A DNA stretch of 64,000 bases, taken from NCBI GenBank assembly GCA_022710185.1, contig JAKLHK010000005.1, positions 65,682 to 129,681 of the forward strand, written 5' to 3'. The position numbers and the translations under genes are program-made. Source of the stretch: Bacteroidota bacterium (GTDB taxonomy: Bacteria; Bacteroidota; Bacteroidia; Bacteroidales; JAGNHN01). The notes beneath the pieces are model-generated. The model was not told the DNA's origin and did not search any database. It saw only the letters and a program-made list of their open reading frames with translations. Shown here piece after piece: positions 1 to 64,000 of this stretch; within the stretch, counting starts at the first letter, position 1, and every line of letters begins with the position of its first letter.

Positions 1-85
1 CCCGGATTTCCTCAATGTTCATACTTACTGTTTCGGGCAAATTTAGCATATCGGACTGAAAAGCATACCCTTAGGCTGTTGATGC

Positions 86-115
86 TTTGAAATGCCGAAC
101 CTTTGGCTAAATTTG
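86..115 (+). promoter_or_regulatory. Putative Bacteroidota-type promoter (TTTG at 86-89, TAAATTTG -7 box at 108-115)
   Basis: Exact match to the TAnnTTTG -7 consensus with a TTTG 18 nt upstream, about 50 nt before the ATG at 169. Motif match only. Confidence 0.3.
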
Positions 116-168
116 TAATATTGCCGGGAATTTGTGCGGCAAGCGTGGTATAACCAAAACCAGAACTT

Positions 169-1716
169 ATGTCACTGAAACAGAAGACCAGCGACCTCAA
201 GAAGCGAATGCGCGGGGCGTTGCAGGGAGGTGGCCAGCAGGCCATCGAGAAGCAGAAAGCCGGCGGTAAGATGACGGCCCGCGAGCGGATCATCGCCCTC
301 CTTGATCCGAAGTCCTTTCATGAGTATGACCTGTTTGTTGAGCATGCGGGCAAGGACTTTGACATGGACAAGAAGTACCTTCCCGGCGACGGGGTGATCA
401 CGGGTACCGGGACCATCAGCGGCTACCCGGTATGTATCTACGCCCAGGACTTCACGGTGGCCGGGGGATCCCTTGGCTGGATGCATTCCAAGAAGATCTG
501 CAAGATCATGGACCACGCCATGAAGCTGAAGGTACCTCTGATCGGTATCAACGACAGTGGGGGGGCACGTATCCAGGAAGGGGTGAACTCCCTGGCCGGC
601 TATGGGGAGATCTTCTACCGCAACACCCAGGCTTCCGGGGTGATCCCGCAGATCAGCGTGATCCTCGGCCCCTGCGCCGGAGGCGCGGTCTACTCCCCTG
701 CCCTCACCGATTTCGTCTTCGTGGTGGACAAGATCTCCAAAATGTTCATCACCGGCCCTGAGGTGATCAAGACGGTGTTAGGTGAGGAGATCAGCATGGA
801 AGACCTGGGTGGGGCCCGGGTGCATGCCGAAATCACGGGCAATGCGCACTTCTTCGCCGAAAGCGAAGACGAATGCTTCGCCCAGATCAAGGAACTGGTG
901 AGTTACATCCCCTGGAACAACGAGAAGAAAGCCGAGCCTTTCCCCAAGAAACCGCCCCGCATCCGCACCTATAAGATAGAGAACATCATCCCGGAAGACC
1001 CCAAGCAGCCTTACGATGTGCGCGACGTGATCCGTTCGATCAGCGACGACTCGGAATTCCTGGAGGTGATGGAACTCTTTGCCCAGAACATCGTGATCGG
1101 CTTTGCCCGCATGGGCGGGGAGACCGTGGGCTTCGTGGCCAATCAGCCTTTGGTGCTGGCCGGGGTGCTCGACGTGGACAGTTCCGACAAGGCCGCGCGC
1201 TTCATCCGCTTCTGCAATGCTTTCAACATCCCCTTGGTTACCCTGGTAGACCTGCCGGGTTACCTGCCCGGGGTAGACCAGGAGCATGCCGGCGTGATCC
1301 GGCATGGGGCTAAAGTGCTCTATGCTTACTCTGAAGCCACTGTGCCCAAGATTACAGTGATCCTTCGCAAAGCCTATGGCGGGGGTTATATCGCTATGTG
1401 CTCTACTCACCTCAAGGCCGACTTCGTATTTGCCTGGCCGGTGGCCGAGATTGCCGTGATGGGCCCTGAAGGCGCCGCCAACATCATTTTCCGCGCCGAG
1501 ATCAACAGCGCGGAGAACCCTGAAGCCATGCGCCGCCAGAAGATCAAGGAATACAAGAAGAAATTCGCCAATCCTTACGTTGCCGCAGCCTATGGCTATG
1601 TGGACGCAGTGATCGAACCCCCAGATACCCGGGCCTTCGTGATCCACGCCCTGGACATCAGCGCCGGCAAATCGGTGCAGCGCCCCAGCAAGAAGCACGG
1701 CATCCCGCCTTTCTGA
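169..1716 (+). CDS. Acyl-CoA carboxylase carboxyltransferase subunit (propionyl-CoA carboxylase beta / methylmalonyl-CoA decarboxylase alpha family)
   Basis: 515-aa ORF. The N-terminus (TARERIIALLDPKSF, DGVITGTGTISG, AQDFTVAGGSLG) and the two crotonase-like halves are typical of this family. A biotin-carrier gene follows. Confidence 0.9.
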   Translation: MSLKQKTSDLKKRMRGALQGGGQQAIEKQKAGGKMTARERIIALLDPKSFHEYDLFVEHAGKDFDMDKKYLPGDGVITGTGTISGYPVCIYAQDFTVAGGSLGWMHSKKICKIMDHAMKLKVPLIGINDSGGARIQEGVNSLAGYGEIFYRNTQASGVIPQISVILGPCAGGAVYSPALTDFVFVVDKISKMFITGPEVIKTVLGEEISMEDLGGARVHAEITGNAHFFAESEDECFAQIKELVSYIPWNNEKKAEPFPKKPPRIRTYKIENIIPEDPKQPYDVRDVIRSISDDSEFLEVMELFAQNIVIGFARMGGETVGFVANQPLVLAGVLDVDSSDKAARFIRFCNAFNIPLVTLVDLPGYLPGVDQEHAGVIRHGAKVLYAYSEATVPKITVILRKAYGGGYIAMCSTHLKADFVFAWPVAEIAVMGPEGAANIIFRAEINSAENPEAMRRQKIKEYKKKFANPYVAAAYGYVDAVIEPPDTRAFVIHALDISAGKSVQRPSKKHGIPPF

Positions 1717-1742
1717 TGCACTGAACCCGGTGATCATATCCT

Positions 1743-2081
1743 ATGAGCAGTACCATGGAAAACGAAAGCAGTGTAACCCGCTACAAGACGCTGGAGATCG
1801 ACAGTGTGCGTTACCGCACCACCTTCAACAAGAAGTTCGACCAGCGCAAGCCCTACGAGCCCATTAATCCTGACCATATACTGGCCTTCATTCCCGGTAC
1901 CATCCTGAAGATCTACGTGAAGAAGGGCATGAAGGTGAAGGAAGGGGAACGGCTGCTCGTACTGGAGGCCATGAAGATGAAGAACGACCTCATCGCGCAC
2001 CGTTCGGGCACCATCAAGGATGTGCTGGTGGCCGAAGGAGAGAGGGTACCCAAGAAACAACTGCTGATCGAGCTGGAATAG
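1743..2081 (+). CDS. Biotin/lipoyl attachment (biotin carboxyl carrier-like) protein
   Basis: 112 aa with the biotinylation motif LEAMKMKN near the C-terminus. It sits immediately downstream of the carboxyltransferase. Confidence 0.8.
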   Translation: MSSTMENESSVTRYKTLEIDSVRYRTTFNKKFDQRKPYEPINPDHILAFIPGTILKIYVKKGMKVKEGERLLVLEAMKMKNDLIAHRSGTIKDVLVAEGERVPKKQLLIELE

Positions 2082-2090
2082 GCCCTGGGA

Positions 2091-2699
2091 TCATGGCCTG
2101 GTCCATTCGTCGTTCAGTTCCCCGATAAGGCTGAGGATCTCCTCCCGGCCCTGACGGGTGGTGGCGGAGCTGATGATAGCCGGGGGCAGTGAATCCCAGG
2201 TCTGCATCAGCTCTTCCTTATATGCGGTCACTTGTTCCTGCAGCCGGGTGCGGCCCAGTTTGTCGGATTTCGTGAAGATGAGCACGAAGGGAATGCCGTT
2301 GCGGGCCATCCACTCCATGAAGCGGAGGTCGCTGTCCTGTGGCTCCAGCCGCGCATCCAGCAGCAGAAATACCTGTACCAGTGAGGTCCGCCCGGTAAGG
2401 TAAGTCCTCACCATGCGCTCCCAGCTGCCCCGTTCCGAGCGGGAACGGCGTGCGTACCCATACCCCGGAAGGTCCACCAGGTACCACTCCTCGTTAATGA
2501 TGAAATGACTGATCAGCTGGGTCTTGCCCGGGGTCCCGCTGGTCTTGGCCAGGCCCTTCTTTCCGGTGATCATATTGATGAGGGTGGACTTCCCCACATT
2601 GGAGCGTCCGATAAAGGCATATTCGGGGAGGAGGGGCTCGGGACACTGATCGAGTCGCGCCGAGCTTTTCACGTAGTCCGCTTTCTTTATTTCCATCAC
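2091..2699 (-). CDS. engB: Ribosome biogenesis GTP-binding protein EngB/YihA
   Basis: 202 aa. G1 motif GRSNVGKSTLIN, DLPGYGYA (G3) and TKSDK (G4), in the arrangement typical of EngB. Confidence 0.9.
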   Translation of the reverse strand: MMEIKKADYVKSSARLDQCPEPLLPEYAFIGRSNVGKSTLINMITGKKGLAKTSGTPGKTQLISHFIINEEWYLVDLPGYGYARRSRSERGSWERMVRTYLTGRTSLVQVFLLLDARLEPQDSDLRFMEWMARNGIPFVLIFTKSDKLGRTRLQEQVTAYKEELMQTWDSLPPAIISSATTRQGREEILSLIGELNDEWTRP

Positions 2700-3625
2700 A
2701 TCCCTTTCCGGTAGGTGTTCACATGGCGGTCTTTCTTGGCCTCGTAGATGTCGTTGATGGTCACCATGATGCCGGTCTCTTCCACATCGCCGAACACTTC
2801 ATTGATGGCGGTGCCGAAGGTGCGCATGGTGGAGCTGAGGTTCATATAGGCATTCACCAGGGGCGGGATGCCCTCACCCAGGCTGCGGACCTGCTGCACC
2901 AGGAGCTTGTAGTCGGCCTCATAGTTCCCTCCGCTGAACACGGCCTCCAGCTCCCCTGAGGGGGTGGTGAGGGCCATGGGTACGAAGGGCCTGACCAGTT
3001 CATCGGGATCGGGGAAGTATTTCCGGAGAAAATGCTGGATGAGGTCGCGGGCCCGGGTATTGAAGTGGGGGTACATGGTGATCTTGCCAAAGAACCAGCG
3101 GATGTCGGGATGATCGACCACCAGGGCGCCCAGACCATCCCAGAGGTTATCGAGGGAATACATCCCTTTACGGATGTTCATGGCCGGCTGGTAGGCCGGT
3201 TGGACGAAGGAGCGGCCCAGTTCGATGGTATAGGGCATATAGTGCCCTATGAAGCGTTCGCTCAGGCGGAACAGCCGGGAGGTGGGGCTCTGCGGGGCAC
3301 CCTCATGGATTTCCAGGTCGCGGCAGTGGATGAAGCGATAGCCCCCCACGATCTCCTGTTCTTCGGGGTTCCATACGATGAGTTGCTGGAACGGCAGGGG
3401 CATGGTATCGTAGCGGTCGATGTCGGCCGATTTGCCCGTGCCCCCTCCGGCTTCACGGAAGCTGAGCTCGCGCAGGCGACCGATCTCCTGCATCACCTGT
3501 GGGGCCGAGTGGGCATCCACAATATATATTTCATTGTTCCCATTGTTGGTCTGGCGCACGAAATGCCCTTCGCCCAACTCAGCGAGCAGCAGTCTGCGGT
3601 CTATGGGAGGGATGAGTTCCTGCAT
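2696..3625 (-). CDS. GNAT-type N-acyltransferase (OlsB/GlsB-like, N-acyl amino acid lipid synthesis)
   Basis: 309 aa. The sequence pattern resembles the hemolysin-like/OlsB family found in Bacteroidota. It overlaps engB by 4 nt and follows an acyltransferase gene. Confidence 0.65.
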   Translation of the reverse strand: MQELIPPIDRRLLLAELGEGHFVRQTNNGNNEIYIVDAHSAPQVMQEIGRLRELSFREAGGGTGKSADIDRYDTMPLPFQQLIVWNPEEQEIVGGYRFIHCRDLEIHEGAPQSPTSRLFRLSERFIGHYMPYTIELGRSFVQPAYQPAMNIRKGMYSLDNLWDGLGALVVDHPDIRWFFGKITMYPHFNTRARDLIQHFLRKYFPDPDELVRPFVPMALTTPSGELEAVFSGGNYEADYKLLVQQVRSLGEGIPPLVNAYMNLSSTMRTFGTAINEVFGDVEETGIMVTINDIYEAKKDRHVNTYRKGM

Positions 3626-3632
3626 GGGTAGT

Positions 3633-4517
3633 TCAGGGGTTAGGTAGGTTAGGGTCGAAGAGGGCCCCGGGCTCCCGCTCCAGCCGGTAGGTGTGGGCCT
3701 TCAGCCGTCCGGCCCAGTCCGCATCCTTGCGGCTGCGGTCGAAAATATCATAGGGTATGGGGCGGCCGAAGGTGATGCGGACCTCCTGGTCCTTCTGTTT
3801 CACCATCTCATCAACGAGGTAAAGCATTTCTACGTTGGTTCGAAGCCCGACTGCCGTGCGGAAATTGGCGAGGTTGTAGAAGAAATTGGAATTACGCCCC
3901 GAGATGTGGACCGGAATGACATCGCGTTCATAGCGCCGGGCCCTGGTCACGATACCCTTTTTCCATTCCAGGTCGAGGATCCGCCCATGCTGCTTACGGG
4001 AACACAAGCCTGCAGGGAAGTAGAGGACCAGCTTGTCGGAGGCGAAGGTATCGTCGAACACCTTCACATTGGACGCATTGCTGCCGTGCTTGTTGATGGG
4101 GATGAAGAGTCCGCGCAGGTTGGGGATGTGCATCAGGAGGTCGTTCACGGGGAAAACGATGTCTTTTCTGACACTTCCTACCACCTTCATCAGGGCCAGG
4201 CCGTCGAGCCCCCCCAGAGGGTGGTTGGCCACGATGAGGCCACGGCCTGTGGGCGGTATATTGGCCAGGCCTTCCACCATGATCCTGACCCCGAAATCCT
4301 TCAGCACTTCATCAATAAACTCCAGTCCCTGAGTCCCTTGCAGCCTACCCAGTGTAGCGTTGATCCGGTCCTGGTGAATAATGCGTTTGAGATAGCGTAG
4401 TACGAAGCCGGGGAGGATACGGAGCAGGCGGGGGCTCTTGCCGGAGATCACCCGCTCGAGGTCCACGAACGCCGGCTGTGCTTCCGGAATGCCCGTCATT
4501 TCTGCATCTGCGCTCAT
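3633..4517 (-). CDS. Lysophospholipid (PlsC-family) acyltransferase, OlsA/GlsA-like
   Basis: 294 aa with the acyltransferase block VANHPLGGLDG and FPAG. It is paired head-to-tail with the GNAT N-acyltransferase. Confidence 0.7.
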   Translation of the reverse strand: MSADAEMTGIPEAQPAFVDLERVISGKSPRLLRILPGFVLRYLKRIIHQDRINATLGRLQGTQGLEFIDEVLKDFGVRIMVEGLANIPPTGRGLIVANHPLGGLDGLALMKVVGSVRKDIVFPVNDLLMHIPNLRGLFIPINKHGSNASNVKVFDDTFASDKLVLYFPAGLCSRKQHGRILDLEWKKGIVTRARRYERDVIPVHISGRNSNFFYNLANFRTAVGLRTNVEMLYLVDEMVKQKDQEVRITFGRPIPYDIFDRSRKDADWAGRLKAHTYRLEREPGALFDPNLPNP

Positions 4518-4728
4518 ACAGCCTTTTTCAGGTGAGGATCAAAGATAGGGATTTTTCGCCTTTCGGGGCACTATTAACATATTTCGCTGAATATCAACAC
4601 CTTTCGGCTTTGTTAATAACTGGGCTGTAATCCCACCTTTTCCCACCGTTATAATTCAAACTTTTTCAATGACTTACTGTAACCATTTTTTCAGAATGGC
4701 GTTATACAAGGTACTATTTATCAACATT

Positions 4729-4764
4729 GTGGTAGCATGTGGTAAATAGTGGTAGAAGGTGCAG
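4729..4764 (+). promoter_or_regulatory. Putative MraZ operator: GTGGTA direct repeats with 10-bp periodicity
   Basis: GTGGTA at 4729, 4739 and 4749, plus a degenerate GTGCAG at 4759, all about 30-60 nt upstream of the mraZ ATG. This mirrors the known phased direct-repeat MraZ boxes. Confidence 0.5.
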
Positions 4765-4791
4765 TATATTTACGCCTTGAAGCCTGAACGG

Positions 4792-5271
4792 ATGATCAAC
4801 TTCATCGGAGAATACGAATGCAGGATGGATGCGAAGGGTCGCATCGTACTGCCCTCCGGCCTGAAAAAGCAGGTCCCGGTGGAAGCCGATGATCGTTTTG
4901 TGATCAACCGGGGTTTCGAAAAGTGCCTGATCATCTATCCACTCAATGTGTGGAACCGGATCAGTGAGGAGATCAACCGCCTGAACCCCTACGTAAGGAA
5001 GAACCGCGAATTTGTGCGCTATTTCTACCGCGGGGCCACGGAGATCCGCCTGGATGCCACCAACCGTCTGCTGTTCCCCAAGGCTTTGATGGAATATGCC
5101 GACATCGATAAGGACGTGGTCCTTTTCGCCCATGGTGACCGTATCGAGGTTTGGAACAAGCTGCTTTACGATGCGCAGCTGAACGTGGAATCAGAGGACT
5201 TCTCCTCCCTGGCCGAAGATGTCATGGGCAGTTTCGGAAAACCAGAAGGTTCAAGGGGAGATGTATCATAA
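4792..5271 (+). CDS. mraZ: Transcriptional regulator MraZ
   Basis: MINFIGEYECRMDAKGRIVLPSGLKK with two SpoVT/AbrB-like halves. I trimmed the start from the ORF-track GTG at 4759 to the ATG at 4792. It is the first gene of the dcw cluster. Confidence 0.9.
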   Translation: MINFIGEYECRMDAKGRIVLPSGLKKQVPVEADDRFVINRGFEKCLIIYPLNVWNRISEEINRLNPYVRKNREFVRYFYRGATEIRLDATNRLLFPKALMEYADIDKDVVLFAHGDRIEVWNKLLYDAQLNVESEDFSSLAEDVMGSFGKPEGSRGDVS

Positions 5272-6172
5272 GCCTGCACTACTGAACGAGACCCTCGGGT
5301 TACTCTCGGTCCGGCCGGGAGGCACCTACGTGGACCTAACCCTGGGGGGTGGCGGCCACAGCCGAGGCATCCTGGAGCAGCTGGGCGAAGGGCGGCTCCT
5401 CGCCTTCGATCAGGATGAAGAGGCCCGTGCCAATGTTCCCGGGGATCCCCGGGTGACCTTCATCCCTGAGAACTTCCGCTTCTTCTCCAACTTCCTCAAG
5501 TATCACAAAGCCTATCCGGTTGACGGCATCCTGGCCGACCTGGGGGTGAGCAGCCACCAGATCGATGCCCCCGAGCGTGGGTTTTCCACCCGTTTCGACG
5601 GCCCCCTGGACATGCGCATGAACGCCCGGTGGGGGCAGACCGCCGCCGAATTCATCGCCGGTGCTACCCACCCCGAACTCGCCCGTGTGTTCCGCGAATA
5701 CGGGGAGATCCCCAATGCCGGCCGCTTGGCCAGCGCCATAGTGCATGCCAGGACAGAACAGGCCGTGGACACCACCACCCGGCTGCGCGGCATTGCCCAG
5801 CCCCTGGCGCCCAGAGGGAAAGAAAACCAATACTACGCCAGGGTATTCCAGTCGCTGAGGATACATGTAAACGCTGAACTGGAAGCCCTGGAGGCCATGT
5901 TGCACCAACTACCCCAGGCCTTGCGCAGCGGGGGCCGCGTGGCGATCATCAGCTGGCATTCCCTGGAAGACCGCATGGTCAAGAACTTCTTCCGGAGCGG
6001 AAGCCCGGACGGAACGCTGCAGAAAGATTTCTACGGCCACGTCCTCACCCCTTTCCAGCCCGTAACCCGCAAGGCCGTTGAGGCAGGAAGCGCGGAAGTG
6101 GACGACAACCCCCGCTCCCGCAGTGCCCGCCTGCGTGTGGCCGAACGCAACGAAATGCAATACCATGGCTAA
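5261..6172 (+). CDS. rsmH: 16S rRNA (cytosine1402-N4)-methyltransferase RsmH
   Basis: MYHKPALLNETL, DLTLGGGGHS and GILADLGVSSHQID motifs. I chose the ATG at 5261; an alternative ATG lies at 5219. Confidence 0.92.
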   Translation: MYHKPALLNETLGLLSVRPGGTYVDLTLGGGGHSRGILEQLGEGRLLAFDQDEEARANVPGDPRVTFIPENFRFFSNFLKYHKAYPVDGILADLGVSSHQIDAPERGFSTRFDGPLDMRMNARWGQTAAEFIAGATHPELARVFREYGEIPNAGRLASAIVHARTEQAVDTTTRLRGIAQPLAPRGKENQYYARVFQSLRIHVNAELEALEAMLHQLPQALRSGGRVAIISWHSLEDRMVKNFFRSGSPDGTLQKDFYGHVLTPFQPVTRKAVEAGSAEVDDNPRSRSARLRVAERNEMQYHG

Positions 6173-6548
6173 GGAGAACGGAAATATGCCCCAGCCTCCG
6201 CAGCCTGCGCCACAGGGCAAATCACTGGGCATGGTGGCCCGCATCCTGGCCGGAATCCTGGGAGGGAGCATCCTCACCAGGGAGAATGTGGTGCGCTCCC
6301 TGCCCTTTATGTTCTACCTCGCCATGCTGGCCCTGGTATATATCAGCAACAGCTATTACGCCGAGCGTACCATCATCCGCAGTTACCACCTGCGCAAGGA
6401 GATCAAGGAACTGCGGTATGCCTTCATTACCGGACGCTCGGAGCTGATGTTCGAAAGCAAGCAGACCGAGGTGGCCCGCAGACTGGAACCCACAGGGGTC
6501 AGGGAATCGCGCATCCCCCCGCAAAAGATCTCATTGGATACCCCGTGA
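6165..6548 (+). CDS. ftsL: FtsL-like cell division protein
   Basis: 127 aa with a single TM segment (LPFMFYLAMLALVYISNSYY) followed by a helical region. It occupies the canonical slot between rsmH and ftsI. The call rests on position and topology only. Confidence 0.6.
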   Translation: MAKENGNMPQPPQPAPQGKSLGMVARILAGILGGSILTRENVVRSLPFMFYLAMLALVYISNSYYAERTIIRSYHLRKEIKELRYAFITGRSELMFESKQTEVARRLEPTGVRESRIPPQKISLDTP

Positions 6549-8650
6549 CCACGATGGCAGCACAAGGATACATACCATCGCGCATCTACCTGGTGTACCT
6601 GCTGATTGCCCTCGGGGCGATCGGGGTGGTCGGGCGCATTGCCTACATCCAGTTCGCGCTCAGGGACCACTACGAACAGCTTTCGCGGGAGCGCACCCTG
6701 CGTTATTTCAGCATTGAAGAGAACCGGGGCAGCATCTATGCCGCCGACGGCAGCCTCCTCTCTGCCTCGGTACCCTCTTTCGATGTCCGCCTCGACCTGC
6801 ATCCCAGTGTCATCCCCGACGAGTACTTCCTCAGCCGTGTCGACAGCCTGGCCCGGTCCCTCTCCCTGCTGTTCAAGGATAAGTCGCCGCGAGCCTACCG
6901 CTCGGCCCTGATGCAGGCCCGTTCGGAGGGAGACCGTTACTTCCTTCTCAGACGGGGCGTAAGCTATCCCCAGCTGAAGCAACTGCGCACCTTCCCAATC
7001 CTCGACCGTGGGCGATATGGCGGTGGGCTGATCGCAGAGCAGCGCAATGTGCGTGTCAAGCCCTTCCGCATGCTGGCAGAGCGTACCATAGGCTTCGACC
7101 GCAGCGATTTCCATGTCGGACTGGAAGGGGCCTACCGTGAGGAACTGGAAGGCATCAGCGGACGCCGCCTCATGCGCAGGATCACAAATAATATGTGGGT
7201 GCCGGTGAACGACGAGAACGAGATCGAGCCCCAGGACGGCAACGACATCATCACCAATATCGACGTCAACATCCAGGATGTGGCCGAGCACAGCCTGATG
7301 GAGCACCTGGCCCGCCACGACGCCGACCACGGCTGTGCCGTGCTGATGGAGGTATCCACGGGCTATGTGGTGGCCATCGCCAACCTCCGCAAGAAGGGGG
7401 ATGGCCGGTATGAAGAGGACTACAACTTTGCCGTTGGCGAGAGTGCCGAACCCGGCTCAACCTTCAAGCTGGCCTCCCTGATGGTAGCATTGGAGGACGG
7501 GAGGCTGCGGCTGGACCAGACTGTCGACACCCGCGAAGGCGTGGTCAGTTTTTACGGCCGCCAGATGAAGGATTCCCATCACGGGGGCTATGGCCGGATC
7601 ACGCTGCAGAAGGCTTTCGAGCTCTCCTCCAATGTGGGCATCTCGGTAGCCATTCAGGAAGCCTACGCCCAGGATCCTTCGCGTTTCGTGGAGGGCCTCA
7701 GGCGCATGTCACTGGGAAGTCCATTGGGCCTTGAGATCCCGGGCGAAGGCAAACCCCTGATCAAAGGCCCCGGGGAAAAGGGCTGGTCCGGCCTGAGCCT
7801 CCCCTGGATGTCGATCGGCTACGAAGTGGCAATCACCCCCCTCCAGACCCTGGCCTTCTATAATGCGGTGGCCAATGATGGGAAGATGGTGAAGCCGCTC
7901 TTCGTCAGGGAAGTCCGCCGGGGAGGTCAGCTCATCCGCGAACACAAGCCCCAGGTGATCAATCCCTCCATCTGTTCCCGTGAGACCCTGGCCCAGGTTC
8001 GCGGTATGCTCGAAGGGGTGGTAGAACGCGGTACCGCCAAACAGCTCAGCAACACGGTATACCGCATTGCCGGCAAGACGGGAACTGCACAAATCGCCAG
8101 CGCCAGGTCCGGCTACAACAAAAAAGACTACCGGGCTTCCTTTGTCGGATATTTCCCGGCCGGAAACCCCAAATACTCGTGCATCGTGGTGATCGACGGG
8201 CCACGGGAGGGCCACATCTACGGCGCAGCCGTGGCAGCCCCCGTATTCCGCGACATTGCCGACAAGGTATATGCCACGCATCTCGAGATCCAGGATATCC
8301 AAGATTCCCTCCCTCCAATCTCAGGCTCCGCTCCGATAACGCCCGGGGGGCACACCGATGACCTTCACGCCCTGTGCAGCTCTCTCGGCTCTACCCCCCG
8401 GGTTTCGGAGCACTCTTCCCCATGGGTGGTCCCCATGACCGGGGAAAAGGGTGTGGAATATGTCCCCCGCAACGTACTTCCGGGGGTAGTACCGAATGTC
8501 ACCGGCATGAACGTCCGCGATGCGGTCTACATCCTCGAAACCCTCGGCATGAGCGTACAGCTCAGGGGCAAGGGGGTGGTTCATGCCCAGAGCGTTGCAC
8601 CCGGCAGCCCTGCTCAACGGGGACAGGCCATAACCCTGGAACTGTCATGA
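6545..8650 (+). CDS. ftsI: Penicillin-binding protein (FtsI/PBP3-type transpeptidase) with a C-terminal PASTA-like domain
   Basis: STFK, SSN and KTGTA active-site motifs in order, plus an N-terminal TM anchor. The start is a GTG at 6545 overlapping the ftsL stop; an alternative ATG lies at 6554. Confidence 0.9.
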   Translation: MTTMAAQGYIPSRIYLVYLLIALGAIGVVGRIAYIQFALRDHYEQLSRERTLRYFSIEENRGSIYAADGSLLSASVPSFDVRLDLHPSVIPDEYFLSRVDSLARSLSLLFKDKSPRAYRSALMQARSEGDRYFLLRRGVSYPQLKQLRTFPILDRGRYGGGLIAEQRNVRVKPFRMLAERTIGFDRSDFHVGLEGAYREELEGISGRRLMRRITNNMWVPVNDENEIEPQDGNDIITNIDVNIQDVAEHSLMEHLARHDADHGCAVLMEVSTGYVVAIANLRKKGDGRYEEDYNFAVGESAEPGSTFKLASLMVALEDGRLRLDQTVDTREGVVSFYGRQMKDSHHGGYGRITLQKAFELSSNVGISVAIQEAYAQDPSRFVEGLRRMSLGSPLGLEIPGEGKPLIKGPGEKGWSGLSLPWMSIGYEVAITPLQTLAFYNAVANDGKMVKPLFVREVRRGGQLIREHKPQVINPSICSRETLAQVRGMLEGVVERGTAKQLSNTVYRIAGKTGTAQIASARSGYNKKDYRASFVGYFPAGNPKYSCIVVIDGPREGHIYGAAVAAPVFRDIADKVYATHLEIQDIQDSLPPISGSAPITPGGHTDDLHALCSSLGSTPRVSEHSSPWVVPMTGEKGVEYVPRNVLPGVVPNVTGMNVRDAVYILETLGMSVQLRGKGVVHAQSVAPGSPAQRGQAITLELS

Positions 8651-10119
8651 GGGAAAAAGGGCTGCAGCATATCCTATACCGTGCCGGCATCATCGCTACG
8701 GAAGGTCCCCTGGATCGCCGGGTGGACCACCTCAGCATTGACTCGCGTCAGTTGGGGCCTTCCAGCCTGTTTGCCGCCCTGCCGGGCACGCGCACCGATG
8801 GCCACGCCTTCATCCCTGCCGCCATCGCGGGAGGGGCAGGGGTAATCCTCTGTGAGCGCATGCCCGAGACCCGCCCTGCGGGTATCACCTTTATTCAGGT
8901 GAATGATGCCAGGAAGGCCCTGGGCAGCATCGCCTCCAACTTCTACGACCATCCCAGCGCTTCCCTGCAGCTGGTCGGAGTTACGGGTACCAACGGCAAG
9001 ACCACCACGGCCAGCCTGCTTTATCAGGTGTTCCGTTCCCTGGGCTATGCCAGTGGGTTGCTGTCGACCATCAGCAATCGCATCGATACCCGTGAGGTGG
9101 CCGCAACGCATACCACACCGGATGTGATCTCCATCAACCGCTGGCTGGCGGAAATGGCTGAAGCCCGCTGCGCCTATGCCTTCATGGAGGTGAGCTCACA
9201 TGCCGTAGACCAGGAGCGCATCGCCGGCCTGCGCTTTGCCGGGGCCATCTTCAGTAACCTCACCCACGACCACCTGGATTACCACCATACGTTCGAAGCC
9301 TACCGGGATGCCAAGAAGGCCTTCTTCGACGGGCTCGGCAAGGAGGCGTTCGCCCTGAGCAATACCGACGACCGCAACGGGAGTGTGATGCTGCAGAACA
9401 CCTCCGCCCGCTGCCGCAGCTACGGCCTGCTGCGCCCTGCCGATTACAAAGGCCAGGTGATGGAGAGCGATTTCAGCGGGATGCAGCTGCGGGTGAACGG
9501 ACAGGAGCTCTGGACCCCCCTGGTCGGCCGCTTCAATGCATACAACCTGCTTGCGGTCTATGGCGCAGCCAGCGAACTGGGCGTCAGCCCGGAGGAACTG
9601 CTCCCGGTGCTGAGCACAGTGCGCCCGGCCGAAGGACGTTTTGAATATGTACGCGATGAGGCCGGACGGACGGCCATTGTGGACTACGCCCATACACCCG
9701 ACGCCCTGAAAAACGTGCTGGAGACCATCAACGACATCCGTGGGGTACAGGGGACGCTGATCACTGTGGTTGGTGCCGGTGGGGACCGCGACGCCACCAA
9801 GCGCCCGGTCATGGCGGCTACCGCTGCTCAGCTGAGCGACCGCCTCATCCTGACCTCCGACAACCCCCGTTCCGAGGACCCTGAACAGATCATCCGCGAG
9901 ATGCAGGCCGGACTGGATGCGCTGACCCGCCGCAAGACCATCGCCATCACCGACCGCCGCGAGGCCATACGCACCGCCGTGGCACTGGCCGGAAACGGGG
10001 ACATCATCCTCATCGCCGGAAAAGGCCATGAGAAATACCAGGAGATCCAGGGGGTAAAGCACCCCTTCGACGATAAGCAAGTCGTGGCCGAAGCCTTAAA
10101 GGAAACCTCACAAGGATAG
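8647..10119 (+). CDS. murE: UDP-N-acetylmuramoyl-L-alanyl-D-glutamate--2,6-diaminopimelate ligase MurE
   Basis: [12 protein letters not shown]-loop and DNPR motif. The ATG at 8647 forms an ATGA overlap with the ftsI stop. The upstream in-frame extension (8374-8646) lies inside ftsI. Confidence 0.92.
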
Positions 10120-10123
10120 GGAT

Positions 10124-11365
10124 ATGCTGTATTATCTGTTCAATTATCTGGACCAGCACTTTGACTTCCCCGGGGCAGGGATGTTCCAGTACATCTCCTT
10201 CCGCACCGCGCTGGCCATCATCGTTTCCCTGCTCATCACCATGGTGTTCGGCCATCGGCTCATCGACTACCTGAGGCGTCGCCAGGTGGGGGAAACCGTG
10301 CGCGACCTGGGCCTGGAAGGACAGAAAGAAAAGGAAGGCACCCCCACCATGGGAGGGCTGATCATCCTGGGGGGGATTCTGCTTCCTACCCTGCTGTTTG
10401 CGCGCCTCGACAACATCTATATCATCCTCATCCTGTTCACCACGGTTTGGCTGGGCCTTATCGGTTTCATCGACGACTATATCAAGGTTTTCCGCAAGGA
10501 CAAGAAGGGACTGGCCGGAAGGTTCAAGATCCTCGGGCAGGTGATCCTCGGACTGGTTGTTGGGGGCACGCTGTATTTCAGCGACCAGGTGGTGATCCGT
10601 GAGAAAGTGGCCCCCCAGACCATCGAACTGACCGGGGACGGTCCCATACAGGACCCCGGTGCGGTGTTCTCCCGCGAATCGGTGAAGTCAACCAAGACCA
10701 CCATCCCCTTCGTCAAGAACAACGAACTCGACTATGCCCTCATGCTGCGCTGGCTGGGCGAGGGTTTCCGTGACTGGGCCTGGCTGATCTACATCCCCAT
10801 AGTGATCCTGATCATTACCGCGGTATCCAACGGGGCCAACCTCACCGACGGCATGGACGGGCTGGCGACCGGGACCTCGGCCATCATCGGGGTTACCCTC
10901 GGTATCCTGGCCTACGTCTCGGGCAACACCATTTTTGCCAACTACCTGAACATCATGTATATCCCCAATACCGGGGAGCTCGCCATATACATAGGCGCCT
11001 TCGTTGGGGCCTGCATTGGATTTCTCTGGTACAATTCCCATCCGGCCCAGGTCTTCATGGGAGATACAGGCAGCCTGGCCCTGGGGGGCATCATCGCCGT
11101 ATTCGCCATCATCATCCGCAAGGAGCTGCTCATCCCCATCCTCTGCGGCATTTTCGTGGCCGAGAGCCTCTCGGTAGTGCTGCAGGTGGCCTGGTTCAAA
11201 TATACCCGGCAGAGGTTCGGCGAAGGGCGCCGCATCTTCCGCATGTCGCCCCTGCACCATCATTATCATCTGAAAGGCTACAAGGAGCCCAAGATTGTGA
11301 TGCGCTTCCTCATCCTGGGCATCATGCTGGCGGTATTCACAGTGATCACCCTCAAGATCAGATAA
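10124..11365 (+). CDS. mraY: Phospho-N-acetylmuramoyl-pentapeptide transferase MraY
   Basis: Polytopic membrane protein with the [17 protein letters not shown] and [11 protein letters not shown] motifs. Confidence 0.95.
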
Positions 11366-12727
11366 ATGAGCGGAAGAACGGTCATATTGGGCGCAGGCGA
11401 GAGCGGCACCGGGGCAGCCATCCTGGCACACAAGCTGGGCATGGAGGTCATGGTATCCGATGCCGGTCTGGTGCGCGAGCCCTACCGTTCCACGCTCACG
11501 GCCCTGCAGGTGCCCTTCGAGGAGTCGGGCCATAAGCCCAGCCTGCTTCAGGGTGCTTCTGAAGTGGTGAAGAGCCCCGGCATCCCCGAAGAGGCCCCGG
11601 TGGTAACAAAGGCCCGTTCCCTGGGCCTGCCGGTGATCTCCGAGATTGAGTTCGCATCACGGCACACCCGCGGCAAAAGGATCTGCATCACGGGCAGCAA
11701 CGGGAAGACCACTACCAGCCACCTGGTTTACCACATCCTGCGCCGGGCCGGGATGCAGACCGTGCTTTGCGGTAATGTGGGCGACAGCTTCGCCCGGCGG
11801 GCAGCGGAGACGAAGGCCGACTACTGGGTGCTTGAGATCAGCAGCTTCCAGTTGGACGGGATGTTCGACTTCAGGGCCGACATCGCCATACTGCTGAACA
11901 TCACCCCTGACCATCTCGATCGCTACCAGGGTTCCTTTGAACGCTACGCCGCAAGCAAGTTCCGCATCCTGAGAAACCAGACGGCATCGGACGCCTTCAT
12001 ATACAATGCCGATGATCCCGTGATCCGGCAATATCTCGCCCTTCATCCTCCGGATGCGCGATCCTATGCTTTCGGCCTTGAGGATGCTCCCCAGTTGAAC
12101 GCCGCCTGGGTCGGCCCTTCAGACCGTCCCTGGACAAGCCGCGAAATGAACATCAACATTGCACCAGAACCTCTCGCCATGACCCTCGAAAACCTGGCCC
12201 TTCAGGGGCGTCACAACATCTACAACTCCATGGCCGCAGGCATAGCCACAAGGCTACTTGACATCCGCAAGGAGACCATCAAGGAGTGCCTCTCGGATTT
12301 CGAGCACATCGAGCACCGGCTGGAGGTGGTGGGGAATGTCCACGGGATAGAGTTCATCAACGATTCCAAGGCCACCAACGTGAATGCGGCCTGGTTCGCC
12401 CTGGAGAGCCAGAACAAGCCGGTGGTGTGGATCGCCGGGGGGACGGATAAGGGCAACGATTACAGCATGCTGAAGGACCTGGTGAAGCACAAGGTGAAGG
12501 CCATTGTATGCCTGGGCAAGGATAACAGCCGGATCAAGGCGGCCTTTGCCGATGTGGTGGAAACCATACTGGAGACGGGATCTGCCGAAGAGGCGGTTAA
12601 CGAAGCCTACTACCTGGGACGCAAGGGCGATGTGGTTCTGCTTTCGCCGGCCTGCGCCAGTTTCGATCTGTTCACCAATTATGAAGAAAGGGGACGCGCC
12701 TTCAAGCAGGCCGTTGCCAAGCTCTGA
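11366..12727 (+). CDS. murD: UDP-N-acetylmuramoylalanine--D-glutamate ligase MurD
   Basis: ITGSNGKTTT P-loop. The ATG directly abuts the mraY stop. Confidence 0.92.
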   Translation: MSGRTVILGAGESGTGAAILAHKLGMEVMVSDAGLVREPYRSTLTALQVPFEESGHKPSLLQGASEVVKSPGIPEEAPVVTKARSLGLPVISEIEFASRHTRGKRICITGSNGKTTTSHLVYHILRRAGMQTVLCGNVGDSFARRAAETKADYWVLEISSFQLDGMFDFRADIAILLNITPDHLDRYQGSFERYAASKFRILRNQTASDAFIYNADDPVIRQYLALHPPDARSYAFGLEDAPQLNAAWVGPSDRPWTSREMNINIAPEPLAMTLENLALQGRHNIYNSMAAGIATRLLDIRKETIKECLSDFEHIEHRLEVVGNVHGIEFINDSKATNVNAAWFALESQNKPVVWIAGGTDKGNDYSMLKDLVKHKVKAIVCLGKDNSRIKAAFADVVETILETGSAEEAVNEAYYLGRKGDVVLLSPACASFDLFTNYEERGRAFKQAVAKL

Positions 12728-12731
12728 TTCC

Positions 12732-13883
12732 ATGCTCTCGCGCCTGCAAAATATCAAAGGAGACAAAGTGGTCTGGATGGTGGTGATCCTGCTGTCTGGC
12801 CTCAGCCTTCTGGCAGTATATTCCTCCAGCAGTTCGCTGGCTTACCGCACCCAGGCAGGCAATACCGGTCATTACCTCATCAAGCATGCCATGATCCTGG
12901 TGTTCGGGCTCTTCCTGATGCATGCCACCCACCGCATCCCCTATCAGGTTTTCTCCAGGGCCTCGGTGATCGGTATGTTCCTCACCCTACCCCTGCTTGC
13001 CATAACCCTGTTCATGGGTACCAGCGTCAACGAGGCCAGCCGCTGGCTGATGGTGCCCTTCATCAACATTAGTTTCCAGACTTCCGACCTGGCCAAGCTG
13101 GTGCTCATCGTATTCACCGCCAGGGCCCTGGCCAAGCGTCAGGACAGCATACGCGACCTACGCAGCGGCTTCTTCCCAGTATTCCTTCCGGTACTCGCCG
13201 TATCCTTCCTGATCCTTCCCGCCAACTTCTCTACTGCTGCCCTGCTCATGCTCACCTGCGTAGTCCTGATGTATATCGGCAAGGTGAGGGTGAAGCACCT
13301 CCTCGCCCTGGGAGGCATCGTGTTGGCCAGTCTCAGCCTTTTCGTGCTTATCCTGCTCAATTCCAGCGACAAGGGCCGTCTGGGCACCTGGAAATCCCGG
13401 GTAGAAAGCTTTGCCGGAGGAGATGAACAGGAAGCCTTCCAGGTGGAACAGGGCAAGATCGCCATCGCCACCGGGGGAGTACTCGGCAAGGCTCCGGGCA
13501 ACAGCAGCCAGCGCAACTTCCTGCCCCACCCCTACTCGGACTTCATCTTCGCCATCATTGTGGAAGAGTATGGACTGTTGGGCGGCATCGCCGTGGTGCT
13601 GCTCTACCTCATCCTGCTGTACCGGGGCATACGCATCACCCTGAAAAGCCCTACCCTCTTTGGAGGGTTCATGGCCTTCGGACTAACGTTCAGCATTGTA
13701 TTCCAGGCCTTTGTAAATATGGCTGTGGCAGTCGACCTCCTCCCCGTGACCGGGCAGCCCCTGCCATTGGTCAGCATGGGAGGTACCAGCATATTGTTCA
13801 CCAGCATCGCCCTGGGCGCGATCCTCAGTGTATCGCGGCAGGAAGAGATAAAAACAAGCCCGGCCCATGCAGCAGCAGCTTAA
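12732..13883 (+). CDS. ftsW: Peptidoglycan glycosyltransferase FtsW (SEDS family)
   Basis: Multi-TM protein with the QTSDLAKL and PLPLVSMGGTS motifs. The ATG at 12732 lies just after the murD stop; the upstream in-frame stretch overlaps murD. Confidence 0.9.
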   Translation: MLSRLQNIKGDKVVWMVVILLSGLSLLAVYSSSSSLAYRTQAGNTGHYLIKHAMILVFGLFLMHATHRIPYQVFSRASVIGMFLTLPLLAITLFMGTSVNEASRWLMVPFINISFQTSDLAKLVLIVFTARALAKRQDSIRDLRSGFFPVFLPVLAVSFLILPANFSTAALLMLTCVVLMYIGKVRVKHLLALGGIVLASLSLFVLILLNSSDKGRLGTWKSRVESFAGGDEQEAFQVEQGKIAIATGGVLGKAPGNSSQRNFLPHPYSDFIFAIIVEEYGLLGGIAVVLLYLILLYRGIRITLKSPTLFGGFMAFGLTFSIVFQAFVNMAVAVDLLPVTGQPLPLVSMGGTSILFTSIALGAILSVSRQEEIKTSPAHAAAA

Positions 13884-14988
13884 CATAATGATCAGCGGAG
13901 GCGGTACCGGGGGGCATATCTTCCCTGCACTGGCCATCGCAGAGGCTATCCGGACGCTGCGGCCTGAGGCGGACTTCCTGTTTGTGGGAGCCCGTGGGAG
14001 GATGGAGATGGAAAGGGTACCCGCCGCGGGCTACCGTATCGAAGGACTCTGGATCAGCGGCCTACAGCGCAGCCTGAGCCTCAGCAACCTCAGCTTTCCT
14101 TTCAAGGTGATGAGCAGTCTGTGGCAGGCCCGCCGCATCATCCGTCGCTTCCGGCCAGCACTGGCTGTAGGGGTGGGCGGATATGCCAGCGCTCCGGCCC
14201 TGTGGATGGCCTCACGCATGGGCATCCCCACCCTGATCCAGGAGCAGAACGCCTTCCCCGGGATCGCCAACCGCATTCTGGCCGGCAGGGCCGACCTCAT
14301 CTGCGTGGCCTATCCGGGCATGGAACGCTATTTCCCGGCATCACGCATCCGGACTACGGGCAACCCTGTAAGGCGTACCATCATGCCGGACCCTGCCCGC
14401 CGCCAGGAAGCGTTGAAGCATTTTGGATTGACTGAAGGCCAACCCGTGGCCTTCATTACCGGGGGCAGCCTGGGTGCCCGCACCCTCAACCAAAGCATCG
14501 CTGGCGGGCTGGATTCGCTTACTGCGGCCGGACTTCAGCTGATATGGCAGACAGGGAAGGCGTTCGAGCCCAGGGCCAGGGAACTGGCAGCAGCCCAAAA
14601 GCACGGCAGCGTGCATGCCACGGCCTTCGTGGAACGTATGGACCTGGCCTATACCCTGGCCGATGTGGTGGTGTCACGTGCCGGCGCCATGGCCATCGCC
14701 GAGCTCAGTTCGGCCGGTAAGGCCTGCATCCTGGTGCCTTCGCCCAACGTCACCGAAGACCATCAGACGCGCAATGCCCTCGCCCTTTCGGAGCGGGGAG
14801 CCGCACAGCTGGTAAGGGATGCCGACGCCCCTGCACAACTGGTGCCCGCCATGATCGCCCTGACGCAGGATACCCGGACCAGGGAATCCCTGGAACGCCA
14901 GATCCTGACCATGGCCTTGCCCGGAGCGGACCTTGAGATCGCCCGGCTTGCCCTGGAACTCATAGACAGCAAAACCTCAAAGAGATAA
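13867..14988 (+). CDS. murG: Undecaprenyldiphospho-muramoylpentapeptide beta-N-acetylglucosaminyltransferase MurG
   Basis: ISGGGTGGHIFPALA N-terminal motif. An alternative ATG lies at 13888. Confidence 0.92.
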   Translation: MQQQLNIMISGGGTGGHIFPALAIAEAIRTLRPEADFLFVGARGRMEMERVPAAGYRIEGLWISGLQRSLSLSNLSFPFKVMSSLWQARRIIRRFRPALAVGVGGYASAPALWMASRMGIPTLIQEQNAFPGIANRILAGRADLICVAYPGMERYFPASRIRTTGNPVRRTIMPDPARRQEALKHFGLTEGQPVAFITGGSLGARTLNQSIAGGLDSLTAAGLQLIWQTGKAFEPRARELAAAQKHGSVHATAFVERMDLAYTLADVVVSRAGAMAIAELSSAGKACILVPSPNVTEDHQTRNALALSERGAAQLVRDADAPAQLVPAMIALTQDTRTRESLERQILTMALPGADLEIARLALELIDSKTSKR

Positions 14989-15018
14989 GCAAAAGCTCAC
15001 GATAGCCACACCCTGACC

Positions 15019-16395
15019 ATGAAAAGGCTCCACGACATACATTCGGTTTACTTCCTCGGCATAGGAGGTATCGGGATGAGTGCCCTGGCCCGTTGGTTCA
15101 GGGCCAGGGGTGCCCAGGTGTCGGGCTATGACCGTACCCCGGGGGCCATCACGCGTCAGTTACAGGAAGAAGGCATTGCCGTGCATTTCGAAGACGATGC
15201 CACCCGGGTACCCGTTCAACCCGACCTGGTGGTCTACACCCCCGCCATTCCCCGGGACCTGCACGAGCTGGTACATGTGCGTTCCATGGGATACTGGCTG
15301 CTGAAACGCTCGGAGGTGCTGGGCATGATCTCTTCCGATATGTTCACCATCGCCGTGGCCGGCACTCACGGTAAAACTTCAGTAACCTCTATGATCGCCT
15401 GGCTGCTGCATGCCACCGGAAAACCGGTCACTGCTTTTATCGGGGGCATCAGCCGCAACTTCGGTTCCAACCTGCTGCTGCATCCCTCAGCCGAGGTTCT
15501 GGTGGCCGAGGCCGACGAATTCGACCGTTCCTTCCTCCGCCTCAAGCCCGATATCGCTGTGGTTACCAGCGTGGATGCCGACCACCTCGACATCTACGGC
15601 AGCCGGCAGGAACTCCTGGATACCTACCGCACCTTTGCCCGTGGCGTACCGTCCACAGGACTGCTGGTCCACAGCGCCAGGGTGAGCGGGTTGCAGCCAT
15701 CCGCAACGGAAGTGAGCTACGGTGAAGGCGAAGGGTGCGAGTGCCAATACACCGGACTGGTATACGAAGGGGACCGCATGCGCTTTGACCTGCATTTCAG
15801 GGAACACCACATGAAGGGGCTTATCCTGAGTGTGCCGGGCCGTCACAACCTGGAGAATGCCCTGGCCGCCCTGGCCGTTTGTCTTCAGCTGGGCGTTGAC
15901 CCCGAAGCCCTTCGCCTTGCCCTGGCCAGCTATCGCGGGGTGGAACGCCGCTTCGATTACCGTATCCGCAGGGATGACCTCATTTATATCGATGATTACG
16001 CCCATCACCCCGAAGAGCTCCTTGCCTTTATCCAGGCGGTAAAGGAATTATATCCAGGCCGCAGGCTCACCGGTATCTTCCAACCCCACCTCTACAGCCG
16101 GACCCGTGACTTTGCCGATGGCTTTGCCCGCAGCCTCGACCTGCTGGACGAACCCATCCTGATGGACATTTATCCGGCCCGCGAGCAGCCGATCCCCGGG
16201 GTAGACTCCGGCATGATCCTCAGGCGCATGCGCAATCCGAACAAGAGCGTGATGACCCGCACCGGGATCCTTGACCGCCTCAGCCATGCCCCCCTGGAGG
16301 TAGTGCTCACCATGGGCGCCGGAGACATCGACCGCCTGGTGCCGGAGATCGAGAACATATTGAATTCAGTGTCCAATCTTTTCCCCGGGTCATGA
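15019..16395 (+). CDS. murC: UDP-N-acetylmuramate--L-alanine ligase MurC
   Basis: FLGIGGIGMSALA and VAGTHGKTSVTSM motifs. Confidence 0.92.
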   Translation: MKRLHDIHSVYFLGIGGIGMSALARWFRARGAQVSGYDRTPGAITRQLQEEGIAVHFEDDATRVPVQPDLVVYTPAIPRDLHELVHVRSMGYWLLKRSEVLGMISSDMFTIAVAGTHGKTSVTSMIAWLLHATGKPVTAFIGGISRNFGSNLLLHPSAEVLVAEADEFDRSFLRLKPDIAVVTSVDADHLDIYGSRQELLDTYRTFARGVPSTGLLVHSARVSGLQPSATEVSYGEGEGCECQYTGLVYEGDRMRFDLHFREHHMKGLILSVPGRHNLENALAALAVCLQLGVDPEALRLALASYRGVERRFDYRIRRDDLIYIDDYAHHPEELLAFIQAVKELYPGRRLTGIFQPHLYSRTRDFADGFARSLDLLDEPILMDIYPAREQPIPGVDSGMILRRMRNPNKSVMTRTGILDRLSHAPLEVVLTMGAGDIDRLVPEIENILNSVSNLFPGS

Positions 16396-17177
16396 AAAAG
16401 GCGCTCCACATACTGGTATGGGTGCTCCTCGCCGGAGCCGTGGTGCTCCTTCCGGCCTTCGCAGCCAGGGAACGTGCCCAGCTGCCGTGCCAGGGCCAGG
16501 TCTTCAGCCTCGATGCCGGCGGACAGGCTGCCCTCTTGAGCACCCGGGACCTCGAAGACTTTCTGCTGCACCGCTTCGATACCCTTCAGGGACGTGCAGC
16601 GACCGATATCGACCCCGGCGCCATGGAGGATTGGCTGAAGAAACACCCCTATGTGCTGAAGGCCGAGGCCTATATGGACATGGACCGTACCCTTCGTCTG
16701 CAGGTCATCCAGGAACAGCCCCTGCTGAGGATATTCAGGGCCTCAGGCGCTTCGGTATACCTGAGCCGCAGTGGCAGGATCATGCCGCTGAGGGAAGGCC
16801 TGGCCCTGCGCATCCCCATCCTGAGCGGATACCTGGGCGAACTGCCGGTAGAAGGTCACAGCATAGATCCTCAGCGCCACGCACGGCTGGCCTCCGCCCA
16901 CCGTCTGGGACTGCTCCTGGAAAAGGACGATTTTCTGCGCCTGCTGGTCAGCCAGATCTATATCGAACCCCATGGGGACCTCCGCATGGAGCCCCGCATC
17001 GGCAAACACTCCATCATCGTGGGTGACTCCACCGGGCTGGAGTCGAAGCTGGAGAACCTCGAGGCCTTCTACCGCCAGGGACTGGTGCGGGGGCCCTGGG
17101 ATCGCTACGAGCTTATCAATCTGAAGTATAAGGACCAGGTCGTGTGTACTAAACGTAAAACTTATGAAATCATCTGA
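16392..17177 (+). CDS. ftsQ: Cell division protein FtsQ
   Basis: 261 aa with an N-terminal TM anchor and a POTRA-like region. ATGA overlap with murC, and it sits between murC and ftsA. Confidence 0.7.
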   Translation: MKKALHILVWVLLAGAVVLLPAFAARERAQLPCQGQVFSLDAGGQAALLSTRDLEDFLLHRFDTLQGRAATDIDPGAMEDWLKKHPYVLKAEAYMDMDRTLRLQVIQEQPLLRIFRASGASVYLSRSGRIMPLREGLALRIPILSGYLGELPVEGHSIDPQRHARLASAHRLGLLLEKDDFLRLLVSQIYIEPHGDLRMEPRIGKHSIIVGDSTGLESKLENLEAFYRQGLVRGPWDRYELINLKYKDQVVCTKRKTYEII

Positions 17178-18432
17178 AATCATCGTCGGGCTCGATATCG
17201 GGACCACCAAGATCGCCGCGATCGTCGGACGCCGCAATGAGTTCGGCAAGATCGAGATCCTGGGTTCGGGCAAAAGCCCCTCGCTGGGCGTCAGGAGGGG
17301 CGTAGTATCGAACATCGAAAATACGGTCAAGTCCATCCGTGCCGCGGTGGAAGAGGCCAGCGAGCGTTCCGGGGTGGACATCCGCTACGTGAACGTGGGC
17401 ATTGCAGGACAGCACATCAAGAGCCTGCAGCATCGCGGGGGGATCATCCGCAATTCCCGCGAAGAGGAGATCAACCAGGCGGATATCGACCGTCTGCATT
17501 CCTCCATGTTCAACCTGGCCATGAGTCCCGGGGAAGAGATCATCGATGTGATCCCCCAGGAGTTCATTATCGATGGGGAGCCCGGGCTGAAGGAGCCTAT
17601 CGGGATGCTGGGCAACAGCCTCGAAGCCAATTTCCACATCATCACAGGCCAGACCACGGCAGCCAAGAATATTTATAAATGTGTGAAGAAGGCCGGCCTG
17701 GAAGTAGTGGAGCTCATCCTTGAGCCCCTGGCCTCTTCGGCAGCCTGCCTGAGCGAGGAAGAGAAGGAAGCCGGGGTGGTGCTCGTGGACATCGGCGGGG
17801 GAACCACCGACATCGCCATCTTCCAGGACGGCATCATACGGCATACCGCCGTGATCCCCTTCGGAGGGGAGATCATCACCGAAGACATCAAGGAAGGCTG
17901 CAGTATCATCCGCAAGCATGCCGAAGAGCTCAAGGTGAGGTTCGGCAGCGCCCTGGCCAGCGAGAACCGCGATGAGGAGATCGTGTCCATCCCCGGCCTC
18001 AGGGGAAGGCCCGCCCGCGAGATCACCCTGAAGAACCTGGCCAGCATCATCCAGGCCCGCATGGAAGAGATCATCGAATACGTGTATTTCGAAATAAAGA
18101 ATAGCGGGTACGAGCGTAAGCTCATCGCCGGCATCGTACTCACCGGCGGCGGCGCCCAGCTCAAACATATCAGCCAGCTCACCCAGTTCATCACCGGCAT
18201 GGATACCCGCATCGGGTATCCCAACGAACACCTTGCCAAGGAGGTGGGACGCGAAATGGCCAGCCCCATGTACGCCACCGGCATCGGCCTGGTGATCACC
18301 GGCATGGAACGCTTCGAACGCGAACTGGTGAAGGAGAACATGTTAACACGAAACGACCGCAAGGCCCCGCGTCGGGAAAAAAGCGGCTTCTTCGAGAAAA
18401 TCAAGAACTGGTTCGAAGAAGAACAGATCTGA
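17164..18432 (+). CDS. ftsA: Cell division protein FtsA
   Basis: Actin-fold motifs VGLDIGTTKIAAIVG and VDIGGGTTDIAIF, with a C-terminal amphipathic tail. Confidence 0.92.
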   Translation: MKSSEIIVGLDIGTTKIAAIVGRRNEFGKIEILGSGKSPSLGVRRGVVSNIENTVKSIRAAVEEASERSGVDIRYVNVGIAGQHIKSLQHRGGIIRNSREEEINQADIDRLHSSMFNLAMSPGEEIIDVIPQEFIIDGEPGLKEPIGMLGNSLEANFHIITGQTTAAKNIYKCVKKAGLEVVELILEPLASSAACLSEEEKEAGVVLVDIGGGTTDIAIFQDGIIRHTAVIPFGGEIITEDIKEGCSIIRKHAEELKVRFGSALASENRDEEIVSIPGLRGRPAREITLKNLASIIQARMEEIIEYVYFEIKNSGYERKLIAGIVLTGGGAQLKHISQLTQFITGMDTRIGYPNEHLAKEVGREMASPMYATGIGLVITGMERFERELVKENMLTRNDRKAPRREKSGFFEKIKNWFEEEQI

Positions 18433-18468
18433 ACCAAGCTGAATTCATAACCCAAAACACCTATAAAA

Positions 18469-20121
18469 ATGCCAGCAAACCTGAAATTCGACCTTCCGAA
18501 GAACCAGAGCAACATCATCAAGGTCATCGGAATCGGCGGCGGCGGATCCAACGCGGTCAACCACATGTACAAAGAAGGGATCACCGGGGTAGACTTCATC
18601 GTCTGCAATACCGATGCCCAGGCACTCGACTTCAGCCCGGTGCCGTCCAAGATCCAGCTCGGCGCCAGCCTCACTGAGGGCCGGGGCGCAGGGTCCATCC
18701 CGGAGAAAGGCAAGAACGCCGCCCTGGAGAACCTTGACGAGCTGAGGGCCATCCTGGACCACAACACCAAAATGGTGTTCATCACCGCGGGCATGGGCGG
18801 AGGTACCGGTACCGGCGGTGCGCCTGTGGTTGCCTCCCTGGCCAGGGAAATGGGCATCCTTACGGTGGGCATCGTCACCATCCCCTTCCTGTTCGAGGGC
18901 CGTAAACGTAAGCAACAGGCCGACAATGGCATCGAAGAACTGCGCCGCAATGTGGATACCCTGCTGGTGATCTGCAACGACAAGCTGCGCGAACTCTACG
19001 GCGACCTTACCCTGTCCCGCGCCTTCGGAAAGGCCGATGACATCCTCACCGTGGCCGCCAAGGGCATAGCCGAGATCATCACGGTACCAGGCTACATCAA
19101 CGTGGACTTCGAAGACATCAACACCGTGATGCGCGACAGCGGTGTGGCCATCATGGGATCGGGCAGCGCCGAAGGTCCTGACAGGGCCACCAAGGCCATC
19201 AAGGAAGCCCTGGAATCCCCCCTGCTGAACGATAACGACATCTACGGGGCCGAGAACATCCTGCTGTACATCACCTCCGGGGAGGAAGAAGTCTCCATGG
19301 ACGAGGTGAGCGAGATCACCGATTACATCCAGAAGGAAGCCGGTATGGAAGCCGACATCATCTGGGGCAACGGCACCGATGAAAACCTCGGGATGCGCCT
19401 GAACATCACCCTGGTGGCCACCGGTTTCGACAAGAAGGAACGCAAGCGCAAGCAGGCCGAGCCGGAGAAGGTAGTGGTAGGCGCCCTGGGCGAAACCCCC
19501 GCCCCGGCCCCCTACGTGGAACCGGAGCCCGCCACCCAGACCATGGAAGTGGCCGAAGAAGAAGTACGCATGGTGCTCCCCCAGGCCCCGGCGGTGACGA
19601 TGCACACCCTCACCGAGGAAGAACCGCCGGTGTTCCAGGACATCACCTCCCAGCCCGACTATATGCCGCTGATCCCCGAGGAGCAGGAATCGGAGATCGA
19701 GCTCCTGCTGCGCGACACCAGCCGGCCGGCCGTAGAGCGCCAGGAGAGCTGGGCACGCCAGGAAGTCACAGGGGTTTCCGAAGTGGAAAAGGTTCATGAA
19801 GAAATTCGTCGCGTGGTCACGCCGGAAGCCCGCACCTCCCGCGAAGAGCAGGCCGCGGAACCCGGCCGCAACGGGAACGAGGGCAGGGCCATGGACCGCG
19901 TGAAGCGCCTGAAGGAGATGAGCCTTAAACTGCGCTCCTTCAACGACATCAACGAACTGGAACGCCAGCCCGCCTATGTGCGCCGCAACGTCGACCTTAC
20001 AGATCCCCCCCACAGCTCCGAATCGCAGATCAGCCGTTTCTCCCTGTCCGAAAACGGCGGTGACCGCAACGGCAGCGAGCTGAGGCAGAACAACTCCTTC
20101 CTTCACGACAACGTAGATTAA
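18469..20121 (+). CDS. ftsZ: Cell division protein FtsZ with a long acidic/proline-rich linker
   Basis: GIGGGGSNAVNHM and the tubulin signature AGMGGGTGTGGAPV. 550 aa, with about 200 aa of low-complexity linker before the conserved C-terminal peptide. Confidence 0.95.
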   Translation: MPANLKFDLPKNQSNIIKVIGIGGGGSNAVNHMYKEGITGVDFIVCNTDAQALDFSPVPSKIQLGASLTEGRGAGSIPEKGKNAALENLDELRAILDHNTKMVFITAGMGGGTGTGGAPVVASLAREMGILTVGIVTIPFLFEGRKRKQQADNGIEELRRNVDTLLVICNDKLRELYGDLTLSRAFGKADDILTVAAKGIAEIITVPGYINVDFEDINTVMRDSGVAIMGSGSAEGPDRATKAIKEALESPLLNDNDIYGAENILLYITSGEEEVSMDEVSEITDYIQKEAGMEADIIWGNGTDENLGMRLNITLVATGFDKKERKRKQAEPEKVVVGALGETPAPAPYVEPEPATQTMEVAEEEVRMVLPQAPAVTMHTLTEEEPPVFQDITSQPDYMPLIPEEQESEIELLLRDTSRPAVERQESWARQEVTGVSEVEKVHEEIRRVVTPEARTSREEQAAEPGRNGNEGRAMDRVKRLKEMSLKLRSFNDINELERQPAYVRRNVDLTDPPHSSESQISRFSLSENGGDRNGSELRQNNSFLHDNVD

Positions 20122-20127
20122 CGCACC

Positions 20128-20580
20128 ATGAGCCTGGCAGAGATCATCAACGAGGACATGAAGTCCGCCATGCGGGAGCGCAACCAGCGCAAACTGGAAG
20201 CCCTGCGTGCTATCAAGGCCGGCCTGCTCCTGCTCAAGACGGGCAAGGATGTGAGCAGCGGCGAGATCCCTGCGGAGTTGGAAGTGCAACTGATCCAGAA
20301 ACTGGTGAAGCAGCGCGAGGAGAGCGCGGTGATCTACCGCCAGCAAGGGCGCGCCGACCTGGCGGAGGAGGAAGAGTTCCAGGCCGGGGTCATCAAGGCC
20401 TACCTCCCGCAGCAGATGAGCGAAGCAGAGATCCGGACCTATCTGGTGGAGCTTATGGCCAGGCTGGGCGTCAACGACGCCAAGGGCATGGGCAAGGTAA
20501 TGGGCAACGCCGCGAAGGAACTCGCCGGCAAGGCCGACAACCGCCTCATATCCCACTTGCTGAAAGACCTGCTGGGCTAG
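20128..20580 (+). CDS. GatB/YqeY domain-containing protein
   Basis: 150 aa. The pattern MSLAEIINEDMKSAMRERNQRKLEALRAIKA is typical of the YqeY family. Confidence 0.85.
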   Translation: MSLAEIINEDMKSAMRERNQRKLEALRAIKAGLLLLKTGKDVSSGEIPAELEVQLIQKLVKQREESAVIYRQQGRADLAEEEEFQAGVIKAYLPQQMSEAEIRTYLVELMARLGVNDAKGMGKVMGNAAKELAGKADNRLISHLLKDLLG

Positions 20581-20608
20581 CCCGGCATCTCTTTATACAC
20601 ACGACCCA

Positions 20609-20640
20609 CCCCGGAGTTATGGCATTCTCCGGGGTTTTTT
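20609..20640 (+). terminator. Rho-independent terminator of the dcw/yqeY transcription unit
   Basis: The CCCCGGAG (20609-20616) / CTCCGGGG (20627-20634) stem has a 10-nt loop and is followed by TTTTTT (20635-20640), 29 nt after the yqeY stop. Confidence 0.75.
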
Positions 20641-21021
20641 ATTGGTGGGCCTGCCTGCATCAGACAGTGGCTAATGTGAAGATACCTCAATAAGGACAGA
20701 CCTTGTTGGATTTCCGTAGAAAACAAGCCTGAGGATGATTGGAGTATAGTACAAGGTCTTGGGAATGGAGCGATCCGCGAGCTCAAGCCCGGTAGTTCCA
20801 GGCGAACAGTTCCGCAGCGGCTCGGATCGCGACTCCCATCCGAAGGCGTAGTCTTCAAGGAAATCCAACGCAGTCTTGATTTATTACTCGCAAAAAGTTG
20901 ATTAATAAGGTGCTCATGAGCTCGGGAAGCGCAAGCGCTTCCCTCGGTTGCAGCGCTTTTGTATCAAGACAAAAGCGCGAAAAAAGATTTGATTGACACT
21001 GAAGGCCTTTTCCCAGTGGGC

Positions 21022-21056
21022 TCAGATATCAGATATCAGATATCAGATATCAGATA
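21022..21056. repeat. Tandem heptamer array, TATCAGA x4 plus partial units
   Basis: Directly visible: tcagatatcagatatcagatatcagatatcagata. The same heptamer family recurs at 47328-47376. Confidence 0.9.
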
Positions 21057-21076
21057 CCCCTGCTGAGCAATATCCT

Positions 21077-21106
21077 GAGCTGGTTGGTGAGCTGGTTGGT
21101 GAGCTT
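21077..21106. repeat. Tandem 12-mer GAGCTGGTTGGT, about 2.5 copies
   Basis: Directly visible: gagctggttggtgagctggttggtgagctt, just downstream of the rsgA stop. Confidence 0.85.
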
Positions 21107-21138
21107 GTCGAACCACTGTCGAAGGGCCTGTCGGAGCA

Positions 21139-22215
21139 TCATCCATCCCCCCTCCTTCGCTTGAAATCCTTCTTGTAGTAATCCTTGATCACCTTCCCCA
21201 TGAGTTTTTCCCGCCTCTTCTTCTCGCCGGCCTCGGTCTCGAAGTGGGCACGCTCCCTTTCCAGCCGGAGGTAGTTGTCCCAGGCGTCCGCGTCGATCTC
21301 CCCCTGCTCCAGGGCGTGCAGCACGGCACAGCCGTTCTCCCGGGTGTGGGTGCAATCGGCATAACGGCATTGCCGGGCCAGGTCGAGGATGCGGTCGAAG
21401 GTGGCTTCCAGCCCCCCGCCCCCATCGGTAATGCCTACCTCCCGCATGCCGGGGTTATCAATGATCAGCCCGCCCCCCTTCAGCAGCACAAGCTCCCGGT
21501 GGGTGGTGGTATGTCTCCCCTTGTTCGTGCTTTCGCTCAGGGTCCGTGTGTGCATGTACTCTCCCCCAGCCAGATGGTTGAGCAGGGTTGACTTCCCTGC
21601 ACCGGAAGAGCCCAGCAGGCAATAGGTCTTGCCGGCCTCTATCCTCTGCCTCAGCTCCTCCAAACCTTCTCCGCTCACCGCGCTCATCACCAGGAAGGGC
21701 ACCTCCGGATGGCGCTGCTGCAGCCGCTCCCGCACCTCATGGCAGTGGTTCTCCCCGCACAGGTCAGCTTTGGTGAGCACTATCACCGGGCTCACCCGGG
21801 CGGCATAGCACAGGGTGAGGTAGCGATCCAGACGGTTCAGGTTGAAATCGCGGTCCAGGGCCTGCACCAGGAAGGCATAATCGATGTTGGCCGCGATGAG
21901 TTGTACTTCCCCGTGCTGTCCCACGGCCTGGCGGGTAAGCGCAGCGGTCCGCGGAAGGACCTTATGGATCAGGGCCTGCTCCTCCCCCGCAGCGATCAAG
22001 GCCACCCAATCGCCCACGGCAGGAAAATCCTCCCGGTTGCGGGCACTGAACCTCAGGTTCCCCGTTACCTCCGCCTGCACCTCCCCCCCATCGGTCATCA
22101 CGATATAGCGTTCCTTGTGCTCGGCAGTCACCCTCCCCACACCAAAACCCATCAACCCCTGCTCCCGCCGGTAGTGCTCCAGGTCTTCAGTATAACCCCA
22201 TTCGATGATATTCAT
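21139..22215 (-). CDS. rsgA: Ribosome small subunit-dependent GTPase A (RsgA/YjeQ)
   Basis: Circularly permuted GTPase (TKADL ... GSSGAGKSTLLN) with the zinc knuckle CRYADCTHTRENGCAV. It carries a basic C-terminal tail. Confidence 0.9.
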   Translation of the reverse strand: MNIIEWGYTEDLEHYRREQGLMGFGVGRVTAEHKERYIVMTDGGEVQAEVTGNLRFSARNREDFPAVGDWVALIAAGEEQALIHKVLPRTAALTRQAVGQHGEVQLIAANIDYAFLVQALDRDFNLNRLDRYLTLCYAARVSPVIVLTKADLCGENHCHEVRERLQQRHPEVPFLVMSAVSGEGLEELRQRIEAGKTYCLLGSSGAGKSTLLNHLAGGEYMHTRTLSESTNKGRHTTTHRELVLLKGGGLIIDNPGMREVGITDGGGGLEATFDRILDLARQCRYADCTHTRENGCAVLHALEQGEIDADAWDNYLRLERERAHFETEAGEKKRREKLMGKVIKDYYKKDFKRRRGDG

Positions 22216-22288
22216 GACATTAAAATATAATGTCCCCCAGGCAGCGCCTGACCGGCATCAGGCCTCTCCCCAAATCAACCAGCAGAAA

Positions 22289-25594
<3,306 letters not shown>

Positions 25595-25704
25595 GGGTCT
25601 GTTATTTTCTTGCCCGGCTTGGTTCCGGGTGCCGGGGATACCTGCAATAATCGTTCTATTTCTTCCCCCTGCCATAATGGCAAGAAGGAGTGCAAAGGTA
25701 CGAA

Positions 25705-25740
25705 TACTAAAAAGAGCGGTTTTTACCGCTCTTTTTAGTA
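25705..25740 (-). terminator. Hairpin terminator overlapping the stop of the DUF2795 gene
   Basis: Perfect 16-nt inverted repeat tactaaaaagagcggt / accgctctttttagta with a tttt loop. On the minus strand the stem ends in a U-run. It lies between the DUF2795 stop and the secA start. Confidence 0.55.
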
Positions 25741-25956
25741 TTCGTCCTCGTGGAAGAAGAAGTCTTCCCGGGTTGGGTAATCGGGCCAGAGGTCTTCTAT
25801 GCTTTCATAGACCTCTCCTTCGTCCTCGATCTCCCTCAGGTTTTCAATGACCTCCATCGGAGCTCCTGACCGGATCGCGAAATCGATCAGCTCTTCCTTA
25901 GTGGCCGGCCAGGGTGCATCTTCAAGCTTGGATGCCAACTCCAGTGTCCAGTACAT
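25735..25956 (-). CDS. DUF2795 family protein
   Basis: 73 aa. [25 protein letters not shown] matches the pattern I associate with DUF2795. Confidence 0.65.
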
Positions 25957-26053
25957 ATCCTTATGAGACCTTAGGTTTTAAGCCCGCAAAAATATATTAT
26001 TTAAGATTAAAGTCAAGAGCTATTCACGCTAATTTTACATCCTGCTGTATCGC

Positions 26054-27646
26054 TTGTATACCATGCCTTTGCCGAAGGACTCCCTGCTCCCCCCCCGCCT
26101 CAGCCGGGCCGCACTGGCCGCCATCCTGGTACTTTGCCTGCTGCTGTATGTCCGGGTGGCCGGTTTTGGGCTGCTCAACTGGGACGATCAGGTGTACATC
26201 ACCCATAACCCCCATGTCAATGGCAACGCGCCAGCCGGCGAGGCCCTGGTCACCAGCTTCGAGGGGCATTACCATCCCCTGGTGCTGTGGTCCCTGCGCT
26301 TCGACCACTTCCTTGGCGGGGGCTCGCCCGTGGTCTTCCACCTGCACAACCTCTTGCTCCACCTGCTGAATGTGCTGCTGGTATTTCTGCTGTTCCGGCG
26401 GCTGGAAGGCGGGGAGCGGGCCGCCTTATGGGTCAGCCTGGTGTTCGCCGTCCACCCCCTGCAGGTGGAGGCGGTAGCCTGGGCCACGGCCCGCAAGGAC
26501 GTGCTGTACGCCCTGTGGTTCCTGCTGGCGCTGGGGTGCTGGCTGCGGTATGCGGAGGATGGGAGGCGACGGTGGTACGCCCTGAGCCTGGCGGCCTTCC
26601 TGCTGGCCCTGCTCTCCAAGGGACAGGCCCTGGTGCTGGCGGCTTTGTTGCCGGTCCTCGACCATTTCCTCGGGGGGAAGGCCCTGCTGAGGGCGCACCG
26701 CCGGGCTTACCTGCCCTTCCTGGGGCTGGCCCTGGGGTTTGCCTATCTTGCCGTATGGGCCCAGCAGCAGAGCGGGTACACCAGCGCCGAGAGTTTCTCC
26801 ACGCCCTGGCACTGGCTGTTGGGCAATGCCGGCTACGCCCTGCTAAGTTATATGCTGCGCATCCTCGTCCCCCTGGGCCTCTCCGCCTACTATCCTTACC
26901 CTGTGCCCGGCCACGACCTCCCGGTCTGGCTGTTCTGGGCTGCGCTTCCCCTGGCCGTGGGGATCGCAGGGGGCAGTACCCGGTTATGGTGGAAGCGCCG
27001 GGCGGTAGGGCTGGGACTGCTCCTTTTCCTTATCTGTCTGGCGCCCATGCTGCGCCTGCTGCCGGTGTCCAACTTCATCACCGCCGACCGTTACACCTAT
27101 GTCGCCCTCCCCGGGGCCATCTGGGCGCTTTACCACGTCCTGCGGCGGCTGGGCCAGGCCCGGAGGGAGGGCCTGCTGGCTGCCCTGGCGCTATTTTTTA
27201 TAGTGCTGACGGCCCTGCGCCTGCCGGTCTGGGGGGATAGCCTCGCCCTGCTGAACGACACCCTGCGGAAGCACCCTGAAGTGGTGCCGGCCTTGAATGC
27301 CCGGGGCGATGTGTTGCTGGAGCAGGGGGACCTTGTGCCGGCCGTGGCGGACTTCAGCGCGGCCATCCGGTTGCGGCCCGGGGAGGCGCGGGCCTATGCC
27401 AACCGCGGCCGTGCCCTGGCGATGGCCGGGGAGATGGACAAGGCCCTCCAGGACCTCGACACGGCCATCCTGCTGGACCCAGGACACCCGGGTATCCGCC
27501 TGAACCGCGCCCTGGCCCTGGCGCGCCTGGGACGCACCCGCGAAGCCCTCCAGGAACTCGACCTCATCCTCTCCCTGGACCCTGGCCACCGCCCCGCCCA
27601 ATTGCTGCGGCAGGAGGTGCAGCAGGCGATGCGTCCGGCGAATTAA
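26054..27646 (+). CDS. Polytopic membrane protein with C-terminal TPR repeats (TMTC/PMT_2-like glycosyltransferase family)
   Basis: 530 aa. The N-terminal two thirds are multi-TM (LLNWDDQVYITHNPHV motif) and the C-terminal about 120 aa are TPR-like (ARAYANRGRALAMAGEMDKALQDLDTAILLDP). Confidence 0.7.
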   Translation: MYTMPLPKDSLLPPRLSRAALAAILVLCLLLYVRVAGFGLLNWDDQVYITHNPHVNGNAPAGEALVTSFEGHYHPLVLWSLRFDHFLGGGSPVVFHLHNLLLHLLNVLLVFLLFRRLEGGERAALWVSLVFAVHPLQVEAVAWATARKDVLYALWFLLALGCWLRYAEDGRRRWYALSLAAFLLALLSKGQALVLAALLPVLDHFLGGKALLRAHRRAYLPFLGLALGFAYLAVWAQQQSGYTSAESFSTPWHWLLGNAGYALLSYMLRILVPLGLSAYYPYPVPGHDLPVWLFWAALPLAVGIAGGSTRLWWKRRAVGLGLLLFLICLAPMLRLLPVSNFITADRYTYVALPGAIWALYHVLRRLGQARREGLLAALALFFIVLTALRLPVWGDSLALLNDTLRKHPEVVPALNARGDVLLEQGDLVPAVADFSAAIRLRPGEARAYANRGRALAMAGEMDKALQDLDTAILLDPGHPGIRLNRALALARLGRTREALQELDLILSLDPGHRPAQLLRQEVQQAMRPAN

Positions 27647-27959
27647 AGTGACTAATTTTGAACGGGTTAGAAGCACATCAATGGCCTGGTCTTAAACTGC
27701 CGTTGTTCCTTGTCCCTTGCACAATATCCCCATCCTTCTGAAATCTGAGATCGTAAATTCCGCCAGCAGGCGGACAATCCTTTTTCGATATTCCATAATT
27801 CACCACAGATTACACAGATTTTCACAGAGGTACCAGTGCCTGAAGTTGATAGTACTTGGAGTTAGGAGTTAAGAGTACCTGGAGTGCTGTACGCTGTCCG
27901 CTTCGCGTTTTTCCGCTATTCGCCTATTTTCATTATCATAAAATATACGCCAAAATCGT

Positions 27960-27992
27960 GGCGGCTATTTCCAGATAATGCAAATAGCCGCC
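27960..27992. other. Perfect 11-bp stem hairpin in the left flank of the island
   Basis: ggcggctattt (27960-27970) pairs with aaatagccgcc (27982-27992) across an 11-nt loop, followed by an A-run on the plus strand. Function unknown. Confidence 0.5.
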
Positions 27993-28305
27993 AAAAATTC
28001 CAGCCACACCCAGCAGAGGGCACGTTGCTCAGTTACTCGCCGGACAGCCAGCCCTTGGCCGGGATTGCGCAAGTGTCTGATTATGTGAAACAAGGAATTT
28101 CCCTTGCATATCACAGCGACCATGTGACTAAAAATCTAACCCAAGGTACCCATAGTCCAAATATTCTCAATATCTTTAGGTCTGTGACTTAGGCTCTTGA
28201 TTATCAGACAATGAACACCGTCCGCTAAATGCGAAATATCCGCCATAGGTTCTGATAGCGAAATGTTATGCCCAATGCTGAAAAACAACCTAACGACAAC
28301 ATAAA

Positions 28306-29760
28306 ATGAAGAAATTTGACCTAAACATTGAGAAAATTCTTGAAAACTGGGAAACATTTCATGCTATCCGAGAACTAATTGCAAATGCACTTGATGAACA
28401 ACTTATTACTAATACAAAGGAGGTTGAAATATTCAAAGTAGGTAATACTTGGAAAATCAGAGACTTTGGACGGGGATTAAAATATACTCATTTGACACAA
28501 AATGAAAACCAAGAAAAACTTTCAAATCCTCATGTTATAGGGAAATTTGGAATTGGACTAAAAGATGCTTTAGCAACTTTCGACAGAAAAGGTATAAAAG
28601 TAATTGCAAAATCAAAACACAGTAAAATAACAATCGCAAAATCTGAAAAAGAAGGGTTCAAAGATTTATTGACTCTTCATGCAATTATTGAAGCCCCACA
28701 AGACCCAAACTTTATTGGGACCGAGTTTGAACTTGTTGGGATAAATGATAATGACATTAACGAGGCAAAAAAATTATTTCTAAAGTTTTCAGGTGAGAGA
28801 ACAATGGAAATTACAAAACAAGGTCAAGTAGTTAGAAAAAACAGCACGTTTGGCAACATTTATATCAATGGAGTAAAAGTTGCGGAAGAAGAAAATTTTC
28901 TCTTCAGCTACAATATTACTGTATTAAATGCTTCAATAAAAAAAGCTCTTAACAGAGAAAGAACAAATGTCGGGAGAAGTGCATATTCAGAATCAGTAAA
29001 AAAAATATTATTGTCTTGCCAATCTAAGGAGGTTGCTGAAACATTGGCTAAAGATTTGACAAATATAAATAGAGGAACTGCACACGACGAGTTAACCTGG
29101 CTTGATGTTCAGGAACACTCTGTTAAAATATTAAATCAACAGGGCAAATTTCTTTTTATAACTTCGTTTGAAGCAATGCAACATCCAGACATGATAGACC
29201 AAGCTAGAAATAGTGGTCATGAAATCATAACAATCCCTGAAAATTTAAAGTATAAAATTCAAGGCTCAACCGACTTTAACGGTAGCCCTATTGTGGATAT
29301 TGGGCAATTCGTTGAAAACTACAATAACAGTTTCAATTTTAACTTTATAGACCCAAATAAATTAAGTCAAAAGGAAAAAGCCATTTATGACCAAACTCCA
29401 AAAATCATTGAACTATTTGGTGGTAAACCATATAAAGTAAAGTCAATAAAAATTTCATCTACAATGAGAAAAGACTTTTTTGGTGAAGTTGAAACACTTG
29501 GTTGCTGGGATGATAATACAAACTCAATAGTTATTTCACGTAAAGTATTAAATAACATTACAGACTTTTCAGGAACTTTGATACATGAGCTCGTTCATGC
29601 TGATACTGGACATGATGATGTAACTAGGGATTTTGAAACATCACTGACAACAATAATTGGACGACTATCTTCAACAATTCTTGGACAAAAAGTTTCCTTA
29701 ATTAGCAATTCAAATTCTAAAAAGAATTCTTCTTGGCTTCAAAAATTTTTTGGAGAGTAA
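28306..29760 (+). CDS. GHKL (Bergerat-fold, MORC/Hsp90-like) ATPase fused to a C-terminal HExxH zincin-like motif
   Basis: 484 aa. N-box ELIANALDE (aa 23-31), G1 box DFGRGL (53-58), G2 box GKFGIGLK (79-86), and IHELVHADTGHDD (HExxH at aa 427-431, nt 29584-29598). Confidence 0.75.
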   Translation: MKKFDLNIEKILENWETFHAIRELIANALDEQLITNTKEVEIFKVGNTWKIRDFGRGLKYTHLTQNENQEKLSNPHVIGKFGIGLKDALATFDRKGIKVIAKSKHSKITIAKSEKEGFKDLLTLHAIIEAPQDPNFIGTEFELVGINDNDINEAKKLFLKFSGERTMEITKQGQVVRKNSTFGNIYINGVKVAEEENFLFSYNITVLNASIKKALNRERTNVGRSAYSESVKKILLSCQSKEVAETLAKDLTNINRGTAHDELTWLDVQEHSVKILNQQGKFLFITSFEAMQHPDMIDQARNSGHEIITIPENLKYKIQGSTDFNGSPIVDIGQFVENYNNSFNFNFIDPNKLSQKEKAIYDQTPKIIELFGGKPYKVKSIKISSTMRKDFFGEVETLGCWDDNTNSIVISRKVLNNITDFSGTLIHELVHADTGHDDVTRDFETSLTTIIGRLSSTILGQKVSLISNSNSKKNSSWLQKFFGE

Positions 29761-30102
29761 TGACAAGTGACAATAAGAAAAATGAATAAAAGCACAGGGC
29801 ATAACAATGTACATATTGCAGGGCGGGGTTTGGAGGTATGCCAACTGCGGATTCTCGCATCGCAGTTCCGTGTCCTTCGGACAGGAACGCTCTCCGAAAT
29901 CCGCCCCGACAACATGTACCAACCGTTACCGCCAAGTGTAAGAGACAGACAACGACATAGAAAAACTGAAAAGTAAACCATTGTGAAAGGACAGAAAAAA
30001 GAAATATTGACTAGACCAGAGACCCGACACTCGAGCCGACCCGATGTTTTTTATTTTTTGCCCACCGCACATTTTTTAAAACAATTGCCGACCCACATTG
30101 CA

Positions 30103-30155
30103 CACATTGCCAAAGCCCCACAAGCCAACGCTACAACCAAAGCTTTGTCAAAGAG
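30103..30155. repeat. 53-bp direct repeat, copy 1 (upstream of the 1668-aa gene)
   Basis: cacattgccaaagccccacAagccaacGctacaaccaaagctttgtcaaagag matches 36982-37034 at 51 of 53 positions. Confidence 0.9.
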
Positions 30156-30191
30156 TGCAATTTTGCCGACACACTAAAAAAGAATATCACT

Positions 30192-33100
30192 ATGCTTTAT
30201 ATAAAAGACCTTTCCTTTTTCAGACAGTATTATAAATCGCAAGAAGCTTTAAATTTTGATAGGTCGATAGATACTTCATTTATTAACACTTTTCACCCTG
30301 AAAAACCAACGAATAAAACTAAAGGTTTTTCTTATTTGGTATATGGTGCAAGAGGTAATATCGGAGGATTTTTAAGGAGTGCTTCATTAAATGTCGCTGC
30401 TGACCAACAAGCGATTTATGAACTTATTCAAAATGCTGACGATTGCGAGGCAAATCTTTTCAGTGTTTTCTACAACAGGGAATATCTATTGTGTATCAAC
30501 AATGGTACTCCATTCTCAAAAAGGAATATGTCAGCAATATTAAATGTTGGCGATTCAGACAAAGATGCAGAAGATATTGGAACATTTGGGATAGGTTTTA
30601 AAATTATTCACCGACTCTTGGGTGAGGATGATGGATTGAAAGCGATATTGAATGATTATGCCGGGCCAATTATATACAGTTGGAATCAGTACAATCATTT
30701 AAAAAGATTACTAAGTGATGATGAAATTGTAATTAATAAAAACGGTTCAAGAGATGATGATTGTCCCTGGTTATTGAAAATAATTTATACCTGTTTTCCA
30801 ACGCATTTAGGTGAAAGTATAAAAAATGAAAAATATTCTGATGAAACATTATTTACAATTGAGGAATTCAATGAATTCAAACTTTTTCTTAAAAATTCAT
30901 TAGCAAAACTTAATACGTTTACGGAAAACAATCTTCGACAAGGTTCAATATTTTTCCTAAGAATTGGTGCAGATAAGTTCAAATACATTGATGAGAATAT
31001 AGATAACATTTTTAATGGAATTGGTTATTCATTCAATTTCCTAAATCATTTGAAGCGAATTTATATTAATGAAAAAGAGATAAATAAAGAGAAAATCACC
31101 TTAGAAAAATTTGAATATCCTATTGGTAGCGATCAATACAACTTAATTAGACCAAGAAATGAAGAACGGAATATTGACTTTTCTTTTTCATATTATAAAA
31201 ACTACAAAACCGCATTAAAACTAAAGGATGTACCAAATATTTATAACTTCTTCTCAATGGAGGAAGAAAAAAATGGTTGGTGTTTCTTATTGCATTGCAA
31301 TTCTTTTGATATGCATAATGATAGAAGAAAACTTCAACCAAATTCAAATATAAATGAACGACTTTTACCCAGTATTGCTAACGAAATCAAACAATTTTTA
31401 GTAGACCTTTCCGACACAAATACTGATTCATTTATCAATATTTATCCATCGTTATTAATAAGTGATATTCCAGAAAGTAAACAACATCTTAAAGATTATT
31501 TTTTCGATATTTTGACTACCATTTTATCGGAGAGAATACCGACAGATAATGGGTTTTCTGATAATTCACAGGATGTGGTAATTAAAAAAACAAAACTACC
31601 AATATCACCAAGAGATTGGGGAGTAGAAAAAGATTGGTTTTATTGGACGGATTTTAAAGAGGATGAGGTAATAATCAAAGAAGCCCAAAAAGAAGAAAAA
31701 ATTGGCCTAGAAAAAGTGTCAATTTCATCATTGATTGAAAATGGAGACATTGATACAATCAATGAATGGATTTTTAATGCGAATGAAAAGGATTTTACTC
31801 TCTTTCTAAATGAGTTAGAAAAGGATATTCCTGATGAAAATTTCCTTGATTTGCAATTTTTAAAATGCTCCGATACTTATTACTATTCAATCAATGAAAT
31901 TGCTTCAAATTCTAATGTTTTGTGCCTTTTTGAAAAGATTCACGAAATAAAGGATATTCTAAACGAATTAGAGTTAATTACAACGGAAATAAATATTTCT
32001 GATTTCAAGAACATCGCAGAAAAAGCTAGTAAAAAACTTCCGTATCTTAAAACTATTGGTGAAAAAAAGGTTTTTGATGATTTTATCAAAGATGCAACAA
32101 CTGAAAATAATTTAACTCCAAAAAGTAAAAAAAGATTATTCGTTGCAATAAAAGAACTTTATAATGTTGGGGACAAATCATTAAAGGAATGGGAATTGTT
32201 TTCCAATAATGAAATGGAAATATGCTCCTTAAACACATTAATAAGCCCTTCAATCAAGGTTGAGAAATGGCTTATCAAATATCAAATCATTAAAAGTGAA
32301 TTCTTTGAAGAACTTGAGGAGTATTTGTTGCAAGCAGATGACATTTACCCATCAATTATTTATCCACTTTGGGACGAGTTAATAGAAGTCGATGAAATTG
32401 ATGAAATAACCATAGGTGAATTTTATTCTTCTGTAAAAAACTATTTTGATGAAGAAGCGCATAAATCACTAACATTAAATAAGAAGGCGTACATTTTTAC
32501 TTCTGAAGGGTTCTTTCCAACATCTGAGGTTTTCTATAATGAAGTTTTTAACTCCATTATGGATTACCCATCCTTAAAAAGCTCAATAGAAAAAGTTACT
32601 GGATTTAAGACACCATCAAAAAAAGTTTTAAAGTACTTAACTGAAAGTCCTTTTAAAACAGATAATGACAAATTATTGGACCATCTTTCTGATTGTTCCA
32701 TAGAGCAGTCAGAAGCTTATGAATTGCTGAGATATTGTCAAAAAGCAGATGTTAAACTTTTTTCGAAAGGAGTTTTTTGTGAATCTGGTAATGATATTGA
32801 CTGGGAATGCAATGATTCAAAAATACAGTACTTTTCAGAAGATTCAAGATTAATTGAATTTATCAATGAATATTTAGAAGATACTTTTTATCTTCTACCA
32901 TCAGCTTTACAGGACTTCAAATTTTTTGAAGGTATCAGACGAAATCAAGAACTTTATGAAGAAATAATTGAGCAACTTGATAATATAAATGATTTGGCGG
33001 CTGAGTTCTTGCCATTATTGAAACATAAAGAAGTTATTAAATCATATATATCAAATTTACCTGATATAAGGATTGAAAACAGAATTTCATTTGATAAAAG

Positions 33101-35198
33101 TAGTTTTGAACATATTGTGGTTTCAAATATCATCTCACATTTTGAAGACGAAGAACTTGAAGAAATAAAGGAGAGAATTATAATTTGCGATGATGATACT
33201 GAATTTAAATTAGAAGAAATAGTTACTGGTAACGAGGTTCAATTTGACATCGATAATAAGTTATACAATATCAAAGTTTCGGAAATATTGCCTGACTCTG
33301 ACAATTTTTCCAAAGCTGAAATACTTGACGTTATTATTGCAAATTTCAAAAAACTTGAACTGTCCAAAACCAAAATTGATAAATTACTCTCTGTCGAGAT
33401 TGAAGAGGACGACCTTGCTGAAAAACTTGCCGAGGAATTACTTGGGTCACTTGAAGATAATATCCTTGAAACTGCTGAACAGATTGCTTTTTGTCTTTTA
33501 TATGAATTACAGGCAGGGTGGTCTAAATTTGATGATTTTCAGATTTACGCTTCGAACAATGAAACATATAAACTAAATGAGGTATGGTATGCCAAACCAT
33601 TTTCATTTCTAAGTGAAACAGGTGCAATTGGGGAACAATATAAAGGGCTTTCAAAGTTGCTCAAGATTAAAGATGAAAACCCAATTTTTAAAGTCAGTGA
33701 TAGTTGTATTTTTCTTTATAAACCTGCTTTTGATGAAGATGGTAGATTTGTTTGCAATTATATTGATGAGAAATTAGACGATGACAATAGTATTGCGTTA
33801 CTCGATTTTTTGTTTGAAGAATATAATAAACGAGGAAAGGAAAGCAGACGTGACTTTGAGGAAATTGATGATTGGTCAAAACTTGGAGACACTGAAACAG
33901 AAAAAATAATAGGCATCAATCCGCATAATACAATCTTTATCGAAAACGATAAATTTATGTTGTCTGATGAAGTCGTACCGGAGTGGATTCAGGATTGGGC
34001 AAAAGATGAAGCAAAAATTTCATTCTTAAAAGTATTGGGAATTCATTTCAATGATTCGGATATTGTTAAGCTAAGGGAATCTCTTTATGATGAAGATGGC
34101 TCTATAACAAAGAATGACATAAATGGAAGTAACTCCTTAAATGCATTTTTATTGGAGAACACTTTAAAATGGCTTGTAGAATCAGAGATATGGGAAGATA
34201 AGGTAATTGATGAACCTGTAAAAGTTGAACTTCTTGATGCGATTATTGAAAAATTAGGTTGGGATTTAGAGGATTATTGGTCTGTTGACATTGAAGAACT
34301 AAATGAAAACAGCGAGGAATGGGTAGATGAGGGTTATTCAAATTGGCGTGAAGAAGAGGATTCATTTGAAATAAGAATGTATAATGATCAAATGCCTTAT
34401 ATCTTACAATATGAAAATAATATTCTTGCTGAGAAAAATCAAGATGAATACTGGTATGATGATGAAAATCAAATATTTTATACAAACAAAAATAAATCCA
34501 CCCATTTATTGCTTCAAAATGCTGCTGAAGAAGAGTTGTTTGATTTAGACACAATAAAACCACTAATCCAACAAGGTCTGGTAAAAGTTAAAGATTATGT
34601 AGATCGCATAGAGCAACTTGAAGCAGAATTACAGCAATTTAGACAACCTAAAGGAGATATTACTAGAGGTACTGCTGATTCAGAAACAATGGGTGCAGTT
34701 CTTGATGAAACTCTAAATATGGTTAGAGAAGAACTAGAACAAGACGAGAATTATAATTGCACACATTGGGACAATTCACGATTTCCAAAGACTTTGGTTC
34801 AAGGGGTATTATATAAAGAGATTCCGATAAAGCTGATCGTTCGCAGTTGTCAAAGAGGTAGACTCCATCTAATCCCTAAAGAATGGCTATTACTATCAGA
34901 ACCTAATACTTTTTTAGTGCTACGGTTATCAAAACACAAAATTGAAGTAATCCCAGAACCACTTAAGGAGCTTGCCGAATCAAACAACCTATTTAATATG
35001 AATTTTGATTTGGAAAGATTAACCACAAATGGGGTCACAGCTTTAAGCAAGGCAATTGAAAGTTCAAATATTAAATATGTTGGTGTTGGTTTCGTAATAG
35101 ATGCACCAAGATATTCCAGAAGTATTGAACTTAATGAAATCGGATTATACGTTACAAATCAGGGTGATATTTCATCTGCAAATGACAATGAGTTTTAA
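30192..35198 (+). CDS. Giant sacsin/NO VEIN-like GHKL ATPase domain protein with a possible NOV_C (DUF3883)-like C-terminal module
   Basis: 1668 aa. YELIQNADD (aa 76-84), INNGTPF (102-108) and GTFGIGFK (130-137) reproduce the sacsin SRR pattern (ELIQNAxDA ... NN..F ... GrFGIGF). About 1300 aa of acidic/lysine-rich sequence has no motif I recognise. Residues about 1500-1590 resemble NOV_C. Confidence 0.7.
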   Translation: MLYIKDLSFFRQYYKSQEALNFDRSIDTSFINTFHPEKPTNKTKGFSYLVYGARGNIGGFLRSASLNVAADQQAIYELIQNADDCEANLFSVFYNREYLLCINNGTPFSKRNMSAILNVGDSDKDAEDIGTFGIGFKIIHRLLGEDDGLKAILNDYAGPIIYSWNQYNHLKRLLSDDEIVINKNGSRDDDCPWLLKIIYTCFPTHLGESIKNEKYSDETLFTIEEFNEFKLFLKNSLAKLNTFTENNLRQGSIFFLRIGADKFKYIDENIDNIFNGIGYSFNFLNHLKRIYINEKEINKEKITLEKFEYPIGSDQYNLIRPRNEERNIDFSFSYYKNYKTALKLKDVPNIYNFFSMEEEKNGWCFLLHCNSFDMHNDRRKLQPNSNINERLLPSIANEIKQFLVDLSDTNTDSFINIYPSLLISDIPESKQHLKDYFFDILTTILSERIPTDNGFSDNSQDVVIKKTKLPISPRDWGVEKDWFYWTDFKEDEVIIKEAQKEEKIGLEKVSISSLIENGDIDTINEWIFNANEKDFTLFLNELEKDIPDENFLDLQFLKCSDTYYYSINEIASNSNVLCLFEKIHEIKDILNELELITTEINISDFKNIAEKASKKLPYLKTIGEKKVFDDFIKDATTENNLTPKSKKRLFVAIKELYNVGDKSLKEWELFSNNEMEICSLNTLISPSIKVEKWLIKYQIIKSEFFEELEEYLLQADDIYPSIIYPLWDELIEVDEIDEITIGEFYSSVKNYFDEEAHKSLTLNKKAYIFTSEGFFPTSEVFYNEVFNSIMDYPSLKSSIEKVTGFKTPSKKVLKYLTESPFKTDNDKLLDHLSDCSIEQSEAYELLRYCQKADVKLFSKGVFCESGNDIDWECNDSKIQYFSEDSRLIEFINEYLEDTFYLLPSALQDFKFFEGIRRNQELYEEIIEQLDNINDLAAEFLPLLKHKEVIKSYISNLPDIRIENRISFDKSSFEHIVVSNIISHFEDEELEEIKERIIICDDDTEFKLEEIVTGNEVQFDIDNKLYNIKVSEILPDSDNFSKAEILDVIIANFKKLELSKTKIDKLLSVEIEEDDLAEKLAEELLGSLEDNILETAEQIAFCLLYELQAGWSKFDDFQIYASNNETYKLNEVWYAKPFSFLSETGAIGEQYKGLSKLLKIKDENPIFKVSDSCIFLYKPAFDEDGRFVCNYIDEKLDDDNSIALLDFLFEEYNKRGKESRRDFEEIDDWSKLGDTETEKIIGINPHNTIFIENDKFMLSDEVVPEWIQDWAKDEAKISFLKVLGIHFNDSDIVKLRESLYDEDGSITKNDINGSNSLNAFLLENTLKWLVESEIWEDKVIDEPVKVELLDAIIEKLGWDLEDYWSVDIEELNENSEEWVDEGYSNWREEEDSFEIRMYNDQMPYILQYENNILAEKNQDEYWYDDENQIFYTNKNKSTHLLLQNAAEEELFDLDTIKPLIQQGLVKVKDYVDRIEQLEAELQQFRQPKGDITRGTADSETMGAVLDETLNMVREELEQDENYNCTHWDNSRFPKTLVQGVLYKEIPIKLIVRSCQRGRLHLIPKEWLLLSEPNTFLVLRLSKHKIEVIPEPLKELAESNNLFNMNFDLERLTTNGVTALSKAIESSNIKYVGVGFVIDAPRYSRSIELNEIGLYVTNQGDISSANDNEF

Positions 35199-36968
35199 AT
35201 GCAATTAGACCGAACTGAACATATTAAACTGTTAGACCTTGAGTTAAAAACTCAATCAGACAATTATTTAAAACTGGTTTTACAGAAAGCAACTGCCCTT
35301 ATTGAACAAGAGGAGGTCTTCACAAGTCAGTTTGTGAAATTTGAAGATGGAATACTTGTATTAAAATTAAAAACAGAAAAAGCACTTCCTCGCAAAGGTC
35401 AATACTTATCAGCAGTTTTACTAAATGATGAAAAAAGAAGTTATAAAAACTGGGGTGATTTGTCTTGGGCTGAATTGAGAAACAAATATCAAAATAGTTT
35501 TTCTGAATGTGTTTGTGTTTGGCATAAGTCATATGATGAGAAAAGATTTCAGCTAGCAGGCTTTAAAGGTATTTCACTTGATTTTGCTGGGAAATTGGTT
35601 GACAAGTGTTTAGTTACCCTTGGTCCGCACGAACCACCTTTGAAATATTTGCAAAATTTAATCGAGATAGTTACAAATACTCCAAAAGATCTACCCTCTG
35701 CAAGATTCCTTGATATTCATTTAGCTAATAATGAGTGGATTCCTACGATACTTGATGAGAAACGTAACTTATCTGATTTTATTCAAACGCAACTTTCTAT
35801 TTCTGATGAAATTATTATTCAAGGACCTCCAGGAACAGGGAAGACTTATCAAATGGCAAAATTAATTGCTGACTTATTAGATAAAAACAAAAGTGTCCTT
35901 GCTACTTCATTAACCAATCGTTCGTTAATAGAATTGGCTTCAAAGAAGTTTTTGGAAAATCATCGTAAAAGTGAAAAGATTTACAAAACAAATCTTACTA
36001 AAGACGAACAAGAAGAATTGCCAGGGTTATTAAACTCAAAGGATATTCAGGTAATATCAGGTACAGTATTGCTTTCAACATTTTATATCTCAAGTGGCTT
36101 TGCAAAAGAAATACAAGATGAACCACCGTTTGATTTTGTTATTGTTGATGAAGCAAGTCAGGCTTTATTATCAATGTTTTGTGCTGCAAAGAAACTAGGG
36201 AAGAAAGTTGTTTTTATTGGAGACCCGTATCAATTACCACCGGTTGTTGAAGTCAATAAGGATATAATTGAAAAGAAAAATGCTATAAGTTTTGTTGAAG
36301 GATTCAATACTATCTGTAGAAATTTATCAATTCCATCATTTCAACTAACAGAAACCTACAGGCTGCCAACAAGAGCTACCCAATATACTGGTCTATTTTA
36401 CCGTAACACATTAGTTTCAAAGGCAAATAAAAAACTGAGATTCCAATTTCCTGAATGCGGTCTTGAATTTAATAAATATCTAAACCCTGATGGTGGACCT
36501 GTATTGATTAAATCAAGTTTTCCAATTGGTAATGACAACCCTGATTTTGGTCTTTTTTTAATCATAGACTTTTTAAAACAGTTGATGTTTGTTTTGGAAA
36601 AGGATTTCAAGATAGCTTTAATTGCAAAAACTAAAAAGGCAGTAAGAGCAATTCAAAAAGCAATGACAGCAACTTTTGGCAGTGATGATAGGATTTTAAT
36701 TGAAACTGTTGAAAGAATTCAAGGTCTTACTTGTGACTTAACCATTTTTTTCATCCCAAATTCAAGTATGAATTATTCTTTGAAAAAGCCGCTATTTAAT
36801 GTCGCAACAAGTAGAGCAACGAGACACACAATAATTATTGCAGACAAAGCAATTACTACATATCCTATTGCTGACAAACTTGTTAGAGATTTTATTCATA
36901 AATTGAACGATGAATATAGTTTTGAAATTGAACCAAAAATAAATATGAAAAAACTTACAGAAGGTTAA
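35199..36968 (+). CDS. Superfamily 1 helicase, Upf1/DNA2-like (AAA_11/AAA_12 type)
   Basis: 589 aa. Walker A GPPGTGKT (aa 209-216, nt 35823-35846), Walker B VIVDEASQ, GDPYQLPPV, TYRLP, ERIQGLTCD and NVATSRATRH. The ATG directly abuts the TAA of the upstream gene. Confidence 0.85.
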   Translation: MQLDRTEHIKLLDLELKTQSDNYLKLVLQKATALIEQEEVFTSQFVKFEDGILVLKLKTEKALPRKGQYLSAVLLNDEKRSYKNWGDLSWAELRNKYQNSFSECVCVWHKSYDEKRFQLAGFKGISLDFAGKLVDKCLVTLGPHEPPLKYLQNLIEIVTNTPKDLPSARFLDIHLANNEWIPTILDEKRNLSDFIQTQLSISDEIIIQGPPGTGKTYQMAKLIADLLDKNKSVLATSLTNRSLIELASKKFLENHRKSEKIYKTNLTKDEQEELPGLLNSKDIQVISGTVLLSTFYISSGFAKEIQDEPPFDFVIVDEASQALLSMFCAAKKLGKKVVFIGDPYQLPPVVEVNKDIIEKKNAISFVEGFNTICRNLSIPSFQLTETYRLPTRATQYTGLFYRNTLVSKANKKLRFQFPECGLEFNKYLNPDGGPVLIKSSFPIGNDNPDFGLFLIIDFLKQLMFVLEKDFKIALIAKTKKAVRAIQKAMTATFGSDDRILIETVERIQGLTCDLTIFFIPNSSMNYSLKKPLFNVATSRATRHTIIIADKAITTYPIADKLVRDFIHKLNDEYSFEIEPKINMKKLTEG

Positions 36969-36981
36969 CCCGATTTGCAAG

Positions 36982-37034
36982 CACATTGCCAAAGCCCCAC
37001 GAGCCAACACTACAACCAAAGCTTTGTCAAAGAG
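36982..37034. repeat. 53-bp direct repeat, copy 2 (downstream of the helicase gene)
   Basis: It matches 30103-30155 with 2 mismatches and begins 14 nt after the helicase stop codon. Confidence 0.9.
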
Positions 37035-37357
37035 CTTGCAAAGCCAACGCACCGAGAAAAATTGTTTTAAAAAATTTGCCGACACTTAAAAAAATAAAAA
37101 ACGCTGACACACAAGCCGACAGAAAAAAGTAAAATGACAATGACACGAAAACTGAATATTAACAATGGTATACAAGACTGGAAGACAGAACACCAGGCGG
37201 TAACAGGCGGTATATTTTATTGCCGAGACAGTGGGTATTTCAGCGTTTCTGCATCTAATAAACTTTCGTGTAACTTGACAGTGAAGTGCTTCGAAATCGG
37301 CAACAAAAACATACCGCCAATCCGTTAGCAGCCATATCAAAATAGCAGGACTAAACT

Positions 37358-37849
37358 ATGAGAATCTTTTTAATTATTTTATTCTTTTTAGCTTTCACTT
37401 TAGTTAATGCCCAATACAAAATGTTTTCAGGTATTCATGATACAATCAACTTAGATTTGTCGACTTTACTGGAGAATACTGGCTTTGGGAAAGCAACATA
37501 CTATTATGATGATATTGAGAAGAAAGATGGTGTTTGGAACTTCTATCCAATGATTAATTTGTCAAAATCATTAACCGCAGTATGGGTCAGCACAATTCCA
37601 GGCCGAAATAATGGCTATACATTTCTTTTAATTTTTGATATTAATACTCATAAAATCTCGGATACCTTGGGACCATATTATGATTCTAGTATTGATGCTA
37701 TTAAGGGCAGAATAAAGAAGAATAATTTAAATTATTTAAAGGTTCGACTATCAAATCCACCGGAAGTAGAGAATTCAAAATATACTATCAGGGAATATAA
37801 ACGTATTGAGGGTAACCTTAAAGAATATAGAAGTCGTGATAATTATTGA
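37358..37849 (+). CDS. Small secreted hypothetical protein
   Basis: 163 aa, AT-rich codon usage. Signal peptide MRIFLIILFFLAFTLVNA followed by Q at +1. No recognisable catalytic motif. Confidence 0.6.
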   Translation: MRIFLIILFFLAFTLVNAQYKMFSGIHDTINLDLSTLLENTGFGKATYYYDDIEKKDGVWNFYPMINLSKSLTAVWVSTIPGRNNGYTFLLIFDINTHKISDTLGPYYDSSIDAIKGRIKKNNLNYLKVRLSNPPEVENSKYTIREYKRIEGNLKEYRSRDNY

Positions 37850-38179
37850 TACGGCTGCTAATAAGTAAGGCTTCGTGCGGCGATAGCCCAGTCCGCCATC
37901 TGGCGGATTGCACGAAATCCCGCGCCTTATGGGGTTTAAGTATCGAAAGCAGTGATCAGGGAAGAGCGAACGACAAGGTTCTTGGATAAGCTAAAGCAGG
38001 CAGGCTGGTTGAAAGGCCAGTAACCGGGTCTTTTGAAAGGATTTAGGGGCGAAATATCTTTCGGGGACTAATCCCGCGCATCAGCGCGTAAACATTACCG
38101 GACCCGGCAGGCGGCAGGATTTGTCAGGCCTCGCTCAACCTAAGCATTGATTTGGGCAGATGCACCCCGGCCCCTCCCC

Positions 38180-38740
38180 TCAATACTCCGGCGCCCAGGG
38201 GCTTTCCCCGGCATTGGTCTCCTGCCCCAGGAAACGGGCCAGCACGAAGAAGTAGTCGGAAAGACGGTTGAGGTAACGCAGGATCACGGGATCCACCGGG
38301 TGCTCCCGCCCCAGGGTAATGGTAGTGCGCTCGGCCCGGCGGCATACGGTGCGCGCCACATGGGCCAGCGACACCACGGCATGGCCCCCGGGGAGCAAAA
38401 AACGGGTGAGCGGGGGCAAACGGTCGTTCATCCGGTCGATGGCCTGTTCCAGCACCACCACCTCCTCCTCGCGCAGCTGGGGCAGGGCCCGCGGCTTGCC
38501 CCCCGGGTCCACGGCCAGCCACGACTCGGCCGTGAAGATCTGCTCCTGGATCCGGACCAGCTCGGCCCTCACCCCCGCCGCCTCGGGCTGGTCGCGCAAC
38601 AACCCGATGAAGGAGTTCAGCTCGTCCAGGGTGCCGTAAGCCTCAATGCGCAGGTGGTCCTTGGGCACCCGGGTGCCCCCGATCAGGGAGGTCTGGCCTG
38701 CATCGCCCCCCTTGGTGTAAATCTTGAATGGTTCGCTCAT
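38180..38740 (-). CDS. ATP:cob(I)alamin adenosyltransferase, PduO type
   Basis: 186 aa. The N-terminal IYTKGGDAGQTSL and the helical-bundle pattern are typical of the PduO/MMAB family. Confidence 0.88.
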   Translation of the reverse strand: MSEPFKIYTKGGDAGQTSLIGGTRVPKDHLRIEAYGTLDELNSFIGLLRDQPEAAGVRAELVRIQEQIFTAESWLAVDPGGKPRALPQLREEEVVVLEQAIDRMNDRLPPLTRFLLPGGHAVVSLAHVARTVCRRAERTTITLGREHPVDPVILRYLNRLSDYFFVLARFLGQETNAGESPWAPEY

Positions 38741-38746
38741 GCCCGT

Positions 38747-39481
<735 letters not shown>

Positions 39482-39582
39482 TCCATAAGGCTTGAACTAC
39501 AAATGTAAGGGTTCTGTCCATGCTTTCGCTACAAGCAACCCACACCGGAACACCGATGCGAGCAGGAAAGATCCGCCTGGAA

Positions 39583-40449
39583 TCAGAACACCAGCAGGTC
39601 GAGGATGGCGGCCAGGCCGAACAGTATGCTGGCAACGCCATTGGTGGAGAAGAAGGCCAGATTGACCCGGCTCAGGTCGTCGGGCTTCACGATCCAGTGC
39701 TGGTAGACCAGCAGGGCGATGAAGGTCAGCGCCCCTCCCCAGTAGATCCAGTTGAAGCTCCCCAGGGTACCGATAAGGAGCAGCAGCGCCCCGGTGACGG
39801 CATGCATGCCCACGGAGACCAGCAGCGCCCTGCGGGCTCCCAGGCGGGAGGGCAGGGAAAAGAGGCCGTGGTCCTTGTCAAAGCCTTCGTCCTGAAGGGC
39901 ATAGATGATGTCGAACCCGGCCACCCAGAAGATTACCGCCACCGACAGCAGCACCGGGATGAGGCTGATCTCCCCGGAAACGGCGATATAGGCCCCCGAG
40001 GGGGCCAGGCCCAGCCCCAGGCCCAGCAGCAGGTGCGACCAGGAGGTGAAGCGCTTGGCATAGCTGTAGCCCATGATCACCGCCAGGGCAAGCGGAGAAA
40101 GCCAGAAGCAGAGGGGGTTGATGAGCCAGGCCACGCCGATGAATCCCGCCGCGTTGAGCAGGGTGAAGGCCAGGGCCGCCGGGGGGCTCACGATGCGAGC
40201 GGGGATCTCCCGCAGGCGGGTCCGGGGGTTCAGGGCGTCGATGTAGCGGTCGGTCCAGCGGTTGAAGGCCATGGCCGTGTTGCGGGCCAGCACCACGGCG
40301 GCCACCACCAGCACCAGGAGGCGGAAGGAGAAGGCATGGCCGGTGTCGGCCAGGGCCATGAAAAAGGCCACCAGGGCAAAGGGCAGGGAGAAGACGCTGT
40401 GTGCGAACTTCACCAGGGAAAGGAAATGCTGTATGCTGGTCCTTGCCAT
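39583..40449 (-). CDS. UbiA family polyprenyltransferase
   Basis: 288 aa, multi-TM, with the Asp-rich motifs NRWTDRYIDALNPRT and YALQDEGFD. I trimmed the start to the ATG at 40449 because the 577-aa ORF extension is antisense to a real plus-strand gene. Confidence 0.85.
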   Translation of the reverse strand: MARTSIQHFLSLVKFAHSVFSLPFALVAFFMALADTGHAFSFRLLVLVVAAVVLARNTAMAFNRWTDRYIDALNPRTRLREIPARIVSPPAALAFTLLNAAGFIGVAWLINPLCFWLSPLALAVIMGYSYAKRFTSWSHLLLGLGLGLAPSGAYIAVSGEISLIPVLLSVAVIFWVAGFDIIYALQDEGFDKDHGLFSLPSRLGARRALLVSVGMHAVTGALLLLIGTLGSFNWIYWGGALTFIALLVYQHWIVKPDDLSRVNLAFFSTNGVASILFGLAAILDLLVF

Positions 40450-40554
40450 CCGTATCCGTTTACCCGGCAAAGGTAGGAAGAAGATACAGGATATCGTCAT
40501 ATATCGATGCTTGGGCATTTTGACCGGCCACACGGAAATGCCTAACTTTATCCC

Positions 40555-41337
40555 ATGTCCGTCCCCTGGAAGCTCCGGCAATACCTTAGCCACCTGCGCA
40601 AGGCCAGGGGTCCTTTCCGTCTGCATTCCCCCTTCGTCTTCACCTTTCATCAACGGGTGCTCAGGGGGCGCGGCCTGCCCTCTCCTCCTCCGCTGCTGCA
40701 GGGGCTGAGGCGGGAATGGCTTCAGGACAAGGCGCTCATCACCCATCACCCCCTGGGTTGCGCCGAGGGCAGGGAGTTGAGCGAGCCGGTGGCCCAACTG
40801 GCACGCAGGACGGCCATCAGCGGGGGCGACACCCGCCGGCTGTTCCACCTGGCCGCCTTCCTCAAGCCCCGCACCGTCCTCGACCTGGGCAGCGGGCTGG
40901 GCTTCTCGGCCCTGGCCCTGGCCCTGGGCGCCCCCCAGGCCCGCGTGCTCTCCCTCGAAGGCGATGCCGCAGTGCACGCCCTGGCCGTGGAACGCCTCAG
41001 CCCCCTGGCGCCGCCAGGGCTGCGTTTCCTGCAGGGCGCCTTCCGTGAGCTGCTCCCTGAACTGCTGGAAGGACCGGGGAGGCCCGACCTGGTCTTCCTC
41101 GATGGCGACCACCGCCAGGAGGAGACCATTTACCTCGGCCAGCTCATCCTCCCCCGCCTGAGCCGTCACGGAGTGCTTGCCATCCACGACATCCATGCTT
41201 CGGAAGGGATGCTCGGGGCCTGGGAACGGCTGCGGGAGATGCCCGAGGTCACCGTATCCCTCACCACCTGGAGCACCGGCTTCCTCTTCGTCAACGAAAG
41301 CCTCAGCACCCAGCACTTCCGGCTGAGGTCGTGGTAA
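40555..41337 (+). CDS. Class I SAM-dependent methyltransferase
   Basis: 260 aa. Motif I VLDLGSGLGFSALALA, and later LVFLDGDH, typical of O-methyltransferase-like folds. Confidence 0.75.
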   Translation: MSVPWKLRQYLSHLRKARGPFRLHSPFVFTFHQRVLRGRGLPSPPPLLQGLRREWLQDKALITHHPLGCAEGRELSEPVAQLARRTAISGGDTRRLFHLAAFLKPRTVLDLGSGLGFSALALALGAPQARVLSLEGDAAVHALAVERLSPLAPPGLRFLQGAFRELLPELLEGPGRPDLVFLDGDHRQEETIYLGQLILPRLSRHGVLAIHDIHASEGMLGAWERLREMPEVTVSLTTWSTGFLFVNESLSTQHFRLRSW

Positions 41338-41470
41338 GCGGGCCGGGGATCCACCTCACCCCAAATCGAACATCCGCCCATGCGCCCTTGCGTGCATCGA
41401 ACATCCTACAGGCCGACATTCTTGCTACCTTAGTGGGCTGAATCCCTCCACGGAGGGGAAAAAGGGAAAG

Positions 41471-41926
41471 ATGTTCATCCAGGAGCGACTGCGGGTCAAC
41501 CATCCGCATGCAGTGCACGACACCATTGACGGGGAGACCATCATCGTCAATCTGAAGAATGGCCACTATTACAGTTTCGACAAGACCGGTGTGGCGGTAT
41601 GGGAAGTGATCGCCCGGGGCGGTGACCTGGGCCTGCTGCTTTCCTGCCTGCAGGAGCAGGGCGGGGATAATGCCGTCGGTCTGGGCGATGCCTTGTCGGA
41701 CTTCGTGGCCGCCCTGCTGAGGGAGGAGCTGGTGATTGCCGATGCCTCGCCTTCACCCCCGGAAGGGGCCATGGCCGATGCCGAGGTGAGCGCCCTGGCC
41801 GCAAGGCTGGGCGGCACACCCGAGCCCCCGGTGCTCCATCGCTATGCCGACATGCAGGACATGCTGCTGCTCGACCCCATCCACGACACCGATGAGCGGG
41901 GCTGGCCCCGCGCCCGGATCGAATAG
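41471..41926 (+). CDS. PqqD-family (RRE-like) protein
   Basis: 151 aa. VHDTIDGETIIVNLKNGHYYSFDKTGVAVWEVI matches the PqqD / RiPP recognition element pattern. Confidence 0.7.
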   Translation: MFIQERLRVNHPHAVHDTIDGETIIVNLKNGHYYSFDKTGVAVWEVIARGGDLGLLLSCLQEQGGDNAVGLGDALSDFVAALLREELVIADASPSPPEGAMADAEVSALAARLGGTPEPPVLHRYADMQDMLLLDPIHDTDERGWPRARIE

Positions 41927-41937
41927 GGCATTCTTCC

Positions 41938-43122
41938 TTGATCATGCATTTCCAGGCTAAAGACCAGGGCTACGGCCACCCTTTTCCGGATCCCGCGCAG
42001 TTGCTGCTGCTGAAAGCAGCCTTGTGCGAGGGGGAAGAGGCCATCCTCGCCTGGCAGGCCTGGCAACAGGCTTTCGACCTGAAAGACCCCCTGGATGCCG
42101 GTTCATACCGCACCCTCCCACTGCTGTACCGCAACCTCAGCCGGGTGCTCCCCCAGGAGCCCCTGCTCCCCAAGTTGAAAGCGGCCTACCGCCAGTCGTG
42201 GTACCGCAACCAGCAGGTACTGCACCGCGGACTGCCGGCGCTGCGCCTGTTGCGTGGGGCGGGTATCGAGGTGATGCTGCTGAAAGGCGCGGCCCTGGGG
42301 CCGCTCTGGTACGGTGATGCCGGGGTCAGGCCCATGGCTGACCTGGACGTGATGGTTTGCCCGGCGGACGCCTGCAGGGCCCTGGACCTGCTGAAGGAGG
42401 CCGGCTGGACCCCTGAAGAACCGGGAGCGGTGGAATATAACCTGAGGTACGGCCGCGCCATGGGACTGCGCGATGCGGAAGGCTGGGAGCTCGACCTGCA
42501 CTGGCATGCGCTGTTCGAGGGGCTGCGCCACGAAGGAGTGGACCTGTGGCGGAATGCGGCGCCGATGGAACTGCAGGACCTTACGGTCAAAGTGCCCGAA
42601 CACGCCATGATGCTGGTGCACGTCATGGTGCATGGGCTCCGCTGGAACCCCGAGCCCCCCATCCGCTGGATCCCCGACAGCCTGCAGGTGATGCGGGCCA
42701 TGGGGGCCGGGGACTGGGAGCGCGTCACGGAGCTGGTGAGGGCATACCGCATCCAACTGCCCATGCTGCAGGCGCTGGGGTACCTGAAACAGCACTTTGG
42801 AGCGGAGGTGCCCGAGCACATCCACCTTGCGCTATCCAACATGAGTACCGGCTATGCGGAGCGTGCGCTCTGGAAGGCGCAGCTGCGTCCAGGGGCGGAG
42901 CGGCTGCCGGAAGCCTTCTTCCCCCGGCTGCACTACCTCTTCGGAGTGTATATGCGGCAGAGCGGGCGTTCGGGATTGCTCCCCAACCTGGCTGGTTTCC
43001 CGGCCTTCCTGGCTTACCGGACCCGCGGAAAATCACGGCTGCAACTGCTGGCCTATTATGCAGGACGGGCCTGGAGGGGCCGGAGGAAAGACACCGCTCA
43101 CCCCCACCCCAACACCCCATGA
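41938..43122 (+). CDS. Uncharacterised nucleotidyltransferase family protein (NTP_transf_5-like)
   Basis: 394 aa. The MLLKGAALGPLWYGDAGVRPMADLDVMV motif is typical of this family. Confidence 0.7.
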   Translation: MIMHFQAKDQGYGHPFPDPAQLLLLKAALCEGEEAILAWQAWQQAFDLKDPLDAGSYRTLPLLYRNLSRVLPQEPLLPKLKAAYRQSWYRNQQVLHRGLPALRLLRGAGIEVMLLKGAALGPLWYGDAGVRPMADLDVMVCPADACRALDLLKEAGWTPEEPGAVEYNLRYGRAMGLRDAEGWELDLHWHALFEGLRHEGVDLWRNAAPMELQDLTVKVPEHAMMLVHVMVHGLRWNPEPPIRWIPDSLQVMRAMGAGDWERVTELVRAYRIQLPMLQALGYLKQHFGAEVPEHIHLALSNMSTGYAERALWKAQLRPGAERLPEAFFPRLHYLFGVYMRQSGRSGLLPNLAGFPAFLAYRTRGKSRLQLLAYYAGRAWRGRRKDTAHPHPNTP

Positions 43123-43126
43123 AGCC

Positions 43127-44815
43127 ATGCCCGAGCTGAAAACAACCCGCCCTTTGTTCGCCCGCCCGGCCTGGAGGTATTTCCTGAGGGCCTACCAGGG
43201 CATGCACCGGCGCCTGGCCTTCACGGCACTGGGCTCCTCGGCCCAGGTGCTGCTGCTGGTGCCCATGCTGCTGCTGGTGAAGTACGCTTTCGACACCGTC
43301 ATCCCGCAGGGCGGGGTCAGGACCCTGATCGTCATCGGTCTGGGCATATTACTCCTGCGCATCCTGCACAGCCTGCTGGCCCTATGGATGCGGCACATCA
43401 GCATAGGGATCATCAACACGGCCATCCTTCGCATAAGGCAGGACCTGCTGGACCGCCTCTACGCCCTGCCCCGGTCCTTTCACACGCGGGAGGACCCCCG
43501 GCTGCTGCATGCACGCATCGTGCAGGACAGTGAACGCCTCACCCAGTTAAGCAATTCTCTCATCTCCAAAATACTGCCATCGGGCATCATCAGCCTGGCG
43601 CTGATCGTACTCTTGCTCGTGCTCAACCCCTGGCTCACGGGCTGCATCCTGGCCCTGGGGCCGCTCATCTATTGGAGCAACCGTCGCATGGGCCACCGCA
43701 TCCAGGGCAAGGTGTTCTCCTTCCAGCGCAGCTTTGAGCGATTCAGCCAGGGCATGCTGTTCGTGCTGCGTTACCTCGACCTGACCCGCAGCCAGTCGGC
43801 GGAAGCATTGGAGGTGGAAAGGCAGCGGGCCACCCTCGACCGGCTGAGGCAGGAGACCGGCGATATGGCCTATAGTTTCGCCCTCAATGCCCAGCTCCAG
43901 GAGCTCCTGAGTTCACTGAGCGGGATCCTGATCATCATCCTGGGCGGGGCGGCCGTTGCCCTGGAATGGATGAGCCTGGGGGATTTCGTGGCCTTCTATC
44001 TCGCTGCCGGCTTCCTCAACCGTCATGTCGGCTTCATCACCTCCTCCCTGCCCGAGGTGGTCGCCGGCAACGAGTCACTGATCACCTTGCACCGCCTGAT
44101 GGACCTTCCGGACGAGCTCCCTTATCAGGGCCGCAGTTTCCCGGGCTTTGACGGGAGCATCCGCATGGAAGGCGTGGTTTTCGGGTATGGTGAAGAAGCG
44201 GTGCTGCGTGGGGTGGACCTGGCGCTCAGACCAGGCGCCCGGGTAGCCGTGATCGGCCCCAATGGCGCGGGGAAGACCACCCTGATCCAGCTCCTCCTGG
44301 GATATTACCGGCCGTGGGGCGGCATCCTGAAGGCCGGGGGGCACCCCTACGAGGGCCTGGACATGGTCCGGCTGAGGCGGGGCATCGGGCTGGTGGCCCA
44401 GAATCCTTCCCTGTTCTCCGGCACCGTAAAAGAGAACATCCTCTACGGTAATGAGGCCTTCGAAGCAGAGGGCCTGGGCGGTGCCCTGGAGATGGCCGGG
44501 CTGAACGAATGCCTGGGGCGCCTGCCCCATGGATTGGATACGGAGATAGGGGAAGACGGGGTGAGGCTGAGCGGGGGGGAGCGCCAGCGCATCGCCATGG
44601 CCCGGGCACTGGTCCGCCGTCCTCCCCTCCTCATCCTGGATGAGCCGACCAACCACCTCGACCTTACGTCGGTGGACCGCATCATGGAAACCCTGAACCA
44701 CCTGCCCTGGAACCCCGCCATCCTGCTGATCAGCCATGATATGCGCCTGGTGCGGCATGCCACGGAGGTGTATACCCTGCAGGGCGGCCTGCTCATCCCC
44801 ACCGGTAAACCCTGA
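43127..44815 (+). CDS. ABC exporter, fused permease/ATPase (MsbA-like)
   Basis: 562 aa from the ATG at 43127. It has an N-terminal 6-TM domain, Walker A GPNGAGKTTL, signature LSGGERQRIAMARAL and Walker B LLILDEPTNHLD. Confidence 0.88.
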   Translation: MPELKTTRPLFARPAWRYFLRAYQGMHRRLAFTALGSSAQVLLLVPMLLLVKYAFDTVIPQGGVRTLIVIGLGILLLRILHSLLALWMRHISIGIINTAILRIRQDLLDRLYALPRSFHTREDPRLLHARIVQDSERLTQLSNSLISKILPSGIISLALIVLLLVLNPWLTGCILALGPLIYWSNRRMGHRIQGKVFSFQRSFERFSQGMLFVLRYLDLTRSQSAEALEVERQRATLDRLRQETGDMAYSFALNAQLQELLSSLSGILIIILGGAAVALEWMSLGDFVAFYLAAGFLNRHVGFITSSLPEVVAGNESLITLHRLMDLPDELPYQGRSFPGFDGSIRMEGVVFGYGEEAVLRGVDLALRPGARVAVIGPNGAGKTTLIQLLLGYYRPWGGILKAGGHPYEGLDMVRLRRGIGLVAQNPSLFSGTVKENILYGNEAFEAEGLGGALEMAGLNECLGRLPHGLDTEIGEDGVRLSGGERQRIAMARALVRRPPLLILDEPTNHLDLTSVDRIMETLNHLPWNPAILLISHDMRLVRHATEVYTLQGGLLIPTGKP

Positions 44816-44837
44816 CCCACACGATACGACAGCCATC

Positions 44838-47321
44838 ATGGATGCCCCACGCAAGACCGAATTCGAACAGCAGCATTTTTTCCGGCAGAGCCTGAGCGGC
44901 TATGCACAAGCCTCGGAAGCCCGGGGGGAGCGTAAGTTCTATTACCAGCTCGCCGGTACCGTGGTGTGCATCGCCTTTGCCGGGGATGCCATGGTCCCCC
45001 TGCTGAGCCCGGCCCTGGAACACCTGCGCATCCCCGATCCCGGCCGCTATAACGCGCTGTTCTGTGTATGGGACAGCGAGAGCACCGGCGTGAGCATGCC
45101 TCCCCCACCCTGTGCCTGGTCGGCCTTCACCGACCGGGGCGACATCTGGGGCTTCGGCAGCCCGCGCATCCGCACCGCATGGCACTGGGGCGAGTTTTCG
45201 GTGAACGTGATGGACCTGGAGACCGGCACCGCGGTGTACTGGGTGGAGACCGCCCGGGCCCTGCCTTACTGGGCCGTCGCCTCCCCCTTCCGCACCCTGT
45301 TCCATTGGTGGATGGAGAAGAACGGGGGGCAACTATTGCATGCCGCAGCGGTTGGCACCGCTGAGGGGGCCGTGCTGATCACCGGCAAGGGCGGAGTGGG
45401 GAAATCATCGACCGCCTTGAGTTGCCTTAACGAGGGAATGTACTATATAGCAGATGATTACCTCTTCGTTACCGAATACCCTGAACCCAGGGTACACAGC
45501 CTGTACGCTACCGCCAAGCTGAACTGGGATGACCTGGAGCGTTACCCCCGCCTGGCTCCCTGGATCGCTCCCCCTATGAAGGAAGGCCAGGAAAAGGCCA
45601 ACCTGTTCCTGTATCCCGGACTGAAGGACAGCATCATGCCGCACCTCCCCTTGCGCGCCATCCTCACCCCGGTATTCGCCCCGGGCCCCGATACCAGCCT
45701 GGCCAGCGTACCCTTCTGGACCCTCCGCGGCAATATGGCGTTCACTACCATGTCGCAGCTCCCTTATGCCGGGAGGCAGACCCATGAATACATCGGGCGC
45801 CTCTGCCGCAGCCTGTCCATCTATGAGCTCAGGCTCGGGCAGGAGCGCGACCGGGTTCCCGGGGTACTGCGTCAGTTGCTGGGTTCGCCCCCCGGGGAAC
45901 TGCCGGCCCAGCCCGACATCCGCCAGGCCGGGGGACAGCGCCCGCTGATCAGCGTGATCATGCCGGTATACAACGGCGAGGTTTTCATAAAAGAAGCCAT
46001 CGCCAACATCCTCTCCCAGGGATACCCCGCCCTGGAGATCATCATCGTCAATGATGGCTCCACCGACCGCAGCGAGGAGATCATCCTGGGATTGGACTGC
46101 GATGTGCGCTATTTCCGACAGGAGAATGCCGGGCCGGCCGCTGCACGCAACCGGGGCATACGGGATGCCTCGGGAGAGTTCATCGCTTTTTTGGACGTGG
46201 ACGACCTCTGGCCCGAGGACAACCTGCATTACCTGGTGAGCGAGATACAACAGGATCCTGGCTGCCTGGTGGTACATGGGTACGCCCAGTTGCTGCAGCA
46301 AGACCCGGAGAGCGGGGCCTACGGCTATGCCGGCAACCCCGGGGAATCCTTCCCGGGCTACATCGGAGCCGGGCTGTACCGCAGGGAAGCCTTCCAGCGG
46401 GTAGGGCTGTTCGACACCATGATGCGCTTCGGGGAGGATGCCGATTGGTTCAAACGCGCTTCGGAACTGGAGATCCCGCTGAAAAAGCTGGAGGAGGTGA
46501 CGCTGTATGTGCGGCGCCACGGGGGCAATATGACCCAGGGCAAGGACCTGGTGGAGCTCAACGCCCTCAAGGTGTTCAAGAAATCGCTGGACCGCAGGCG
46601 GGGCAAGCTGACCATTCCCGGGCTGGAGGACAAGCAAGTGCTGCCCCTGAGCGTGGTGCTGCCGTGCTACAATGCCGAAGCCTATCTGGGCGAGGCCCTC
46701 GACAGCATCCTCAGCAGGGAGGCCATCCCGCAGGAGATCATCGTGATCGACGACGGGAGCATCGACGATTCCCTGGCCATTGCCCAAAGCTATCCACCCC
46801 CGGTGAAGGCGGTGAAACAGGCGAACCGCGGTGCCGCGGCGGCACGCAACCATGGCATACTGCTGGCCTCCCAGGAGTTCCTTAGTTTTTTGGATGCCGA
46901 TGATATCTGGGTCAATGCCATGCCGGGGACCCTTTTCAAGGCCCTGCAGGAAGATCCGGGGCTGGACATGGTGTTCGGGATGGTGGAGCAGTTCATCAGT
47001 CCTGAGCTGCCGGAAAGCCAGCATACCCACCTCAGGGAGGAGCTGAAGACCATGCCCGGCCTGCTGATGGGTGCCATGATGGTCCGCAGGGCCTCCTTCG
47101 ACAGGGTAGGCCCGCTGGACGAGCAGCTGAACCTGGCCGAGTTCATCGACTGGATGAGCCGGGCGGCCCAGCTTGGGTTGAAATACCAGGTGATCCCCGA
47201 TCTGGTGATGCGGCGCAGGATACACACCAGCAACCAGGGACTGCTGAAGAAGGACAAGATGCAGGACTATACTGCCGTGGCCAGGGCCGCCCTACAGCGC
47301 CGAAGAGACCCGAAGCCATGA
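44838..47321 (+). CDS. Tri-domain protein: HprK-related kinase-like domain plus two family-2 glycosyltransferase domains
   Basis: 827 aa from the ATG at 44838. LHAAAVGTAEGAVLITGKGGVGKSSTALSCL...IADDY (P-loop at nt 45384-45407), then ISVIMPVYNGE...IIVNDGSTD...LDVDD, then LSVVLPCYNAE...IVIDDGSID...LDADD. Confidence 0.8.
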   Translation: MDAPRKTEFEQQHFFRQSLSGYAQASEARGERKFYYQLAGTVVCIAFAGDAMVPLLSPALEHLRIPDPGRYNALFCVWDSESTGVSMPPPPCAWSAFTDRGDIWGFGSPRIRTAWHWGEFSVNVMDLETGTAVYWVETARALPYWAVASPFRTLFHWWMEKNGGQLLHAAAVGTAEGAVLITGKGGVGKSSTALSCLNEGMYYIADDYLFVTEYPEPRVHSLYATAKLNWDDLERYPRLAPWIAPPMKEGQEKANLFLYPGLKDSIMPHLPLRAILTPVFAPGPDTSLASVPFWTLRGNMAFTTMSQLPYAGRQTHEYIGRLCRSLSIYELRLGQERDRVPGVLRQLLGSPPGELPAQPDIRQAGGQRPLISVIMPVYNGEVFIKEAIANILSQGYPALEIIIVNDGSTDRSEEIILGLDCDVRYFRQENAGPAAARNRGIRDASGEFIAFLDVDDLWPEDNLHYLVSEIQQDPGCLVVHGYAQLLQQDPESGAYGYAGNPGESFPGYIGAGLYRREAFQRVGLFDTMMRFGEDADWFKRASELEIPLKKLEEVTLYVRRHGGNMTQGKDLVELNALKVFKKSLDRRRGKLTIPGLEDKQVLPLSVVLPCYNAEAYLGEALDSILSREAIPQEIIVIDDGSIDDSLAIAQSYPPPVKAVKQANRGAAAARNHGILLASQEFLSFLDADDIWVNAMPGTLFKALQEDPGLDMVFGMVEQFISPELPESQHTHLREELKTMPGLLMGAMMVRRASFDRVGPLDEQLNLAEFIDWMSRAAQLGLKYQVIPDLVMRRRIHTSNQGLLKKDKMQDYTAVARAALQRRRDPKP

Positions 47322-47327
47322 CCCCAA

Positions 47328-47376
47328 TATCTGATATCAGATATCTGATATCTGATATCAGATATCTGAAATCTGA
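47328..47376. repeat. Heptamer array TATCWGA x7 in mixed orientation (palindromic blocks)
   Basis: tatctga tatcaga tatctga tatctga tatcaga tatctga aatctga fills almost the whole 59-nt gap between convergent stop codons (47321 and 47381). It contains the perfect palindrome tatctgatatcagata. Confidence 0.9.
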
Positions 47377-47380
47377 TTTC

Positions 47381-47935
47381 CTACTTCGTCGTCTCCCCGC
47401 CCATCGCGGTGAACACGCTATCAACCGGCTCCCAGAGCTCGATCTTGTTCCCTTCAGGGTCCATAATGTGGATGAACTTCCCGTAGGAGTATTCCTCTAT
47501 GGAATCCAGGATGGTGACCCCGCTCTCCCGGAGCTTGCGGACCAGTCCTTCCAGGTTCTGGACACGGTAATTGATCATGAACTCCTTGGTGGATGGGTCC
47601 ATATAATCCGTGCCTTCATGGAAGGGGCTCCATTGAAGGTAATTGATCTCTTCGGGCCGGTGGGCGTTCCTGAACTCGAAGGGGGAACCGTAGTCATTGA
47701 TGGCGAGGCCCAGGTGCTTCCCATACCAGGATTTGATCGAGGAAGGGTCCTTGGCGCGGAAAAAGATCCCGCCTATCCCGGTAACCTTAGGGGTGGTATC
47801 ATCCATAATTATTTGGTTTTCTGATGTTTCAATCATATCTTTCGTTGTATCCCGGTCACACCCTGCACCTGGGCTGCATGAACTGAGCGCGAGGGACAGG
47901 CCGAGCCAGAGGGAGGCAGGCAACAGTTTATTCAT
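47381..47935 (-). CDS. VOC (glyoxalase/bleomycin resistance) family lipoprotein
   Basis: 184 aa. Lipobox LALSSC in the signal peptide, and a VOC-like core (GIGGIFFRAKD ... HIMDPEGNKIELWEP). Confidence 0.75.
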   Translation of the reverse strand: MNKLLPASLWLGLSLALSSCSPGAGCDRDTTKDMIETSENQIIMDDTTPKVTGIGGIFFRAKDPSSIKSWYGKHLGLAINDYGSPFEFRNAHRPEEINYLQWSPFHEGTDYMDPSTKEFMINYRVQNLEGLVRKLRESGVTILDSIEEYSYGKFIHIMDPEGNKIELWEPVDSVFTAMGGETTK

Positions 47936-47967
47936 GATCTGGTCAGGTTATCTCCGGTCAAAACTAA

Positions 47968-49824
47968 TCAATCCGGGCCGAATACCTCACCGAAACGGGG
48001 ATCACCTGCGAGGTGGGCCTGGGAGGCTTTATCGAAAAGATAGTCCCCGATCACCAGGAAGTCCATTTCGGTGCGCATGAAACAGCGGAAGGCGTCGTCG
48101 GGGGTACAGACGATGGGCTCCCCCCTCACATTGAAACTGGTGTTGACGATCACGGAGGTCCCCGTGAGGCGTTCCATTTCCTTCATTACCTGCCAGTAGC
48201 GGGGATTGTCGCGGCGGTTCACGCTCTGCAGCCGGGCGGAGTAATCGATGTGGGTGACCGCAGGGATATCGGAACGCCCGAAGTACAGGCGTTCGTAGAG
48301 CTCCTTGCGGTCGTAGCCTTCGGGCAGGGGGATGCAGCGCTGACGGTCCACGGGCACTACAAGGAGCATATAGGGAGAAGGGGTACTCAGCTCGAAGTAC
48401 CGGGCAACGTCCTCTTCCGGCACCGAAGGGGCGAAGGGGCGGAAGCCTTCCCTGTACTTGATCTTGAGGTTCATTTTCTTCTGCATGCCCGGGTTACGGG
48501 CATCACCCAGGATGCTGCGGTTGCCCAGGGCCCGGGGGCCGAACTCCATGCGTCCCTGGAACCATCCCACCACTGCCCCATCCGCGATCTTCTGCGCCAC
48601 GGTACGGGCCAGCTCGTTGAATTCCTCGAATTTCTTGGCCTGGGCGCCATAGCGACGAAGGAGGCTTTCGGTTTCCTCCGGAGGAAAGGACGGGCCCAGC
48701 AGGGCAGCATTCATGGCATCGGGCTGTTGCGGGCGGCGGTCTCTCCCTTCCCAGAGGTGCCCACCGAGCAGGGCGGCGCCCAGGGCACCCCCGGCATCTC
48801 CGGCTGCGGGTTGAATCCAGAACCCATCGAAGATACCGGACTGCAGCAGCTTGCCATTGGCCACGCTGTTCAGGGCCACACCCCCGGCCATCACCAGGTT
48901 GGATGACCCCGTAAGTCTCCTGGCTGTGGCCGCCAACAGGAGCACGATCTCCTCGGTGACCTGCTGGATGGCCAGGGCCAGGTTCATATGGTCCTGGCGC
49001 AGGGGATCGGATTCTTTGCGGGGGGGCATCCCGAAGAGGTCGGTCCAGCGGCGGTCATCGCACATCCTGAGCCCGGTGGCAAAACGGAAATAGCGCATGT
49101 TCAGCAGCAGGGAGCCGTCCTCGCGGATATCGCACAGCTCCCGGCGGATGATGTCAGCAAACGCTTTCGTCTGTGGATCCTGGGCCAGGCCGTAGGGTGC
49201 CAGCCCCATCAGCTTGTACTCCCCGCTATTGACCCTGAACCCGAGGTACCAGGTAAAGGCTGAATACAGCAAACCCACGGAATGTGGGAAGTGCAGCTCA
49301 CGGAGGATGCGGATGTCGCGCCCCTGACCATGACCGATGGTGGTGGTGGCCCATTCGCCCACCCCGTCGATGGTGAGGATTGCCGCCTCCTGGAATGGGG
49401 AAGGATAGAAGGCGCTGGCGGCATGGGAGAGATGGTGCTCCGGAAAGAGCAGGGGTACTTTTCCGGTGCCGAACTGAGCCAATTCTTCCCTCAGCATGCG
49501 TTTCATGAACATCTTCTCCTTTATCCATACCGGGATGGAGGTAAGGAAGCTGCGATAACCTTTGGGTGCGAAGGCATGGTAGGTCTCCAGCAGGCGCTCG
49601 AACTTCAGGAAGGGTTTGTCATAGAACACTACCGCGCTCAGTTCGTCGTAGGGGATGCCCCCTTCCCGCAGCACATAGCTGACGGCATGGCGGGGGAAGC
49701 CGGGGTCGTGCTTGCGGCGCGTGAAGCGCTCCTCCTGGGCGGCCGCTATGATGCGGCCATCGACGACCAGGGCGGCGGCACTGTCGTGATAAAATGCGGA
49801 GATCCCGAGTATGGCGTCCGGCAT
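47968..49824 (-). CDS. Carbamoyltransferase (NodU/CmcH/SxtI family)
   Basis: 618 aa. The N-terminal ILGISAFYHDSAAALVVDG...AAQEERFTRRKHD and the overall pattern are typical of the family. Confidence 0.88.
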   Translation of the reverse strand: MPDAILGISAFYHDSAAALVVDGRIIAAAQEERFTRRKHDPGFPRHAVSYVLREGGIPYDELSAVVFYDKPFLKFERLLETYHAFAPKGYRSFLTSIPVWIKEKMFMKRMLREELAQFGTGKVPLLFPEHHLSHAASAFYPSPFQEAAILTIDGVGEWATTTIGHGQGRDIRILRELHFPHSVGLLYSAFTWYLGFRVNSGEYKLMGLAPYGLAQDPQTKAFADIIRRELCDIREDGSLLLNMRYFRFATGLRMCDDRRWTDLFGMPPRKESDPLRQDHMNLALAIQQVTEEIVLLLAATARRLTGSSNLVMAGGVALNSVANGKLLQSGIFDGFWIQPAAGDAGGALGAALLGGHLWEGRDRRPQQPDAMNAALLGPSFPPEETESLLRRYGAQAKKFEEFNELARTVAQKIADGAVVGWFQGRMEFGPRALGNRSILGDARNPGMQKKMNLKIKYREGFRPFAPSVPEEDVARYFELSTPSPYMLLVVPVDRQRCIPLPEGYDRKELYERLYFGRSDIPAVTHIDYSARLQSVNRRDNPRYWQVMKEMERLTGTSVIVNTSFNVRGEPIVCTPDDAFRCFMRTEMDFLVIGDYLFDKASQAHLAGDPRFGEVFGPD

Positions 49825-49831
49825 GGCAGGA

Positions 49832-49984
49832 TCAGAACAGGGTATAGATGAAGGGGGCCACTGCTGACCCGGCCGTCAGCACGATGAGGAGGCCGAAAAG
49901 CAGCAGCACAAGGATGAGCGGCAACAGCCAGAACTTCTTTCTGACGCGCAAAAAACCCCAAAGGTCCTTGAGAAATTCCATCAT
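49832..49984 (-). CDS. DUF5989 / SxtK-like small membrane protein
   Basis: 50 aa, MMEFLKDLWGFLRVRKKFWLLPLILVLLLFGLLIVLTAGSAVAPFIYTLF. I trimmed it from the 114-aa ORF. It lies next to the carbamoyltransferase. Confidence 0.7.
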   Translation of the reverse strand: MMEFLKDLWGFLRVRKKFWLLPLILVLLLFGLLIVLTAGSAVAPFIYTLF

Positions 49985-49988
49985 GGGT

Positions 49989-50378
49989 TCAATACAGTTG
50001 TTCCAGGTCGGAAGAGGTGAAGGTATGATCGCGGGTGTGGAAGACCGAGCTCCGGGCCTTGCGGAAACTCCGCAGCTGCAGGGGATCGCGGCCCAGGGCC
50101 CTGCGGGCCAGTCCCAGGGGGATGACGAATACCCCATAGATGAGGGTGAGCAACACCAGGGACGCCCCCTGCCCAAGGAGATCAGTCAATGGGTACCAGG
50201 CCCTGGCGAAGGGGTAATAAGCCGAAGGCCAGGCCATCAGCAGCAGCATGGCCCCGATAATCCAGGGTACCAGGGTGATATTGTCGGTGAAGTGCGCGAC
50301 GATCAGCAGGATCAGCACGAGGGCCATTCCGGCATCGCGGCATTCCTTGCGTCCATACTGCCTGGCAGGCTTATGCAT
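49989..50378 (-). CDS. SxtJ-like membrane protein
   Basis: 129 aa with hydrophobic segments. It sits upstream of the SxtK-like and carbamoyltransferase genes, as in sxtIJK-type trios. The call relies on context and general pattern. Confidence 0.55.
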   Translation of the reverse strand: MHKPARQYGRKECRDAGMALVLILLIVAHFTDNITLVPWIIGAMLLLMAWPSAYYPFARAWYPLTDLLGQGASLVLLTLIYGVFVIPLGLARRALGRDPLQLRSFRKARSSVFHTRDHTFTSSDLEQLY

Positions 50379-50387
50379 ACAGCAAAG

Positions 50388-51926
50388 CTATGGTTTTTCC
50401 CTCTCCCCCTGCGCCTCTTCGGCCCCGTGTTTCTGCGCCTCATCGCTACGCACCCGCGGGAGCATGGCCGATACGAGGGCCCTGGCGAAGCGCTCCTGCC
50501 CATAATCGGTGAGGTGGATGAAATCCCAGTACAGGAACCCGCTATCCTCAAACGCAGGCAGAATGCGGTGCATATCCACCAGGGGTACCCGGGCAGAGCT
50601 TGCCGTAACGCGCATGATATTGAGGTTGTCGAGGTGAAAGGAGCGGATCTCGTTCACCGGTTCAGCAAGCAGGAAGGGCGTCCCTCCCCTTTCCCTTGCC
50701 AGCCGGACCATGGCGTTCAGGTTATGCCCGAAGCGCGGGTTGCCTGAATCGTTGAAGCCCAGGTTGATGACCACATACCGCGGTCTTAGTCCGGCCCAGT
50801 CATCCCGGTACATCTCCAGCAGCACATCGGAGTTCATGCCCGAGATTCCGGCATTGATGGCCTCTACCGCCCTGCCTCCCAGGGAATCCGAGAGCATACG
50901 GGCAAAGCGGCTGGCCAGGGTCAGGCTATCCGCGGAGGCCCCTGCGCCCCAGGTCTGGGAGGAGCCGATGAACAATACCCGGAGTGTGCTGTCCCCGTCG
51001 GCAGGAGCGTATTGCTGCCGGATGCGCTGGCTGACCTCCCTGCCTTCCTCGATGGTGGAGACCCGCTGGCCCCATTTGACCATCCAGCGCGGGGGATAGC
51101 GCTCGATCCCGACCGTCAGGAAGAAGAGGGAAAGGGCGGCAGTGAGTACGGTGATGTTCACGGACAGCGGCAGCAGCCATCGCCGCTGACCGTAAAGCAG
51201 CAGAAAGGCTGCATTGGAGAGGACGAGGAAAGCCAGGTAGATCAGGTAATGGTGGTATTTTTTACTGAAATCCTCCCCAAATACTTGTTGGTCGGTCCCC
51301 TGGAACAGGCGGACATCGTCCACCTCAGTGCGGCGTCCGCTGCCCCTGAGCCCCAGCAGGGGTACTGCCGGGCCATTCTCGCGGTGTACGGCGAGCAGCG
51401 TGCCATCGAGAAAGGCGCGTGTTTCCCGGGCCTCCCTTTCCAGGCGGAGCTCATGCCATACCTCCGGGACCTGCCAATGTCTTATAAGATCCTTATCCGT
51501 GAACTCCATGGACCGCAGTCCGAGCCAGGCCGGAGCATGGGCCGGATGGGCAGAAAGGCGCAGCGCATAGAGCTCATCGTCCAGCCCTGCATAGTATACC
51601 ACCAGGAAGGCCGAGTCTTCCAGCCGGAAGCGGAGCGTGAGGCGGTCGTAGGCGAGCGTATCCTTGAGGAAAACTTCCTGGTAGCCATGCCAGGTGCCCA
51701 GGTCCAGGCGATGGTGGGCCAGGGCACGGTAGGTCAGCACGAAGGACCAGGCCCCCATCAGGCCTTTCTCCAGTTTCACCTTGCTGCTTTCCCAGCGGGC
51801 ATTTCTCCAGATCGTATTGGTATAGGCAGTATACAGCCCATGGAACGAAAGCAGGAAAGCCAGTAATATGACATTAAATATCAGAATATTACGTACAGTA
51901 AACTTGCGATTGCCCTGAGGGTCCAT
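50388..51926 (-). CDS. Membrane-anchored SGNH/GDSL-family hydrolase
   Basis: 512 aa from the ATG at 51926. It has an N-terminal TM, and the C-terminal blocks are VLFIGSSQTWGAG (I), INLGFNDSG (III) and DFIHLTDYG (V). Confidence 0.7.
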   Translation of the reverse strand: MDPQGNRKFTVRNILIFNVILLAFLLSFHGLYTAYTNTIWRNARWESSKVKLEKGLMGAWSFVLTYRALAHHRLDLGTWHGYQEVFLKDTLAYDRLTLRFRLEDSAFLVVYYAGLDDELYALRLSAHPAHAPAWLGLRSMEFTDKDLIRHWQVPEVWHELRLEREARETRAFLDGTLLAVHRENGPAVPLLGLRGSGRRTEVDDVRLFQGTDQQVFGEDFSKKYHHYLIYLAFLVLSNAAFLLLYGQRRWLLPLSVNITVLTAALSLFFLTVGIERYPPRWMVKWGQRVSTIEEGREVSQRIRQQYAPADGDSTLRVLFIGSSQTWGAGASADSLTLASRFARMLSDSLGGRAVEAINAGISGMNSDVLLEMYRDDWAGLRPRYVVINLGFNDSGNPRFGHNLNAMVRLARERGGTPFLLAEPVNEIRSFHLDNLNIMRVTASSARVPLVDMHRILPAFEDSGFLYWDFIHLTDYGQERFARALVSAMLPRVRSDEAQKHGAEEAQGEREKP

Positions 51927-51937
51927 GGTCGGGTGGT

Positions 51938-53179
51938 TTAGGCCGGGATGGGGCGGGCCTTGATGAGGTTGTGAAGGAAAAGGGTCCAGAGGATCCAGGA
52001 ATATCCCAGGACGGGATAGAAGAAGCGGGAGAACTCCACCGAGGATCCGGCCGCCATCAGTACAAAGGCCAGCACGGTACCCCCTGCGGCAAAAAGCAGG
52101 GCCCGACGGACGAGCTTGCTGTTCTGGCTCCTGAAACGGAGCCACGGGACGGAGAAGGCCGGAAAAAGGAACAACAGCACCGGGAGGCGGAAGGGCTCCA
52201 GCCCGGCGATGTTCATGCGGGTGAACGCATAGAAGGTGGCGGCCGGGTGGAGCAGGGCATGGATGGTATTTCGCAGGGTCCCCTGAAGGAACCCGCTGAG
52301 ATAGGCCCAGGGGTCATGCCTTCGGAGGGCAGTATTGAAGGCATACAGTTCCTTGCGGGAATGATGGGTGAGCAGGGCATTGAAGGCCTGCCAGAAATCC
52401 CGGCCCTGCTGCCGGGCCATGGCCATCTCCCTGGAAATCTCCTGTTCCGGCATCGCCTGGAACAGGGCATAGTCGTACACCTTCTGCAGCTGCAGCACGC
52501 GGGTGGTTTCGCTCAGGCCCGGGATCCCGTGTTGACGGTTGTTGAGCATACTGAATCCCGTCACCGCAATGAACACAATGAAGGCGCCGGCCAGCAGGGT
52601 GCGTATCGTTCCACGGCTGATCTGCTTCAACTGGCTGAGGAACAATACTGCCATGCCCAGTGCGAGCCAGAAAAAATACAGTTTCAGGAAGATGCCCAGC
52701 AGGGTAAGGACGATCAGGCCGGCTGCCCAGGGCGGTCTTCCGCCTTCCATTACCCTGAGGAAAAGATAGAGCATGGCCAGCGCCACCAGCAGGGCCAGGC
52801 TTTCGGTCATCATGCAGTGCTCCCAACTGATGAGGTAAGGGTCGATGGCAAACAGCAGGGCCGCGACCAGTGCCCAGCTTTCATCGCGGAGCAGGCGCTT
52901 CAGGATCAGGAAGATCAGGACTGCAGAACCCAGTCCGAAGCCTGACTGGACCCACAGCAGCGCGGACTCCAGGGGTGCCAGCGGGGCGAACCACCCGCAG
53001 CACAGCAGAAGGACCGGATAGGTGAGCAACCTGGAGCTGTGCAATGTACCGGTGCGCAGCATATCTGCAGCCAGGAGATAATCGCCGGAGTCGTAGTGCG
53101 TGGAATTGAACCCAAAGACATAATGTCCCAGCAGCAGCCTGGCCAGGATACCGGCCACAGCCACAAGCAGGATTTTCAT
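51938..53179 (-). CDS. Polytopic membrane protein (glycosyltransferase-C / polymerase-like), function unassigned
   Basis: About 413 aa with at least 9 hydrophobic segments, inside the polysaccharide locus. The start is uncertain; alternative Met codons run up to 53230. Confidence 0.5.
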   Translation of the reverse strand: MKILLVAVAGILARLLLGHYVFGFNSTHYDSGDYLLAADMLRTGTLHSSRLLTYPVLLLCCGWFAPLAPLESALLWVQSGFGLGSAVLIFLILKRLLRDESWALVAALLFAIDPYLISWEHCMMTESLALLVALAMLYLFLRVMEGGRPPWAAGLIVLTLLGIFLKLYFFWLALGMAVLFLSQLKQISRGTIRTLLAGAFIVFIAVTGFSMLNNRQHGIPGLSETTRVLQLQKVYDYALFQAMPEQEISREMAMARQQGRDFWQAFNALLTHHSRKELYAFNTALRRHDPWAYLSGFLQGTLRNTIHALLHPAATFYAFTRMNIAGLEPFRLPVLLFLFPAFSVPWLRFRSQNSKLVRRALLFAAGGTVLAFVLMAAGSSVEFSRFFYPVLGYSWILWTLFLHNLIKARPIPA

Positions 53180-53208
53180 ACCTTTATCCGACATTCCGGG
53201 GAGCCGCA

Positions 53209-54255
53209 TTGGAAGGGATGAAATTACCACATTATCTGCATATCCGTAACCACTGGAAACATGCCCTGTGGTTCAACCTGGGGGCCATCCTGCTTATCCT
53301 GCTGGGGGCTGAAGGGATCTGCCGATGGCTGGAGGCCAAGGCATCGTCGGCCCAGGAGCGCATCCGTACCGAGCGGGTATACGAGGTCATCCCTGATGAT
53401 CTCGTGGGAGGAAGGCTGGCACCCGACACCCGGCGGCTGACGCGGAAGTATGCGGATGGCCGGCTGATCTATGAGGCTGTGGTGACCACTGATCCCCATG
53501 GCCTGCGTATTGCCCCGCCCTGCGGAGCGTGTGACTCCGCAGTCCTTTTTTTTGGCGACAGTTTCACCTACGGCGAAGGAGTAGATGATACCGCCACCAT
53601 GCCCTGGCGTGTGGGCCTGAGGGCCCGTGACCGCTACAGGACCTATAATTTCGCCGTCCATGGCTACGGACCCCACCAAATGCTATCGCTCGTCGAGCAC
53701 GGGCGGGTAGACCCCATCGTGGAAGAGCCTGTGGCCTGCGTTATTTATCAGGCCATTTATCCGGAACATGTGCACCGCCTCATGGGCCATTATTCCTGGA
53801 ATGCCCACGGGCCACGTTATGCTTTGAAGGAAGACGGAACCCTGCGATTCATGGGGCCCTTCGACCAACAGCCCAGGCCCTCCTGGCACCAGGCCATGGA
53901 GAAAAGTGCCCTGGGGCGCCGCATCCTGAGTTATGCCCCGCGGGCAGGGGAACGGGACAAGGCACTCTTCGTGGCCGTGGTGTGTCGCACCTCTGAACTG
54001 CTCCGCCAGCGCTGGCCGGGCGCGCGCTTCCACCTGATCGTCTGGGATTGGACCGATGGGGCCGACAGCCTCTGGTTCAGGCAGATCAGCGGTGCCGGTA
54101 TCCAGGTACATGATATCCGCGATATCCTTCCGGATGGAAACAAATCCAACCTGGCCTACAAGATCAGTCCGGACGACAAGCACCCCAATCCTCAGACCCA
54201 TCAGCTCATCGCGGACTATGTAACGAGGAATGTCCTGGGGCTGGACGTGCCCTGA
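53209..54255 (+). CDS. SGNH/GDSL-like hydrolase with an N-terminal membrane anchor
   Basis: 348 aa. The block I-like motif is VLFFGDSFTYGEG. There is one N-terminal TM segment. Confidence 0.55.
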   Translation: MEGMKLPHYLHIRNHWKHALWFNLGAILLILLGAEGICRWLEAKASSAQERIRTERVYEVIPDDLVGGRLAPDTRRLTRKYADGRLIYEAVVTTDPHGLRIAPPCGACDSAVLFFGDSFTYGEGVDDTATMPWRVGLRARDRYRTYNFAVHGYGPHQMLSLVEHGRVDPIVEEPVACVIYQAIYPEHVHRLMGHYSWNAHGPRYALKEDGTLRFMGPFDQQPRPSWHQAMEKSALGRRILSYAPRAGERDKALFVAVVCRTSELLRQRWPGARFHLIVWDWTDGADSLWFRQISGAGIQVHDIRDILPDGNKSNLAYKISPDDKHPNPQTHQLIADYVTRNVLGLDVP

Positions 54256-54407
54256 GCCTGGGGGATGTACGATGTTCCCATGGGCGCATGGGCGCATTTT
54301 CGATTTATCGCCCTAATGAGTCCCTGATCATGTTTGATAAGCAATGTTAACCCGCCTCCGCAAAGAGCGGAAATGTTCATATTGAGCATACCACAGCCGC
54401 CAGGCTA

Positions 54408-56384
54408 TTAAGGGGCGGGTGTTTCCAGTGGCGGGCCGCCCGGATCGCCCGGCTGGGGGCCGAACAGCTTCACCTTGATCTCGTGGATGAGGGCATTCAG
54501 GCGGGGATCCTCCTTATCCGTAAGGCATTGATAGAGGCAGTCGAGGGCTTCCTGGTACCTGCCCAGGTTGTAGTTGGCCAGGCCCATATTGTACAGCACC
54601 AGCCGGTCGCTGGGCAGGATTTCATGGGCTTCCTGCAGGTATTCCAGCGCCCGGGCATGCTCCCCCATCCTTCCGTGCAGTACCCCAAGCTCAGAGAGGA
54701 CGGTGAGGTACCGGGGCATCTGCTGCAGGGCCAGTTCCAGGTCGTGCCGGGCCTGTTCCACATGGTTGAGGTTCATATGGGCCTTGCCCCGGAACCAGAG
54801 CAAAGGGTTGTTGCTGGGGTCGATCTGGGTGAGCCGGGTGTACCCCCGGTCGATCGCCTTCACCGCCTCGGTCCATCGGCCTGCTGAATTGTGGGCATAG
54901 GCCTCATTGGCCGCCACTTCCCCCCTGACCCAGATGCGTCCCAGGGGCAGACTGGCCAGAAGAAAGGCCATCATGCCGTACAGCACCCAGGGCCTGCCGT
55001 GCTCCGGGCTGCCTTTGTGTGCGGGAACCGGCTGCTTTTCGATGCCGAGGATGAGCCCGGTATACAGCATCGCCATCATGCCCATATCCAGTCGCTCATA
55101 GGGGAAAGAAAACATGGAATCCAGGCTGTAGCCGGCCAGGCCGCCCAGTGCCAGAAGAACCAGCAGCAGCCCCTGGCGGTCCGAGGAACGGCCCAGGTAT
55201 CTCAGTCCTTTCCATGCGAGCAGCATAAAGAAGGCGAGGTATACTCCCAGGGCCGGCACCCCTTTTTCGGCAGCAATCAGAAGAAAATCGTTGTGCGGCC
55301 GCCTCCAGTTGTGGTATTGGGTTGTCATATACCCCTTCTCGTAATAGCCCGGGGCCTTGATCTTCCAGTTGCCGGCGCCCACTCCAAGCCAGGGCCGGTC
55401 CTGGATCATCTGCCAGGTGTAGCCCCAGATCACAAGCCGGGTTTGCCTGTTCTGTGTTTTATTATCTACGATGGAAGCTGCCCGCTCACCCAATCCGGTG
55501 ATCGCATCCCCCTTGGCGGGAGCGTCAAGTCTGCCCTGCCTGGCCGCACTCAGGGAGGCCTGAGTGAGCAGGCTGGCGGAAAGGACAGCGATCCCGAGGC
55601 ACAAGCCGATCATTCCGGCAGATTTCCTGCCCTTACCGCCCCATAGGGCCTGGCGGACAGCTGGAAGGAAAATGGCCAGTATTGCAGGGATCAGGATCAG
55701 GGCAAGTACGGCCAGCCATTGGGCGCGGGTTTGCATGAGCATCAGCATCAGGAGCTCCAGGGTAAAGGCCCCGGCCGCGGTAAAGCGCTCGGGCCTGCTT
55801 CCCGAATATATGCTGTACACCAGCATGGGCAGGGTGAGGAACATCATCCCGCTGAATACATTCTTATGCGACATCAGGCCATAGATACGGTAGAGTTGCT
55901 GCAGGTCGGCTTCGCCGAAAACGAAGGCGCCGTATTGGTACAGCCCGATGAGGGCCTGGGCCCAGGCCAGGAGGATGACGGTCCAGCGCAGGGCCAGGAG
56001 GGCCTTGTCCATCATCATGAACAGCATGAACGCTATCAGGAAACACAACAGCATTCCCAGGCGGAAGAGGTCGAACACCCCTTCCCAGGGATTATAGGCT
56101 ACGCTGAGGCTGAGCGCCGAGAGCAGGAGGAACCCCAGCCAAAGGCGGACGGGCCAGGGCTTAAATAAGGCCTTGAGGGAAAGTTTTTTATGGACCTGAA
56201 AATGCAGCAGGGGAAGGAATGCCAGCAGGAGTACCGCCAGGAGGACGAATTTCGGTGTCAGGGTGACATCGATGGCCGGCCGGTAAAAGAAGAGCGGCAC
56301 GACCAGGAACATCAACAGGGAAAAGGCCCAGGCGGTCCGGCTGGACAGGGCGGATGGTTGTGGAGGGGCAGGCTTCCGGCTCAT
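54408..56384 (-). CDS. O-antigen ligase (Wzy_C) family membrane protein fused to C-terminal TPR repeats
   Basis: 658 aa. Multi-TM with the RRPHNDFLLIAAEKG motif, then about 200 aa of TPR-like repeats (ALEYLQEAHEILPSDRLVLYNMGLANYNLGRYQEALDCL). Confidence 0.75.
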   Translation of the reverse strand: MSRKPAPPQPSALSSRTAWAFSLLMFLVVPLFFYRPAIDVTLTPKFVLLAVLLLAFLPLLHFQVHKKLSLKALFKPWPVRLWLGFLLLSALSLSVAYNPWEGVFDLFRLGMLLCFLIAFMLFMMMDKALLALRWTVILLAWAQALIGLYQYGAFVFGEADLQQLYRIYGLMSHKNVFSGMMFLTLPMLVYSIYSGSRPERFTAAGAFTLELLMLMLMQTRAQWLAVLALILIPAILAIFLPAVRQALWGGKGRKSAGMIGLCLGIAVLSASLLTQASLSAARQGRLDAPAKGDAITGLGERAASIVDNKTQNRQTRLVIWGYTWQMIQDRPWLGVGAGNWKIKAPGYYEKGYMTTQYHNWRRPHNDFLLIAAEKGVPALGVYLAFFMLLAWKGLRYLGRSSDRQGLLLVLLALGGLAGYSLDSMFSFPYERLDMGMMAMLYTGLILGIEKQPVPAHKGSPEHGRPWVLYGMMAFLLASLPLGRIWVRGEVAANEAYAHNSAGRWTEAVKAIDRGYTRLTQIDPSNNPLLWFRGKAHMNLNHVEQARHDLELALQQMPRYLTVLSELGVLHGRMGEHARALEYLQEAHEILPSDRLVLYNMGLANYNLGRYQEALDCLYQCLTDKEDPRLNALIHEIKVKLFGPQPGDPGGPPLETPAP

Positions 56385-56478
56385 GGGTGGGGATTATGCT
56401 CAAAAACGCTACATTCGCAGGGTACAGGTTGTCCAATACCCGGAACGAAGGTAAGAAATACTCCATCCACCCTCCCTG

Positions 56479-57450
56479 ATGAACCTGCCTTCCCTTAGCA
56501 TAATGATGCCGGTGTTCAACGGTGAGCGCTACCTCAGGGAGAGCATCGCTTCGCTGCTTGAACAGACGTACCGGGATTTTGAGTTGATCATTGTGAACGA
56601 CGGTTCCACAGACGGCACGCTCCAGGTCACCAGGGAGTTCGCAGACCCCCGCATCCGGCTGCTGGACCGCAGCCTGAACCGGGGCGTGGTGTATAGCCGC
56701 AATGAAGCCCTGGACGCAGCCCAAGGGGAATTTCTGGCCTTTTTCGATGCCGATGATGTGGCCCATCCAGACAAGTTCAGGATACAGCTGCAGTATCTCC
56801 GACACCATCCTGAGCTCGGATTGGTGGGCTCCACGGCCCGCAGGATCGGCCCCCGGGGCGAGCACCTTGGTCACTGGAAACTGCACGGAGGGCCGGACGA
56901 ACTCATTGCCAACATGCTGTTCCATAATGCCTTCGTTAACTCCAGCGTGGTCTTCCGTAAGGAAGCCCTGGACGGTCTGCGCTTCGTAGAAGGCCTGGCC
57001 CCTTGCGAAGATTATCTGTTCTGGTGGATGATGATGCAGCATAACCGCGCCAGCATCCTCGGTCCTCCCCTGCTCAGCTACCGGGTGCATGGGCAAAGCC
57101 TGACGGGTTCCCAGCCTGAGCGACTGCAGCACTGTGACCGTGAAGTGGCCCGTAACATCCTGACCGGGGCTGGCATGGAACCTACTGAAAATGAACTTGA
57201 TGGGCATCTTGGACTGAAATACGGCCGCAGGCTGAAGCATGCGGGTGAGCTGAGCGCCCTGAGGTCATGGTTTTTGAAACTGGCCAGGGAACAGCGTTCC
57301 GCACCCCGGCAAGTCATGCGCCGGGTGCTGATAAACCGTTGGCTGAAAGTGATCTACCTCTGCCGTCCCCGGCTACTGCTGATGCTGAGTGCCGGGGCTG
57401 ACCTGCGTTTCTGGGCTGAACTTCTCCGGTCATATCCCCTGCATCGATGA
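56479..57450 (+). CDS. Family 2 glycosyltransferase
   Basis: LSIMMPVFNGERYL, IIVNDGSTDGT and FFDADD motifs. Confidence 0.88.
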   Translation: MNLPSLSIMMPVFNGERYLRESIASLLEQTYRDFELIIVNDGSTDGTLQVTREFADPRIRLLDRSLNRGVVYSRNEALDAAQGEFLAFFDADDVAHPDKFRIQLQYLRHHPELGLVGSTARRIGPRGEHLGHWKLHGGPDELIANMLFHNAFVNSSVVFRKEALDGLRFVEGLAPCEDYLFWWMMMQHNRASILGPPLLSYRVHGQSLTGSQPERLQHCDREVARNILTGAGMEPTENELDGHLGLKYGRRLKHAGELSALRSWFLKLAREQRSAPRQVMRRVLINRWLKVIYLCRPRLLLMLSAGADLRFWAELLRSYPLHR

Positions 57451-58325
57451 AGGAAACCGCCGATATCACGGTACTTGCGGCCAATTACAACAATGGCCCC
57501 TACCTGCAGGAGTTCATCCGGAGCATCCTCGCATCGGAGGTGCTGCCCCGCTGCATCCTCATCGTGGACGACGGGTCTACCGATGCGAGCCGGGCTATCC
57601 TGGAGGGGTATCGTAAGGACCCGCGCTTCGATATTGTGCTCCTTGAACACAACGAAGGCTTCGCCCGTGCGCTCAACCATGGCCTCGACAGGGTGAGTAC
57701 CTCCTATATCCTGCGTGCCGATCCCGACGACATCCTGTTGCCGGGGCGCATCGGGACGCAATGGCGCTTTCTGGAAGCCCATCCTGAGCTGAGTGGCGTG
57801 GGCTGTAATGTGGAATATGTAGAATCGGGGTCGGGGCGGCGCATCCTGGGATCCAACTTCCCTTCCGGGCCCGGGGCCGTGGACCGGGCCTACCGCAAGG
57901 GGCAGCATGGCATGCAGCACCCCACGGTGATGCTGCGCAGCGCTGCCCTGGGGGGGGTCCGCTACCACCAGGAGACTGTACCTGCCGAGGACTACGACCT
58001 GTTCGCCCGCCTGGTGGCGGCAGGGTGCCGTTTCGACAACATCCGCGGGATATTGTACCGTATGCGTATCCACGAACGCAGTGCGAGCAGCAATCTGAAA
58101 TTCACCACGATACACAAGACCTTCCGTCTACGGAAGGAGATCTTCGGGAAGGACACCCCCTGGCTGAAGCAGTTCATATACTTCCTGCACATGCGGGCAT
58201 ACCGGAACGGCCTGCTGGCGGGAAATCGACCCGGGAGGTACGCCTGGTTCCTGGTTTCGGCCCTGCTGCGCCCGGCGTCGTTGCTGGAACGGCTCATGAA
58301 ACAGCGAAAGGACCATCCGGCATGA
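57447..58325 (+). CDS. Family 2 glycosyltransferase
   Basis: ITVLAANYNNGPYL, IVDDGSTDAS and RADPDD motifs. It overlaps the previous gene by 4 nt. Confidence 0.85.
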   Translation: MKETADITVLAANYNNGPYLQEFIRSILASEVLPRCILIVDDGSTDASRAILEGYRKDPRFDIVLLEHNEGFARALNHGLDRVSTSYILRADPDDILLPGRIGTQWRFLEAHPELSGVGCNVEYVESGSGRRILGSNFPSGPGAVDRAYRKGQHGMQHPTVMLRSAALGGVRYHQETVPAEDYDLFARLVAAGCRFDNIRGILYRMRIHERSASSNLKFTTIHKTFRLRKEIFGKDTPWLKQFIYFLHMRAYRNGLLAGNRPGRYAWFLVSALLRPASLLERLMKQRKDHPA

Positions 58326-59479
58326 GCCTATCCGGCCACATCGGCGCATCCGCTCCAGGGGCGGAGCCACCCCAGGGGAGGCGCAGGCTGAGGATAGGTA
58401 TCCTGGGCAGCCGGGGGATCCCCAACCGCTATGGGGGATTTGAGCAATTGGCTGAACGGCTTTCGGCCGCACTGGCCGCGCTGGGAGAAGAAGTAATCGT
58501 ATACAGTCCGCATCACCATCCCTGGCGCGAAAGAGAATGGCAAGGAGTGAAGATCGTACGGTGTGTGGATCCTTATCGTCTGCTGGGCCCCGCAAGCCAG
58601 TTCCTGTATGACCTGCTTTGCATCCTCGACAGTCGCCGCAGGGGTTTCGACCTCATCCTGCAGCTTGGGTACACCAGCAGCGCCCCCTGGTACCGGCTGC
58701 ACCCCGCTCACGCCAGGGTGATCACCCATACCGATGGGGTTGAATGGACACGCTCGAAATACCGGGGTCTGGTGAAAACCTACCTGCGATGGGCCGAAAG
58801 CAGCTCGGTGAGGCATAGCCATGCCCTGATCGCCGATGCCCTGGCGATCCGGGACCACCTGCGGCTTCGCTACGGGCAGGAGGCAGAATATATTGCCTAC
58901 GGAGCTGAACCGGATGCCCCGAAAAGCGAAGGTATGCCGGAAAGGTTCGGGCTGGAGCCGGGGGCCTATTTCCTGGCCGTGGGTCGTTTTCAGTCCGACA
59001 ACCACCAGGAGCTGATGATACGCGCCTGGGAGGAGGCCGGAAGGCCCTGGCCGCTGGTGTTGGTGGGGAATGCCGGCAACCGTTTCGGACAGGGGCTTCA
59101 GGACCGGCACGCCCACCCCATGCTGATGTTTCCCGGTCCAGTATATGACCAGGGGGCCCTGCGGGGCTTGAGGGCCGGCTGCGGCCTCTACCTGCACGGG
59201 CATTCCGGGGGGGGGACCAATCCTTCCCTGCTCGAAGCCATGGCCGATGGAGCCCTGATCGCGGCTCACGACAATGTTTTCAACCGGGAAGTGCTCCAGG
59301 GGCGTGGTTTCTTCTTCAAAACACCGGAAGAATTGGCCGGCCAGCTTACCGAAACGGTCAATACCCCCTACCGTGGTTCCTGGCCAGAGGAAAACCGGCA
59401 GCATATCGTGGAGCGCTACAACTGGGAAGGGGTAATCAGGACGTATCATGCACTCTTTCAACGCATGCTGAAATTATGA
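58322..59479 (+). CDS. GT4-type glycosyltransferase with an N-terminal DUF1972-like domain
   Basis: 385 aa from the ATG at 58322 (ATGA overlap). IGILGSRGIPNRYGGFEQ is typical of DUF1972, and the C-terminal half is GT1/GT4-like with EAMADGALI. Confidence 0.8.
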   Translation: MSLSGHIGASAPGAEPPQGRRRLRIGILGSRGIPNRYGGFEQLAERLSAALAALGEEVIVYSPHHHPWREREWQGVKIVRCVDPYRLLGPASQFLYDLLCILDSRRRGFDLILQLGYTSSAPWYRLHPAHARVITHTDGVEWTRSKYRGLVKTYLRWAESSSVRHSHALIADALAIRDHLRLRYGQEAEYIAYGAEPDAPKSEGMPERFGLEPGAYFLAVGRFQSDNHQELMIRAWEEAGRPWPLVLVGNAGNRFGQGLQDRHAHPMLMFPGPVYDQGALRGLRAGCGLYLHGHSGGGTNPSLLEAMADGALIAAHDNVFNREVLQGRGFFFKTPEELAGQLTETVNTPYRGSWPEENRQHIVERYNWEGVIRTYHALFQRMLKL

Positions 59480-60873
59480 GCCCGGACAGCAACAACAGAC
59501 GATGGTCCCCACGACTGCACCAGGCCCTGACGCTGGCCTCGGTGCTGGGTGACCTGCTCATTATCAACCTGCTCATCGCGCGATTCTGGCTGGCGGATGC
59601 GAGGCTGGTCCTGGGGGGTGTATGGCCTTGGGCGCTGATCCTGTCCTGCCTGACCTGGCTGGCCCTGGCATGGGGCTTCCACCTCAACCCGGCGTCCCGG
59701 CGCATGGGCCGCAAGGTTCTGAGCGCCCGCATCAGCGCCGCCACCGCTATCCTGCTGTTCATCATCCTGCTGGGGCATATCGCCCTGAACCGTAATATCA
59801 CCCTTTCTCCCGACTTCCTCTATTTCAGTATCGCACTCCTGATCCTGCTCGTGCTCTGGAACCTGTTCATACACAGCCTTGCCCGTTTTTTGCGCAGCAA
59901 AGGCTTTGATCAGCGCCGGGTGGTCATTGCCGGGGCAGGCCCGTGCCTTCCTGCCCTGGAGCATTATTTCCAGCACGAGCGCGGCTCAGGGTATGCCTTT
60001 GCCGGATACCTGAGCGACACGCCGGGTGGCAAGGGATGGCTTGGTGGTACGGGGAACCTCCGGCAGATATGCAGCGCCATGGGGGTCGACGAGCTCTTCC
60101 TTGATCTTTCAGCCCTTGATGCCAGTAAGCGTCAATGTCTCATGGAAACGGCACAGGATATGCACCTTCAGATCACACTCATCCCCGATATCGCAGGTTT
60201 CATTTCGTTTCGACACATCTACCTCCGCCTGGATCAGACACCCCTGATGGCACTGGGATTCAGTCCATTGCAACTCCTGCCCAACCGCTTCATCAAACGC
60301 ACACTGGACCTCCTGGTCTCCTTTTCAGGCATAATGCTGGTGCTTTCCTGGCTGGGACCCCTGATCATGCTGGGAATACGGCTCAGTTCCCCCGGCCCGG
60401 TCCTATTCCGGCAGAAACGGACCGGCTACTACAACCGGACCTTCACCATGCTCAAGTTCAGGACCATGGTCGACAATACGGAAGCTGACACCCATCCGGC
60501 CGGAAAAAACGATCCCCGGACTACGTCCATTGGCCGACTGCTCCGGAGGACCAGCATGGATGAACTGCCTCAGCTGATCAATGTGCTGGCCGGGCAGATG
60601 TCGATCATTGGCCCCCGCCCCCACATGCTTTCGCATACCCAGGCCTTCGACGGAGCCATCCCCCACTATCTTTATCGCCATCATGTCAAACCCGGGATGA
60701 CCGGACTGGCCCAGGTTCGCGGCCTCAGGGGGGAAGTGAATGGGGAAGAAGAGATGCAGGCAAGGATCGCACAGGACATTTTTTATATAGAGCACTGGAG
60801 CCCCTTCCTCGACCTGAGGATTGCCCTGCTCACCTTATGGCAGATCCTTCGGGGAGATGAAAAAGCTTACTGA
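59476..60873 (+). CDS. Undecaprenyl-phosphate sugar phosphotransferase (WbaP/EpsB-like priming enzyme)
   Basis: 465 aa. N-terminal TM segments, with a C-terminal catalytic domain (KRTLDLL, GPVLFRQKRTG, KFRTM, DELPQLINVLAGQMSIIGPRP). Confidence 0.88.
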   Translation: MSPDSNNRRWSPRLHQALTLASVLGDLLIINLLIARFWLADARLVLGGVWPWALILSCLTWLALAWGFHLNPASRRMGRKVLSARISAATAILLFIILLGHIALNRNITLSPDFLYFSIALLILLVLWNLFIHSLARFLRSKGFDQRRVVIAGAGPCLPALEHYFQHERGSGYAFAGYLSDTPGGKGWLGGTGNLRQICSAMGVDELFLDLSALDASKRQCLMETAQDMHLQITLIPDIAGFISFRHIYLRLDQTPLMALGFSPLQLLPNRFIKRTLDLLVSFSGIMLVLSWLGPLIMLGIRLSSPGPVLFRQKRTGYYNRTFTMLKFRTMVDNTEADTHPAGKNDPRTTSIGRLLRRTSMDELPQLINVLAGQMSIIGPRPHMLSHTQAFDGAIPHYLYRHHVKPGMTGLAQVRGLRGEVNGEEEMQARIAQDIFYIEHWSPFLDLRIALLTLWQILRGDEKAY

Positions 60874-60912
60874 TCCCTTGGGGACCGTCAATCATCTACT
60901 GTACCGGCAGGA

Positions 60913-63900
60913 CTAACGAAGCAGCGTCACGGAACCCTGACGTGTATGGTTCAGGTCTTCTTCCAGAAAGAAGGAATAATCCACGGTATAGAAATAAGTA
61001 CCTTCGGGGCAGTCCCTTCCCTCGCAGCGCCCGTCCCAGCCCAGGCGGGTGTCGTCGGTCTGGAAAACCAGCCCGCCCCAGCGGTTGAATATCAGCATAC
61101 GGAACAGCACCACATTGCGGGTCTCCGGAAGGAATACATCGTTGATGCCATCCCCATTGGGTGTGAACACATTGCCGAGATGGATTTCCGGAGGGCAGGA
61201 TGCAATGGAAAGGGTATCGCTGGCAAAGCAGGTCGCCGACTTCACCTGTACCCAATACATTCCCTGCCATTCAACATTCAGCACAGGCGCCGTAGATCCG
61301 TCCTGCCAGAGGTAGGATTCGAAGCTTCCCGGATCGAGCCGCAGGCTCCCATCGTAGGTGATGCAGGTATCGGTCCCCAGTCCTGGTTGGGGCAGAGGGT
61401 CCTCCCGGACAAAGGCGTTGAACCTGATGCTGACGCAACCGTTGCTGTCGGTGACCACCAGCCAGATGCTGTCGCCCTGGTCCAGGGTGACCCAGGGGGT
61501 TGTGGCGCCTGTCGACCAGGCATATTCCATAAACCCGGGTTTAGCCACTATGGTGAGCGTGGTATCCTCACAGAAAGCCGTATCGGAAAGCTGCGCATCA
61601 GGGACCGGGGGTTCAATGACTTCCACCGAGTCGATGCCCCAGCAGATGCTGTCGGTCACAGTCACCGTGTACCACCCGGCGCTCAGGCTGTTGACATCCT
61701 CAGTGGTATCTCCAGTAGACCATTGAAACGCGTACTGTCCGGGATCACCCTGAACGCTGAGGTCGACCGCTCCATCGGAATAGGCATTGCAGGTAGTGGG
61801 GGTGGGGGTGAAATCCAAACCCAGGCGGCAGTACACCTGGATGGAATCACTGACCATACAGTTGGAATCGTAGCTTACGCTCACATAATAGACCCCCGGG
61901 GTGCTGACGGTCAGGGTGCTGCCGGTACTGCCATCGCCCCAGAGATAGGTGGTACCAGGCCCTCCGTTGAAGTTCAGGGTGTTCAGTACCAGGGGGGTTC
62001 CCTTGATGAGGAAGGTATCTTCGGGAAAGCCGTATACATAGGATGGGGCATTGTTGAAGACCCAGCCACTGTTGTTCTTGATGTCGGAGCTGTTCACCCC
62101 GGCATAGAAGGAAGCCCCGCCGCTGGCCAGGATGTCGCGCATGTGGATGAAATCGCCTGTGATGACCCCTGTGTCCTTGATCACTTCTGCCTGGTCGCCG
62201 TAGGTGGTGGATTCGAGGCGGACAGGGAAGCAGTTGTTCCCCCGTATCCACCAGTATTCGCCTATGGTCTGCGGCAGGCTGGCATCCAGCTGGTAGGTAT
62301 GGTCGGGAAAGAAGGTCAGGGAATCGAAGGTGTTCTTGCCGAAGATCCTGGCTCCGTTATGCAGGATCACATGATTGAAGCGGCACTCTATCTGGTTGGA
62401 ACGGATGAGCGAACTGCCGCTGGAATTGGCGAACACCACGTTATGGTATTCCAGGTTGCTGCCGGTTTTATTCTCCATTCCGGTAGCCTGGGAAAAGATG
62501 ATGGTAGATGTCCCCGGCAGTATGCTCATATTGGTACCATCTACCACCCAGGAAATCATCTGAGCCGAATTTAACTGGAGGGTGGACGACCCCAGGTCAA
62601 GCACCCGTGGATTCTCAAAGTCAGAACGATAGGCCGATGCCGAGACAAAATGTCCCTGGGTGTTCAGCCTTCCTTTGGCATGATAGATCTCGGCATAGCA
62701 GTGAAAATCGTCCGTCAGGTCCCAGGAACCGTTGCCCTGGAAGAAGACCGGACGTAGAAAGGGCTGACTTGCGGTATGGATGGTGTTTCCCGGTGCATCC
62801 GAGGCGAAATACCAATAGGCGTTCAGCATGTTCAGCATGCTGTCGGTGAGGTTCAGGCTGCCAAACAAGGAAAGAGACCAGGTCCCCATCAGGAGGGGGT
62901 TCCCTTTGGCGCCCGACCAGTCCATGCTCCTGCATTCAGCCAGCAGGTCTATGGTTACCGTGTCCTGTCCGGGAAGGAAGGAACTCGCATCGAAATAGAC
63001 GTCGTCCCTGCGGGTAGGAATACAGGCACCCCCCGGGCCTCCGCTGCTGTATGACCAATGGCTGGAATCGCTCCAGTTCCCGGACCCTCCTACCCAATAA
63101 TGATCGGTAGATGGGGGGTTGATGATGGTCCAGTTGAGGTTATCTCCATCGTCCAGGGAGTTGAGCGCCTCGAAGACAGCGCCACCGCCGGCCTTGATGC
63201 CCCTGAGGCGCACAAAATCCAGGCGCAGGGTGTCACTGGTCTTCGAAAAGGCTGTTTGCTTGTTGTTGTCGATACAAAGGATGCGGATATAATTGAAGCA
63301 GTCGCCTGCTGCATCCAGGTGCTGAAAATGCTGGGTCTGGTCCTCCTCGATGTAATAGTTCTTTCCTGAAGAAAAATACAGGGTGTCATAAATATTCTCC
63401 CCCGCGATGGACGCAGAAGAGAGGAAACGGACCTCGTTGAACACCGCGATGCACTGCTCGGTGATCAAGAGGGGGAAGGCGTTCTGAGAGGTGAAGCTCA
63501 GGTTGTGGTATATCACGGTATCCCCATCGAAATTGAGCATTACCCCGCTGGTATCGAAAATGATGTGCGAGGAGTCGGCCCACAGGCTCAGAGAGTCGGT
63601 GCACATGGTCCAGCCCAGCAATCCGATATGGCAGACCGAGGCGCGCATGTCGAGCGCACGGGTGAGGTTGCGTGTGGACCGCAGACCGGGAAGTTCGAGG
63701 TAACGGTTCCGGGTCACCAACCTGCCCTGCCTCAGGTCGAGGGCGCAGTCTTCACACTTCATGAACAGGGAATCCATCAGTGTCCAACCCCCCTGCGGAT
63801 GCTGGAAAAGAAGGGTATTGAGCAGTACCCTGCCCCGGGTAGTCAGTGTTTTTCCAGTCGTATCGGCCAGAAAGGAGATGACCCCCCGGTAATTGTATTG

Positions 63901-63996
63901 CATGGAATCGCTCAGCAGCATGGATCCATAGATGCGCCAGGTGGCGCTGTCCTCACCGGTGAAGAAGGGCTGGCTGTTGGAATGGATCCAGCTCAC
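60913..63996 (-). CDS. Large surface protein with an SprB-type repeat and a T9SS type-B C-terminal sorting domain (N-terminus outside the window)
   Basis: The C-terminus (FTPNGDGINDVF ... FNRWGGLVF ... GTYFYTV) matches the gliding-motility-associated CTD, and a CNAYSDGAVDLSVQG...WYTVTVTD repeat is present. The ORF runs to the window edge, so it is 5-prime truncated. Confidence 0.8.
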   Translation of the reverse strand: MSWIHSNSQPFFTGEDSATWRIYGSMLLSDSMQYNYRGVISFLADTTGKTLTTRGRVLLNTLLFQHPQGGWTLMDSLFMKCEDCALDLRQGRLVTRNRYLELPGLRSTRNLTRALDMRASVCHIGLLGWTMCTDSLSLWADSSHIIFDTSGVMLNFDGDTVIYHNLSFTSQNAFPLLITEQCIAVFNEVRFLSSASIAGENIYDTLYFSSGKNYYIEEDQTQHFQHLDAAGDCFNYIRILCIDNNKQTAFSKTSDTLRLDFVRLRGIKAGGGAVFEALNSLDDGDNLNWTIINPPSTDHYWVGGSGNWSDSSHWSYSSGGPGGACIPTRRDDVYFDASSFLPGQDTVTIDLLAECRSMDWSGAKGNPLLMGTWSLSLFGSLNLTDSMLNMLNAYWYFASDAPGNTIHTASQPFLRPVFFQGNGSWDLTDDFHCYAEIYHAKGRLNTQGHFVSASAYRSDFENPRVLDLGSSTLQLNSAQMISWVVDGTNMSILPGTSTIIFSQATGMENKTGSNLEYHNVVFANSSGSSLIRSNQIECRFNHVILHNGARIFGKNTFDSLTFFPDHTYQLDASLPQTIGEYWWIRGNNCFPVRLESTTYGDQAEVIKDTGVITGDFIHMRDILASGGASFYAGVNSSDIKNNSGWVFNNAPSYVYGFPEDTFLIKGTPLVLNTLNFNGGPGTTYLWGDGSTGSTLTVSTPGVYYVSVSYDSNCMVSDSIQVYCRLGLDFTPTPTTCNAYSDGAVDLSVQGDPGQYAFQWSTGDTTEDVNSLSAGWYTVTVTDSICWGIDSVEVIEPPVPDAQLSDTAFCEDTTLTIVAKPGFMEYAWSTGATTPWVTLDQGDSIWLVVTDSNGCVSIRFNAFVREDPLPQPGLGTDTCITYDGSLRLDPGSFESYLWQDGSTAPVLNVEWQGMYWVQVKSATCFASDTLSIASCPPEIHLGNVFTPNGDGINDVFLPETRNVVLFRMLIFNRWGGLVFQTDDTRLGWDGRCEGRDCPEGTYFYTVDYSFFLEEDLNHTRQGSVTLLR

Positions 63997-64000
63997 ATCC

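Follow-up and report, generated by a model that had tools for sequence, protein, structure and literature searches.

The gene cluster at 40555-47321 of the window (the whole stretch of 64,000 nucleotides from a Bacteroidota bacterium that was analyzed) raises the question of what its enzymes work on, which a preliminary description had framed as peptide or glycan. A check of the open reading frames (ORFs) of the window confirmed five co-oriented genes on the plus strand and their coordinates. The conserved cassette comprises four of them, at 41471-47321, for PqqD/RRE, NTP_transf_5, ABC exporter, and kinase::GT2::GT2 proteins, the last a fusion of a kinase domain with two family-2 glycosyltransferase (GT2) domains.

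Gene content and layout

The features on which the analysis draws are as follows (coordinates, strand, identification).

40555-41337, +, class I SAM-dependent methyltransferase (Pfam Methyltransf_24, 47.2 bits against a cut-off of 26)
41471-41926, +, PqqD-family RRE protein, 151 aa, extended at the C terminus (PF05402, 29.0 bits against 23.4)
41819-41917, +, conserved motif of the RRE tail (column statistics, 71 locus proteins and 128 representatives)
41938-43122, +, NTP_transf_5, a Pol-beta-fold nucleotidyltransferase-like enzyme (PF14907, 132 bits); likely start, the ATG at 41944
~43127-44815, +, ABC exporter, a half-transporter (TMD and NBD) of the MsbA/ABCB type (ABC_membrane, ABC_tran)
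44838-45872, +, P-loop kinase domain with the HprK/PEPCK fold, first 345 aa of the fusion protein (fold, motif)
45339-45341, +, His of the kinase motif (motif)
45384-45407, +, kinase P-loop GKGGVGKS (motif)
45453-45458, +, kinase Asp-Asp pair (motif)
45939-46610, +, first GT2 domain (PF00535; DxD in FLDVDDLW)
46641-47321, +, second GT2 domain (PF00535/Glyco_tranf_2_3, residues 638-838; DxD in FLDADDIW)
47337-47369, no strand, terminator-like hairpin (15 pairs, perfect, GATATC-rich; terminator-like scan)

The operon is tightly packed, with intergenic gaps of 11, 4, and 22 nt, because its last two genes, for the exporter and the fusion protein, truly start at internal ATGs. The hairpin sits where the operon and a VOC-family gene converge and is a probable bidirectional terminator. 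The methyltransferase had been counted as a member of the cluster, which its distribution does not bear out: it is separated from the PqqD gene by 133 nt, and blastp found no counterpart across 84 related loci. Methyltransferases of several families are accessories in other loci (Methyltransf_24 in 2 of them), and that of the window is possibly a lineage-specific sugar-tailoring accessory neighboring the cassette. A polysaccharide locus does adjoin the cluster, at 48-61 kb, as described earlier; this adjacency is not conserved across the 84 related loci, and the cassette occurs without polysaccharide neighbors in Methylovulum (L083) and other loci.

The last ORF (approximately 44838-47321) had been described as an HprK-related gene, which captured its kinase domain and overlooked the two complete GT2 domains fused to it (PF00535, E of 1.5e-61 in two stretches). 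Profile scores of the kinase domain are low: Pfam Hpr_kinase_C reaches 28.5 bits, under its cut-off of 33.3, the NCBIfam models HprK_rel_B and hpr-ser reach 27.9 and 26.4 bits, and the comparison with HprK 1jb1 gives an E of 2.4e-3. The assignment is upheld by fold and motif, in that (i) the AlphaFold2 (AF2) model (pLDDT 91) matches PEPCK (Foldseek E of 5e-9) and HprK/P (E of 5e-6), (ii) hhalign pairs the domain with the lasso kinase BsfK at 94.7% probability, and (iii) the catalytic motif H-x14-G-x2-G-x-G-K-S-x15-D-D is intact in the window (H168, G183, G186, G188, K189, S190, D206, and D207), with its columns invariant in alignments of relatives. Its spacing is that of BsfK, whose motif residues are H148, G163, G166, G168, K169, S170, D186, and D187 (PMC10368454). 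Both GT2 domains retain DxD motifs and, judged from these, look active. The first is fused to the kinase in nearly all relatives, and the 600-aa architecture of kinase and GT2 has 786 homologues; the split form in L088, where kinase and GT2 are adjacent separate genes, and the stand-alone kinase of L085 are a Rosetta-stone link between the two activities. The second GT2 is fused in the window and in 13 other loci (818 to 865 aa; L016, L018, L021, L024, L026, L032, L034, L039, L044, L045, L057, L078, and L080) and is a separate downstream gene elsewhere.

The PqqD assignment is supported by both profile (PF05402 above its cut-off) and fold. The lasso RRE TbiB1 is the best PDB match of the window RRE by sequence (E of 1.6e-3) and also by fold (5v1v, TM of 0.81 on target); the lasso proteins TbiB1 and TfuB1 together supply its best sequence and fold matches, the family profile reaches the lasso RRE BsfB1 with 52 bits, and the only NCBIfam models matched are those of lasso_PqqD (lasso_PqqD_Bac, 31.6 bits against a cut-off of 80). 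An identical protein (P0121) occurs in a Bacteroidales MAG. The profile score of the NTP_transf_5 enzyme likewise agrees with the description given of it. Its motif KG...R.M.D.D...DLHW...HG..N...RW..D is at least 90% conserved in 73 cassette copies, and with such acidic motifs the enzyme looks active; a 392-aa protein (P0291) is identical to the window enzyme, and NCBIfam and PDB searches returned no family and no solved homologue. The exporter was rightly called MsbA-like, its best PDB matches being ABCB1 and MsbA; it carries no peptidase domain, and its NCBIfam matches all lie far below cut-offs.

Distribution of the cassette and the tail of the RRE protein

Relatives of the cassette were found in 98 of 185,579 species genomes, from at least 10 phyla, and synteny, on which the preliminary description had made its reading depend, is strong. 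The gene order is fixed as PqqD, NTP_transf_5, the ABC gene where present, and kinase::GT2. Among 85 related loci, including many on truncated contigs, PqqD was present in 70, NTP_transf_5 in 69, kinase::GT2 in 75, and the exporter in about half (43 to 49). The kinase domains of relatives share 50 to 60% identity, and the cassette is horizontally spread. Further GT2 genes, 175 in all, were counted in 69 loci, and additional glycosyltransferases and sulfotransferases usually lie downstream; sulfotransferases are the commonest accessory (18 of 105 genes), and radical SAM/SPASM genes account for 9 of the 105 and are found in approximately 10% of loci. No published description of the cassette was found in the searchable literature, by which measure it is probably undescribed, and it probably makes a product decorated with sugar and phosphate.

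The absences reported earlier were confirmed: a scan of large ORFs between 38 and 64 kb turned up neither an asparagine-synthetase-like cyclase nor a transglutaminase-like protease, and a small-ORF check upstream of PqqD and in every intergenic region of the 85 loci revealed no conserved candidate precursor. A lasso-B2-family peptidase lies near only 2 of 84 loci, both from Smithella, where it stands beside the cassette.

The earlier gene list passed over the conserved C-terminal tail of the PqqD protein. The RRE (residues ~12 to 90) is followed by an ordered linker with a helix (103 to 113) and by the tail (117 to 149), whose 30-residue motif is conserved more strongly than the RRE itself (71 locus proteins; 128 representatives). 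The consensus is [FY]-E-P-P-V-L-x-K-Y-[ST]-D-M-Q-D-L-L-L-L-D-P-I-H-[DE]-V-D-E-x-G-W-P-x-x-K, and the window copy reads PEPPVLHRYADMQDMLLLDPIHDTDERGWPRAR, where the first position of the leader-like pattern is Pro and not aromatic. A phmmer search with the tail alone recovered 1378 clusters (50%-identity representatives), almost all of them ~150 aa long and carrying the motif C-terminally; the matches below 110 aa were contig-edge fragments or a split ORF. In four Lentimicrobiaceae and Bacteroidales loci, a canonical kinase::GT2 lies beside an RRE protein with a different tail. At its start, the tail sets an aromatic residue, Pro, and Leu at i, i+3, and i+5, like the lasso leader motif YxxPxL, a pattern ([FY]xxPx[LIVM]) that chance would place somewhere in the 60-residue extension with a frequency of roughly 5%. 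The AF2 model has a strand at 122 to 125 (pLDDT ~85) and low confidence for residues 131 to 151; from this confident strand, the [FY]xxPxL segment may dock in cis into the leader groove of the RRE. The tail is, in our view, a candidate built-in leader-like handle followed by a modified or recognized segment. Among the 128 representatives, its Tyr is kept in 88%, with Phe as the alternative, and the Ser/Thr that follows in 74% (Ala in the window copy), and no hydroxyl residue is universally conserved; therefore, Ser phosphorylation of the tail, as by lasso kinases, cannot be the general rule.

A proposed glycan on a peptide handle

With the fused GT2 domains and the conserved tail in view, the choice is no longer between peptide and glycan; what is to be asked about is a glycan assembled on a handle that is a peptide or protein. 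The reading that we put forward, with about even confidence, is a lasso-derived tailoring cassette that performs peptide- or protein-directed phosphoglycosylation. It would descend from the tailoring genes (B1, kinase K, NTP_transf_5 N, and exporter D) of lasso clusters whose peptides are phosphorylated or phosphoglycosylated; the genes that form the lasso itself (precursor A, protease B2, and cyclase C) would have been lost and glycosyltransferases acquired, among them one that in every case is fused to the kinase or encoded next to it. From the observed gene content, domain folds, catalytic motifs, synteny, and tail conservation, we infer the acceptor and the following chemical steps: (i) the RRE protein would present a peptide segment; (ii) the kinase would phosphorylate this segment or a sugar already on it; (iii) the NTP_transf_5 enzyme would join the first sugar via that phosphate, in the manner of PsmK and PsmN on pseudomycoidin; (iv) the GT2 domains, with accessory GT4, GT10, sulfotransferase, and methyltransferase, would extend and decorate the glycan; and (v) the ABC exporter, where present, would move the product out. 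The product would be a decorated oligosaccharide joined through phosphate to a peptide, and this peptide may be the tail of the RRE protein. To our knowledge, the chemistry of PsmN has never been demonstrated in vitro. PsmK phosphorylates the C-terminal Ser of pseudomycoidin, PsmN is needed for the one or two hexoses added on this phosphate (PMC6993621), and the RRE BsfB1 strongly stimulates BsfK (PMC10368454).

Since no separate precursor is conserved and the RRE protein bears a tethered leader-like strand and a near-invariant tail, the tail suggests itself as the peptide worked on, and we propose it as the acceptor tentatively. Several observations run counter to this: RiPP cores are usually far less conserved than this tail, an MsbA-type exporter could not let through an uncut protein of 150 aa, and a protease is absent from 82 of 84 loci and the exporter from about half. 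The lack of a universal hydroxyl residue, the Pro of the window copy, the chance frequency of the leader-like pattern, and the different tails in four loci weigh on the same side.

A glycan pathway with no peptide acceptor, in which a phosphorylated, sulfated, or methylated oligosaccharide is built on a lipid carrier or small molecule and flipped or exported by the MsbA-type protein, while the PqqD-like protein serves, via its tail, only as a scaffold or regulatory subunit organizing the kinase, NTP_transf_5, and glycosyltransferases, is a possibility that we take seriously and nonetheless doubt. The cassette is mostly glycan machinery (2 to 7 GT2 domains, GT4, GT10, and PMT_2-like membrane proteins, together with epimerases/dehydratases, sulfotransferases, and methyltransferases), the exporter is as similar to lipid flippases as to peptide exporters, the fold of the kinase agrees throughout its length with that of the small-molecule kinase PEPCK, the tail offers no universal Ser or Thr, and the window cassette adjoins a polysaccharide locus. 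Such neighbors, however, are not conserved. A priming phosphoglycosyltransferase (Bac_transf) occurs in only 3 of 84 loci (±10-kb flanks), no Wzx- or Wzy-type family is among the top 25 of the co-oriented accessory-gene census, and the Wzy_C/TPR protein of the window is matched in only 4 loci. PqqD/RRE domains are peptide binders, and here the RRE is specifically lasso-B1-like and the kinase carries the motif seen in peptide kinases. It is unlikely that the substrate is instead a separate small peptide, encoded elsewhere or too short or divergent to detect, which would be phosphorylated, glycosylated, and exported with the RRE tail merely recruiting the enzymes. Every lasso-type precedent has a separate precursor, the radical SAM/SPASM genes of some loci (the 9 of 105 above) are typical of peptide maturation, and the size of the exporter fits a peptide; yet the 85 loci, spanning at least 10 phyla, hold no conserved small ORF, the short tail-only matches reduce to fragments or a split ORF, and a tethered strand, if docked in the leader-binding groove, would compete with a separate leader.

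Two further explanations were ruled out. Membership of the HPr-rel-A system, which had been raised for this cluster, or of the SynChlorMet cassette is highly improbable: there are weak local P-loop matches to HprK_rel_B, HprK_rel_A, and ScmC, faint PF27840 (ScmC) matches in some homologues, and weak matches of radical SAM/SPASM genes of some loci to ScmE and ScmF, but the scores (27.9, 13.9, and 14.5 bits against 200, 200, and 125, respectively) are far below cut-offs and span only ~50 residues around the P-loop, PqqD_rel_X gives zero match even at an E of 10, and a fused GT2 with NTP_transf_5 is a different architecture. Hardly credible at all is a functionless remnant of a decayed lasso cluster, which might be suggested by an RRE, kinase, nucleotidyltransferase, and exporter of lasso type that lack a cyclase, a protease, and a precursor; conservation excludes it, given that ~100 species from at least 10 phyla share these genes in one order at 50 to 60% kinase identity, catalytic motifs are intact, operons are tightly packed, and 1378 clusters carry the tail.

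Comparison with known systems

The closest systems to the proposed phosphoglycosylation cassette are the lasso clusters of paeninodin (pade), pseudomycoidin (psm), and Bradymonas (bsf), and the parallel drawn earlier with phosphorylated lasso peptides is apt, the RRE being lasso-B1-like, the kinase motif equal to that of BsfK, and the companions shared. NTP_transf_5 enzymes and sulfotransferases accompany phosphorylated lasso clusters (PMC8498205, PMC6993621, PMC10368454), and in Firmicutes lasso clusters sulfotransferases are reported to stand beside kinase and nucleotidyltransferase genes (PMC8498205). In common are (i) a discrete PqqD-type RRE (B1), (ii) a peptide kinase of HprK type whose H/G/G/G/K/S/D/D motif is identically spaced, (iii) an "uncharacterised nucleotidyltransferase" (N), PsmN being likened by role and not by sequence, (iv) an MsbA-type ABC exporter (D), (v) sulfotransferases often alongside, and (vi) an aromatic-xx-P-x-L element that resembles a leader and adjoins the RRE. 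Unlike these clusters, the cassette has no Asn-synthetase-like cyclase, no separate precursor, and no B2 protease (except in the two Smithella loci), its kinase has a GT2 fused to it or beside it, with 2 to 7 further glycosyltransferases downstream, and its RRE is lengthened by 60 residues that include the near-invariant tail. Of the preliminary reading, the PqqD and HprK assignments, the synteny, and the lasso parallel stand, and HPr-rel-A and the membership of the methyltransferase fall away.

HPr-rel-A (TIGR04352 HprK_rel_A, TIGR04355 HprK_rel_B, and PqqD_rel_X, which we take to be TIGR04353) also combines an HprK-related P-loop protein with a PqqD-family partner, but all three models are unmatched at or near cut-off by the cassette proteins, and we know of no GT2 fusion or NTP_transf_5 among its components. 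With HprK/P and PEP carboxykinase, the cassette kinase shares the P-loop kinase fold, its AF2 model aligning to PEPCK across both lobes and to the catalytic domain of HprK/P, and its P-loop sequence motif matches HprK. It differs in that it has no HPr or PTS context, only ~50 residues are alignable in sequence, and its N-lobe has invariant motifs of its own (FTDRGDIWGF and HW.E.S.N..D). Mycofactocin (MftB RRE, MftC radical SAM, and MftF GT2) resembles the cassette in joining a PqqD-type RRE and a GT2 in one pathway, in its peptide-derived molecule that finally bears an oligosaccharide, and in the radical SAM/SPASM genes of some cassette loci. The match of the fused GT2 to MftF, among its better NCBIfam matches, remains under the cut-off (141.6 bits against 280) and is typical of generic GT2 similarity, MftA-, MftD-, and MftE-like genes are lacking, and radical SAM genes are limited to ~10% of loci; in contrast to mycofactocin, the cassette possesses a kinase and an NTP_transf_5 enzyme.

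Gene layout of the window locus

Open reading frame (ORF) and profile searches recovered the five co-oriented genes that the preliminary description had placed at 40555-47321; these genes and the structure at the 3' end of the operon are as follows.

Features of the window locus
40555-41337, methyltransferase of the Methyltransf_24 family (47 bits)
41471-41926, PqqD protein (29.0 bits against a cut-off of 23.4)
41938-43122, NTP_transf_5 protein (Pfam PF14907; 132 bits against a cut-off of 31)
43127-44815, MsbA/ABCB-type ABC exporter (ORF from 42854, true start at ATG 43127; profile and PDB comparison)
44838-47321, HprK-like region with two GT2 domains (ORF from 44736, probable start at 44838, MDAPRK)
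47337-47369, perfect hairpin of GATATC repeats (TCAGATATCTGATATCTGATATCAGATATCTGA) with a 15-pair stem, operon 3' end

Once the starts are corrected, gaps of 11, 4, and 22 nt separate the last four genes, and the methyltransferase gene lies 133 nt upstream of the PqqD gene. The hairpin separates the convergent ends of the cassette and of a VOC/glyoxalase-family lipoprotein gene (47381-47935, minus strand). An Rfam scan of 38.0-48.5 kb of the window returned nothing relevant, and a sigma-70-type promoter scan of the window gave no informative result. Recorded proteins identical in sequence exist for PqqD (P0121) and NTP_transf_5 (P0291), both labelled as belonging to a Bacteroidales bacterium MAG.

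The second gene of the cassette scores above the gathering cut-off of PF14907 and keeps the acidic residues of a nucleotidyltransferase (the D.D and DLHW motifs, at least 90% conserved), by which it can be assigned to the NTP_transf_5 family at the level of sequence. Comparison of the ABC exporter with PDB and NCBIfam entries did not distinguish between peptide and lipid exporters.

The kinase::GT2 fusion and the RRE protein

The Hpr_kinase model touches only residues ~200 to 250 of the last ORF (28.5 bits, below the cut-off of 33.3), and the C-terminal 460 residues comprise two complete GT2 domains (PF00535; E = 1.5e-61, two stretches), both of which keep the DxD motif. The earlier view of this gene as HprK-like holds for its kinase domain and had overlooked the GT2 domains. 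The HprK assignment is borne out by fold matches of the AF2 model, by the catalytic motif, and by hhalign comparison with BsfK, the kinase of the Bradymonas lasso cluster. The AF2 model of the N-terminal 345 residues (pLDDT 91) matched, in Foldseek and at a probability of 1.0 each, both lobes of PEPCK (E = 5e-9) and the catalytic domain of HprK/P (E = 5e-6), and the domain aligned with BsfK at an hhalign probability of 94.7%. The motif residues H168, G183, G186, G188, K189, S190, D206, and D207 are invariant or nearly so in the family alignments A1 and A3, and their spacing is identical to that of H148, G163, G166, G168, K169, S170, D186, and D187 of BsfK, which are important by mutagenesis (PMC10368454). 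The prediction of an HprK/PEPCK-fold P-loop kinase with a His, a Walker-A GxxGxGKS, and an Asp-Asp metal site is sound at the superfamily level. Nearly all of the 786 kinase-domain homologues are ~600 aa long and alike in their kinase-plus-GT2 architecture, with 50 to 60% identity across phyla; the double-GT2 fusion of the window recurs in 13 other loci, and the kinase stands alone in one locus (L085) and in another (L088) has its own gene immediately 5' of that of its GT2.

The PqqD assignment has likewise stood, through the profile score, a sequence match to lasso RREs (PqqD-type RiPP recognition elements), and a fold match. The RRE domain spans residues 12 to 90, and its sole NCBIfam matches are two lasso_PqqD models, of which lasso_PqqD_Bac scores 31.6 bits against a model cut-off of 80. 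By sequence, its best solved homologue is the lasso RRE TbiB1 (E = 1.6e-3); the AF2 model (pLDDT 84) superposes best on TbiB1-leader complexes (5v1v and 5v1u) and TfuB1 (6jx3), with TM scores of ~0.8 on the target (0.81 for 5v1v), and a profile of 71 cassette PqqD homologues matches the Bradymonas lasso RRE BsfB1 at 52 bits.

The cassette PqqD proteins are ~150 rather than ~90 aa long, since the RRE is followed by a variable stretch and then by a 30-residue motif, here called the tail, that is better conserved than the RRE itself ([FY]-E-P-P-V-L-x-K-Y-[ST]-D-M-Q-D-L-L-L-L-D-P-I-H-[DE]-V-D-E-x-G-W-P-x-x-K). A tail-only search of 1.84 billion representatives returned 1378 clusters, almost all of them of 140 to 160 aa with the motif at the C terminus. 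Hits of 31 to 92 aa were considered as stand-alone tail peptides and dismissed, as they start inside the RRE, lie at a contig edge (L085), or represent a split ORF that overlaps a PqqD gene of 105 aa (L086).

The best-conserved positions in the first part of the motif are an aromatic residue, Pro, and Leu at i, i+3, and i+5. Lasso RREs bind the recognition motif YxxPxL of lasso leaders (PMC10368454), the spacing of which the tail reproduces, a pattern as short as [FY]xxPxL having a ~5% chance of accidental occurrence; in the window protein, Pro replaces the aromatic residue. The AF2 model is confident to about residue 130, P-x-L being immediately followed by a beta-strand (122-125), and the invariant LLLDPIH-D-DE-GWP stretch is modelled at low confidence. 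Such a pattern is that expected for a leader docked in cis with an exposed segment, and we infer from the model that docking of this kind may occur. No Ser, Thr, or Tyr is universal in the tail: Tyr is present in 88% and Ser/Thr in 74%, with Ala in the window.

Four loci from Lentimicrobiaceae and Bacteroidales MAGs (L046, L049, L054, and L055), from which NTP_transf_5 is absent, carry tandem pairs of an RRE protein and a kinase::GT2 protein. In these, the RRE that precedes the canonical kinase::GT2 (602 to 604 aa) bears a different conserved tail (LHAYKNIQEKYAHPCGVKEI). The loci also hold a P-loop-less kinase paralogue of 520 to 546 aa, preceded in L049 and L054 by an RRE whose GWP-type tail is degenerate. 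The second RRE with its different conserved tail, together with the P-loop-less paralogue, suggests that the tail behaves as an exchangeable payload. Co-variation of tail and kinase was discarded as proof of tail recognition, since the duplicated pairs are mixed, the canonical kinase accompanying the alternative tail and the P-loop-less paralogue the degenerate one.

Distribution, surroundings, and the search for lasso genes

In a scan of one genome per species, relatives were found in 98 of 185,579 species, belonging to groups that include Bacteroidota, Nitrospirota, Smithella, Syntrophales, Desulfobacterales, Acidobacteriota, Gemmatimonadota, Verrucomicrobiota, Lentisphaerae, Alpha- and Gammaproteobacteria, Dadabacteria, Spirochaetia, and Saccharibacteria; the one cultured carrier is the methanotroph Methylovulum psychrotolerans Sph1. 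Synteny in other genomes is upheld, the order in related loci always being PqqD, NTP_transf_5, (ABC), kinase::GT2.

Genes counted in 85 loci, many of them truncated
PqqD: 70 loci
NTP_transf_5: 69 loci
Exporter: 43-49 loci
Extra GT2 genes: 69 loci, 175 copies

Accessory families in related loci, by number of genes (105 co-oriented genes)
Sulfotransferase: 18
Radical SAM: 9, of which 6 with SPASM
GT4: 7
Sugar epimerase/dehydratase: 6
Methyltransferase: 5
PMT_2: 5
GT10: 2

None of the accessory radical SAM proteins reached an NCBIfam family cut-off. The methyltransferase, originally counted as a member of the cluster, is not conserved beside the cassette, and the polysaccharide locus that the cassette was said to abut is real in the window and not conserved elsewhere (polysaccharide neighbours and methyltransferase, 0 to 4 of 84 loci). 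In Methylovulum, the cassette lies alone between housekeeping genes. The glycan locus of the window (47968-60873, mostly on the opposite strand) and further features of the window are listed below.

Other features of the window
4700-20600, complete dcw cluster (mraZ, rsmH, ftsL-like, ftsI, murE, mraY, murD, ftsW, murG, murC, ftsQ, ftsA, ftsZ)
26054-27646, second PMT_2 protein, with TPR
28000-38000, 10-kb island of 31-35% G+C in a genome of ~60% G+C, including a 163-aa protein without family
28306-29760, HATPase_c_3 (MORC-like) protein, 484 aa
30192-35198, 1668-aa protein with a sacsin-type ATPase domain
35199-36968, SF1 helicase with AAA_11/AAA_12 domains
47968-49824, NodU/CmcH-type carbamoyltransferase
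47968-60873 (within), two GDSL/SGNH proteins
51938-53230, PMT_2 GT-C protein
54408-56384, Wzy_C/O-antigen-ligase protein with TPR repeats
58025-59479, GT4
59476-60873, Bac_transf priming transferase
60913-63996, type-IX-secretion CHU_C/SprB-repeat protein

The low-G+C island looks like a horizontally acquired defence-type island, and the dcw cluster and type-IX-secretion protein fit a Bacteroidota origin. Elsewhere, in Balneolaceae and Rhodohalobacter, a tRNA-gene-like sequence (shadow translation GFEP..F..RRS..LSY) lies directly upstream of the PqqD gene (L001, ~7965-8066; L009, ~7223-7430; L070, ~7927-8063) and may mark a tRNA-linked site at which the cassette integrated. The GT2 genes of Balneolaceae are followed by soluble paralogous proteins of 420 to 480 aa without a Pfam match (L001, 15052-17840; L009, 13369-16202; L069, 6550-7917), which share the motifs FTDQLI, HIRQGDT, PWNT, FSDG, and GTQ; their HxRxGD motif is, we assume, reminiscent of GT11/GT23/GT65-type fucosyltransferases.

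The reported lack of lasso enzymes and of a precursor was confirmed. No Asn_synthase match occurs in the large ORFs at 38-64 kb of the window, the Asn-synthetase family is not among the 25 commonest families of the 105 accessory genes, and all-against-all clustering revealed no recurring cluster of the size of such an enzyme. A phmmer search of all window reading frames with BsfB2 of the Bradymonas cluster found no transglutaminase-like protease, a family also missing from the 25 commonest accessory families; the same query against all locus ORFs placed a PF13471 protein near the cassette only in two Smithella loci (L024 and L025). A conserved precursor was found neither among ATG-started ORFs of 12 to 110 aa within 700 nt upstream of every PqqD gene nor among all intergenic ORFs of 15 to 109 aa in the 85 loci, and the 133-nt gap of the window contains none; the small ORFs that clustered were limited to shadow ORFs, translations of tRNA genes, and clade-specific ORFs. 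The leader-like [FY]xxPxL element was found only within the RRE protein itself.

The two Smithella MAGs carry an extra module 2 to 8 kb upstream of the cassette (L024, 2710-5899; L025, 15-4468), which holds another NTP_transf_5 (432 and 397 aa), an HprK-like kinase standing alone (330 and 335 aa), and, as a member of the lasso B2 peptidase family, a Transglut_core3 protein, with no visible cyclase or precursor; in L025, this region additionally encodes a B12-binding radical SAM enzyme and a DUF362 protein. The lasso-B2-family peptidase hints that the tail may be cleaved in some lineages.

A putative phosphoglycan pathway and its alternatives

In the biosynthesis of pseudomycoidin, the HprK-like PsmK phosphorylates the C-terminal Ser of the precursor (PMC6993621), and PsmN, an 'uncharacterised nucleotidyltransferase', is required for the addition of one or two hexoses to the phosphate (PMC6993621; reviewed in PMC8498205), and BsfB1, the RRE of the Bradymonas cluster, has a strong stimulating effect on the kinase (PMC10368454). 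Since the cassette holds players of these types together with an exporter, and since the acidic motifs of NTP_transf_5 and the DxD of GT2 are kept, we read it as probably the tailoring half of phosphorylated or phosphoglycosylated lasso clusters, detached from lasso formation and combined with glycosyltransferases. The pathway could then run as follows: (i) the RRE would present a peptide segment; (ii) the kinase would phosphorylate it; (iii) NTP_transf_5 would form a phosphate-linked first sugar; (iv) GT2, GT4, and GT10 enzymes would extend the glycan; (v) sulfotransferases and methyltransferases would decorate it; and (vi) the ABC protein, where present, would export the product.

The most economical acceptor would be the RRE protein's own tail, though caution is advised: the tail is highly conserved and has no hydroxyl residue that is universal, and a protease is absent. 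We put forward, as an unlikely proposal, that the RRE protein acts as a self-contained carrier: its RRE domain would grip the leader-like strand of the same protein, and its exposed invariant tail (DPIH-DVDE-GWP) would serve as covalent primer for a phosphate-linked, sulfated/methylated oligosaccharide assembled by the kinase, NTP_transf_5, and the glycosyltransferases. Such priming by protein would amount to cytoplasmic phosphoglycan synthesis without a lipid carrier or a separate precursor gene, a doubtful proposition in our estimate, and the acceptor might be a non-hydroxyl residue, e.g., His or Asp. A precursor encoded elsewhere in the genome, unlinked to the cassette, we consider improbable.

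A pathway directed at a glycan alone, in which the RRE protein would act as a scaffold, is plausible but less likely than the tailoring reading; it is weakened in that a priming phosphoglycosyltransferase is nearly absent from the flanks examined and that the ancestry of both the RRE and the kinase is of the peptide type. That the cassette is a decayed lasso remnant was rejected given its conservation. Membership of the HPr-rel-A system, raised in the preliminary description, was also rejected, with HprK_rel_A (TIGR04352) at 13.9 bits over 45 residues and HprK_rel_B (TIGR04355) at 27.9 bits over 56 residues, both below cut-offs of 200, and with no match of PqqD_rel_X (presumably TIGR04353), the PqqD-family model of that system, at E values up to 10. 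The same verdict applies to SynChlorMet: ScmC (TIGR04249/PF27840) reaches 14.5 bits against 125, a radical SAM gene is absent from the window cassette, and the accessory radical SAM proteins of other loci score at most 77 bits against the ScmE cut-off of 400.

If the tailoring reading is true, a kinase and a nucleotidyltransferase-fold enzyme acting on a peptide handle would be a new way to start a glycan, and the union of recognition element, leader, and modified segment in one polypeptide would be a new RiPP logic. The compactness of the system (4 to 8 genes) and the availability of a cultured methanotroph make the function of NTP_transf_5 directly testable. The searchable literature on PF14907, HprK-related kinases, HPr-rel-A, SynChlorMet, and PqqD with glycosyltransferases yielded lasso peptide papers only, in which the cassette is undescribed. 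Its component families are all known; what appears new is the way they are combined, the fusion of the kinase to GT2, and an RRE that carries a built-in tail. Work on RRE domains, HprK-like peptide kinases, and NTP_transf_5 proteins has until now dealt with them solely as lasso cluster accessories, whereas here the three travel together without lasso machinery, welded to glycosyltransferases, across at least 10 phyla and more than 1000 metagenome protein clusters.
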